Of a stretch of 64,000 nucleotides of DNA, positions 1 through 64,000 are shown piece by piece. The notes under the pieces were generated by a model. The model was not told the DNA's origin. It saw only the letters and a list, made by a program, of their open reading frames with translations, and searched no databases. The translations under genes were made by a program, and so were the position numbers. The DNA lies in NCBI RefSeq assembly GCF_006345805.1, contig NC_043020.1, forward strand, positions 26,784,001-26,848,000. Reading direction: 5' to 3'. How positions within the stretch are numbered: the stretch's first letter is position 1; every line of letters starts with the position of its first letter. The stretch comes from Octopus sinensis (lineage: Eukaryota).

Positions 1-3000
1 AAAATCTACAATTGTTGTCTTTCCGTGTTTACAAACAGCCTCCTTTCCAAATGAATGCTATATATATATATACATATACATATATATATATATATATACA
101 CACACAACACATGAATGACATGAAATGTAATTGTGCTGTAGTAATGTGGAGCATGCTATCTCTTGAAAATGAAATGAAAAAAAAAACAAACTGCATTTTT
201 TTCTTGATTGTATATTTTTCTGGTTTTTTTGAGCAATGCCTCCTGTTTTTATTTGTTTTATTTTTGGCCTGTTTATAGTTTGTTGGAATGTTTGTACATT
301 GAATGAACAGCTAGTCTTGAAGGAAATAATGGACTAAAAAAATCACACACATGTCCCTTGCCTGAGACGTGCATGCATGCATACACACCCCCCATGTATG
401 TATTGTTATGTTAGGGACCTTATAAATACAAGCAGCATGCACATGTATACACCCATATTTATATAAAAATATATATAAATCTCTATGTATATATGACATG
501 CATTAGATGTATATCATATATACATTATATGTGCATTTATATACATGAAATTATACATACATGTGAACAGAAGTATACACACACACACACATACGATATA
601 TATATATTTATAAAGTAGAAACACTTATACATGTATATTCGTTAAGGATCTTGAATGTTCTTTTTGTTCCCCCATGGGTTAAAATGGATTAATTAACTCT
701 TAATTTGCAAGCAGACCCTAAAATCATGCAGTCCCCCCAAAACTCACAAATTTGCTTTCAGTTTCTTATCAAAACTATCTCCTGGAAACCCCCAAACTCT
801 ATTCAGCTTTTACTAACCAACATACATTTTTTTTGTTGTTTTTTTCAGGAAGGGGTAGGTGGAATTTAATGATTTAATGCCCTGTTTATTCCCCTACAAA
901 GTGAAGGGATTAGTAATTTCTCAGTCAGCAACATAGTGTTAAAATTTGGGTCTTTGCTATTTCATTTCTCTCTGCCCCCATTCCCCCAACCACCACCACC
1001 AGTATATCATCACCACCAACTGCATTTGCGAAGTACATGAACATCACACGATCTCTCACTTCAGTTCTCTTATTAACCTGAGACCTTTTGTACCTGTCTA
1101 AGAATATAATCGACTGCTGATCTGTCTTGGTTTTCCACAATCGGGGCTTCCAAATTTCCTATTATTATCTTTGCTGTTATAATTGTTGTTGTTATTTAGC
1201 TCCAGGGCAATCCTGATCGAGCTGACCCATGGTCAAAGGTCTTCTGCGCCAGCCATGACAGACCAATCTGATATTTTATGTTTGTTTTTATAGGGTAAGT
1301 AGAATTACAGTATCCGATGTTTCCTTCCATTTTTCTTTTAGTGTTGTGTGATGTGGGAGAATGTAGCTGCTGTTTCTAGCAAATTGTAGAGGCTCTTTTT
1401 TTTTAGCTGTAGAACATCAATAGTAAAATGCTTAAACCTGAGTAGTTTGCATTTCGTCTTTGGAAGTGGGGGGCAGGTTAGAGCTGAAAGCTGACTTTGG
1501 TGAGGGATAAAGTGAAGAAGTAAACAAACTTAGGGAAATATGGTGATAATGGTTGAAATGGATATGATTGTTGAGATCCCTTAAACTCGGGGTCTAACTG
1601 AACCCTTGCAACAGAAATTTGGTAAAATGAAATTGAACTGGAATCAAACAGTATTCTAAAATGCAATTGTCATTCCCATGACTTTGGTCTCTCTGACACC
1701 GTGGTAGAAGCAGGGCAAGAAAGACACTGCCAAAGGTGGCAGCCACCAATGAAATGATCATCTGATAATGTTCATTTCAGATAGGCAAAACATCTTTGTT
1801 GGTGGCTGTGAGTAAACCTAGTGCTTTATGTTCTTTTATATGTTTCAGTCATTGGACTACGGCCCTTCTGGGGCTTCTACCTTGAGGGTTTAGTTAAAGA
1901 AATCAACCCAGTGCCTTTTTTTTAAACTCTGGTATTCTATCACTGTGATCATAAACAAACCAACTGTGGTTCTCAAGTGGTGGGTAAATAAACACAAAGA
2001 CACAGTCATTTTAGTTGATTGGTTTTCTGTTTTCTTAAATGTAAATAGGATTTGCATATTTCAGTTATTTTACATAAAATCGTGCATGCATTTACGTGTG
2101 TATATTGTTGATATTGTTGCACATGGCATGTGAGCATGTACTCGCACTCATTCATATGAGTGTGTATTGGAAGATTGTTTAAGATACTGACCGTGTTTCA
2201 ATTTGGTATGTGAGTGTTTAAGGATAGGTAGGTGACCACTTTATATATATTTATTTAATTGACACAATGTTATTATGTGCTACTAATAGTTTCCTATGCC
2301 GAAAACATGTCAAATAATGAATTATGATGTGTAACATCACAACACAGTAAATAATATTCTGAAATGCATATGTCATTTCCAAGAGTATGTGGTTTGTGCT
2401 TGATGACTGTGTTGGGATGTTACACATGTTATAATTCATTATTTGGCATGTTACCAGCATAGAAAACTATTAGTAACACATAAGAATATGTGTTGTGTCT
2501 ATTAAATAATATTTCTCTCTCACCAGATGGAGTACTTTTTGTTGATCTTACCCTTATGGAACAGTACATTATATATATATATATATATATATATATAACC
2601 TCTTTCTTTCTTATGCTCTCATTGTCTTATCGGTAGTGAAAAAGTGATATAAAATCTTCTGGAAGCCTGGTTAATCTTCTTGCTTGCTCAGAGGAGGAAA
2701 GTAGCATTTAAGCAGTAAGAATACCAGTATATCTTTCTCTGGAAAATCTTGTATGTTTTACAAATTTTTTGTCTAGATCAGGAGGTGAGGAAACATATTT
2801 AGTAGTATAAATGAGCTGCAAATGTATAAAAAAATATATATATATAATTGAAGGCTAAAAAAATATTGTTGAATTTTATAGAATCATGTGTACATATTAG
2901 ATTAATTTATTAGATTAACTTAGCAGCAGTAATTTGATCTTTATCTGACTTCATTTAAAACTGAAATAAGTACCATCACATGAATTCACTATATTTAGGA

Positions 3001-4753
3001 GTTATCAACCATTTTTTTTTTACCTGTAGACCCCTTTGATTACAATTTTATTCTTGTGGACCCCCATAGCCATTCAGTGTTTAAAAACTAGTTTTATAGG
3101 GATTTCTTTCAAAATTTCTGTTTTTCATACATTATCTTGTGTCTACAATGTTAGAGGAAAAAAACCTAAATGTTTCTTGCAATACATACATGTAAAGCAA
3201 AATCTTTTCAGGGGCCCTTAATATACCATTGTGGATACCCCAAAATCTTATATGGACCCTGGTTGAGGAGAATCACTGTTTTAGCCCCTTAACATATTCT
3301 TCTAAAGATGCTCTGCCTTCGTTTCATTTAATTTTGAAAATGAGGGAGAATTCAGTAAAATAACTGTCTTTATTAACCCTTTAGTTACCATATTTCTATT
3401 ACCATATTCTTCTGTCATTATTACGCCTTTAGTTACCATATTTCTGCCTTGTTTCAATTAATTTTAAAAATATGGAAAAATATAGTAAAAAAAAAAAAAC
3501 TCGTTATTAAGCTTGTGTTTGGAATATAAATTAGCATAAAATTTTAATGGGAAGTTTTAATTTAGATCACCTTAGCCCCTTGGTTATGTATGTTGAGCTA
3601 CACTGTCTTAGATTCAATTTTGATAATTATGATGAGTTTAGTAAAATAACTTCATCATTATTAAATTTCTATTTGAAACAAATTAACCTGAAATTTTGCC
3701 AGGAGATTTTAGATCACTTTAAAACATGAAGTTTGTATCATATAGCTAATAACAGTTTGGTTTCAAAGGCGTTGGAAATTTTCAGTTGGTTTTTGAATAT
3801 TGATTCACTGAGAATTGTTGCATTTCAGTAAATATTTTTTATTTGTTTTCGGTGTTAGGTACAGGAAAGTGTCTTTAGAACTTTCATAATCTCTGGTTGT
3901 TGTCTTGAAAAGATTTGCTCCTATGCAAAATTTGGCCCACAACTTGATAGATACACACACATATGTATCCATTTTTATAGATTAAGGTTACTGGCTTGGT
4001 CTTCAGGATTTGTCTGGCTTTTTCCATGTATGAATTGTTTTTTTTATAGACACTTTGGTTTCAGATTTGAACCAGGTAAAACATTTCACCTGTAACCAAT
4101 AGGTTCCCCTATCTAATTCTAGTTTAAATAATACTTAAAATTTCAGGTGGGCAAAGATTATTGGGACAAGAAAAGGGGGGAAAACAGCAACAACAAAACA
4201 ATGAGAAAAAAAAGATACAGGTTGCTAAATTAAATGTTAAATATAAGTATAAATGACCTGTAGGGACACTGTACCTCATTATACAACCCCAGTATATTAC
4301 AAAGTATATTAAACACTTTTATAAGTCAATACTGAGTTCTACTGTGTTAGCAGTGCTGTTACATCTCTTGCAAAGGTTATCTCTACAGATTTCCCATAGA
4401 AATTATATCCAGCACTGATTTTGTTACGAGATTTTGTAAATATAAGGTTTATAAAAATTCTGTCGTTCTTGTTTGCAGTAATATTCACTTTATGGTATGA
4501 GTATATTTTAATATTAGAAAGGTGAAACTCTAACCTGTATTGTCCTACCAAGTTTATGCAAATAACTCCTGTGATTTTAACACACACAATATATATATAT
4601 ATAAGTTCGTTTATGTGAAATGCTTTTGAGGGCATTCATAAAAAGCTCCTATGCTATTTATTCTGGCTACTGCTTATTATTCCCATCTTCCAGAGTAATT
4701 GTATGGAATGGTTATCAATCTGGTACCATTATGGCATTGGACATTATATATAC

Positions 4754-4803
<50 letters not shown>

Positions 4804-4807
<4 letters not shown>

Positions 4808-6482
4808 ATAAGTGTAAAATTAATGAATTAGTAATTAATAATTTTACCAAGCAGTGTTCAGTATGTAAAAGGACCATTTACGGTATATTTAAGCATTACT
4901 ATATAAAATTAGGGTTCACCAAAAAAAATTTACTTTACCACATACCGAGAGAAATAGCTAAATTCTTTGGCTACTATTTCTAAAAGTTCGGTGTGTGGTA
5001 AAGTAAATTTTCTTTGCTGAACCCTAATTATATAAAGTAATGTTTAAATATACTGTATGTATGTATATACACTGTGTGTGTATGAGGAGAAAGAATAGTC
5101 TTTTGGTTTTTAAATCCCCTCAAGTCGTAGTTGGACTGGGTTACAGTAGAAGACCCTGCTAAGTGTCACATAGAGGGACTGGACTCTAAACCACTGCATG
5201 GGACCTCAAGTATGTGTCCCTTTTCTTTTCACATATATCTGTTCATTCATTTTGTTTTAGGTATATTTTCCATGATAGCATGTTTTGTAGGGATACATTA
5301 TTACCAAGGCATTATTTTTATAGATGTTCTTCCTGTCCTAACCACCAACAAATTTTTTTTTTTTTATCCCATACTTCTTCGTCACCATAGAGTTAATGAG
5401 TGAATTCATTGACTGAGAACAATGACCTCATTCACAGTTTGCGGCATTCTACTTTTCCAAGTAAAATTACGGGGCATAAACATTCACACACAAAATAATA
5501 TAAGATTCTATATAACTTCTGCAGCAAAATCACATTTTAGAGTTGTCTTGTATGCTGATTGTATAAACATATTTGATTTTAAAAACTTGAAATTCTAGTC
5601 AGAAAAGTCACATACTATATATATATATATATAATATATATATAATATATATATAATAATAATAATAAGTGTAAAATTAATGAATTAGTAATTAATAATT
5701 TTACCAAGCAGTGTTCAGTATGTAAAAGGACCATTTACGGTATATTTAAGCATTACTATATAAAATTAGGGTTCACCAAAAAAAATTTACTTTACCACAT
5801 ACCAAGAGAAATAGCTAAATTCTTTGGCTACTATTTCTAAAAGTTCGGTGTGTGGTAAAGTAAATTTTCTTTGCTGAACCCTAATTATATAAAGTAATGT
5901 TTAAATATACTGTATGTATGTATGTATGTATATACACTGTGTGTGTATGAGGAGAAAGAATAGTCTTTTGGTTTTTAAATCCCCTCAAGTCGTAGTTGGA
6001 CTGGGCTACAGTAGAAGACCCTGCTAAGTGTCACATAGAGGGACTGGACTCTAAACCACTGCATGGGACCTCAAGTATGTGTCCCTTTTCTTTTCACATA
6101 TATCTGTTCATTCATTTTGTTTTAGGTATATTTTCCATGATAGCATGTTTTGTAGGGATACATTATTACCAAGGCATTATTTTTATAGATGTTCTTCCTG
6201 TCACTAACCACCAACAAATTTTTTTTTTTTTATCCCATACTTCTTCGTCACCATAGAGTTAAATGAGTGAATTCATTGACTGAGAACAATGACCTCATTC
6301 ACAGTTTGCGGCATTCTACTTTTCCAAGTAAAATTACGGGGCATAAACATTCACACACAAAATAATATAAGATTCTATATAACTTCTGCAGCAAAATCAC
6401 ATTTTAGAGTTGTCTTGTATGCTGATTGTATAAACATATTTGATTTTAAAAACTTGAAATTCTAGTCAGAAAAGTCACATAC
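4804..6482. repeat. Two near-identical tandem copies of an ~860-bp unit
   Basis: 4804-5615 versus 5661-6482, separated by a TA tract; only a handful of differences. Confidence 0.95.
4879..5057. repeat. Imperfect fold-back (second copy 5736-5914)
   Basis: ~80-bp inverted arms; homologous to the 26507 element. Confidence 0.85.
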
Positions 6483-6844
6483 TATATATATATATATATA
6501 AATAAAAGATACTATATACCTCAAATACAAGCATTTATAAATCACATTCAATTTTATTTTTTCTTCTTAATACTAGTTGTATAAAACTATAGCGTTTGAA
6601 ATCCATTGAAATACTAGTCACCAAATCCACATAACTATACACACTATCTATCTATATAGTCAAATGATGAAAATGAGTGTTCAACACTGCATTGATGGAT
6701 ATAATTTCTTTATTTGTGAATTAAGGCTACCATTGGTTTTACATGGAGAAAGGTGTTCGACTCCATTTTAGAAAACACAACCTCGTTTTATATATATATA
6801 AATTTCTAAGTCTCTCTAAAGGAGACTATGGTCAGCGGTACTGG

Positions 6845-7105
6845 ATATTAATAGTTATTGCCATGCTAATATGGCAGTCCAGAAATATAGGACGAATGCT
6901 GCTGATAATTAGTTCCAAGAGGCCATCACCTCTAGCTAGCTATGCGTTACACGAACCTGTGTCTTCCCTGTTCGAAGAATATAATGGACACAGGTTGATG
7001 TGTCCCATAGCTAGCTAGAGGCGATGGCCTCTTGGAGCTAATCAACAGCAGCATTCATCCTATATTTCTGGACTGCCATATTAGCTTAGCGATAACTATT
7101 AATAT
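6845..7105. repeat. Fold-back with ~100-bp arms ending at (TA)n
   Basis: 6845-6944 inverted at 7006-7105. Confidence 0.9.
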
Positions 7106-7707
7106 ATATATATATATATATTTATATCCACACTCATCACTCGCCTCTGACTACAAGCATGTATAAGTCACAACTTTGTTTGAAATTTTGTTTATTTTTA
7201 AATTACAAATAATTGATCCACTGTAACTAATAACTAGTCCTTCAGGTATTCTCATAAACATGCTAACACTCACAACTAAAATAGCTAGCCATTATTTCCT
7301 CAACGTGCATGACTTGGCTGTATGTCACTTGTATGGTTATTATTATTATTATTTGGAAATTGATGTTTTTTATTATTATTATTATTTTAAAATCTTTGTA
7401 TGTAGTTAGTACAATTGTTTTTTTTTTGTGTTTGATTGTTTATTTATTTATTTATTTTGAAGAATGATGACGTGAAATGAAACAAGAATCAAAATTAAAT
7501 GAGCAAATATTAAATCATACCTCTTTTTAATTATGAATACATCTTACACCAAACCATCAGAAAAGGCCTTGTATGTATGTATTATATATATATACATACA
7601 TACATGCATACATACAAATATATGTATATAAACTGTATACTTCCATTCATTGTTTTTTCAAATGTTATATACATATGTATGTACACTTTTGTGTGGGTGT
7701 CTGTCTG

Positions 7708-7754
<47 letters not shown>

Positions 7755-10504
7755 GACACTATCATACACAAATACCACCATGATGTTACTCCAAAGAAGC
7801 TTCCTTGGGAGAAACAACAAAATATATATATATATATACATACATACACACATTCACATAAAAACTGTATAAATCTTAGACAAAACCAAATGACAAACAC
7901 TCAAAAGAAAAATGCTGGAAATAAAAAAAAAATAAACAAAAATCCTTAGTAATTAACGATTCCTTATTAACGGCAATTAAACTGCAGTTCTATATATAAT
8001 TTTTTTTCCTCTCTTGTATACAACCATAAACACACAAACACATATGCGAGCTCATCATATATATATATGTGTGCATATATATCTCCTACACACAATTGCA
8101 TATATAAACCCATAATGGTGTCTACGGTTCTGCCTGAAAAACGAATATTGCTACGGATCAACTAAAGCATGCACTCCACATTTTTTCTTTTTTTTTTTTG
8201 GCTTTTGCACTACTGTTTGTCAATTTTTCTGGTGTTTTTTTTTCCTTTTGTAATTGCATTTTATGTCATCATCGTCGTTGTTACTATTATTAATTAGTAT
8301 TATTACTATAATTACTACTACTACTACTACTACTACCAACACTTATGTTACCAATTTTACTACAGCTGCTACTACCACTACTACTACTATTATGCGACTA
8401 AAAACAAAACAAAAAAGTATTCGTTGTCATGCTTTTTGTTAATTTTTATCAATTTTTCCCAATATATATGTGTGCGCATATATATACATACATATATGTG
8501 TGCTTATATGTACATACATATATGTGCGATTATATATATATATATATACACACACATATGTGTGCTTATATATATGTATATACACACATATGTGTGCATA
8601 TATATATATATATACATATATATACATATACATATATGTGTGCGTGTATACATATATGTGTGCGTATATATGTAATTTGCACTTATATATATGTACAGGT
8701 GTGATTTGCACTCAGAGTTTCTTGCATGTGTATATATAACTGTATGTATAACCTTATGTAGATATATGTGACAAAAAAAAAAGCAAAAAAGAAGCAAAAC
8801 AAGTCAAAATTCTATTTGCATGTTTATTAACCATTTCTAGGAATTGACAATTCCTTCCTAATTTCTTGTTTGTTTTGGTGTTTGTCTCTCTCTGGCTCTT
8901 GTGTGTGCCTGCCAGTATTATTTTTTTGTCTTAATGTAGAACATACGTACATATATATTTATATGTTTCTATATATATATATATATCTATATATGTATGT
9001 ATATGCATATTGATCTTAATTAGTCTGTAGTTTAGCAATGTATCTTTCACACACTCTTAACTAATAATAAAAATTTTTTTTTCTTTTCCAATTCGGGATT
9101 CACTAAGCTCGTGCATGCTGTTTGTTTGTTTTTTGTTTTTGAAATAATATTTGTGGTTGCTATGCACAAAGCATCTAGTTTTTTTTACCAATTCTCTCTA
9201 TCTCTGACCATCTCTCTTTCTCTACTCTCTCTCTCGCCCTTTCTTTCTCTCTCACATACACACGTCTGTCCTGTAATGTGTATGTCTTTTACTTGGTAAC
9301 GGTATTTGGAAATGTCTCACTTTGCATGCGTTATAACCAGCAAGCTTGTATACATTACACCTGCAATGATAACCATACTCCTACGTGGTCGATTAATTTG
9401 CTAAAAACAGCAGCTAAATATCTCAAGTCACACCATTAAACAAAGGACATATTGGACAATGTAGTCTAAGGTTCACTGCCTAGAGAAAAGAGAGAAGGAG
9501 GGACGGTCATGGTTAGAATGTCTTTAAACAGTTTGCTTAATCGGAGTTGATCTGGCGCGAAACAACAGCAACGTTGCGTGGTTACTGCCTTTGCTAGAAA
9601 TGGTACCCAAGTTTCCTTTAAATATCACTTTACATTTTTAAAAACATGTTTGAAAAGAAAACTATGAGCAAGATGGTCGTGGTTGGATTTCCATTTGATC
9701 GAAATTGACCCAGAACTAAATAACAGGAACCCCCTAAACCAATTAAAAAACAAAGAGAAAAACTATAGGTTGAAGAATTTAGTATGGCTGAGTGGTTAAA
9801 ATGCTTGCTTCGTAACCAGCGAGCAGTGGGTTCAGTCTCAAAGCGCAGCACATTGTATTTTATTCTAGAGTTGGATCTGAATTAGTGAACTTGGTAGACG
9901 GAAACTGTGAGAATCCCGTCGTGTTTGTTGTCCCCCACCGCTTGACAACTGGGATTGCTTTCTTTATGTCTCTTAGCAATGTAACTTAGCAATTCAACAA
10001 GATAGTCTGATAGAATGGTCGATGTTTTTGACTAATTCCACCAAGGGGGTGTTCCAAAAATGGCTGCAGTCCAAAGACTGAAGCTAGTAAAAGAGTATAT
10101 TTAAAATATTAGTTCCTTGTAGAGGAGCAAAATTGAAATAGATGGAACACTAAAGAAAAAAAAATTCAAAGCTTCCAAGAGAAACAAAATTTACATATAT
10201 TCACACACACGCATGGTACATTATAAAACCTGCCTGGCCATGTGCTTCCACAGCAAGAAACTATTAGCTCATTTATAGTGTACATTAAATGATATTTACT
10301 TCCTCACAGGATGGAGTACTTTTATTGCTGATCCTACCATACCAGAATAATTTATATATAAAATGGAGAAATTAGAGAAAATGTATGAATTGGATGATGA
10401 GTAAAACACTGGCACAGTTTCGATTACCTGTTGTTATCCTTCGTAGTGGTGATTGGGATAACAGTATTGATAAAATAGATGGAATGAGTAAAAGATTTTA
10501 TTGG

Positions 10505-10546
10505 GTACGACACGTGTTTCGACCCGTTCTGGGTCTCCTCGGGTAC
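10505..10546 (-). ncRNA. Minimal type I hammerhead-like motif (U4C variant)
   Basis: gtac CCGAGGA GACCC agaac GGGTC GAAAC ACGTGT C gtac. Confidence 0.55.
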
Positions 10547-11322
10547 ATCAATAGATAAAGTCTTACTAGAGATTTTCTCAGTTAGCTTACGTACCGCTAT
10601 ATGTCCATCAAATTCGAGAATGAGTAAAAAAAAATAGAGAAAAGTTATTGAAGCGCAAAACATTCAAAAATGAACGTGAAAACTATACATTCTAGTTTAG
10701 AGAAAATGACGTTATGAGCCTTCGCTGTTGTAACTGTTAAGAGAAATAAAAGGATGTAGAAGTTGAAAGGAAGAGAATACTTAGACGAGAATGTTTTTTT
10801 TGTATTCGTGCTTAGACGCACATATACATACACAGATACATATAAATATACTCACATAGACATATGTGCTCACGCACACACGTCCAAGTATATGGGCATA
10901 TACATACGCACACGTATGGACGAATACATACATGTATAGGAACTTCTGCAGGTACACACGTGCATATATATATCTCACGTGACCGACCAGGCCATCAGAT
11001 GTTGCTACACATCGCTGGTCACAATGCGCTTCACATTGTTTAGCCTTCAATGACGCCACCCCGCTGGCTAAGCGAGCAGGCTATATATATATATATACGT
11101 ACATAGCATAGATAGATATGTGCATTCATTCGTACGTAAAGCAAGATACAGACGTCTGTACAAAGTTTGACTCATATACAGAGGTGATAATACACTCGCG
11201 TATGCACTTCAGTAACTATATACACGCAAATACACATATACTCACACACAGACATGTATATGCATATACAGATATATATATACATGCATATACAGATGTA
11301 TATATTATGTATATGTATATAC

Positions 11323-11365
<43 letters not shown>

Positions 11366-11859
11366 TATACAGATGTGTATATTATGTATATGTATATACA
11401 GATATATATATATATGCATATACAGATGTATATATATATATATGTGTGTGTGTGTGTATGAATTTATAGATGTATATATTATGTCTATGCATATATATAC
11501 ACACATATATGTATGTATACAGATATAGATGTACATATATGGATCGAGATTGCAAGATCATATGCCAAATAATAAGTTATTCAAATATGGTTCCTCAAGT
11601 TCATGTGTATCAAGAGTTGTGGGCGCCACGTATATATCAAGTAATGGAAGGTCTGGATTGTAATATGTGAATGTGTGTTTAGTTGTGTATAGGCATCTGG
11701 GTAATTGTTCAGTGAATTTACTTATAATGTGCTCCTTTGTGAACATTATCGAGAGTGATTCCTCGGAACGTAATTGGCATTTGCGGGATATAGCGTAATA
11801 GGGACTCGTGTGCCTAAGTATGGACCATGTAAGGTCGTATTTTGTCTATATATGGGGAG

Positions 11860-12390
11860 AAGGTGCGTAGCTCAGTGGTTAGAGCGTCGGACTCAATCGT
11901 TGGCTAATGAGTTCGATTCCAGGACCGGGCTGTGTTCTTGAGCAAGATACAATTTTATGTTGTTCCGATTCAGTCCGCGATGTCACTAGTGCCAAGGTGT
12001 GTCGGTCTTTCCCGCGGGTTTTGTATGGTAAAGATGTGGATGGGGAAAATAGAGGGTGATGTACTAGCGACCCTTCCCCCTACTGTTTTACAAAGTAAAC
12101 AACAACAACACAACTAAGCAGAGGCAGCCATGGTTGAAATAAGAACAAGCATTATTGAAAGAGAAAAGAAGCAGGGTCATTCCTTTAAAGTGACCTTATC
12201 TTGTCACCCATGACTGGTTATGCATTCATAAATTAGTTTGATAGTTGAGCTCTGATTGACTGTATGCAAATGAGTTCATAACTGGGGTCCGGAACTCTCG
12301 TGGGAAAAACATTTCGCTGCCCGGTCTTGTGCCTTGGAGGGGACTTTCTAGGTCCAATTCCATGATCATTCATGACCGAAAGGGGTCTTT
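11860..12390 (+). mobile_element. tRNA-derived SINE, further family
   Basis: TAGCTCAGTGG...GAGTTCGATTCC head followed by TGTGTTCTTGAGCAAG. Confidence 0.6.
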
Positions 12391-12410
12391 ACCTTATATA
12401 TATATATGTG

Positions 12411-12750
12411 TAGGAGTGGCTGTGTGGTAAGTAGTTTGTTTACCAACCACATGGTCCCGGGTTCACTCCCACTGCGTGGCACCTTGGGCAAGTGTCTTCT
12501 ACTATAGCCTCGGGCTAACCAAAGCCTTGTGAGTGGATTTGGTAGAGTGAGACTGTAAGAAGCCCATCGTATATATGTATGTGTGTTTGTGTGTCTGTGT
12601 TTGTCCCCCCAACATCGCTTGACAACTGATGCTGGTGTGTTTAGCAGTTCGGCAAAAGAGACCGATTGAATAAGTACTAGGCTTACAAAGAATAAGTCCC
12701 GGGGTCGAGTTGCTGAAATGACTGAAACAAGTAAAAGAGAGTAAAGAGTA
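12411..12750 (+). mobile_element. tRNA-derived SINE family 1. Other copies approx. 18526-18900(-), 20708-21113(+), 39951-40338(+), 45126-45540(+), 46316-46705(+), 48558-48968(-), 49878-50185(-), 50435-50700(-), 56470-56826(-)
   Basis: Head GGAGTGGCTGTGTGGTAAG...GGTTCAGTCCC (A/B-box-like), internal microsatellite, tail GAAACAAGTAAAAGAG; 10 or more copies. Confidence 0.85.
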
Positions 12751-12924
12751 AATATGTAAGTTTGGTAGGGTTGGTCTCTCTACTTTGAATCGTAACCTGC
12801 GAGAAGATCCTGTGTATATACAGATATATATATATGGGGAAACCAAGACCAGCAAGAGACTATTTCGGCCAAAATAACATGTGTACACTAAATAAGTGTG
12901 TGTGTGTGTGTATATATATATATC

Positions 12925-13165
12925 ATCATCATCATCGTTTAACGTCCGTTATCCATGCTAGCATGGGTTGGACGGTTCGACCGGGGATCTGTGAAGCCAG
13001 AAGGCTGCACCAGGCTCCAGTCTCATCTGGCAATGTTTCTGCAGCTGGATACCCTTCCTAATGCCAACCACTCCGTGAGTGTAGTGGGTGCTTTTTACGT
13101 GCCACCCGCACAGGTGCCAGGCGAGGCTGGCAACGGCCACGATTCGGATGGTGCTTTTTACGTAT
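12925..13165. mobile_element. Short interspersed repeat with (CAT)n end and tgctttttacgtgcc subrepeats; inverted copy at 54840-55170
   Basis: Two high-identity copies in opposite orientation. Confidence 0.75.
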
Positions 13166-13189
13166 ATATATATATATATTGCATATGTA

Positions 13190-13447
13190 CAGGGTGTTCA
13201 AAAAGTCTCTCCGCAGTAAATATTTCTGTATTTCAAAATAAATATTTATAAGATGGTATAAGACTTGTAAAAGTCTAATATATTCCTTTTTTAGACTTTA
13301 GAAAAATGTTTGTAAGAGGTGTTTAAAGTGTCGTTCCTCATTTTCAATGCATAAGTTGAGTCTTCTTACACAGGTTCTGAAATACATTTTGGATGATAAA
13401 AAAAAAAAAAAAGAAATTCACTGCCGAGAGACTTTTTGAACACCCTA
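13190..13447. mobile_element. Tc1/mariner-type MITE
   Basis: TIR CAGGGTGTTCAAAAAGTCTCT, flanked by TA. Confidence 0.8.
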
Positions 13448-14230
13448 TATAATCGACCGGACCCTGCTGGTCACAAATGCGGAGCCACGCATTGCTGTAG
13501 CTTTCGAATGAGGCAACAGTGTTGGCTAAGGTGGGCAGACCAACATTCTCCCTAAACGGAAGACCGGTCCATCGCAGGGTTACCCGTTTATGTATGCTAG
13601 TGTCTGTGTATATATATGTATGTGTATATATATATATATGTATGTATGTGTATATATATATGTATGTATGTGTATATATGTATGTGTATATTTATATATA
13701 TATGTGTATATATATGTATGTGTGTATATATATGTATATATATATATATATGTTTGTGTGTGTGTGCACACTGTTTGGAAGCTACGCTTCACAATGTGGT
13801 CCGCGATAAGCTGGATTGTGTTGGGAGGAAACTCCTCCTCAAAGTCAATCATGCAGGTCATGGGTTCGTCCCTGCCAAAAGGCTATTCATGCCTCGAGTC
13901 AAGTTTTATTTTTTTTTTCTTTCTCCCCATGATTCACAAACATTGTCAATTACATCTTTGATGTTGAACTTCTATACCGATTAATTAACTAATTTAACGG
14001 TGTTTAACGAGCATAAAAATATTCGTAACTTGGGAGGTTTCAGCTCGTTAATATGTGGATAGTTTAAAAATTAAAAAAATATATTTTTATTCGTATCCGC
14101 TGGAACTCATTAAGAGAAGCACATTTAGCAGGAAATGGACAAAAACGAATTATCAATAAAATTAGTAATCAATATAAATATGAAGTAACTAATTAGCGCT
14201 CAAAATAGATGACATTATTATTAATAACTG

Positions 14231-14447
14231 GGGCAGCGAGCTGGCAGAAACGTTAGCACGCCGGACGAAATGCGTAGCAGTATTTCGTCTGCCGTTACGT
14301 TCTGAGTTCAAATTCCGCCGAGGTCAACTTTGCCTTTCATCCTTTCGGGGTCGATAAATTAAGTAACAGTTACGCACTGGAGTCGATGTAATCGACTTAA
14401 TCCGTTTGTCCCTTCCATGTTTAGCCCCTTGTGGGTAGCAAAGAAAT
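14231..14447 (+). mobile_element. SINE family 2. Other copies approx. 14628-14765, 14951-15040, 15789-16016(-), 22990-23848(-, cluster), 45920-46085, 54465-54665, 61130-61280(-)
   Basis: GGCGAGCTGGCAGAAACGTTAGC...GAGTTCAAATTCC head and shared body. Confidence 0.85.
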
Positions 14448-17400
14448 TAATATGTGTATAGTTTAAAGATTAAAATATATTTTTATTCGTATCCGCTGGA
14501 ACTCATTAAGAGAAGCACATTTAGCAGGAAATGGACAAAAACGAATTATCAATAAAATTAGTAATCAATATAAATATGAAGTAATTAATTAGCGCTCAAA
14601 ATAGATGACATTATTATTAATAACTGGGGCAGCGAGCCGGCAAAATTGTTAGCACGCCGGACGAAATGCTAAGCGGCATTTCGTCCGTCTTAACGTTGTC
14701 AGTTCAAATTCCATCGAGGCCGACTTTGCCTTTTATTCTTTCGGGGATCGATAAAATAACTACCAATTGAGTTAACTCCCTTCTCTGATCTTGCTGGCCT
14801 TATACTAAAATTTGAAACCATTATTATTCTTGTCAACGGGGCAAGCTTGAAGACTCGTTGAATGCCAAGCAAAATACTTACCGTTGACAACAGTTCAGAA
14901 GTCGCCCAAGCCTTTCTGACCATTTTATGTCTCGTTATTTTCTGTATAAAAGGCGGTGAGCTGGCAGAAACGTTAGCACGCCGGGCGAAATGCTTAGCGC
15001 TATTTCATCTGCCGCTACGTTCTGAGTTCAAATTCCGCCAGTCCATCGTGTGGTGGCTTGTGTACCTCAATGGCCGTCTGAGCCATGTCAGTAGAACAAC
15101 AGCTCCAGGTAGATGCTCCCATGCTGGACAGGTCAAAAGATTGAGGTGAAACGAATAAGAAGCACTATTTCCGAGAGCTGAAAATGGGTCTCCGTAGGGC
15201 CAACAACCCTACCTAGAAAAAAAATGCAAGGGTACAGAAAAATCGATGACAATTCAAAAGCAATAATACGTGAGTGAGAAAAGTCTTCCCTCACAAATAT
15301 GACTCGGTGCAACAAGATCCCAATGGAAGCTGCTTGGCCGATTCCTCTTCTGAACCCACTAGGGAGGCGGGAGAGAGGTCGCTCTAAAAATAAATGGAAG
15401 CGGGATATTGAGAAAGAGCAGGGATGGAACCAGAGAGAAGCGAAACAGACAGCCTAGAGTCGAGAACAAAAGAGGGAAGTCGCTAATGGTCTACGTTTTT
15501 ATAGGAAGCAAAGGGTTTGAGTAAGTTACACTGTGAATAACTAAAAGACAGGAGGGTCACCGCTAGAATGTTTTTGATGATGTCTGCTGGTCCAGAGCAG
15601 AAGGCAACGACATGGCCTCCGTTCGTTAAGGCTGTCTCCCCGCGTCCCAGCGGCAATGTGTCGCCCTTTAACATGGGCGATCCCACGAGACACTCGAGTA
15701 CTGTAAATCCGGTGTTTTGTGTCTAGCGATTTCCCACCCCCGCCTTCACTCACCAGCGGAGTCTAAGGTGCACACTTCAATATATATTTCTTTACTACCC
15801 AGAAGGGGCTAAACATAGAGAGGACAAACCAGGACGGACAAAGGAATTAAGTCGATTGCCTCGTCCCCAGTGCGTAACTGGTACTTAATTTATCGACCCC
15901 GAAAGGATGAAAGGTAAAGTCGACCTCGGCGGAATTTGAACTCAGAACGTAACAGCAGACGAAATACGGCTACGCATTTTGCCCGGCGTGCTAACGTTTC
16001 TGCCAGCTCGCCGCCTTCACACTTCGATATAGGCTCTAGCAGGTGCCGGCTTTTACCATGGTCGGTGCCATTTATACATGTCTGTGCACACCAAGAAACG
16101 GGTCAGCGACTTTTGACCGACGTAGCTTGGCACCAGTGGCGACACAGACGCTGATGCCAGATTAGGTGGGAATAGTCGGAACGGATATCACAAGGAATTC
16201 TTCCTAACCCTCTGAATTTTATTTTCTACTTTATTAGTCACTGAACTATAGCCATGCTGGAGCACAATCTTGAATGGTTTGGTCGTAAAAATCAATCACA
16301 GGGCTTGTTTCTTGAAATCTGGTACTTATTCTCTAGATTGCTTTTAGATTTTGTTTTCTCCAAAACTACAAGATTACTGGGACGTAAGCAAAACAACACC
16401 GGTTATCAAACGATGGCAGAGACAAACAAATATACATACATAGAAACACACATCTTTTCATCCATAAACACAGTTTTTCTTTATTAAATTCACTCGCAAG
16501 AAGTTATTCGTTGGCCCAGCGTTACAGTAGAAGACACCTGTCCAAGGTACCACGCTATGATACAGAATCCGAAAACACGATTGCAAAGCAGGTTTCTTAA
16601 GCACGCAGCTATGTATGCACCTACGGTAATTAAAAAAAATATATATCTGACTTTGAAAGATAAAGTTGACCTTAGTCAGAATTGAACTCCGAGCGCAATG
16701 AATCAGAGGAATAACTACTTCAGAACACTCTATCCAACTCTCTTATAACTCTGCCAATTCACTACTTTAGGATAGAGCGTAGATCATAGCCTATTACACT
16801 ACACTATACTATGCTGCTTGTGCGAGCAACGAAGACCGAGTAGGCACATGGCCAAGTGGTTAGAGCAGCGGACTTGCTATCGACGGATCGCGGGTTCGAA
16901 TCTCAGACCGGGTGATGTGTGTGTTTATGAGCGAAACACCAAAGCTCCACACGGCTCTGGCAGAAGGTAATGGCGAACTTCTGCTGTTTCTTTCGCCACA
17001 ACTTTCTCTCACTCTTTCCTCTTGGAGCTCACCTGCGACGGACCGGCGTCCCATCCAGGTGGGGAACCTATGCGCCAAGGAAACCGGGAAACCGGCCCTT
17101 ATGAGCCAGGCATGGCTCGAGAAGGAACAAACAACAGTTGTTACTCGGTCTGCTAGATATCACAGCCAAATTTTCCTCATTTCACGTCCCACTGTTATAA
17201 AAAAAAAGGATATTTGCATTCCTAGGTAAAGTAAAATAATACAATCTGAAGAAACTAGTGATGCTACAGACGTGAAAGAGGTCATGCTGTGACAAGGAGA
17301 GAGAAATATTACGTTTCGGTTGTTTGTCTTCAGAGAGAAAAAAATTACAATTGCAGCGTGGAAGGTGTTTGTAAGCCATTTAAGAAACACACAAAAGCCG

Positions 17401-17789
17401 TTCGGTTCACTTCAACATTTAAGTTTAATTTGTCAAAATATTTTCGTTGCTTTAAGACCGCGACCTGTTCACTGACAAAAATCCGTGCTGCATAAATAAT
17501 TAACCCTAAAGTGATAAAACACTAATGAGCGTAAGATCTTTATTAATTGCCCCGCTTAAAGGTTCCTAGGTGCGTAGGACACATCCATTTCGAGAGATGC
17601 TTGATAGACGCACGAACGAAAATAAGTTATGTGAAGCTGGGTCAAACTTTATGTATAACCGTTCTGCGCTTTAGAAGACATCGGCCACTTTTTGGACAGT
17701 TCCTGTCACATCAGTTTTCCTTTCAGATGTTACTCCCCTCTCGCCCAACCATTTTCCCTCCTGGAGAAAACGATACTGTGAGCGTTCCC

Positions 17790-18200
17790 GGATCTTTTCG
17801 GTTTGAACAGCAGTTTTTTTCTAGCGGTGTCATATGAAATTGTTACTCATAATTATGACCCTAGAATCGATCTATTGCATTTCAATCTCTTTTAGGGTTA
17901 GGGGTGGGGGAAGGGTATCTTTTTTTTCTTCACAAATGTAGATAAACCCAATCTGTTTCTTAAACGAAGGACATATTCATACGGCACAGAATTTTTTTAC
18001 CTCAATAGACGTCATTGATTGGTTGAAATTGCAGAAATTGAAGAAAAAAAAACCGATTATCTTACAAACTATAGAATTTTCTCAATAAAGCCAAGAGAAA
18101 AAGATGTTTTATAAACACATTCTACCTGTATACGAAGTTTAAAATTTTTTAGTTACCGAGAAATTATCCTTAAAAACTGCCGTTCAAACCGAAAAGATCC
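17790..18200 (+). mobile_element. ~410-bp MITE with GGATCTTTTCGGTTTGAAC TIRs, copy 1
   Basis: TIRs; 8-bp TSD gcgttccc/gagttccc (7/8). Confidence 0.85.
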
Positions 18201-19677
18201 GAGTTCCCCAACGAGATCACCACGCAATGTGAGAGACAGAGAGAAATTGAAAAACTTAAGAAGTGAAAAGTCGCTACACAAGACAATGTAGTACTGCAAC
18301 AACTTTGCTCATGGGTTTGCAGTGAAGTTTAAGTAACACGTAAGTGTAATAAATCTCAACTCTAGGACATCATCGCACCACAATCCATTTAACTGGAACC
18401 ATCAAAATTGTTCCAAATGTTGCGCCTCACTATCAAGGAAGAAATTTCCTAGTAAATATGCATCTTTAACATAGCCAGGGCCGCTTCGCAGTAACTCGGG
18501 TTCAAAAAGTGATTGAGCCCCAACAATTACTCTTTTCACTCTTTTACTTGTTTCAGTCATATGACTACGGCCATGCTGGGGCACCACCTTTAGTCGAGCA
18601 AATCGGCCCCAGGACTTATTCTTTGTAAGCCTAGTACTTATTCTATCGGCCTCTTTTGCCGAACCGCTAAGTGATGGGGACGTAAACACACCAGCATCGG
18701 TTGTCAAGCGATGTTGTGGGGACAAACACAAACACATACATATATATATATATATACATACATATATACGACGGGCTTCTTTCAGTTTCCGTCTACCAAA
18801 TCCACTCACAAGGCTTTGGTCAGCCCAAAGTGTCACGCAGAGGGACTGAACCCGGAACCATGTGGTTTGTAAGCAAGCTACTTACAACACAGGCACTCAT
18901 GTATGTATATATATATATATATATATATATACACGAGGAAGTGAACAGATGAATGGAAGTAGCACTCGACACACGTAGTTGGAGTAGGACTTATTGAATA
19001 ACAGGCTGAATTAGCTTCTCATGTTACTTAAAGTTTCGTGGACGTGAAAAAGCATGGTCTTCATATGTCCGAGGGCCTGCTTTTCTTTTCCGTGCACGAA
19101 ACACGTGGAGCTAAGTTAACCTGTTACGCACAAACACACACAAAACAATTTGGGCACCTCTGACAAGAACCTATTAAGTTTCGAAAATCGATTAAAGCTC
19201 TTCAATCTTTTTTTTTTTCAATATGCAGAGAAATAGATGACGCTTTCCCGATAAGTATCCTACACAAAGTCAGAATGTAACACATTTGTTGAAGCTGTAC
19301 CCATGTTCGTTATCTGGCCATGAAGCAAATATTCTTCAACAGGTTTCACAGATTGGACTACAGTGATGCTAGAACAGCATCTTGTATGATTCCTTTTTCT
19401 TTTTGCTGTCGGACATATCAGACCTTACCCTTATTTCAATACGGATAATATTTTCGATATCTATTTACCAGCGAATTAGCAGAGTCGTTTGAGCATCAGA
19501 TAGAATGATTTGTGGTGATCTGCCACAGTGCGCTTTGAGTTCGAATCTGAGTATCGATAAGCAAAGTATTTGTTAAGAACTAGGGACGATTCCTCCCTTC
19601 TCTAAGTTGGCTCCGTTACACTATGACAAGTTTATTTTCAAGGGTGGAGAAGAAAATTAAAATGTTAGCAATTTATC

Positions 19678-19717
<40 letters not shown>

Positions 19718-19814
19718 TTCAGTAAAATTTAGATTCAAATGAATATGGTACTTAAGTTAGATGCACCAGAATGTTGTATGGTGTTATCCATATAAATCCA
19801 TGGGGTGGTTATAA

Positions 19815-20068
19815 TCAAAATAAGCAACAAGAATATCTTCGGTAATTTGGTACGATCGTTTCACGCTACATCATTTTATTAAATGTTGTAAGTATTACAG
19901 CAGTTTTAAAATGCTGAGCACTCATCAGCCATTAATAAGAACCTCTATTAATGGCTGATGAGTGCTCAGAATTTTAAAACTGCTGTAATACTTACAACAT
20001 TTAATAAAATGATGTAACGTGAAACGATCGTATCAAATTACCGAAGTTATTCTTGTTGCTTATTTTGA
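19815..20068. repeat. Fold-back with 123-bp arms and 8-nt loop
   Basis: 19815-19937 versus 19946-20068, 4 mismatches counted. Confidence 0.95.
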
Positions 20069-23000
20069 GTATATATATATACTTAATTTGAGTATTACAC
20101 ACACAAAAAGAAAGAAGATAACAATGGACAACTGCTTCGAAATCTCCAGTTTCTATATCCAGATTACAAATTTACTTTCAAGCCAATAACAATTGGTGTA
20201 CTTGGCTTGCTTAAGTGACACTCTTGATAAGCTTGGATTGTCAGTAAAAGAAATCAACCGACTCACACATTACAAATACAGTCTTTAAGCGGAACAGTGA
20301 AACTATGCAAGACTTTTCTCAAGATTAAAATGTGACATTGTTTTCGTTATCTATATTTTCATGATGGAACTTTGTATAATTGGTAGAAAACAGCTCCTTC
20401 CCTAAGAGGAAGGATTTAAGTAATTAAAAATGGAAGAGGAGATACATTGATATTACTGAAGCTGGAAAAACTTCGAATATTGTTACTCAGAGTTTCGCAT
20501 AACCGGTCATCAGGCAGTCGCGAGTATTCAGAAGAGTACAATAATTTGTAAGTATTCATGATTTCCAAAATCATGGAATAAACGGTGAAAGCTGATTGGG
20601 CGGCTACTTTTTAAGATGAGAGTAATTTGTTACGTAAAAGCGATTGACCGTAACGGAAAATTATATCAACATTAAGGAGAGTCAAATAAAGATTAAGAAT
20701 TAGATATGGGTGTCGGAGTGGTTGTGTGGTAAATAGCTTGCTTTCCAACCTCATGGTTCCGGGTCCAGTCCCACTGCATGGCACCTTGAGCAAGTGTCTT
20801 CTACTATAGCTTCGGGCCGACCAAAGCCTTGTGAGTGGATTTGGTAGACGGAAACTGAAAGAAGCACGTCGTATATATGTATATGTAAATATATATTTAT
20901 GTGTGTGTGTCTGTGTTTGTCCCCCTAACATCACTTGAAAACCGATGCTGATGTGTTTACGTCCCCGTAACTTAGTGGTTCGGCAAAAGACACCAATAGA
21001 ATAAGTACTAGGCTTACAAAGAATAAGTTCTGGGGTCGATTTGCTCGACTAAAGGCGGTGCTCCTGCATGGCCGCAGTCAAATGACTGAAACAAGTAAAA
21101 GGAGTAAAAGAGTATATAAATCGGATGGTGGAAATCGTAGGTACAAATAGGAAAATACAAAGAACAAGATAGACTTAGCCACACGTGAGATGTTGTGAGT
21201 TAATAAAATAGGAAAGAGAATGAAGTAAGAATTAGAAAATTAAAATAAGGGTGAATGAATATCACAGAAAAAATGAGATAGATAAATAAATATGAAGTGA
21301 GGGGGAACCCGCTATGAGGAGGAATGGAAGAGGAAAAAATGTTACTAGAGAAAGAAGAAAGAAAAGAGAAAATAGAGGTGAATGGGAAAATATAGCAAGT
21401 TTGAAGTACGGTTTTTTATAATGAAGTTAAGGCGGTGGTTGTTGCTTATATCTTATTCTGTGTGAAATATAATCAGTGCGTGTGTTTATTATTGGCCTAA
21501 TGACCCTCCCAAGATACAAAAAAAAATGTTCCAACACAGAATTTCAAATCGAGAATCTTACAAACCAAATACAAAATCCAAATTAAAGCTTTCTATCATA
21601 ATTGCGAGTCAGTTTATATCCTAATCCCCAGCTTAATAATGACAGTTATTTTGCAAAATTCTTCCTTGTTTTCAAGATTGGAATCATCGATGAGATTTAA
21701 GACACCCAGGAGAAAGAAACCCAGCTGACTGATTGGTTGACAGATGGATTGATCAGACAATCGATTAACTAAAATGTTAAATGGTTAATATGCTTAATAA
21801 TAACAATAAACGAAGTGAAAAAGAGCCAGTGCGTGTGTACATTACTGGCATAATGGCCCTCCCTAATACAATAAAATATGTTTCAACACTATTAGAGAGA
21901 GAGAGAGAGAGCTGAAGTAGAGAGAGTATGACATAAATGAGGTCACAAATGACGACGAAAAGTTTGATGGATCGATTTAATCAAACAATCAATCAGTTAA
22001 TTGGCTAAATGATTAACCAATTGAACAATAATAACTATAATAATGATAATAAAAGAACTGAAATATAATCTGTGCGTGTGTTTATTTTTGGCATACTGAC
22101 CCTCCCAATATACAACACTTGTTTCAACACGATCTCATTCCAAGAAACTTTGCAAAGGAATTACAAAAACAAAATATTTTCAGATCAATAATTAGTTTTT
22201 GGTTTTGTCAATAAGAATAGTAAATCAAATCACGTGAGATTTGACAAAGAACATCAACATAAAAGTCCAGTTAAAACAAGAAATTATCTTTCATAGGACT
22301 GCGGCCATGCCGGAGCAGCTCATTGAAGGGTTTCGTCGAACAACGCAACCCCAACACTCGATTTTATTATTAGTGTTTGGCCGAACCGTTAAGTTACGTG
22401 GACGTAAACAAACAAACTCAAGTCACCAAACGATGGTGAGGAACAACACAAAGACACACACGTATATGTATACGACAAGCTTCCGCACAGTTTCCACCTA
22501 CCAAATTCGCTCACAAGACATTAGACAGCCTGAGGTTTATTGCAGAACATATTTGCTCAAGGTTGGCACGTCGCGTGACTTTTAGATGCCCCCTGCAACT
22601 TTTTGCTTTGTGGCCCCCATCCCTTCAACCAAAATGCATAATCTATGCATCTTTTATTCATAGCTATATTTTACTTTATTCTATCTGAAGTTCAATATTT
22701 CACGTTATCTTAAAGAACATCTTTAAAAGTTACATATCTGGAAGTAAAACTTCCAGATATGTGAGTAATAAGGACCAGAGTATAAAAAGCCTATTTGAAT
22801 AGGTACGATGTAAATAATTTTACAAGAACTTTTGTAGGTATAATGTATTACCATTTTATTTGAAATTTTAAGTTAATATAGTTTAGTTCTTTTTCAACAT
22901 AACCAAAGTAAGTTGATGCCTCATCTACGCGCTTTGATTTTAACATGGGGCTCCTCAACCACGGATGCCCCCTCTGACCGCAGGGGTTGCAGGGGCTTAG

Positions 23001-24152
23001 TGACAGCACAAGGCCCGAAATTTTTGGGGAAGGAGGCCAGTCGATTATATCGACCCCAGTACGCAACAGGTACTTAATTTATCGACTCCGAAAGGATGAA
23101 AGCCAAAGTCGACCTCGGTGGAATTTGAACTCAGAACGTAAAGACAGGCGAAATGCTGCTAAGCATTTCGCCCGGCGTGCTAAAGTTACTTATTTCTTTA
23201 TTGCCCACAAGGGGCTAAACATAGAGGGGACAAACAAGGACATATAAAGGGATTAAGTCGATTACATCGACCCTAGTGCGTAACTGGTACTTAAATTATC
23301 GACCCCGAAATGATGAAAGGCGAAGTCGACCTCGGCGGAATTTGAACTCAGAACATAAAGACAAACGAAATATTGCTAAGCATTTCGCCTGGCGTGCTAA
23401 CGTTTCTACCAGCTCGCCGCCTTAGCTCACCAACGATAACGATGATAATAATCCTTTCTACTATAGGCACAAGGCCTGAAATTTGTGGGAAGAGGACTAG
23501 TCGATTACATTAACCCCAGTGTTTCACTGGTATTTAATTGATCGACTCCGAGAGGATAAAAGGCAAAGTCGACCTCGGCGGAATTTGAACTCAGAACGTA
23601 GAGTCATTAAATATCTATTTCTTTACTACCCACAAGGGGCTAAACACAGAAGGGACAAACAAGGACAGACAAACGGATTAAGTCGATTATATCGACCCCA
23701 GTGGGTAACTGGTACTTATTTAATCAACCCCGAAAGGATGAAAGGCAAAGTCGACCTCGGCGGAATTTGAACTCAGAACGTAACGGCAGACGGAATACGG
23801 CTACGCATTTCACCCGGCGTGCTAACGTTTCTGCCAGCTCACCGCCCTTAACCACCTTTATTATTAAAAACAGAATTCATTGGTAAAATTGATAGATATA
23901 AAATACATTAGATATCTCGGTTATAAACTACAAATTCCGCAGATGGAATTGTTTGTACAGAATCTCCGCCCCACCGGATACTTCTAATAATAGAGTTTCA
24001 AAGCCACACACCGAAAGCTGATATAAATAAGATATGCCTACCCTGCTTACAGGGAGAACAGAGCCCAATATATTACCGAGTAACAACAGCTGGACTAAAA
24101 GGAAAATTAGAAGCATAGGGAATAGTTTAGTGTAATAATGTTATAATAATGA

Positions 24153-24520
24153 CTAGCATATGACCCGGCGTTGCCGGGTCATAGTGATAGTGCATGCATA
24201 TACAGCTGCCTGCGTGCGCACATACAAGCAAGTACTGCCCAAATCTCCGACCAATCACATACAGCTAGCTGGCATTCAATTGGCGTATCAAGTTTCGGGC
24301 ATTTTGATTGGGTTTTGGATAGAAAATTCACAAAATGTTACTTCTATTGATTTTTTTAATGGATTTGTGGGGTGACTGGAGAAATGTAAAGATGTGCACG
24401 ACCATCCTTGGACGGTTTTGAATGACCATAGAAAGTGGAGCACTCTAACTGAAAAATTGTGGATTTGTATAAAGGACACACACACAGACAGACATTTTGC
24501 CGTTTATATATATAGAGAGA
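24153..24520 (-). mobile_element. Non-autonomous Helitron, family B
   Basis: TC start, hairpin atgacccggcaacgccgggtcat, CTAG end. Confidence 0.75.
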
Positions 24521-24627
24521 TTTATGGTGATTTCTCCATGAAAACAAAATGAATAAATCTTGACTTTAAATATAGCGAAACAATATGGTAAAAAATAGAA
24601 AGTAGCGATTCCGAAGCAAAGAATTAA

Positions 24628-25135
24628 CCCATTAACTGCCAAATTTCCTTTTGGCTTTGTTAGGTGTCTTAGGAATTATAATAACATTTGGTATTTAAAT
24701 TTTCTTCTTTGTGAATTATTTTGGAAATTATGATAAATTTTTCGGCAAGTCCCAAATGGGGATCGCTGAAAGAAAAAGCTTATTTATCCTTTTCTATTCA
24801 ATTGCAATAATAAACATTTTAGTTTATTTGAAACTATAGTATCAAAGGCGAATGTTTATGAAATATCAATGAATGATATAGATAGGAAATGCAATAAAAA
24901 AAAAAAAACGATTTCAAAACAGTCAATATTTTGAAGTTCGGAAATTGCGATTTATGACGTTATGACCTCTAGAAATTAGCCAGGGCTAATAATAACAAAC
25001 TTTAACTATTAAATATTGTTAAACACACCTCTGCAAATGCATTGTACATAAGCAAATTATTTTAAATACAATGAACAACCGGCAATGAGGCTGTTTTCAG
25101 CAGATCCCCAAATGGGGCTCATGGCAGACAATGGC
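24628..25135. mobile_element. piggyBac-like non-autonomous element
   Basis: TTAA on both sides; degenerate TIR CCCATTAACTGCCA / TGGCAGACAATGGC. Confidence 0.55.
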
Positions 25136-26475
25136 TTAAGATGCTGACAAAACAACAGACAACTTTTAAAATAGAAAAAAAAGGACAAAAATCAAAACAG
25201 AATTTCAAAATAAAGAAAAGGATAAACGTGGACAGAAAAACCACTCCATGGTCAATATCGAGCAAAACTCGACAGGTTACAAGTAAACCAACATAAAAGT
25301 CGAAAACGCATACTCTACATTATCAACCACTAACACACACATGGATATGCATATGCGGTATTTGATGGCATATACCACGTTTTTATTTTCCCCACAGAAA
25401 TCTCAAATTGTCAACATCGTCAGCGTATCGGACGAAGTGCTTAACGGAATTTAATTGCTCTCGATACGTTCTGAGTAACGAGCTTGACTTTACCTTTTAT
25501 CCTTACGCGATCGATAAAAATAAGTACCAGTTTTGTACTGGAGTGTTAATGCAATCCCCTTGCTACCTCCTCTCTAAAATTGCTAGCCACGTGCCAAGAT
25601 CATTATTATCATCATCATCATCATTAGTAGTAGTGGTGGTGGTATTTTATTTATCACAAGTACTAGGGTCGATTTGTTAGTCCAAAAATTCTTCAAAGCG
25701 GTGGTGGTGATATATAAATTCTTCAAAGCGGTGGTGGTGATATATATATATATATGTATAGTTCAAATAGAGGTTACAAACCTCATTACGCGATAGTAAA
25801 ATCCAATGAAGGCGCTGTTTTATACCATGTTCTTTATGCATATTTAGGCTCTATATACGAAGTTGAGCCTATGTTACATGATTTACGCATTAAAATATTT
25901 TTCTTCAATCTTTGCTGCTAAAGTAGCCTCGTCTTTTACTTTTGTAGAAGAGCATATGCTCGAAATGTAAACGACTTTTTCTTCTAGAGTATAAACCTAA
26001 TATACTTCGTTTTATCTCATCTTCCTTCAATCTTGCTTCCAAACCACATGGTTCCGGGTTCAGTTCCACTGCGTGGCACCTTCGTCAGATGTGTCTTCTG
26101 CTATAGCCTCGGGTCGACCAAAGCCTTGTAAGTGGATTTGGTAGACGGAAATTAAAAGAAGCCCGTCGTATATATGTATGCATTTATGTGTGTGAGTCTG
26201 TGTTTGTTCCCTCGCCATCACTTGACAACCGTGGATTATTTTTATGCGTGCGTGCACCCATATTGAAATAGGTGTGTGTGAGAAGATACGATTATACATG
26301 CGCACGCATATATACATAAATACAAGCATACATTTATGGTAATAAATGTAAGTTCATATGCGTATGTATACATAGGTATGCACGTGAATTTATATATATA
26401 GACTCACACAAACGTATGTGTGTACATACACGTGTTTATGTATAATTTACACACATGTATGTGTACACCTACATA

Positions 26476-26506
<31 letters not shown>

Positions 26507-26605
26507 CAATTAAGGGTAAAACTAATTAGTTACGAAGTAATCAATAAATTTCACCAAGTAGAATTCGGTATGAAAACAGGACCGTTATACGGTAAATTCT
26601 AGTAA

Positions 26606-26833
26606 TACTAATATTAAGGGATCAGCAAAGGAATGCATCACCACATACCGAAGTTCAGAAATAGCAGCCAAAATCTAAGCCATTTCTTCTACTTAAAAAA
26701 GTCTACTAGAGAAACCATAATACTTGAATCTTATTCATCCAGGCAGAGGGTAGAAGAAATGGCTTAGATTTTGGCTGCTATTTCTGAACTTCGGTATGTG
26801 GTGATGCATTCCTTTGCTGATCCCTTAATATTA

Positions 26834-26836
<3 letters not shown>
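26606..26836. repeat. Fold-back with 87-bp arms between (TA)n tracts
   Basis: 26606-26692 versus 26750-26836, no mismatch seen. Confidence 0.95.
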
Positions 26837-26873
<37 letters not shown>

Positions 26874-27209
26874 TAATATATGTATATATGTGTGTGTGTT
26901 TAAATAAGTAAGAAAATAGAGGGACAATTAATAAATTATTATTTATTAATCAAAAAAATTGACACCTCTTACAGCTGTTTCAATTCTTGACCTTCAGAAA
27001 ATTAATTAATAAATTTAAAAATTATTTGAAAGTCGAATCTCGTCAGAAGTAGTTAAAGATATACCAGATAGGTGTTCAATTCCTGCATGCGGAGTAAACG
27101 GCTGCAAACGGTTAACTGATAATATTTATGCATAAAGAACATGGTATAAAACAGTGCCTTCATTGGATTTTACTATCACGTAATGAGGATTGTAACCTCT
27201 ATTTGAACT

Positions 27210-27240
<31 letters not shown>

Positions 27241-27890
27241 GTAGATACACTTAGATCTATACAAATGTCTCTCTCTCCCTCTCTCGACATAGATATCTAA
27301 ATGTATACATACACAAATACATACATATATATTACACATGCATACATACAGACACATTTTAAAAATGCGTATATACACATATAAAAGGAAATGGAATTCA
27401 CGAGAATCTTTGAAAACGGGTTTTAAACAGCATACTACAAAGTGTATGCCCGAACATGAAATTATTACATATACATACACAGACACACACACACACATAT
27501 GTATATACATGTATAAACACACACACACATATATATATATATACACATGCATAAACACATACATACGCATATATACACATACATACATACACATATATAC
27601 ACATATACATACACATACACACATATATATACATATACCCATACATACACATACATACATACACCTATATACGAACATATATATATATGTATATACATAC
27701 ACACACATAAATACGCATACATATATATACACAAACATGCATGCATACCTGTATATATACAAACACACGTATACACACATGCATATATATATATATATAC
27801 ACACATACATATATACATACAAGCATATGTATATATATATGTACATACATACAAAGACACAGACACACAAATATATATATATATATTTTG
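27210..27890. repeat. Compound (TA)/(CA) microsatellite field. Similar fields at 7570-7860, 8460-8760, 11230-11530, 13600-13770, 34280-34700
   Basis: Low-complexity sequence; the source of many YIYI/HTHT ORFs. Confidence 0.95.
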
Positions 27891-28191
27891 CACGAAAATA
27901 CCCTACCCCACCAACAAAATACTATACACGAAATTCCACGAAAATACCCTACCCCACCAACAAAATACTATACACGAAATGCACTCTGCTCTTATCTACA
28001 CTCGGAGATATAAGTCCACATATACCTGACAAGTCTCACCTACACATTGTCACACCTATAAACACACACACACAAACTTATATCCATACCAACATATACA
28101 TTCCATATGTACGCGCACCTACACGTACACACAGATGCACACACATGACCTTCCCTTCACAATCTTACCTTCTTTTACACAGCTTTCCTCC

Positions 28192-28240
<49 letters not shown>

Positions 28241-29101
28241 CCACCCATCTATGCACACACACACACACCCACTTACCTATGCACCCTCCTTCCTATACAC
28301 ATCCACCTACCAACACACTCCCCACACACGCCTCAATTCCTGTTATAGAAGATTCGAGAAAACCAATATCTTTTGAAAATGCTTTCATCTTGATTGATTG
28401 CTTGAAATGTGATCACGTGGTTGCCGTAGTGATAGTGGTGGCGCTAGTAGTAATGTTTGTAGTGGTGGCGGTGGTAGTGGAATATGGCTGTAACTACTTT
28501 TTGAACGCACCTATATAAATATACATTTCTTAAAACAAAAAGTGATTTGAACAACTACCACCACCATCACTACTACTACTACTACTACTTACTACTACTA
28601 CTACTACTACCACCACTACTACTACCGCTACCATCACCACCACTACCACTATGTTTTTTTGTTACTTTTATCGTTTATTTGTTTCAGTCATTAGACTGCG
28701 GCCATGCTGTAGCACCGCTTTGAAGAATTTTTAGTCGAACAAATCGACCCTAGTACTTGTGATAAATAAAATACCACCACTACTACTACTACTACTACTA
28801 ATGATGATAATAATAATGATAATGATGATGATAATAATAGTAATAATAATAATGGTTTCTAATTTTGGCACGTGGCTAGCAATTTTAGAGAGGAGGTAGC
28901 AAGTGGATTGCCTTAACACCCCTAGTACATAACTGGTACTTATTTTTTATCGATCGCGAATGGATAAAAGGTAAAGTCAAGCTCGTTACTCAGAACGTAA
29001 CGAAGAGCAATTAAATGCCATTAAGCACTTCGTCCGATCCGCTGACGATGTTGACAATTCGCATTAACATTCATAAACATGCATACATATAGACATACAA
29101 T

Positions 29102-29133
<32 letters not shown>

Positions 29134-31311
29134 CGCATACACAAAAACACACGCCCGCACACCTAATTACATTCACCTAAACAGACAGACAGACACAGAC
29201 ACACACACACCTAATCACACTCATGCATATACACACACACGTCTAATAACACACACGCATACACACCTAATCACACACACACACACACACACCTAATCAC
29301 ACACACACATTCTTGTATACACATGCAAACACACATACGAACGTATTTTTAAAAAAATTGTAGAAGTGCCAGCATGGCTGTGTGGTAAGGTGTTTGTTTC
29401 CCACGTACATGGATTTCGGTTCAGTCCCTCCATCAAATCGACAACGCCTGGTGTATGATGTAGAACACGTCGGGTGTTTAAGTGATTGCAGAGGAATCTG
29501 ATGGAGTATTTAGCTCAAGGACACGACGCTCCACCCAGTCCAAGAATTGAAACCACGATCTCTCGATCATGAGTAACATCCTAACCATTAAGCCATGCAC
29601 TCCCACCATACATATGTCAGTGTAGGGCAAATGACAACCCCTCTCTCTCACACATCATATATAAATATATATGTGTGTGTATGTGTGTGTGTGTGCGGTT
29701 TATGTCAAAGAACTGTTTGAAAACATGAAGGTTCTGCATCCCTTTCTTCCGAACTGACCTGGAGCTAATTAACGACAAGGTATAAGCTAGTTTGTGAGAA
29801 TAAAGAAACTGAAATGGAAAACTACTGCAGAGAATGAAAAAGTGATAGAGTATGTAAGAAAGATGAAGATTTAGACACACACACACACATTATCTATCTA
29901 TATATGTATATCGTGAAAGGTGGGGAGCGGGTAAGAATTCGTAGTATCTTAGAGGATATTTTCAGGCGAAGTGAAGAAAATGGCTTATTGCGTGCCGAAG
30001 CTCAACATTTACGTGATGTTCGGGGATGTGTTTGCTTCCAGAAAGGTTAAAAATATACTTTTAAAAAATGTACAAAACCAGCAAAAATTGAAAATTAGAT
30101 GTTTGCCAGAGGCTCAGATATAATCTTTGCCGATTCAAAGAGTTTGAGAATAAATATATAAATAAATAAATAAAATATTAAAGATAAAATAACAGTCCCT
30201 AAATAAAAGAAAATTCTAGAAAACAAAATTAAGAATAACAGTCTTTTTTTAAAAATGAAAACTTGTTTAAAAATATACAGAAAATGATTAAAAAGAAAAG
30301 AAAATGTGTCTGTGAGTGTATGCGTCTTACTTCGTATGTGTTTTTGTGTGTGTGTGAGCGTGCATTTTATGCCTGTATTTGCATGCAAGCAGAGGCAGGT
30401 TTTTTTATATTTATCACAAGGTTGGAAGAAATTTCGATTTAATAATTCTTTTCATACGCTCCAAAGTTTTCTGAAGGTGATGAAAGAAAAAACCTTAAGA
30501 AAGGAAAAATCGGAGGATATCAGAGTATGTCGATGGAGAGAGAAAGAGAGGAACAACTACATTGCTCCTCTTCCTACCACCACCACCACCACCACCACCA
30601 CCACACCTTTCATACATTTACGAAATCCCCAATAGATTTTGGATTAAATATCACATTTTTATTATTTTTTTTCTATTTAGGCTGCACAAAGATTTTCCAC
30701 CTTGCTGCTCCATTTGTTACCTTAAAATACATAAATAAATAAATCGATAAATACACGAAGTGAAGAAGAAATCCTTGCTAACGATTAATAAAACAACAAC
30801 AGCGAAATATTTTGCTTTAGTTTTGGTACGTGGTTATAGAAAAAAGAGATGGCGCTGGTGGAAATAATTATACGTAACAGCGGTAAAGATTCACCCAGAG
30901 GGGAGAGATCCACCTCACTCATCCATCACACACGCACACACAAAGAAAAATTATAAATACAAGAATTCTTTCAAACTGGATTTTAGGAAGAAAAGACAAA
31001 GAAAAAAACAAAAAACACTTGGTGCATAAAATAGGAAAAAAGAAAATTTGAAAATTACTAAATATTCTTATTGCGGCATTTAAAAAGGAAGGAAAAATGG
31101 CGATAAGTAAAAATAGATACATTTTCTTACATGCGCACAAACATATATAGATATTCTGTCTTTCTTTCTTTCTCTCATCCTCTCTCTCTCTTACACACAC
31201 AGACTACACAATTCGGACACCATCCACCTTACTTCTTTACTGACAGCTGGAGATGAACTAAAATAAATGACACCAAGTTTCTTTTAAAAAGTTTGCTGTA
31301 TTAAATTTGCC

Positions 31312-31346
<35 letters not shown>

Positions 31347-31490
31347 ATATGGAATGAATTATCACGTGATCACGTCACTTGACCAACCAGACCATCAGAT
31401 GTTGTTACACATCGCTGGTCACAATGCTTTCGCATTGTTTTAGCCTTCGAACGACGCCACCCCGCTGGCTAAGCGAGCAGGCCATATATA

Positions 31491-31536
<46 letters not shown>

Positions 31537-31891
31537 TATATATATATTTATTGTTATTTTTATCATTTATTTGTTTCAGTCATTAGACTGCGCCCATGCT
31601 GGGGCACTGCTTTGAAGAACATTTGTCGAACAAATCGACCTTAGTACTTATTTTAAAAAATTCTTTTAAAACTTGCTACTGATGCAATCGATCTTTTTTA
31701 CCGACCTGTTAACATACGTGGACGTAAACCCACCAACACAGGTTGTAAAGCGGTGGTAGGGGACAAAAATACACACATACACACACACACATATATATAT
31801 GTATATATTAAGGGAAGTTGCAAGGAATTTATTTAGCGTTTTCATCTCGTGAGATTCATCGCGAATAATATATTTATAGAAAATTCATACC

Positions 31892-31986
<95 letters not shown>

Positions 31987-32617
31987 ATATCAAAAGTAAG
32001 ATTGAATCTTGTTTGCTTGCAATGTTATTCAGCCAAACTGGCGCATAACGGGAAAATACCGTGTACTAAATTTACCCTGAAATGATAATACGGACGGAAT
32101 GAATCAAGTTTCGAGTAAATCGGTAAAGTACTTTTCGAGATATTAAAGGTTTTCGGTGGTGGGGTATAAATACCGAAAACTGTGCATAATAGGAAAATGT
32201 TCCGAAAATAATCTTCATCCTGAAAGGGAAGAATCTCTAATCTTTCTATTGGACAGTGAGTTGACAACTAAAAAAATACGATTTTCGATTTTGTTAAACA
32301 CAATATCTTAATCATCTAGAAATATTTTTAAGTGAATATGTAAGTTGTTTGTACATTAAGTATTTATATTTTAGTTTTCTTTAAACAGACAATAACAACA
32401 ACCTTCAGACCGCGTAAAGTACTTTCAATATAGAGAACCATAAGAAAATGAAGAGTAGTTGTATACTGTCAACTTAATGTGACAGTCCCATGAAGGGAAA
32501 CACACCACCGCTATTTAGCCTTAGGAAGCATCAACGCCTCATGTCGGCCTTGACACATTTCCTGTGTCCTTATGTTCACAAGGGGGAGACAAACACCCCC
32601 ACCCAGCTAAGCCTGCA

Positions 32618-32659
32618 TCCAGAGACTAGTTTCTGAGTCTTGCTCGTCATCAGTCTGGA
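32618..32659 (-). ncRNA. Type I hammerhead ribozyme motif
   Basis: tccaga CTGATGA c GAG caaga CTC a GAAAC TAGT C tctgga; 6-bp stem I, palindromic stem III, GUC triplet. Confidence 0.7.
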
Positions 32660-32869
32660 GTAGCATGGCTTGCTAGCTGCAGATGCTTGTCTAGGCCTCG
32701 TAAACATATAATAATTCCAGTGAAATAAATCCACTGATCACACACAAAAAATAAATATTACATTTCTAGATATCTCAAAGAGATATAAGCAGTGGTGGTA
32801 CGATAGAGCAGTTGCATACAGTCAACTTAATGTGAGAGTCCCATGAAAATGTTTATCATATTCTATACA

Positions 32870-33170
32870 CAGTGTGTTCAAAAGGTTTGTCCGCAATGAA
32901 TTTTTCATCTAAAATCACACTTTGATATATTTCTTGATATACATAATGACAGCAAAGTTTTGGACAGTTATCCCTACCTTTTCCGGTGAACGGATTATTT
33001 CGAAGGGACTTTGGCCACCAAGATCACCTGATTTAACACCACCAGAATTTTTTTCTGGGGATCAAGCAAAGGATCAGTGTACAAGAATCGTCCGAAAACC
33101 TTCACACGGTCCATAACACGTCAGACTCTCCAAGATGTATTTCAAAACATGTGTAGAAGAGTCAACAAGT
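32870..33170 (+). mobile_element. Tc1/mariner transposase remnant
   Basis: WPPRSPDLTP motif, frameshifted; left end resembles the TIR of the 13190 MITE. Confidence 0.8.
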
Positions 33171-33307
33171 TTCATATATTTTTTTCTCTTTTTTTTGCCT
33201 ATTACGAATGATGAGCTGAAAGCCGAAACTTTCAGTTGTGCTAGAGAAAACCCGGGTAAACGAGAAAAAAATAGACAAGTAATTAGGCAGATAGATAGAT
33301 AGATGGT

Positions 33308-33351
<44 letters not shown>

Positions 33352-33381
33352 CAGATAGACAGATAGACGGATAGATAGACA

Positions 33382-33481
33382 NNNNNNNNNNNNNNNNNNN
33401 NNNNNNNNNNNNNNNNNNNNNNNNNNNNNNNNNNNNNNNNNNNNNNNNNNNNNNNNNNNNNNNNNNNNNNNNNNNNNNNNN
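33382..33481. other. Assembly gap (100 N)
   Basis: N run beside a (GATA)n tract. The true gap must be longer than 100 nt if the rest of the exon lies inside it. Confidence 0.99.
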
Positions 33482-33575
33482 AGCGTTTGTCTTCTGCTAC
33501 ATTGTGTTGTTCGATAGTGTGTTTCTCTTTTACCTGAAGATCGTGAGTGGCGTGAGATTTGGCGTCCTCGATTAA
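33482..33575 (-). CDS. CFAP45-like paralog, 5' part of exon equivalent to exon 5, cut by the assembly gap
   Basis: ttttgcag|TTA ATC GAG GAC GCC AAA TCT CAC GCC; LIEDAKSHATHDLQVKEK versus VIQEAKCHAIRDAQLEEK, 11/31 identical. Confidence 0.85.
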
Positions 33576-33595
33576 CTGCAAAACGAGACAAAATA

Positions 33596-33903
33596 TCTTT
33601 ATATATAAAATTGAAGTTGTGTGTGTGAGACTCTGTCTCCTACGATTTAGATTCATAACTACTCCCACATTTTGCGGTGCAGTTTAATCAAAAGCGGGTA
33701 TCTTATAGTCGTCATTCATATCGAGCCCTTCTGGGTATTGGCACGCGTCTACGATGAGTCTGCGATTTAAAAAAAAATTACCATCATTTTTCCGCATTTT
33801 TAATGATTTTTGCTCAGGAAAGTAATAAGGGAAGTAACACTCTAAAAATGCTTATATAGTTATTTCCCTTATAAACCCGAGCAACGCCGGGCGATACTGC
33901 TAG
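33596..33903 (+). mobile_element. Non-autonomous Helitron, family A
   Basis: A^TC start, subterminal hairpin cccgagcaacgccggg, CTAG^T end. Confidence 0.85.
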
Positions 33904-34294
33904 TTTTTTAAAAAAAGAAAAAAATTATTCTTTTCTTTATATTGTTTCAGTCATCTTGACTGTGGCCATACTGGAGCACCGCCTTTAGTCAAACAAATGT
34001 GGTGTAAGACGTCTGCTTAGTGATGGTTGACCAAACAGTTAAATAACAGCAACAACACCTGCTACTGCTGTGGCTGCTGCTGCTGCTGCTGCTGCTGCTA
34101 CTACTGCTACTACTACTACTACTACTATAGTAATCAAAAAATATTCAAAAGAGTCAAAAATAGTCATCAACACCCAATAATATCATCAGACAATTACTGT
34201 GATTCAATCAATCACCAAAACAAAATCCCCGCTTATATGACGGTGACGCTCATTTACAAGTGTCACACGGTGTCAGGACAGGAACACACACACA

Positions 34295-34340
<46 letters not shown>

Positions 34341-34597
34341 ACCCACACATACTCACATTGACGCACACGCACTGACACACACTGACACACACATACACTG
34401 ACACACACATACACTGACACACGCATACACTGACACACATACACTGACATACACTGACACACACACAAACACACTAATACACACACTTACACGCACACAC
34501 ACACACATACTGTCTCTCTCTCTCTCACCCACACATACTCACATTGACGCACACACACTGACACTGACACACACTGACACTGACACACACATACACT

Positions 34598-34630
<33 letters not shown>

Positions 34631-34737
34631 ACACGCACACACACTGACACACACACAGAAACACTAACCACGCACACACGCACATACATACACACAAATA
34701 CATATATACAGTAAAAGGCAAAATGGCTTCCGCTCAC

Positions 34738-34893
34738 CTCATTGAAGATTTTGATTTCCATGTCTCTTTCAAAAATTCTTTGATTAGCTTCAGCCAATAT
34801 GGAACTCGCCTTATTTTCACTGACATCCCCCAAGTCGTAGTCTGTCTTGATCTGACATTTCTGCAAGTGTTTCTTTCGCTCCGCAACCCCGGA
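34738..34893 (-). CDS. CFAP45-like paralog, exon equivalent to exon 4
   Basis: taattag|TCC GGG...AAT GAG|gtgagc; SGVAERKKHLQ...ILAEANQR...IKIFNE; phase 0->0. Confidence 0.82.
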
Positions 34894-35090
34894 CTAATTA
34901 ACAAAGATTGAATTAAAGTAAATCAAATTAAATTAGATCAATTACACACACACACACACACACACGCACTTATATATATACTATTTTTTCTACTGTTTTT
35001 TCTTCATTTGTATTGCTTTTACATCCTGTTCTTGTCACTTGTTTTACCCCTCTGCAAAAGAATTTTACTTAATTCCTTTTGCAGGAAGGA

Positions 35091-35167
35091 CTGCTTCGGC
35101 CTGGCCGTGTTCTGCCCTTACCTTCGAAACACGCATTGAGTCGAACCAGGGGCAGCTGATGAAGGGG
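35091..35167 (+). ncRNA. Rearranged hammerhead-like RNA, copy 1
   Basis: CGTGT-T-ctgccctt-a-ccttc-GAAACACG...aggggcag-CTGATGA-agggg. Confidence 0.55.
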
Positions 35168-35322
35168 AATTTTCCTTGTATTGTTTGTCCTGTACTCTGT
35201 TTTTTCGTTGTTTAAAAAAGTCCGTTTCCTTGTTTTTTCGTTGTTAAAAAAAGTCCGTTTGCTTGTTTGATTTTATGTTTTCGTTTCTCGTTGTGTTCTA
35301 CGTTTATTTGTGGTGTCCTGTA

Positions 35323-35378
<56 letters not shown>

Positions 35379-35478
35379 GCATGTATATATGCATGTAGAT
35401 GTAAGTATGTACACATATGTAAGTATGTACACATATGTATGTATATATGCATATATTTTATATATTTATTATATCGTT

Positions 35479-35523
<45 letters not shown>

Positions 35524-35672
35524 ATGTATGTATAGAAGAAAATGGATATAGTAACAATGGGAAACTCGTGGTTTACGCTGGTATTAAATAGGTAACAAAG
35601 GAGCGACTCTGGAATAATTATCTCTTGAGGTATTAAACCCCTCTAAATTGATACCTAGATAGATAGATAGAT

Positions 35673-35723
<51 letters not shown>

Positions 35724-35896
35724 TTAAAAACGGTAAGATAACAAAAGAAAGAAAGAGACCTCAATATTATGTAAATAGAGGAATTTATCTGTAAAATAAT
35801 ATGTGACAATTATTCGGTAGCCAAGATAAAATATATATATTTCAAAATGTATCACATGTGGATCGTCCTTTTCTTTTGGACTTTCCTCCGTCTCCT

Positions 35897-35931
35897 GTTT
35901 CTGACGAAGAGCTTTGCTCGAAACGTAAAAC
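35897..35931 (+). ncRNA. Minimal type I hammerhead ribozyme, intact core
   Basis: gttt CTGACGA a GAGC ttt GCTC GAAAC GT A aaac. Confidence 0.7.
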
Positions 35932-36109
35932 CACCTTTCTCTCCTGCTAATACTTTGCATCTACCACATCCTCACGTTGTTGTTTTTTCTTGTTTGTTCT
36001 TCGTTTTTTTTGGGTGGGGGATTTACTATATATATTTATATACTGTATATTTTTTTAGTTTCAATCCGAGGACTGCGGCCATGCTGGGGCACCACCGTTT
36101 GCTTTGCTA

Positions 36110-36290
36110 CACTTTCACTGAACCTCCTCTGATATGTGGAATTTGGTAAATGAGGGAGTTTGACGTTGCTACCCTCATCTGTGTTTCTTGCCTTGGGGTA
36201 GAGCTCGTCTGGAATTCTAGACAGAAGACGGTCCAGTTTTGTTTTGAAAATGCCTGTGCAGGTCTCTGAGGCTTTGTGGAAGGATATTGA
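36110..36290 (-). mobile_element. CR1/L2-like LINE C-terminal remnant
   Basis: FKTKLDRLLSRIPD motif. Confidence 0.55.
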
Positions 36291-36419
36291 AAATATGTGT
36301 GTGGGTATGTGCGCATCTGTGAATGTGCGTGTGCGTGCATGTGTGTGTATGTGCTTTCGTGTGTGTGTGTATGTGCTTTCGTGTGCTTGCGTGTGTGTGT
36401 GTTGTGAAATCAATCTCAC

Positions 36420-36561
36420 CAGCTTCTGTTCTTGCTCTTTCACCAGCCTCTCCCCTTCGGCCTTCAGTTTTTCGGCCATGTTCCTACTGTTCTCCTTGAT
36501 TCGCTCATATTCCGCGCAGTCCAGAGTGATAGCAGGACGTTCAACATGTTGTCTAGGAATA
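36420..36561 (-). CDS. CFAP45-like paralog, exon equivalent to exon 3
   Basis: attcag|T ATT CCT...AAG CTG|gtgaga; same phases (2->0) as copy 1; IPRQHVERPAITLDCAEYERIKENSR. Confidence 0.8.
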
Positions 36562-36786
36562 CTGAATAATAATAATAACAACAATAATAATAATAATAAT
36601 AATAATTAAAACAAACATAATTTTCGTTTTTTTTTTAGGCATTCACTAGTACAACACTAAATACAAAACCAAATATATGGCACACGACGCATAACAACAT
36701 CACGAACTTCCAACCTGTTGTCTCTTGAGGTCTCTGGGTGAGACTTGGAGCCAACTTGTACAAATATAGAGCAAAAGTCAAACATA

Positions 36787-36835
<49 letters not shown>

Positions 36836-37239
36836 TAATTCGTTTATTGACCACAAGGGCTAGCAAAAATCAGTTTAAACATGTGGAGACAAAATACAGG
36901 ACGAAAGTTACAAAGGGTTTTGTCCGTTTGAAAAAAATCCGTGTAAAAATATGAAATAACAGCGAAAATATGTAATAATTAAAACTCCCAACAGGGGGAG
37001 GCGCTTCGAAGGGTTACTCGTGGAAAAATTCATAAAAGCCACGGGAGCCTGGTCAAAAGGAGGGTAGAGAGCCCCTTTCTCCTTTTATATTACCTTTTTA
37101 TATCACAGGTGTATCCTCAGAATTGGTCCGTTCATACTGGCCATTCCTGCGGCATTCACCCACCTTTCAATAAACTTGCTACGTGACATCACTTTCCTCT
37201 CTACTCTCATCTTCCTTTTCTAGTGAAACTTGAATAATA

Positions 37240-38290
37240 ATAGCAGCCCAAGACCAATGTCTACCTATAAGGAACTACCAGGCCAACATATTAAAGAACG
37301 GCAGTGACTCAACATGTTGTTTATATCAACAATAAAATGAAACCATTGATCATGTTGTCCCCAAGTGCAGTCTTCTTGCGCCTACAGAGTATCTCAACAG
37401 GCAAGATAGAGCAGCACAATATATTTACTGGGTAATTTGCAAAAACCTGGACCTGCCCCACGATAAAAACTGGTGGGAACACAAAACCACCTACAGTGCT
37501 TGAAAATGATGTCAGAGAGCGAAGGCTTCATCTTAGCTGCTCGGGATCAAAGTTCATTGACCAGAAACTCTCAAGTCAGTGTGTGGAGGCACATGGCCTA
37601 GTGGTAAGAGCAGCGGACTCGCGGCCGAAGGATCGCGGGTTCGAATCTCAGACCGGACAATGTGTGTTTATGAGCGAAGCACCTAAGCTCCACGCAGCTC
37701 CGGCAGAAGGTAATGGCGAACTTCTGCTGACTCATTCGCCACAACTTTCTCTCACTCTTTTCTCCTGCATCTTGCAGCTCACCTGCGACGGACCGGCGTC
37801 CCGTCCAGGTGGGGAATTTATACACCAAGGAAACCGGGAAACCGGCCCTTATGAGCCAGCCATGGCTCGAGAAGGAACAAACATGTCAGTGTGTTTGGAA
37901 AATGGAGTAGCTTAAAACTGTTGAAAAATGACATAAGTACCACACTGGGGCTGTAACTGAGGGAGAAAATGTAGCTATTAGATGTGACTTTCCAGTACAT
38001 ACAAACAGAACCATCAAAGCTAAAAAAAAAAAAGAACGGATATTGTTGTGAAAGACCAAAACTATAAATTCTGTTTATCGATCGACATGAGTATTTCTTG
38101 TAATGATAATATCTTGGCATCTGAAGGCGGTTACAATAGCAGTGGTTGCAGAAACACTTGGAATGATAAAAAAAGGAACTGAAAATGATTTGAGAATGAT
38201 CCCTGGTTTACTATCCATGCGCGAAGTGCAAAATATTGTTTTAATGAGAACGTCACATGTATTGAGAAGAGCAGTGTCGATGTGAGAACG
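37240..38290 (+). mobile_element. Decayed 3' end of a restriction-like-endonuclease LINE (R4/Dong-like), interrupted by a SINE
   Basis: DHVVPKC..LAPTEYLNRQD and TLGMIKKG...EVQNIVL...SHVLRRAVS motifs with stops and frameshifts; related fragment at 61330-61590. Confidence 0.65.
37585..37884 (+). mobile_element. tRNA-derived SINE family 3. Other copies 16843-17136(+), 44183-44345(-)
   Basis: tRNA-like head TGGCCTAGTGG...GGTTCGAATC; 10-bp TSD gtcagtgtgt. Confidence 0.85.
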
Positions 38291-38674
38291 ATCACCGCCC
38301 ATCTATTTTTTTTCATTTTGCAGCATCCTAATGGGTTATATTTTAATGGCCGCTCAGAGTATACAGTGAGTCTCTTTGTCCTAGGTGTCGGGAAGACACT
38401 CGGCAAGAAAAGGAGATAGAATTGAAAGAGAAAAAGAAAAGAAATTGTGTCAATTTTTGACTGAAGGACAGGTATTTCGGGGGAGGGAGTAAATTGCTTA
38501 TTTCGACCCCAGTGTTCAACTGGTACTTATTTTATCCGCCACCAAAGGATGAATGGCAAAACTGACCTCAGCAGAATTTTAACTCAGAACGTGAAGACGG
38601 ACGAAATCCACCAAGTATTTCGTCCGGCGTGCTAACGACTGTGCTAAAAACCCCATATGATAATAATGATGATG

Positions 38675-38707
<33 letters not shown>

Positions 38708-39213
38708 GCCCTGATGCAGTACCAGGCAGTGGCTCTCATGGCTTCTGATCTTAACTGATTGGAAGTGTTATCATGTACATTGTTTTGTCTTGGTATAAAA
38801 GATGGGTTACAGCAAATATTCTGCTCAATACCACAGATTTGCTTGTCAGTTGTTTGACCTTAACCAGTTGACCATGTCCCTTAGTGGCTGACGATATGTG
38901 CATCTCTGACCACGAGCAGAAGTAGTTGGGGAGCATCATAACCGTGTGTTGTGAGGGATTCTTTGGAGTTTGAATATTTCACCTCTGGAAACATGGGTGT
39001 TTCGTTCAACATCCTTAAACAATCCTTATTCAGGGACCTTTTGAGCGGGATGTGCTGTTTATCTTGATATGAGATCACCATGTCGCGCACATATGGTTGT
39101 GATGCATGTGCCTGGTGTGCCCTTATCAGACGGGTAGTCATGATGGGTATACCGAGCTTTGTATATTTTACCCCAGTGTCACTTTGAGTGCATGCACTGC
39201 TCTCTCACTCAAT

Positions 39214-39244
<31 letters not shown>

Positions 39245-40872
39245 AGAAGAAGAATAGTCTAATGATTCTTTCTACTAAAGGAATGAGACCGGAAATTTTA
39301 GGATAGAGAGGCTAGTCGATTACACCGACCCTAGTATTTGACTGGTACTTTATTTTGTCGCCCTAGAAACGCGTTAAGGCCAAATTGATCTCGGCGGAAC
39401 TTGAACGCAGGGCGCAACATCGATAGTATAAGACAATAACAAAACAAAATATGAAATAAATAACTAAATAAATAAATAAAAGGCTTACATCATATCCCGA
39501 ATGTAATTATTGCTAATTAAGCGAATCATCTCCCTCTGTTGTTTTTTTCTTTTTTTCTTGCCCATTTGTTCTAACATTTTGAGAGAAAAAACGGTTTCAC
39601 ACCTCTGGCGACGACCTGGGTTTAAAAGATGATTACTTCAGTTCAGAATGGAATGGTACAATGAAAAGAATCCCACCGGTGGTTTTATTTAATTTTCGGT
39701 TTCTTTTACATTCTTCCAATACTTCTTGACTCTGATCTTGTTTGTTTTTCTTCGTTTATATAAATATTTGTATGTATGTATATATATTCGTATATGTATA
39801 CATATATGTATATATACATATATTGTATGATTCTACTAGCGATATCTTTCTTTGTTCGTCATAGCTCTGTACAAAAAAAAATAAAGAGAAGAAACAAAAG
39901 AATTTTAAAACCGCAAAAAAGATAATCCTGAATAAAGAGTCTATATTCATAGGCGCAGGAGTGTCTGTGTGGTAAGTAGCTTGCTTACGAACCACATGGT
40001 TCCGGGTTCAGTCCCACTGCGGGCCACCTTGGGCAAAGTGTCTTCTACTATAGCCTCGGGTCGACCAAAGCCTTGTGAGTGGATTTGGTAGACGGAAACT
40101 GAAAAGAAGCCCGTCGTATATATGTATATATATGTATGTGTATATGTTTGTGTGTCTGTGTTTGTCCCCCCAACATCGCTTGACAACCGATGCTGGTGTG
40201 TTTACGTGCCCGTAACTTAGTGGTTCGGAAAACGAGATCGATAGAATAAGTACTAGGCTTACAAAGAATAAGTCCTGGGGTCGATTTGCTCGACTAAAAG
40301 GTGGTGCTCCAGCATGGCCACAGTCAAATGACTGAAACAAGTAAAAGAGTAAAAGAGTATATATATAGGCACAGGTGTGGCCGTGTGGTAAGAAGCTCGC
40401 TTCACATGGTTCCGGGCTCCGTGGCAGCTTGGGCGAGTATCTTTTACAATAACCTCGGACTGACCAAAGCGTTGTGATTGGTGCCCTTTTCAAGCAATAC
40501 TATAATAATTCTTTGTAAAATAAGCAAAAGGACTGAAATTTGGGATAGGAGCAGGGGTGGGTAGCCGATTACATCAACCTCGATCTATGAATCCCGAAAG
40601 AATGAAAGGCAAAGTCGACCTAAGTGGAATTCGAACTCTGAATGTAAAGAAACGGGGGAAAATTAAATTAAGTTAAGCATTTTGTCTGACGCACTAACGA
40701 TTCTGCCAGCAAGATTTCGCCTTTTTATAATTTCTAGTTTAGGCTCAATGGGAGCAAATTGATGGGAAAGAGTTGTTAGTTGATATCACCGACCCCGGCA
40801 TTCCACTGGAAATTTATTCTGAATTGAAGGCAAAGCCGACATCCGGAATTGGAAACCAGAATGACGGAAGTG

Positions 40873-41303
40873 GGGTCTTTTCGGTTTGACCGGCAGTTTT
40901 TAAAAATAATTTCCACGTAACTAAACACTTTTAAACATCGTATACTGGTAGAATGTGTTTATGAAACATCTTTTTCTCTTGGCTTTAGTGAGAAAATTCT
41001 ATAGTTGGTAAGATATTTGTTGTTTTTTTCTTCAATTTCTGCAATTTCAACCAATCACTGACGTCTATTGAGGTTATAAACATTCTGTGCCGTATGAATA
41101 TGTCCCTCGTTTAAGAAACAGATTGGGTTTATTTACATTTGTGAAGAAAAAAAGATACCCTTCCCCCACCCCTAAACCTAACCAAACCTTACTAAAACCC
41201 TAAAACAGATTGAAATGCAATAGATCGATACTAGGGTTATAATTATGGGTGACAATTTCATATGACACCGCTAGAAAAACTGCCGTTCAAACCGAAAAGA
41301 TCC
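40873..41303 (-). mobile_element. Same MITE, copy 2 (inverted)
   Basis: TIRs; degenerate 8-bp flanks cggaagtg/ggggagtg. Confidence 0.85.
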
Positions 41304-41508
41304 GGGGAGTGTAATATCTGACCGGCGGACATTCGGTATTGGGTGACTGGAAGCAACCGCCCAGTTCTGTTGAAATTTTTTTTTTTTTTTTGTCAAGAAA
41401 TTCAATTAATTTTACATTTTTCTGACCATAACCACCACGACACATTCACAAATTTTGTTCCCTTTTCCGAAACACTTTTACCATAATTCCCGTCTCAAAA
41501 AACGGGTG

Positions 41509-41926
41509 GAATCTTTTCGGTTTGAACGGCAGTTTTTTTCTAGCGGTGTCATATGAAATTGTCACCCATAATTATGACCCTAATATCGATCTATTGCATT
41601 GCAATCTGTTTTAGGGTTAGGGTTAGTTAGAAGGGAAGGGTATCTTTTTCCTTCACAAATGTTAATAAACCCAATCTGTTTCTTAAACGAGGGACATATT
41701 CATACGGCACAGAATGTTTTTTATCTCAATAGACGTCAGTGATTGATTGAAATTGCAGAAATTGAAGAAAAAAAAACAACGAATATCTTACAAACTATAG
41801 AATTTTCTCGCTAAAACCAATAGAAAAAAATGTTTTATAAACACATTCTACCAGTATACGAGGTTTAAAAGTGTTTAGTTACGTGGAAATTATTTTTAAA
41901 AACTGCCGGTCAAACCGAAAAGATTC
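41509..41926 (+). mobile_element. Same MITE, copy 3
   Basis: TIRs; cgggtg on both flanks. Confidence 0.85.
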
Positions 41927-42242
41927 CGGGTGTTATATTAAAAACAATAATGGCTAGGACCCAGAGCGTTCCGAACAAAAGTCTGCGAACTAAGATGAAA
42001 TAGAAATAAAGCAATCTGAATGGTTTAGACGGCAAAAAAAAAACATTAAAAAAAAGGGGAGAGTAAATTACAAAACCAGAAAAAATTTTTAATAGAGGGG
42101 ACCAATGCAGTAACCCCTATATACCCCCGCATAAAACCCTAAGAATAATATTAGCATTAAAATAATTATTAGGAATATATCTTTCAAAAATGTCTTTTTA
42201 CCAACCTATTTGCGTTGATTCAGTTTCGAAATTCTGAAAAAG

Positions 42243-42256
42243 GTTGCTATGGAAAC
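42243..42256. promoter_or_regulatory. Strong X-box (RFX) motif
   Basis: GTTGCTATGGAAAC, located between the two CFAP45 copies. Confidence 0.55.
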
Positions 42257-42489
42257 AATGATTATGTTATTCCGAAGACGTTAAACGTCTGCTCACACAC
42301 GCGCAAACACGCACGCACACATATACATATTCACGCGCGTACACACTTACATTTATACACACACAGCAGATGTACACATATACACATAGAGTAGATATAC
42401 AATTAATAAGTCCAGTTCGGTACTTAAGAGTTGCACACATGTGCATACTCATACAGACACACATGCACACACACACACACACACACTCG

Positions 42490-42904
42490 GGATCTTTTCG
42501 GTTTGAACAGCAGTTTTTTTCTAGCGGTGTCATATGAAATTGTCACCCATAATTATGACCCTAGTATCGATCTATTGCATTTCAATCTGTGTTAGGGTTA
42601 GGGGTGGAGGGAAGGGTATCTTTTTTTCTTCACAAATATAAATAAACCCAATCTGTTTCTTAAACGTGGGACATATTCATACGGCACAGAATGTTTTTTT
42701 TTACCTCAATAGACGTCATTGATTGATTGAAATTGCAGAAATTGAAGAAAAAAAACAACAAATATCTTACAAACTACAGAATTTTCTCAAGAAAGCCAAG
42801 AGAAAAAGATGTTTTATAAACACATTCTACCAGTACACGAAGTTTAAAAGTGTTTAGTTACCTAGAAATTATGTTAAAAACTGCCGTTCAAACCGAAAAG
42901 ATCC
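42490..42904 (+). mobile_element. Same MITE, copy 4
   Basis: Perfect 8-bp TSD cacactcg. Confidence 0.9.
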
Positions 42905-43045
42905 CACACTCGCACACTCACACGCACATACACACATATACACACGCTCGCTCACTCACATGCACATGCACACACGCACGCATACACACATACGTGCATA
43001 AACGAACACAGATACACAAACGTGTATGCTTACACATCATCATCA

Positions 43046-43440
43046 TCATTGTTCGACCGTGGTCGAGACAATGGAATTTACCATGCTACACCAGACCTCA
43101 CGGTCAATCATAGCATTACAGAGGTCCTGTTGCTGGATGCCTGTATCCCTGGAGATTACATCAGGGTAGGAGAGCGTGCGCCCTCTGGTATCGCAAGTAG
43201 ATGGCTTCCAGAGAAGAGTAGAAATTACCTCGTTTTCAGCTCTACAACAATGTCCAGCAAACTGGACTCTCCTACCCTTCACAAGAGATGACACAGGTGG
43301 TAATTTCCCATATATTTGCATTTTAGTTGGATGGCGCCTCCACGAGAGATTTTGAGCTCTCATAAGGAGGCGAGTGTAGGTTCCATCCAACCGCCTCTCA
43401 AGCTTCTTTGATAACGTCCAGGTTTCTGAACCATATAGTA
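43046..43440 (-). mobile_element. RTE-like LINE ORF2 C-terminal remnant
   Basis: RRVQFAGHCCR...LLWKP...RGR...YPDVI...AMIDREVW; (GAT)n-type tail. Confidence 0.7.
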
Positions 43441-44583
43441 GAATTGGTTCGACTGTGGCTTTGAAGATTTTAAGTTTGAAATCTCTACTTAAATTGATGA
43501 CCAGATTTTATGCATATCATTACTTACACATGCATACACATACAAACACACACACACGCATATACACACAGACACACATACCCATACACACACGAGAACA
43601 ATGAATGCTTTCTGAGTAATTGAGAGTGAATTTGGTAGATGGAAACTATGCGGAAGCCCATCATATATATGTGTGTGTGTGCAGGAGTCTGTATGTGTAT
43701 GCGTGTGTGTGTGGAAATATGCATGAGCGTCTGTATGTATGTATATATATGTATGTTTGTGTGTGTGTGTGTGCGCGTGTGTGTATATATGTGTGTGAGT
43801 ATATTTATATGTGTATGTGTGTGTGTGTGTGTTTGTCCCCCAACTACTTGACAACCGTTTGTCCTTGTTTGTCCCCTCTATGTTTAGCCCCTTGTGGGTT
43901 GTAAAGAAATAGGTATTTCCTTCCATGATAATGCTTTCCAAACATCTGCTTCCTCGAAAATAACCATAAAAGATGAGATTTTGTTCTTTAATAGTGTTCA
44001 GGTGTTGTCATGTTTCACCTATTTGTTGTAACGCCCATTCATTCGTCCGATGGTTCTTGTTAGAGACTCGTAACAATCTCCTAATCGCCCACATTCCAAA
44101 CGCATTCATTATGTTCTCTTCAAATTTTCTCAGACTCCATGCTTTGCAGCCAATTTCTTTATTTTTTACCAATTTCTCTATTTAGTAAGTTGTGGCGAAA
44201 GAGTCAGCAGAAGTTCGCCATTACCTTCTACTGGAGCCGCGTGGAGCTTAGGTGTTTCGCTCCTAAAAACACACACACATCGCCCGGTCTGAGATTCGAA
44301 CCCGCGATCCCTCGACCACGAGTCCGCTGCTCTAACCACTAAACCAAACACCTTATTGACCAAATGAGCGCTCGTACTAGGCTTGTTTTAAACTTAGTTG
44401 GGACACGGTATATAATAAAGAGGGTTTGTATAAATTTATTACTCGTATAGTAAGCTTCGAAATTCTTACATTCCCGCGCTTTTCTGTAATTCAAACCGCC
44501 TCATGGTCCCAGCAGACAAAATGGAAAAGGCGTTGCTTCGGAGGATATCTTCTAATTAAATGGCCTTACATTTATAACCATAA

Positions 44584-44879
44584 CTAGCAGTATCGCCCGG
44601 CGTTGCTCGGGTTTGTAAGGGAAATAACTATATAAGCATTTTAGAGAGTTACTTCCCTTATATAAACCGAGCAAAAAATCATTAAAAATGCGGAAAAATG
44701 ATTGTAAATTTTTTTTAAATCGTAGACTCATCGTAGATGCGCGCTAATACCCAGAAGGGCTCGATATGAATCACGACTATAAGATACCTGCTTTTGGTTA
44801 AACTGTACCGCAAAATGTGGTTAGGAATCTAAATCGGAGTAGACAGATACACACACAACTTCATTTTTATATATAAAGA
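44584..44879 (-). mobile_element. Non-autonomous Helitron, family A
   Basis: Same termini and hairpin on the minus strand. Confidence 0.85.
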
Positions 44880-45289
44880 TTTCTTGCATTTCTCTTTACC
44901 GAACCTCTTTATCTTTGATAATGTTTTTTTTCTTTTTCTATTAATCGACAAACCTTTTGTTATGCTTTACTTCTGCCTTTTGTTTACGTATTGTTCTTTT
45001 CATCTTTATTTTTCTTTTTAATTTTATTTTTGTTATTCGTCCTTGAAGGCACTATATATTTGTGTCGTCCTTTTGCATAATCGCTATAATAGATGGTTTG
45101 GCAATTATCTAAAACAAAATGGATACAGACAGGAGTGGCTGTGTGGTAAGTAGCTTGTTTACCAACCACATGGTTCCGGGTTCAGTCCCACTGCGTGGCA
45201 CCTTGGGCAAGTGTCTTCTACTATAGCCTCGGACCGGCCAAGCCTTGTGAGTGGATTTGGTAGACGGAAACTGAAAGAAGCCCGTCGTA

Positions 45290-45345
<56 letters not shown>

Positions 45346-46844
45346 TGTGTGTGTTTGTGTATCTATGTTTGTCCCCTGAGCATTGCTTGACAATCGATGC
45401 TGGTGTGTTTATGTCCCCGTTACTTAGCGGCTCGGCAAAAGAGACCGAAAGAATAAGTCCCGGGGTCGAGTTGCTCGACTAAAGGCGGTGCTCCAGCATG
45501 GCCGCAGTCAAATGACTGAAACAAGTAAAAGAGTAAAAGAGTGTAAAGAGAGACAAATAACTAACGCAAATCCCGGTACTCATTTGAAACCGGATCATCT
45601 TATTTAATGCCCCCCGCCCCTCCGTTACAGCAAGACATGTTTCTGCCTCTGTCTCTCTGTCTCACTAACCGTTCATCCTCTGACACAAGTTCCCCTCTTC
45701 AAATGCCCCTTCCCCTCTCATAATTCCTCGCTTTACGAGTTATTCGGTGACCGTACCAGTGCTGCTCTCACGTAAAAAGCATCCAGTCCACACTATAAAG
45801 TGGTTGGCATTTGGAAGGGCATCCAGCTGTAAAAAATCATGCCGAAACTAACCTCGCCTGTGCTAACGCCACGTAAAAAACCACTGAGTCCACTCTGCAG
45901 AGTGGTTGGTGTTAGGAAGGGCAGAATCGTTAACACGCCAGGTGAAATGCTTAGCAGTATTTCGTCCGCCGCTACGTTCTGAGTTCAAATTCCGCCGAGG
46001 TCAACTTTGCCTTTCGCTCTTTCATGGGAAAATAAAATAAGTACCAGCTGAACACTGGGGTCGATGTAATCGACTTAACCCCTTCCCCCAAAACTACTTC
46101 TCTTGTGGCAAAATTTGAAACCATTATTATTTATTATTATAATTATCATTATTATTCATAATAATAATTTCTAACATGATCAGAAAAGGAGATGGAAGAG
46201 AAAGCTGACGATTGGCCATATTTGAACTCAAAACCTCTATATGACCAAGTATCACATTACCGATTCTTGCAGCTCTACTGTAATTAACACCAAATAATAA
46301 ATGATATAAGCACGTAGGTGCAGGAGTGGCTGTGTGGTAGGTAGCTTGTTTACCAACCACATGGTTCCGGGTTCAGTCCCACTGCGTGGCACCTTGGGCA
46401 AGTGTCTTCTACTATAGCCTCGGGCCGACCAAAGCCTTGTGAGTGGATTTGGTAGACGGAAACTGAAAGAAGCCCGTCGTGTATATATATGTATATGTAT
46501 GTTTGTGTGTCTGTGTTTGTCCCCCTAGCATTGCTTGACAACCGATGCTGGTGTGTTTATGTCCCCGTTACTTAGCGGTTTGGCAAAAGAGACCGATAGA
46601 ATAAGTACTGGGCTTACAAAAGAATAAGTCCCGGGGTCGAGTTGCTCGATCAAAGGCGGTGCTCTAGCATGGCCGCAGTCAAAATGACTAAAACAAGTAA
46701 AAAAAAAAGAAGAGAAAGAGAGATGTCTCTGCGGTAAATTTGGAAAATTCTATGGAGAGGGGTTTTATTAGGGGTGGATAGGAATAGTACCAGGTTTCGC
46801 GAGGGAATGGCATGTTTGTACTGACTTCATTGGGTCTTTATAAT

Positions 46845-48221
46845 TCATATTTCGCTTTGTGTCGTTTTTCTTTTAGTTAGCGAAAAACCTGATTTGTGGT
46901 GTTTAAAACATAATTCTGGTTCTGTTTCAAGTAAGACATCACGTTTCAGTTTAACTAAAACTTCCGGTAGTAGCTTCACAAAAACTTCCGGTAGCGTTTT
47001 AACTGACACTTCCTGTTGTAGTTTAACTAGGACCTCCAGTTTCACTAAATCTTCGGACCTTTTCTGTTTGAGTAACCCTGTGGTAATTTTAAAGTTTAGA
47101 GAAAATTTTAAAATTTGGAGTATCGATGTAATTTTCCACTTTGAATCTCATGGGTTAATTCATTTTTTTCCGGAATCTTTTTTTAAAAAAAAAAGGTACA
47201 GAGGTTTAAAGTTCGATCATTTTTACCCAATCAGAAAACAAAATTTGGAAGCTGACATTTTGCGTGTGACTACACTTGTTGCTAATTGTAGACGAATGAA
47301 TTAATGAAGGAATTCTGCTTCACGCACACCACTGGGTGCGTGATTTAAGGCCTATTTAGCTATTAATTTTAGAACATCTCACGACTACCTCATACCTTTT
47401 TAAACATTTAATAAGTGAAAAATGACCAAGTGGGTAAACAGCTTAAGGATCTTTTCGGTTTGAACGGCAGTTTTTTTCTAGCGGTGTCATATGAAATTGT
47501 CACCCATAATTATGACCCTAGTATCGATCTATTGCATTTCGATCTATTTTAGGGTTAGGGTTAGTTAGGGTTAGGGTATCTTTTTTTCTTCACAAATGTA
47601 AATAAACCCAATCTGTTTCTTAAACGAGGGACATATTCATACAGTACAGAATGTTTTCACCTCAATAGACGCTCATTGATTGGTTGAAATTGCCGAAATG
47701 CAAGAAATTAAAGACCAAATATTTTACAAACTATAGAATTTTCTCAATAAAGCCAAGAGAAAAAGATGTTTTATAAACACATTCTACAAGTATACGAAGT
47801 TTAAAATTTTTTAGTTACCTAGAAATTGTTAAAATCTGCCGTTCAAACCGAAAAGATCCCAACTTGGCTTGTTACTATGAACACAAGCACCTGTATGTCT
47901 GTGGCTTTAAAAGCTATTAACTCTTTATTCATCGATTTATAACGAAAATGAATTTCCTATCAATGAATACCATGCAAAACTACATCATTGGAAGAAAACT
48001 ACATCACTGGGTGAAAAACTGAAGAAATTGAAAAGTGGCAACCAAACAGAATAGATCCAAACCTTCTGGTTTAAATTTAACTAAAGTTACCTGCTTCAGT
48101 TTAATTAAAACTTCCGGTCTTAGTATAACTAAAGCTTCCTGTTTCAGTTTAATTAACGCTTCTGGATTTAGTTTTCCTCAAAACTTGCCGTTTCAGTTTT
48201 AACTAAGACTTCCAGGTTTAG
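46845..48221 (-). repeat. Two patches of degenerate 24-bp tandem repeat (46905-47045 and 48052-48221)
   Basis: Units like CTG AAA CCG GAA GTT TTA GTT AAA. Confidence 0.8.
47447..47859 (+). mobile_element. Same MITE, copy 5
   Basis: TIRs; internal TTAGGG-like repeats. Confidence 0.85.
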
Positions 48222-48327
48222 GTTACATAAAAACCGAAAAGTGTTGTTAAGCCGCACATGTCTAAAATTATTGCCCTTTCAGTAGTATTGCGGGCGTAAT
48301 TCTTTTGTAGGGGACACTGGTGTTTCG

Positions 48328-48333
48328 TTTATT
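48328..48333 (-). terminator. Candidate polyadenylation signal AATAAA of CFAP45
   Basis: Plus-strand tttatt, about 80 nt past the stop codon. Confidence 0.5.
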
Positions 48334-48414
48334 GTTTTTGCTTCTTTACTTTTTTTTTGGCTTTTTTCCTTCTTTTTTTACACTTCTTTGTCGTCGGTAC
48401 CGTCGTCTTAAATC

Positions 48415-48484
48415 TTACGCCTTCAGAGTCTTTTGGGCAATCTTGTTCACATGTACAAGATATTTGTCTGGTATTCCAGCATTT
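48415..48484 (-). CDS. CFAP45: CFAP45 exon 9 (terminal coding part)
   Basis: ctctttcag|A AAT GCT GGA ATA CCA GAC AAA TAT...GCG TAA; NAGIPDKYLVHVNKIAQKTLKA*. Confidence 0.85.
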
Positions 48485-48513
48485 CTGAAAGAGATAAGAG
48501 AATCATGTGTATA

Positions 48514-48548
<35 letters not shown>

Positions 48549-50096
48549 TCTTTTTTTGTCTTTTTACTTGTTTCAGTCATTTGACTGCGGCCATGCTGGA
48601 GCACCGCCTTTAGTCGAGCAAATGGACCCAGGGACTTATTCTTTGTAAGCCCAGTACTTATTCTATCGGTCTCTTTAGCCGAACCGCTAAGTGACGGGGA
48701 CGTAAACACACCAGCATCGGTTGTCAAGCAATGCTAGGGGACAAACACAGACACACAAACACATACACACACGCATACACATATATATATACATACATAT
48801 ATACGACAGGCTTCTTTCAGTTTCCTTCTACCAAATCCACTCACAAGGCATTGGTCGGCCCGGGGCTATAGCAGAAGACACTTGCCCAAGATGCCACGCA
48901 GTGGGACTGAACCCGGAACCATGTGGTTGGTTAGCAAGCTACTTTTACCACACAGCCACTCCTACGCCTATGTTTAACATTATGAAAATACCTCACAACA
49001 CAACAACTTTACTATGCGATATACAAACGGAATGGATCCTTGCAGTCTTACAGAGTAAAATAAAGTTTAGTAAAATCAGAACAAGGCACTAAATCTGAAT
49101 ACTGTGCAGAAATATCCATACATTTCACAGCCTTCTTTGTGTGTGCGTGTGCTACTGAGTGGTGGTGAGGTGTGCACATGTGCACGTAGGAAAATATGTT
49201 TTTTGACATGAGTTACATAACCGGTTTCACAGTTTTCATGACTTTCAAAATTAGTGAAGTATGGAGAACCATGAAGCTAAACTGTATTTGCCTGAAAGAA
49301 ATTTAGGTGGGTATTTATTACATATTGTTAGTGTGTAACAGTTCTTTATATCTAATTGACAGTGTAAGCTATCAAAGTAAGCACGCTGCCTGAGTTTATG
49401 CACAAACATCTATCTGAAACAACTGTCATATCGCCCTCATAAAACATATATCGCAAAATAGCTTTTAAAAGAAAATCAATAATATAGTCCTGGATATCCA
49501 ATGTCTGGAGAACGTCTCTGGACAAAGATCTGTAAGCTAAGCGCTAATCTCTTTAATTTACGATTTATCGGAGGAAGGCAGTCAGTACTTATAAATAACA
49601 TTTCGCCGGATCTCTGAGACTGACGGGGGAGAGGGAAGGAAGGAAGGCTTCGTTTCATGAACTGTCAGCACTGCTACGATCACCGAATAACTCGTAAAGC
49701 GAGGAATTATGAGAAGGAAAGGGGCACTTGAGGTGGGGAACTTGTGTCAGAGGATGAACGGTTAGTGGGACAGAGAGACAGAGGCAGAACCATGTCTTGC
49801 TGTAACGGGGGGGGGGCATTAAATGAGATGATCCGGTATCAAATGAGTACCGGGATTAGCGTTATTTGTTTGTCTCTCTTTACTCTCTTTTACTTGTTTC
49901 AGTCATTTGACTGCGGCCATGCTGGAGCACCGCCTTTAATCGAGCAACTCGACCCCGGTACTTATTCTTTTGTAAGCCCAGTACTTATTCTATCGGTCTC
50001 TTTTGCCGAACCGCTAAGTGACAGAGACGTAAGCACACCAGCATCGGTTGTCAAGCAATGCTAGGGGGACAAACACAGATACACAAACACACACGC

Positions 50097-50141
<45 letters not shown>

Positions 50142-52170
50142 TACGACGGGCTTCTTTCAGTTTCCGTCTACCAAATCCACTCACAGTAGGAAAAGCAGAG
50201 CATCAGAATATGAACATATACCCAGACAGGAATCTTGATTTGAATGATTGTAACTGCTGAAGGCTGATAGCGATGTTAAAAGCGGGGACCTAGACTACAA
50301 ATACAATGGGAGTTCTTCTCGTACAAATGCATTTAAAAGAAATAATAATGAATGAACATTCGGAAATAGAAATAATAATCATTTTTACAGAGCTCAAACG
50401 AATGGACATTCGGAAATAGGGACCTGATGTATTACTCTCTTTTTTACTCTTTTAATTGTTTCATTTGACTGTGGCCATGCTGGAGCACCGACTTTAGTCG
50501 AGCAAATCGACCCCAGGACTTATTCTTTGTAAACCTAGTACTTATTCTATCGGTCTCTTTTGCCGGACCGCTAATTACGGAGACGTAAACACACCAGCAT
50601 CGGTTATCAAGCGATGTTGGGAGGACGGACAAATACAGACACACAAACATATATACACACACATATATATATACATATATACGACGGGCTTCTTTCAGTC
50701 ACCATCTGGTGATGATGATGACAATTGTGATGACGATGGTGATGGTGATGATGATGATGATGATGATGACGATGGTGATGACGATGATGATGATGGTGAC
50801 TATGGTGATGATGATGACGATGGTGACGATGATGATGACGATGATGAGGATGATGGTGATGATGACGATGATGATGACGATGGTGATGATGATGACGATG
50901 ATGATTCTAACTGACAAATAGAATGCAATGGAAGAAATATTTTTAAAAAAAAGAACCTGGCATCCTGGTTCAAATGAAACAAACCTCATTTCTTGTATTT
51001 TCTTCTCTTTAATCGCGTTCAGCTTCTGTCTGTAGATGTAATCTTCTTCTTGGAATCGCTTACCCTCGGCGAAGAACTCCTGCCTCTGTTTGATTCTCAG
51101 CTGTTCGTTCTCCTGTATCTGGCTGCGGAGTTCTTTGGAATATTTCAGAGAACGCTGCTTAATCTCTTCGTCCTCACGTTTCTGTTTATCCAAAGAGTCT
51201 TTCTGGGCGCTAAACCGAAGAAGAAATGAAGAACGGTTACGGTATGGTCTGGGCTTTTTTTTTACAGGTAGGGTGTGTGATTTGTTTTTTTTTTGTTTTT
51301 TTTTTTTTTTCATTTCCTCACCTGACTATCTTCTCAAATTCACATCGATCCATTTGCACCTGAGCAGCTATACGTACTTCCTTTTCATTCTGCTGCAGCT
51401 TACGGGCTTCGATTAACTCTGCCTCCTTAACGGCTTTCTTTTGTGCCACCAAAGCTTCTTTCCTGCGCCACTCTCGCTCCGCTTCCTCAGCGGCCCTCTT
51501 AGCTCGTATGGCGTTTCTTTCGGCTCTTTCGTCTAGGGCCCTCTCCTGTTGGGCCCGGATTCTTCCTACTTCCTGCTCTTTCATTATGCGCAGCTTCTCC
51601 AGTTCTATTTCTTGCTGGGCTTCTCGTTCCTAACAATAGAGTTGTTTGGAATTGAAAAAATCATAAAGGAACAATGTGGAAACATGGAAATTACACGAAC
51701 ACACACACACACACACGTGTATATGCGTATGTGTGTATGGATATATATTTGCGTGTATACATATACTGTTATATATATATATATATATAAGTTAATCCAA
51801 ACAAGAAAGCACAAAAAAACACAACAACGCGAGGACGTGGAACAAATATAGTATTATTGGACGCTAAGGAAAGAAGGAGGGTTTAACGTTTCGAGCGGAG
51901 CTCTTCGTCGGAAACATAGGAGAAGGGAAGACAAAGGAAAAAAATCGCTAACGGTACACACGCGGTCACATTTATATATATATAGGGAGAGTTTACGAAA
52001 AAAACAAAAGACAAAGACTGGTGGTGTACAAAACAAACAGATGTATAAGTATAACGCTCAGGAATAGAAAAGGTCTTTTACGTTTCGAGCCTACGCTCTT
52101 CAACAGAAAGGGACACAGAAAAAACAAGGAGAGAAAAAATGTGTGTAGTGGCTAACGATCTATCATGGCG

Positions 52171-52201
<31 letters not shown>

Positions 52202-52217
52202 ATATTATATATATATG

Positions 52218-52270
<53 letters not shown>

Positions 52271-55200
52271 GAAGTAAAGGCGTGTGGCTTAGTGCATTCG
52301 GCTCACGATTGTAAGGTTGTGAGTTCGATTCCCGGCGACGTGTTGTGTCCTTGAGCAAGACACTTTATTTCATGTTGTTCCAGTCCACTCAGCTGGCAAA
52401 AATGAGTTGTACCTTTCATACTTTCAGGGTCGATTAAATAAGTACCAGTTACGCACTGGGGTCGATGTAATCGACTTAATCCGTGTGTCTCTCCTTGTTT
52501 GTCTCCTCTATGTTTAGCCCCTTATGGGTAGTAAAAAAATAGAAATAGGCATTTCGTCTGAGTTCAAATTCAGTCGAGGTCGACTTTGTCTTTCATCCTT
52601 TCGGGGTCGATTAAATAAGTACCAGTTACGCAGTGGGATCGATGTTATCGGCTTAATCCGTGTGTCTGTCCTTGTTTGTCCCCTCTGTGTTTAGCCCCTT
52701 GTGGGTAGTAAAGAAATAGGCATTTCGTCTGAGTTCAAATTCAACCGAATTCGACTTTGCCTTTCACCCTTTCGGGGTCGATTAATTAAGTACCAGTTAT
52801 GCACTAGGGTCGATGTAATCGACTTAATCCGTGTGTCTACTCTTGTTTGTCCCCTCTGTGTTTAGCCCCTTGTGGGTAATATAGAAATAGGTATTTCGTC
52901 TGTCTTTATGTTCTGAGCTCAAAATCCGAAGAGGTCAACTTTACTTTTCATCCTTTCGGGGTCGATAAATTAAGTACCAGTTATGCACTGGGGTCGATGT
53001 AAATCGACTTAACCCCTTTGTCTGACCTTGTTTGTCCCCTTCTTTGTTTAGCCCCTTGTGGGTAGTAAAGAAATAGAAATAGGTATCAAAACAATACAAA
53101 CAAAACCAAACACTTACAGCTTTCTCCTTGCAGAATTCCAAGACATTCTTTTCTTCCAATTTCTCTTGCTGCAGCTTCAGTATCTTCATCTTCGACATTT
53201 TCTGACAGGCTTCCAATAGTTCCTCCTGGTAAAATATGGGGATCACAATATAAGGGGTTAACCCAGAGTGGAAGGATCGATTTGTAATGGATAGCATTTT
53301 TGGTTTTAAGATTAAAGTTTAGCAATGAGTTTGTGCTCTAAAAACAGGTTTAACCATCTCTGTACTATCGTTACTCAAATACAGAATAACCTTTGCTAGC
53401 TTCTACTATCGTACTGAAAAGATTACCGTAAATCTTCGAGTATAGTCCGCCCTTGAGTATAATAGGCAGGGGATTTTTAGGGACTGTACCTCTGAAAAAC
53501 CTAAACCTTGTATATAATACACACCCCTTCTCTAACTTGAGTTAAGGAGGTCTATATAACGTCCTTGGTTTGTAAAAATGTATACGGTAACGTCCTTTAT
53601 TATTATTGTATATATAACATAATGCAAACGTGTAGCTTTTTTGTGCATTTTGTTTGCAGAAAATAAAGAAATAACAGTAATAACGTTTAATAAATGTTGC
53701 TTACTGCAAGTTATGGATGATTCTTTTATGACTTCATTGCTTTCAGGCTTAGCTTAAGGTAGTTTCGCGCTCGATATCACAAAATGCGTCTGAATAAACA
53801 TTGCCGGACAGCAAATAGAGACTCGGACATTGCTTAGAAAATATTTTTCATTTTTAACCTCGTATCTTTATATATAAAATTGAAGTTGTGTGTGTGAGAC
53901 TGTCTCCTCCGATTTAGATTCTTACTACTCCCACATTTTGCGGTGCAGTTTAACCAAAAGCGGGTATCTTATAGTCGTCATTCATATCGAGCCCTTCTGG
54001 GTATTAGCGCACGTCTACGATGAGTCTACGATTTAAAAAAAATTACTATCATTTTTCCGCATTTTTAATGATTTTTGCTCGCGTTATATAAGGGAAGTAA
54101 CTCTCTAAAATGCTTATATAGTTATTTCCCTTACAAACCCGAGCAACGCCGGGCGATACTATTTTTTTGCGGGAGAGAATGCGGATTATACTCGAGGATT
54201 TACAGAATATAAGATGTATATCATGAAGTCTTCTAAACTAATAAACATCAAAGACCACTCGGTTGCATTGATGTTTTTGGGAATGGCATACAATATGAAA
54301 CTGAATGACTATGAAAGCTAATATAGGCAGAGCGCCATGACACAGCGGCACGAAATGCCTCTCAATTGCAGCCGACTGCAGTACAAGATCACTCAGTATT
54401 TCCTTTAATTATTCCAACCATGAAATGGAACTCTTGTTGTTTTAAGCAAAAACGTTTTAAAGGCTGCAAGCTGACAAAATCTTTAGCACGCGCGACCAAA
54501 ATGCTTACGGAATTTCGTCCGTCTTTACGTTCTGAGTTCAAATTCCATTGAGGTCGACTTCGCTTTTCCTACTTTCGGGGTCAATAAAACAAATACCAGT
54601 TGATCACTGGTGTCGATGTGAGTGACTTTCCCCCCTCCCTTAAAATTGCTGGCCTTGTACCAAAATTTGAAACCAACATGAAATACTTCTATGTTCCGTA
54701 TTTTACCAAAATTTACAAATTGCAAATATAATCATTTTACTTTTTACAGACACACAAATACTTACAAATATACAAACACACACACACACAAAGAATGACA
54801 AACGTACATGCACAATTTTCAAAAATCAATGGAAATTGTAGTTGTGATCCCTGTGCCGGTGGCACGTAAAAAGCACCATCCGAACGTGGCCAATGCCAGC
54901 GCTGCCTTGACTGGCTTCTGTGCCAGTGGCACGTAAAAAACATCAATCCGATTGTGGCCGTTGCCAGCCTCGCCTGGCACATGTGCCGGTGGCACGTAAA
55001 AAGCACCCACGACACTCACGGAGTGGCTGGCGTTAGGAAGGGCATCCAGCTGTAGAAACACTGCCAGATCAGACTGGAGCCTGGTGCAGCCTTCTGGCTT
55101 CCCAGACCCGGTCGAACCGTCCAACCCATGCTAGCATGGAAAGCGGACGCTAAACGATGATGATGATGATGACACATACATCTATACACACACGCACACA

Positions 55201-57085
55201 CAGACAGGCAACTCCGACACAACAGTCATAGACATCCCACGGACCCACCTTTTTTTAATCTCTCTTTGTTCCCTCTAGTTTCCTAACATACTCTGGTCCC
55301 TATTTCAAGTCCCTTAACAAATTCCCTTCAACCGCCCGGAAACCCCGTTTCTTACCCTCAACGCAATCTGCTTCTCTTTCTTCTTCAATGCGATCTCTTC
55401 ATCCTCTTTAAACATCTGCTCAATCTCTTTCTTCAGTTTCTCCGTTTCCCGTTCCTTCGCTTCGATTTGCCTCAACTTCCGCTCCTCCATTTCCGTTATC
55501 TGTTCGCGCAGTTTCACGGCGCCCAAACGCAGCTCCTGCTTGCGCCGATTCTCGATTTCCTCCTGGACCCTGATGGCGTTCTTTCGATCGATCTCCATCA
55601 TTTCGTCCAATCGCATTTCCTCAGAGGCGACGTCATGCTTCATCTGTTTCTTCTCTTCCAGCTGAGCGTCTCTGATCGCGTGGCACTTCGCTTCCTGAAT
55701 CACCTGCAATGTAAGATTTCATACATATAAATATAAATATATATATATGTGTATGTATGTATGTATGTATGTATATAGGATAAATGTAAAAAAAACATCA
55801 ACTGGGACAAGAACGCAAAGCATTTAGAAGACGATACAAAAAAACGGACGGGACATTCGAAGCCTTCGATTTTCAGTCAAGAACCGGATCATCTTCGCAA
55901 TTTCGGCTGATTAATTTTGAGATTGCTCCGACCTGGCCAGCCCCAAAGGAAAATCTAAGCCAAGCGCCTTAGATTCCTTGGAAGAAAGCCTCGAATGTAT
56001 ACAAAACAAGGACGGGAACGAATAAGAATACAAAAATACGTAAAAATAATAATGATAACACGAATAAGAATACGAAAATACGTAAAAACAATAATGATAA
56101 TAATAATAAGAAAAACAGGACGTTACAGACAGGTGTCTTTTCGACAGGACAGGTGTCTTTTCGACAGGACAGGTGTTTTTCGACAGGACAGGTGTCTTTT
56201 CGACAGGACGGGTGAACTTGAGCAGGTGCATTGAAAAATTGCCTAAAGGCGAAGAGAGAAATAGAATGTGTGTCTGGCCTAGACGGCTGTTGATTACGAA
56301 AAGGCAGGACAGCAGTCCAAAAGTTAGTCACGTGTGATAAGAGCGGAACAGAGGAAGAGAGAAAAAAAGGGAACAAGGAACAAAGGAGGAGGAGGGGAGA
56401 GAGAGAGAGAGAAAGAGACGGGTCAAAGTGGAGTGCAAAGTGTGAAAGGCAGAGAAATGTAGGATATACTCTTTCTTTTACTCTCTTTTACTTGTTTCAG
56501 TCATTTGACTGCGGCCATGCTGGAGCACCGCCTTTAGTCGAGAAAATCGACCCCGGGACTTATTCTTTCTAAGCCCAGTACTTATTCTATCGGTCTCTTT
56601 TTGCCGAACCGCTAGGTGACGGGGACGTAAACACACCAGCATAGGGGTACAAACACAGACACACAAACATATACACATACACACACATATATATATACGA
56701 CAGGCTTCTTTCAGTTTCCGTCTACCAAATCCACTCACAGGGCATTGGTCGGCCTGGGGCTATAGCAGAAGACACTTGCCCAAGATGCCACGCAGTGGGA
56801 CTGAACTCGGAACCATGTGGTTGGTAAACTTTTTTATACTTGTTGGTTAGTTATTTAAATAAAAAAATTAAAGTTTAAAAATTAAAAAATTAAAAATATA
56901 AATTTAAAAATTAAAAAATGTTAATAGTTTAAATTCTAAAATTTTATATGTATGTAATATAATTTTTCTAAATCTTCAGATTTTTCAATATGCTAGGCCA
57001 CTGGTTTTAAATTGATATTAATCAAATAAATATTCAATTTTTCACCCTTATTATATAAATATTCGTGGATGTATATATATTCTAG

Positions 57086-57151
<66 letters not shown>

Positions 57152-58184
57152 CATCACCCATCAAATTCCTAGTAGTAATTCTCACATCTTTGCTAAGTAA
57201 GTGTTGTCGCTAAAGTTATTAACATTTTGTAGGGTGCAGTGAACCGGCCAGTGTCGGTCTGTCTGGTAAAGGATTATGGGATAGCTGTTATCTATTAACA
57301 TCCTGCAGAACGACATGATGTTGGCCGTTTGATTCCCTGCTTTGTCACATCTGTTATTGATAGAGAAGATTTTATTTCATACTAGGTGGTCTTGGCACAG
57401 ATTGGTTAAGGTTAAATAACAACAACGAGATCTTTTCGGTTTGAACGGCAGTTTTTTCTAGCGGTGTCATATGAAATTGTCACCCATAATTATGACCCTA
57501 GTATCGATCTATTGCATTTCAATCTGTTTTAGGGTTAGGGTGGGGGGAAGGATATCTTTTTTTCTTCACAAATGTAAATAAACCCAATCTGTTTCTTAAA
57601 CGAGGGACATATTCATACGGCACAGAATGCTTTTTTTACCTCAATGGACGTCATTGATTGGTTGAAATTGCAGAAATTGAAGAAAAAAACAACAAATATC
57701 TTACAAACTATAGAATTTTCTCAATAAAGCCAAGAGAAAAAGATGTTTTATAAACACATTCTTCCAGTATACGAAGTTTAAAAGTGTTTAGTTACGTGGA
57801 AATTATTTTAAAAAACTGCCGGTCAAACCGAAAAGATCCCAACAACGACAGCAATAACACCAACAACAACAACTACAACAACTCACACTGACCTCGTTTA
57901 GATATTTTATTCGGTCCTCGTCTTCTTCCCGTTTCTTTTTCGCTTTTGCTAGAAGGTTCTCGGCGTTCAGCTTGGCTTCCACATCCAAATGGCACAGTTC
58001 TTCATCGGTCTGACGTTGTTTGTCAAGTTTTTTCAACCTTGCTTCACGTTCAAATCGTTTTTGCTGTTTTCGTTCAGCAACAACAAAAAAAAGAATGACA
58101 AAGAAAGAAAGTACAGGACATTAAAAAACATCATACACACATGTACGTACGTATGTATGTATGTATGTATATATATATATATAT

Positions 58185-58218
<34 letters not shown>

Positions 58219-58984
58219 ATATATATATACGAAACGGGACAAGAACGCAAAACATTCAGGAGATGATACAAAAAACATGGACGGGTCATTCGAAGCCTTC
58301 AATCTTCAGTCAAGAACCGGATCATCCTCGCAATTTCGGCTGATTAACCTTGAGATTGCTCCAATCCGGCCAGCCCCAAGGAAAAACTAAGCTAAGAGCA
58401 CCAGATTCTTTTGAAAAAAAGCTTCGAATGTATATGTAACAAGGACGGAAAAATGGACGATGTTACACGAATATAAATATAAAAATAATACGAAAAACAC
58501 ACACACACACACACACACCACACACACACATATATATATATGAATATATTAATTCTTTCGCAGGAAGGGCTAGTTCAACGAATCGTGTTCTGTCCCACCT
58601 TCGAAACACGCTGGAGTTAAACTAGGGACAGCTGATGAAGGGGAATTTTCCTTGTGTAGTTTGTCTTGTACTCTGTTTTTTCGTTGTTAAAAAAGGTCCG
58701 TTTCCTTGTTTGTTTTTACGTTTTCGTTTCTCGTTGAGTTCAACGTCTATTTGTGGTGTCCTGTACTCACGTATATATATTTATATATGCATGTATATAT
58801 ACATGTAGATGTAGGTACGTACATATATGTATGTATGTATGCATATATTTTATTTATTACACTATTGTATGACTGAGCGCCCTCGCGTCGATTCGATTCG
58901 ATTCGTTTCGTTTCGTTTCATCTCCTCTAAGTAAGTTTCTGTTGTTGTAGTGTTGGAAGTCGATGTGCCTACCCTCCTCCTCAT

Positions 58985-59024
<40 letters not shown>

Positions 59025-60687
59025 ATGAGGAGGAGGAGGGTAGGCACATCGACTTCCAACACTACAACAACAGAAAGCGATTCCGAACTGGGGGACGTCA
59101 AAGAGAACTCCACAAAACCATTGAAGGTCACTAATATATGTCCGTCACTAACACCCACACAAACGCTGGCGCTCTACCGACTCTATTCCTTGCAACACCT
59201 TATGACGGCGCTAAAAGCAGATAAAAAGAATTACCAGTGCAGCTTCTTTTCTCTCTCTGTACTCCTCTCGCATCATGGACCTTTCTTCTTCACTTAGAAC
59301 TCTGGCCCTCTGTTTTATCCTCGTGAAATCATGTCGGTCTAAGACGACAGGGCAACCCATCGAGTTCTTTTGCGGCACCCTGAAAGACAAGTTACATATA
59401 TACACACATTTTATCATATCTTTTATCTTCTACTTGTTTCAGATATTACCTTAGGGCAGTGGTTCCCAAACTATGAGTCGCGACCCACAGATGGGTCGCG
59501 AACGGAATCTTAGTGGGTCGCAAAAAGTTATAAAATTACGCATTAGCTTTGATTAACTGCTATCTATCGAGATAGTTCAAGACTTATGTTTTCAATACCA
59601 GACTTGTTTTGTCAAGCAGTGGGCTTTTTCACGAACTTAACAAATCAGAGGTTGTCATTTTCTCAAGTTATTTATTTGTACGTCATCGTAAAAAGGAAAG
59701 GTCTGTTTTTACCTATTCATAGAGAACTTTAACTAGGCGAAGTATAACACTGATCGAGTCGATAACAGTTACTACTTCAAGGTTTTGTACTAGTGTTAGT
59801 ATTTACATATAGGGTATAGATACGTTGAAACAGTTATAAAACGTTTTGTTTCACATTTAATATAAATAGCAAAAAATTTAAATAAATAAAACATTATGGA
59901 TTTCACTAGTAAGTTTATAAATTATTTAAAAAGTATAGGAGTTAAGTGGGTCGTCATAAACTGGTGTGATAAATAGTGGGTCGCGACTCTAAAAAGTTTG
60001 GGAACCACTGCCTTAGGGATTTTTTAGCCGAACAACAACCATGTCCACCATTACTACCACCGCCTCTACTGCTTTTACTACTACCAATTCAATCACCACT
60101 GTTACCATATATTTACCACACTACTAGCACCATCACAACAACCACAACCATGAACAACACTAACACCCTAACTATATTACCACCAAATCGCTTAGTACTT
60201 CTATCACAACCACCACAACAACAACAACTACCACAGCAACCACCACCAACAGCAACACCGAGCTATCATACCATCTCCACCATCACCACCACCACAATCT
60301 CCACCATCACCACCACCACCACAATCTCCACCATCACCACCACCACCACCACCACCACCACCACCACCACCATCTCCACCACCACCACCACCACCATCAC
60401 AATCTCCACCACCACCACCACCACCACTACGTCACATTATCGACCGTTATAAATATTCCTTTTGACCCGCTCTAATTAATACCTTCGTTAATTAATTACA
60501 GGAGAGGAGGCAACGAAACGGAAATAGACAACTTCGACCGTCTGCCATCTGCCTGTCTGCCTGCCTGCCTGTCTGCCTGCCTGCCTGCTGCCTGCCTGCC
60601 TGCCTGTCTGTCTGTCAGCCTGCCAGTTTGCCTTTCTATCTGTTTGTTAGTCTGTTCCGTTTGTCTGTATGTCCATTGAATATTTAG

Positions 60688-60722
<35 letters not shown>

Positions 60723-62727
60723 TGCCTATGTATGTATGTGTGTGTATAAGTCTGTGCTTGTGCATGTATGTGCTTGTCTGGTTAACCCTATCCTTGTCTC
60801 CTTAAATACATCTGTCCTTGGCCCCTTGGCCCCTTGCCTCTCTGGCCTTTCTACCTGGCTGTAGCTGTCTCCCTCTGTCTTTCTATCTGCCAGTCAATAT
60901 CTGCCTTGTTCATTTTTCTCATTTTCTCTTCTTGTCTCTCCTTGTCCCCTTGGTTGCCGATGTTTATACGTCCATCTCTGTTCTCCCCACCTGTATTTAT
61001 TTACCTGTCTCCTTGAATCTGCCTTTGTCCCTTCTCAATCTTTCCTATCTGTCCCTGTCCTCTTGGTTGCCGATGTTTGTACGTCCATCTCTACTCTCCC
61101 CATTTGTCTATTTCTTTACTTGCCGCCTTGTATCAGTGCTCAAATGGAATTTATTTTATCGACCTCGAAAGGATGAAAGGCTAAGTCAACCCCGGCAAGA
61201 TTTGAACTCAAAACGTAAAGACAGACCAAATGCCACTAAGCATTTTGTCCAGAGTGCTAACGATTCTGCCATCTCGCTGCTTCACTAATAATAATTAGTT
61301 AAAATGACCGTCTGCATAGACGAAAAGGGCCAATTATAATAATAATTGAAGGGACATTAAGAGCATTAACAAACAGGTTTAAGAAATTGAGATTGACCTG
61401 AGAGTAGAAGAATATGCTCAGAAAACTGCTTTATTGGGGACAGAGAGGATCTTGTGGTTGGTACCTGGGTTTTAGGTATCGTGGAAAGGGACTCTGTGAG
61501 ATCTTTGACAACAGGTTGCTGTCTGCTCTCACAGATTTAACCAGAACAAGTAAAATCGGGAGCTGAGAAGTGAAATGGAAATAATAGAGACAGCTGTAGT
61601 AAAAAAAAAAGTTTCAAATTTTGGCACAGGACCAGTTTTTGAGTCAATTACATGGACTTGACTGATCCTTATTTCATCGACCGATTCCAAAAAGGATGAA
61701 AAGGGCAGAGTCGACTTCGGTGGATTTTGAACTCAGAACGTAAAGATAGACAAAATGCTGCAAAGCATAACAAGGCCAACAACAACAACAGCAACAATGC
61801 AGCATGAACGGTTGCGAAAGGTTTATGGTGAAAGAGGAGAAAAGCTCAATCGCATCGAGGAACGACAGTTGACTCGCCAAGAACAAATCACGTTTAGCAG
61901 ATTGCAAAGCGGCCACCATCCGGATTTGAGAAGCTGGCAGCACAAGATTGGAAGAATTGAGGACCCTATTTGCCGCAATTGCAAAATGGGTGAAGAAACA
62001 GGAGAAGACGTGATGTTGGAGTGCCCAGCTATCCATCCGTCGATCCGCGGTCAGCTGACGGACCCCGAGGCGATTGCGAAGGAGCCCAGACTGGCACTCA
62101 AGGTGTGGGAGAGATGGCTGAGGGTGGTGGAGGAGCAGGTGGTGATTGAGGAGCAGCAGTAACCAACTATCCAGCCAAGAGTTACTAAACAACAACATCA
62201 ACAACAACAAAATGGCACTTAACGAAAACAATGTCACAGTCAACAAACAAGAGTAGGGTACATAACTCACTTTAGATTTCTTATCAAATCCATCATTATC
62301 ACTTGTACATTCTCTTTGCCTTTCTGCTCGGCTTTTGTAGGCGGGTAGACATCTTTGATTTGGCTGAATCTCTGAGTCTGACGTCCTCCAGGCGCCGTCT
62401 TTGGGATATTCCAACCGTGGCATTTCTCACCAAACAGCGACTCGTCAACTTGAGAGTGATAGCTAATTGTACGATATTGACGATAGCGTCCTCTTTTTGA
62501 CGAACCAGAGCCGCTGCTGGATCGCGTTCGGGCGCTGATTGGCTGCGAATGGAGAGTGAAATGAGACTGTAAGATTGTGTGGTGTTCATGCCTCTTTTTG
62601 TCTTTCTCATTCAAGTAGTGATATTACTAGAATAACAACCAAATTTGCTAGAAACAGCAGTCATATTTCCCTCCTTCTCTCTCCCTCTCTCTATCTATCT
62701 ATCTATATATCTATCTCTCTCTTCCAC

Positions 62728-62758
<31 letters not shown>

Positions 62759-62884
62759 ATTGTAGTAGTGATATTACTAGAGTAACAACCAAATTTGCCA
62801 GAAACAGCAGTCATATTTCCCTCCTTCTCTTCTCTCTCTCTCTATCTATCTCTATCTCTCTCTTCCACCTCTTTCTCTCTCTCC

Positions 62885-62916
<32 letters not shown>

Positions 62917-63372
62917 CTCTATCTTTCTCTTCCACCTCTTTCTCTCTCTCTCTCTATATATATTATATATATATATATATATTATATATCTTTCTCTCTC
63001 TCTCTCTCTCCTCTCCTTTCCCTTCTCTTTTCTTTCAAGAAGGACACATTGGTTGATGTAATCAGATATTTCCCGAAAAGGCGAGATGGCCATGGCTGGC
63101 AGGTCATTCATTATACTGTGTAACACGATTTTTCCTTTGATAGCAACTGTCATTTCCTTTTTTTTTACTCCTAAAACGTATGAAAAATGGCTACTATTTC
63201 CTTTAAACTTTGCTTTTGTTATATTTATTCAAACCCCCAAAGAATCCTTGGCTGTGATGCTCCCCTGCGGGTGTTTATATTGTCAGCCACTAAGGGTCAT
63301 GCTCAAGTGGTTTAGGTCAAGCAACTGACAAGCAAATCTGTGGTATTGAGCATTAGTGGTAGCACTAATGGC

Positions 63373-63404
<32 letters not shown>

Positions 63405-63785
63405 TCCATCAGCTTTCTGATCAATTGCTTCCTGATTGGCTGTTGGGACGAAAGCCAAGGTAATGGTTCTGGAGCTGCAACTTGTGACACCCTGAGACCA
63501 TCAGATTATCCCAGCACCGTAACCCGTGATAGTTGTTGCTGTCTAAATTGTTAATTTCCGTTTGGATTTTCTAACTTTTTGGCAGAAATTACTTAAATGA
63601 TGCTTACTACCAAATGAGCTGCAGTTTGGTTTTCTGTTTTTCATCCCAGATCAGTCTTTCTGTCTCCAGAACAATTCTAAAATCGCTTGGTAGTCTTCGG
63701 AAGTTATCAGAACATGTCGGTCTTTACTGACTCCTATCTGGTCACATTTCGATTTAAAACAAAAAAACACATCACCGCTTACCAT
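48415..63785 (-). CDS. CFAP45: Cilia- and flagella-associated protein 45 (CCDC19), complete 9-exon model, 549 aa
   Basis: complement join(63783-63785,62271-62542,59235-59379,57893-58063,55356-55703,53118-53225,51322-51629,50985-51209,48415-48484) = 1650 nt. All introns are GT-AG with matching phases. Motifs recalled from CFAP45: QVDESLFG, AKCHAIRDAQ, RLDEMME, EREWRRKE, terminal GIPDKY. Confidence 0.92.
50705..50905. repeat. (GAT)n-type trinucleotide tract. Also (CAC)n at 60240-60430 and (GATA)n at 33290-33381
   Basis: Seen directly. Confidence 0.95.
50985..51209 (-). CDS. CFAP45: CFAP45 exon 8
   Basis: ggtttag|C GCC CAG...ATG AG|gtttgt; AQKDSL...ELRSQIQENE...KEKKIQEM. Confidence 0.88.
51322..51629 (-). 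CDS. CFAP45: CFAP45 exon 7
   Basis: attgttag|GAA CGA...GTC AG|gtgagg; EREAQQE...EAEREWRRKE...EFEKIV. Confidence 0.93.
51881..51915 (-). ncRNA. Minimal hammerhead-like motif (U4C)
   Basis: gttt CCGACGA a GAGC tcc GCTC GAAAC GT T aaac; same family as 35897. Confidence 0.55.
52075..52110 (-). ncRNA. Minimal hammerhead-like motif (A6U)
   Basis: cttt CTGTTGA a GAGC gtag GCTC GAAAC GT A aaag. Confidence 0.55.
52270..53075 (+). repeat. SINE head followed by ~4 tandem ~178-bp SINE body units
   Basis: ctttcggggtcga...tttagcccct recurs at about 178-bp spacing. Confidence 0.85.
53118..53225 (-). CDS. CFAP45: CFAP45 exon 6
   Basis: ttttaccag|GAG GAA...AAA GCT|gtaagt; 36 codons EELLEAC...VLEFCKEKA. 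Confidence 0.88.
53426..54205. mobile_element. pogo/Tc1-type MITE containing a nested Helitron
   Basis: TIR CCGTAAATCTTCGAGTATAGTCCGC; TA at the left flank. Confidence 0.7.
53865..54161 (+). mobile_element. Non-autonomous Helitron, family A (3' end damaged)
   Basis: TC start and hairpin present; CTAG missing. Confidence 0.8.
55356..55703 (-). CDS. CFAP45: CFAP45 exon 5
   Basis: ttgcag|GTG ATT...TTG AGG|gtaag; VIQEAKCHAIRDAQLEEK...KQIALR. Confidence 0.93.
56131..56210. repeat. 20-bp minisatellite x4
   Basis: aggtgtcttttcgacaggac. Confidence 0.9.
57428..57839 (+). mobile_element. Same MITE, copy 6
   Basis: Perfect 8-bp TSD caacaacg. Confidence 0.9.
57893..58063 (-). CDS. CFAP45: CFAP45 exon 4
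   Basis: aaacag|CAA AAA CGA...AAC GAG|gtcagt; QKRFEREARLKKLD...EAKLNAENLL...IKYLNE. Confidence 0.85.
58570..58643 (+). ncRNA. Rearranged hammerhead-like RNA, copy 2
   Basis: CGTGT-T-ctgtccc-a-ccttc-GAAACACG...gggacag-CTGATGA-agggg; covaries with copy 1. Confidence 0.55.
58936..59076. repeat. Near-perfect 141-bp palindrome centred on (TA)n
   Basis: Arms differ by one TCC unit; the same ORF is read on both strands. Confidence 0.95.
59235..59379 (-). CDS. CFAP45: CFAP45 exon 3
   Basis: tctttcag|G GTG CCG...GCA CTG|gtaatt; VPQKNSMGCPVVLDRHDFTRIK...RKEAAL. Confidence 0.9.
59457..60010. mobile_element. hAT-type MITE
   Basis: TIR CAGTGGTTCCCAAAC; perfect 8-bp TSD ccttaggg. Confidence 0.9.
61790..62215 (+). 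mobile_element. I-group-like LINE 3' end with zinc knuckle and (CAA)n tail
   Basis: FSRLQSGH...IGRIEDPICRNC..GEET..VMLECP. Confidence 0.7.
62271..62542 (-). CDS. CFAP45: CFAP45 exon 2
   Basis: ttcgcag|CCA...CTA AA|gtgagt; PISARTRSSS...RYRQYRTISYHSQVDESLFG...QVIMMDLIRNL. Confidence 0.88.
63783..63785 (-). CDS. CFAP45: CFAP45 exon 1 (ATG only)
   Basis: Minus strand reads gctggaaaaATG|gtaagc. Phase 0 joins exon 2 (M|PISAR). No other in-frame start with a good donor was seen. Confidence 0.7.
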
Positions 63786-63844
63786 TTTTCCAGCTTGTGC
63801 TACAGAAGTGTCCACAAGCAAAGAGTTGGAGTCATCTCTGATGC

Positions 63845-63857
63845 GTTTCACGGTGAC
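63845..63857. promoter_or_regulatory. X-box-like (RFX) site upstream of CFAP45
   Basis: GTTTCACGGTGAC, 60 nt upstream of the ATG. Imperfect match to the RFX palindrome; ciliary genes typically carry such sites. Confidence 0.45.
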
Positions 63858-64000
63858 CCTTGCATTTCTTTGTGCCATAAATTCGGAGACAAACATCTAG
63901 GGATGTGCGTCACGCTCTAACTTATGCCTCCTTGCTTCATCCTCAATTTTAAATACGAGGAATAGTTCCATATAATTTACCCTGCGAGATAGAGAAACTC

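Follow-up and report, generated by a model that had tools for sequence, protein, structure and literature searches.

Motile cilia and sperm tails share a deeply conserved structural protein, CFAP45 (CCDC19; FAP45 in Chlamydomonas), which belongs to the microtubule inner proteins and lies in the B-tubule of axonemal doublets. It forms long helical filaments of 48-nm periodicity at protofilaments B07-B09, and its two copies have N-termini that differ in conformation around CFAP52 (PMC10663601). Beside it in the B-tubule lies CFAP210 (CCDC173), also a TPH microtubule inner protein (PMC10663601); sperm-doublet structures of this kind include models of CFAP53, CFAP210, MNS1 and TCHP (PMC10663601). 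With CFAP210 there is already a known case of a helical TPH protein, similar to CFAP45, at a neighbouring, non-identical site of the same lumen. Our literature search found no paper linking CFAP45 with cephalopods or octopus.

Here we consider a 64-kb stretch of the Octopus sinensis genome (the window), which contains a canonical CFAP45 gene and the exons of a diverged second copy (the paralog). The paralog keeps the exon-intron layout of the canonical gene and, in Argonauta, is of near-equal length across ~460 aligned residues, but its identity to any canonical member is only ~26-37%. Both octopod paralogs are without the first ~65-75 residues, including the YR(T/V)..S.VDE(S/T)LFG segment of canonical animal CFAP45; this missing segment of ~70 residues makes the paralog a variant rather than a typical member of the family. 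The canonical AKCHAIRDAQ is replaced by AKSHATHDLQ or AKSHAVKGIQ, the canonical GIPDKY by DIPRRF, and the C-terminal tail of the paralog in Argonauta is longer. We consider it likely that the exons in the window, four in number, form the 5' half of a genuine, selectively retained tandem paralog of CFAP45, which is cut by a gap in the assembly.

Results

The canonical gene was spliced by hand and consists of the following features (exon 1 was not located in the window).

48415..62542, minus strand: canonical CFAP45, AG/GT splice sites, 548 aa plus stop
62542-62271, minus strand: exon 2 (C2)
59379-59235, minus strand: exon 3 (C3), 145 nt
58063-57893, minus strand: exon 4 (C4), 171 nt
55703-55356, minus strand: exon 5 (C5), 348 nt
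53225-53118, minus strand: exon 6 (C6)
51629-51322, minus strand: exon 7 (C7)
51209-50985, minus strand: exon 8 (C8)
48484-48415, minus strand: exon 9 (C9)

Exon 5 alone matches the Pfam TPH domain (E=8e-22), and the NCBI gene call at this locus is a 549-aa TPH-domain product. The first-pass annotation had described the second copy as a tandem one, and this arrangement holds: both genes lie on one strand, head-to-tail, with the paralog 8.8 kb downstream of the complete CFAP45. The features of the paralog and of the gap that interrupts it are as follows.

39489..39577, minus strand: first coding exon, 89 nt, ATG at 39577-39575, coding for MLEQMGKKKRKKQQREMIRLISNNYIRDM
36420..36561, minus strand: exon 3 homologue (P3), 142 nt, IPRQHVERPAITLDCAEYERIKENSRNMAEKLKAEGERLVKEQEQKL, acceptor ending in ...attattattcag, donor starting with gtgaga
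34738..34893, minus strand: exon 4 homologue (P4), 156 nt, SGVAERKKHLQKCQIK...RDMEIKIFNE, acceptor ending in ...gttaattag, donor starting with gtgagc
33482..33575, minus strand: first 94 nt of the exon 5 homologue (P5), LIEDAKSHATHDLQVKEKHTIEQHNVAEDKR..., acceptor ending in ...gttttgcag
33382..33481, no strand: assembly gap of 100 N, interrupting exon 5 of the paralog
33290-33381: (GATA)n microsatellite, adjoining the gap on the side far from exon 5

The three exons reported by the first-pass annotation were found at these minus-strand positions in the same order, with the same phases and with AG/GT sites, and the exon sizes that it gave for the two copies, 142/145 nt (exon 3) and 156/171 nt (exon 4), are exact. 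In both copies the first base of exon 3 finishes a codon and the 3/4 and 4/5 junctions are of phase 0; thus, intron phases at 2/3, 3/4 and 4/5 are the same. The frame of P5 is open and homologous through the final base at the gap edge. The missing exons, which the first-pass annotation could not find, were recovered in part. The first coding exon is now located (by tblastn with XP_036368990.1 as query): it is the counterpart of the 3' end of canonical exon 2, has the donor gtaagc and the phase of canonical exon 2, and is preceded by a stop in the same frame 60 nt 5' of the ATG. Exons 5b-9 are still absent from the window. Upstream of 39577 no homologue of canonical residues 1-75 was found in the window.

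The spliced paralog peptide (160 aa) is 31% identical to the canonical protein over 148 colinear amino acids (BLASTP, compositionally adjusted, E=1e-11); exon by exon, identity is 19-40% (19% in exon 3, 37% in exon 4). In 20,000 shuffles of the 480-nt coding sequence the frame never stayed open, and the probability of meeting no stop in 160 codons at intron base composition is ~5e-6, which excludes a chance origin of the open frame.

A tblastn search for exons 5b-9 under very permissive settings, with the canonical protein as query, found none in the 64-kb window, and neither did a search with the 56%-identical Argonauta paralog as the probe. Both probes matched only the canonical gene's own exons, and nothing below 33382.

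When 1.84 billion representatives were scanned exhaustively with HMMER, two closer relatives were returned: GAB1609218.1 of Argonauta hians (56% identity, 421 aa) and A0A0L8G182 of O. bimaculoides. The latter holds the complete exon 5 of the paralog (71% identical to Argonauta); past the point where the gap cuts the O. sinensis exon, exon 5 goes on in O. bimaculoides (P0039) and Argonauta as ...KRLRKLM(E/Q)DDCEVNLKYQDN... A word-indexed protein search did not return the canonical CFAP45 of O. sinensis despite the existing gene call, so absences from that protein database are weak evidence.

The Argonauta locus (L002) is gap-free; each of exons 2-9 has a homologue there, bounded by canonical splice sites. 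Its exons 3, 4 and 5 are of 142, 153 and 348 nt; compared with the canonical gene, exons 5 and 8 are equal in length (348/348 and 225/225 nt). Exon 3 is 62% identical to P3 and exon 4 is 59% identical to P4, with the ...taattag acceptor conserved. The Argonauta ATG occupies the homologous truncated position (MPFRRKGREVYRLVGSNHIRDI). The assembled gene is nine-exon-like and codes for 494 aa, almost all helical, with a full TPH domain; from the start to the C-terminal "IP" motif it is within ~7 residues of the canonical CFAP45 length.

Among solved structures, the window peptide matched five CFAP45 chains (E from 6e-8 to 4e-5, residues ~98-225), all of them mammalian or sea-urchin; in this set, which includes other doublet proteins, there was no match to CFAP53, CFAP210, MNS1 or TCHP at E<=10. 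All ten matches of the Argonauta orthologue are CFAP45/FAP45 (best E=4e-49), and none of the same four proteins was matched among solved structures at E<=0.01. Residues 4-465 of this orthologue align with CFAP45 residues 66-534, and it is homologous end to end with the chains of mammal, sea urchin, Tetrahymena and Chlamydomonas. It scores 154 bits against TPH (PF13868; cut-off 27), covering profile positions 3-342 of 352. The 130-aa O. sinensis fragment from the window has no Pfam match by itself; the TPH domain lies mostly in exons 5-8, behind the gap. The assignment to the CFAP45 family made by the first-pass annotation is thereby upheld, with solved-structure matches to CFAP45 only and an orthologue that aligns with CFAP45/FAP45 of ten species. 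Unmatched to CFAP210 at either threshold, the octopod paralog descends from CFAP45.

Between the Octopus and Argonauta paralogs, pN is 0.28 and pS 0.91, i.e., pN/pS is 0.31 (bootstrap 0.23-0.41); this ratio averages both lineages and is only a rough bound because dS is saturated (pS 0.91-0.96) and the two species are far apart in GC3 (0.50 vs 0.78). Owing to the saturation, these data give neither a proper omega nor a duplication date. Mismatches by codon position (0.36/0.21/0.65) fit coding constraint. Judging by these substitutions, the paralog is kept as a protein-coding gene by purifying selection. That the copy is retained and fast-evolving, as had been suggested, agrees with the present data: O. 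bimaculoides and Argonauta hians each have an orthologue; besides the above ratio, exon sizes, splice sites and the start are conserved; and identity to canonical CFAP45s (~26-37%) is lower than the 41-48% between octopus canonical CFAP45 and its closest invertebrate copies. The word "ancient" is justified back to the Octopus-Argonauta split, and nothing older is shown; as far as the comparison of these genes goes, the duplication is at least as old as this split. Neighbor-joining trees group the paralog with octopus canonical CFAP45 as its sister in 82% of bootstraps when 14 taxa are used and in only ~52% when 22 are used; there are signs of long-branch attraction, and the placement of the duplication is weak.

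The locus is not an unannotated gene: NCBI already labels it "cilia- and flagella-associated protein 45-like" (XP_036368990.1, 192 aa; GCA_006345805.1, CM016882.1). All three automated models are defective, the O. sinensis one being truncated, that of O. bimaculoides chimeric and that of Argonauta partial. The O. sinensis model is spliced across the gap to the following exon.

27015..27119, minus strand: terminal exon of XP_036368990.1, LNRLQPFTPHAGIEHLSGISLTTSDEIRLSNNF followed by a stop; GC "donor" at 33484-33483, at the gap edge

This exon has no Pfam match and no counterpart in the Argonauta orthologue, which has a CFAP45-like C-terminus; it is probably outside the conserved gene. UniProt A0A0L8G182 joins canonical exon 6 to exon 5 of the paralog and ends just after exon 5. 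GAB1609218.1 is without exons 2-3, which were found at 2764-2831 and 5471-5612 of L002.

Discussion

We presume that CFAP45 was duplicated in tandem no later than in the common ancestor of Octopus and Argonauta. Some ~70 residues at the N-terminus would be missing from the duplicate, by loss or from the outset, so that translation begins just before the conserved "V/I-R-L/V-I...IRD" segment; the duplicate would then have diverged to ~30% identity from every canonical CFAP45 while still under purifying selection. The gap inside exon 5 would account for the absence of exons 6-9 as well as for the truncated 192-aa NCBI model with its non-homologous tail, and we infer that exons 6-9 exist in the real O. 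sinensis genome.

The gene could instead be truncated or decaying in Octopus, i.e., its 3' half (from the rest of exon 5 to exon 9) could be lost there and intact in Argonauta, leaving a product of at most ~190 aa or an incipient pseudogene. The absence of the 3' exons and the O. bimaculoides model ending after exon 5 allow for a real 3' truncation in Octopus: 33 kb past the gap contain no downstream exons, two Octopus gene models made independently stop at exon 5 or shortly past it, and the NCBI model splices to a non-homologous terminal exon. We nonetheless believe such a loss to be rather unlikely. The four present exons are open with intact splice sites; exon 5 is homologous to the last base before the gap, as predicted by an assembly break and not by a deletion; the O. 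bimaculoides exon 5 is complete and similar to that of Argonauta; and the contig after the gap starts in a microsatellite, a typical contig end. The gap inside the locus might also raise the suspicion that the second copy itself is an assembly artefact, be it a haplotype left uncollapsed or a duplicate contig wrongly joined; the probability of this is negligible, and the divergence between the copies (31% amino acid identity, no nucleotide-level similarity) already excludes it, the same diverged copy being present in the assemblies of two other species.

The location of the paralog on the same strand just 8.8 kb downstream, together with compatible phases, might also suggest that its exons serve as alternative exons of the canonical unit through read-through or chimeric transcripts, and A0A0L8G182 is exactly such a fusion. 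This seems improbable considering that the ATG-bearing first exon follows an in-frame stop and is conserved in position in Octopus and Argonauta, that the canonical gene closes with a stop codon in a terminal exon of its own, that NCBI has two separate gene calls, and that no canonical exon occurs within 2.7 kb upstream of the paralog start in Argonauta; moreover, a fusion would repeat one protein segment in a single product. A charged and helical protein, of which a 130-aa fragment lacks a Pfam match, could in principle come from another family of coiled-coil or TPH proteins (CFAP53, CFAP210, MNS1, TCHP) or be a low-complexity artefact; we give this hardly any credence, since CFAP45 chains alone were matched in a PDB set that also holds those doublet proteins, the matches run colinearly and the introns sit at identical places, and the compositionally adjusted BLAST match is significant (E=1e-11).

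Considering the paralog as a genuine gene, its 494-aa helical TPH product of near-canonical length in Argonauta suggests that it may still be a filamentous microtubule inner protein on the lumenal wall of the B-tubule in axonemal doublets, probably in a form specific to a tissue or a position. A specialisation of the duplicate for sperm versus cilia, as proposed by the first-pass annotation, may be one such case. In mammals, two copies of a single CFAP45 lie on neighbouring protofilaments and differ only in the N-terminal bend around CFAP52. The octopod sperm flagellum is unusual. We can tentatively suggest, as a rather doubtful extension, that octopod doublets use two CFAP45 proteins, with the truncated paralog holding one of the two non-equivalent sites or replacing the canonical protein in the sperm flagellum. 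If true, this would be a natural subfunctionalisation of a microtubule inner protein. A retained, strongly diverged and N-terminally shortened duplicate in octopods would be a natural experiment on the dispensable parts of a microtubule inner protein, and would show the way in which such proteins become specialised between cell types or lattice positions. The practical outcome is that three public models are wrong and that part of a real gene is probably concealed by the gap at 33382-33481.

The flanks of the Argonauta locus were compared with the window by tblastx, and the synteny was uninformative, being swamped by interspersed repeats. At the nucleotide level, all that aligned between the Octopus and Argonauta loci was a SINE-like repeat and one 41-nt low-complexity stretch; the silent sites of the exons are too diverged. 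The SINE-like repeat is present in three copies in L002, and the Argonauta "gene" downstream of the paralog is a tandem-repeat ORF.

Results

Apart from one 100-N gap (33382-33481), the window has a eukaryotic, AT-rich composition and is rich in repeats. The exons of the complete (canonical) CFAP45 gene, which were spliced by hand, and of its diverged paralog are as follows.

Exons of the two CFAP45-type genes in the window
62542-62271, minus, canonical exon C2
59379-59235, minus, canonical exon C3, 145 nt
58063-57893, minus, canonical exon C4, 171 nt
55703-55356, minus, canonical exon C5, 348 nt
53225-53118, minus, canonical exon C6
51629-51322, minus, canonical exon C7
51209-50985, minus, canonical exon C8
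48484-48415, minus, canonical exon C9
39577-39489, minus, first coding exon of the paralog: ATG start, GTAAG donor, phase of canonical exon 2
36561-36420, minus, paralog exon P3, 142 nt: polypyrimidine/AG acceptor, GTGAG donor
34893-34738, minus, paralog exon P4, 156 nt: polypyrimidine/AG acceptor, GTGAG donor
33575-33482, minus, paralog exon P5, 94 nt up to the gap: polypyrimidine/AG acceptor, in frame into the gap

The spliced exons C2-C9 give 548 codons and a stop. Manual splicing of the complete gene shows that the exon sizes in the first-pass annotation (142/145 and 156/171 nt in the paralog and the canonical gene) and the identical phases are exact. That annotation had found neither the first exons of the paralog nor exons 6-9. 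The first coding exon has now been located by mapping the RefSeq model XP_036368990.1 onto the window; it is homologous to the final ~20 codons of canonical exon 2 (REMIRLISNNYIRDM vs ENVQVIMMDLIRNLK), and its ATG has an in-frame stop 60 nt upstream. No homologue of canonical residues 1-75 was found upstream of this ATG in the window. As to the 3' part, the earlier statement holds: exons 5b (the remainder of exon 5 beyond the gap) to 9 were found neither in the 33 kb past the gap nor elsewhere in the window, using the canonical protein and the much closer Argonauta paralog as probes.

The spliced paralog peptide is colinear with canonical residues 76-222 (identity 31% overall and 19-40% exon by exon; composition-adjusted E=1e-11). 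Its 160 codons are open, which is not a matter of chance, since none of 20,000 shuffles stayed open and the probability at intron base composition is ~5e-6. Among all solved-structure sequences, the 130-aa peptide matched only CFAP45 chains of doublet-microtubule structures (7rro, 7ung, 8i7r, 8snb and others; E between 6e-8 and 4e-5, alignment colinear over residues ~98-225), and no other doublet coiled-coil protein even at E<=10. The short fragment from the window had no Pfam match, as most of the TPH domain is encoded in exons 5-8.

Among 1.84 billion representative proteins, a filter-free HMMER scan found 34 matches, 32 of them canonical CFAP45s nearer the octopus canonical copy than the paralog; a profile search of a 5.8-billion-sequence set added no members. 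The first of the two exceptions, GAB1609218.1 of Argonauta hians (421 aa), has 56% identity to the paralog over exons 4-5 and runs on through the whole CFAP45-like C-terminal half. The second, UniProt A0A0L8G182 of O. bimaculoides, is chimeric: canonical exons 2-6, ~90% identical to the canonical gene of the window, are followed immediately by paralog exon 5, which is complete (84% identity to the 31 residues present in the window, 71% to Argonauta). This chimera shows that the tandem pair exists in O. bimaculoides too. The entry, named CFAP45, reads through into the intron after paralog exon 5.

In the Argonauta locus (L002; 28.9 kb, gap-free), every paralog exon has a homologue flanked by canonical splice sites.

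Exons of the paralog in Argonauta hians, L002
2764-2831, exon 2: begins with ATG (MPFRRKGREVYRLVGSNHIRDI), with a stop ahead of it
5471-5612, exon 3, 142 nt, the size of P3 in O. sinensis
9992-10144, exon 4, 153 nt; acceptor ...taattag|, as in O. sinensis
from 12203, exon 5, 348 nt, the size of the canonical exon
up to 18887, exons 6-9

As assembled, the protein has 494 aa and a full TPH domain (154 bits); its residues 4-465 align with CFAP45 residues 66-534 (E=4e-49), and all ten of its PDB matches are CFAP45/FAP45, from mammals to Chlamydomonas. Together with the solved-structure matches, this bears out the assignment to the CFAP45 family. Judging by this gene, with its TPH domain and CFAP45 alignment, the paralog is, in its predicted product, a complete CFAP45-type gene without the N-terminal ~70 residues only; the shortened start is common to Octopus and Argonauta.

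Over 149 aligned codons, the pN/pS ratio between the Octopus and Argonauta paralogs is 0.31 (pN=0.28, pS=0.91; bootstrap interval of the ratio 0.23-0.41). With saturation at synonymous sites and unequal GC3 (0.50 vs 0.78), this is an upper-bound style estimate only. Mismatches at codon positions 1/2/3 are 0.36/0.21/0.65; at the sequence level, this pattern is that of constrained coding sequence. Nucleotide BLAST between the two loci aligned no exon; therefore, the conservation is of protein. Identity of the paralog to every canonical CFAP45 is ~26-37%, whereas the octopus canonical protein reaches 41-48% with the invertebrate copies nearest to it; of the two copies, the paralog is thus the one that evolves fast.

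Discussion

The observation made in the first-pass annotation is confirmed, and its interpretation as a retained, fast-evolving duplicate is supported: orthologues exist in Argonauta and O. bimaculoides, the comparison with Argonauta gives the above ratio, and the identities differ as described. The word "ancient" is firm as far as the Octopus-Argonauta divergence, which is a lower bound; the deeper placement is unstable. Neighbor-joining trees of 14 taxa group the paralog and the octopus canonical gene as sisters in 82% of bootstraps, and those of 22 taxa do so in ~52%; the alternative sisters are other long branches. Given this, a tandem duplication specific to cephalopods or molluscs would be our best guess, and not a secure one.

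Automated annotation already includes the paralog, but each of its three public models has defects. Searched against proteins, the spliced peptide gave one match at 100% identity, the O. sinensis "cilia- and flagella-associated protein 45-like" XP_036368990.1 (192 aa), encoded on chromosome CM016882.1 of GCA_006345805.1 at ~26.8 Mb; the adjacent upstream gene there is the canonical CFAP45 (a 549-aa TPH-domain product). The terminal exon of this model (27119-27015, minus) is suspect: the junction leading to it starts from a GC dinucleotide (33484-33483) at the edge of the gap, it has neither a Pfam match nor CFAP45 similarity, and the true exon 5 reads on at the gap (…EDKR-) exactly as the orthologues do (…EEKRLRKLM…). 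This splice is most likely an artefact of annotation and would otherwise represent no more than a minor isoform.

Since both Octopus models end near exon 5, one could propose that the gene is biologically truncated in Octopus. We consider this unlikely and an assembly break in O. sinensis fairly probable, because exon 5 stays open and homologous right up to the first N, a (GATA)n microsatellite (33290-33381), a typical contig end, directly adjoins the gap on its far side, and O. bimaculoides has the whole exon 5. In L002, the acceptor and first ~40 nt of exon 5 have undergone a local abortive duplication (11987-12040 vs 12200-12253) within a CT-rich microsatellite; the repeat-prone look of these surroundings may be the reason that Octopus assemblies break at this exon.

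At protofilaments B07-B09 of the B-tubule, CFAP45 makes up long helical filaments of 48-nm periodicity; it is present as two copies, whose N-terminal helices differ in conformation and accommodate CFAP52 (PMC10663601). Like CFAP45, the paralog, as read from the Argonauta gene, has a helical TPH body, of a length within ~7 residues over ~460; unlike it, the N-terminus is different and shortened, and the hallmark motifs are altered. The most economical reading is that its product would still be a B-tubule inner protein with changed N-terminal contacts. It might serve one cell type in particular, as in the sperm-versus-cilia idea of the first-pass annotation, or occupy one of the two CFAP45 positions, which are not equivalent. 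In the literature searched, we found no paper on CFAP45 together with cephalopods or octopus. The family is well known; the paralog is a lineage-specific addition to it and is undescribed in the literature.

Other repeats

A SINE-like interspersed repeat of ~300 bp has at least 12 copies in the window at 72-90% identity (39950-40250, 46315-46605, 20715-21005, 48657-48970, 45130-45457, 18637-18901, 12412-12643, 56581-56827, 26032-26231 and others), and three related copies occur in L002. Segments 4759-5500 and 5616-6367 form a tandem direct repeat of ~750 bp (97.7% identity) with an inverted segment inside. In the intron between canonical exons 2 and 3, triplet repeats of the ACC/CAC type make up a long stretch of low complexity (60000-60470; translation poly-T/H/P). 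Within and downstream of the canonical gene, short open frames at 61731-62159 (+), 43403-43492 (-) and 44011-44181 (-), of which 61731-62159 and 44011-44181 had no Pfam match, resemble by eye the ORF2 tails of non-LTR retrotransposons.
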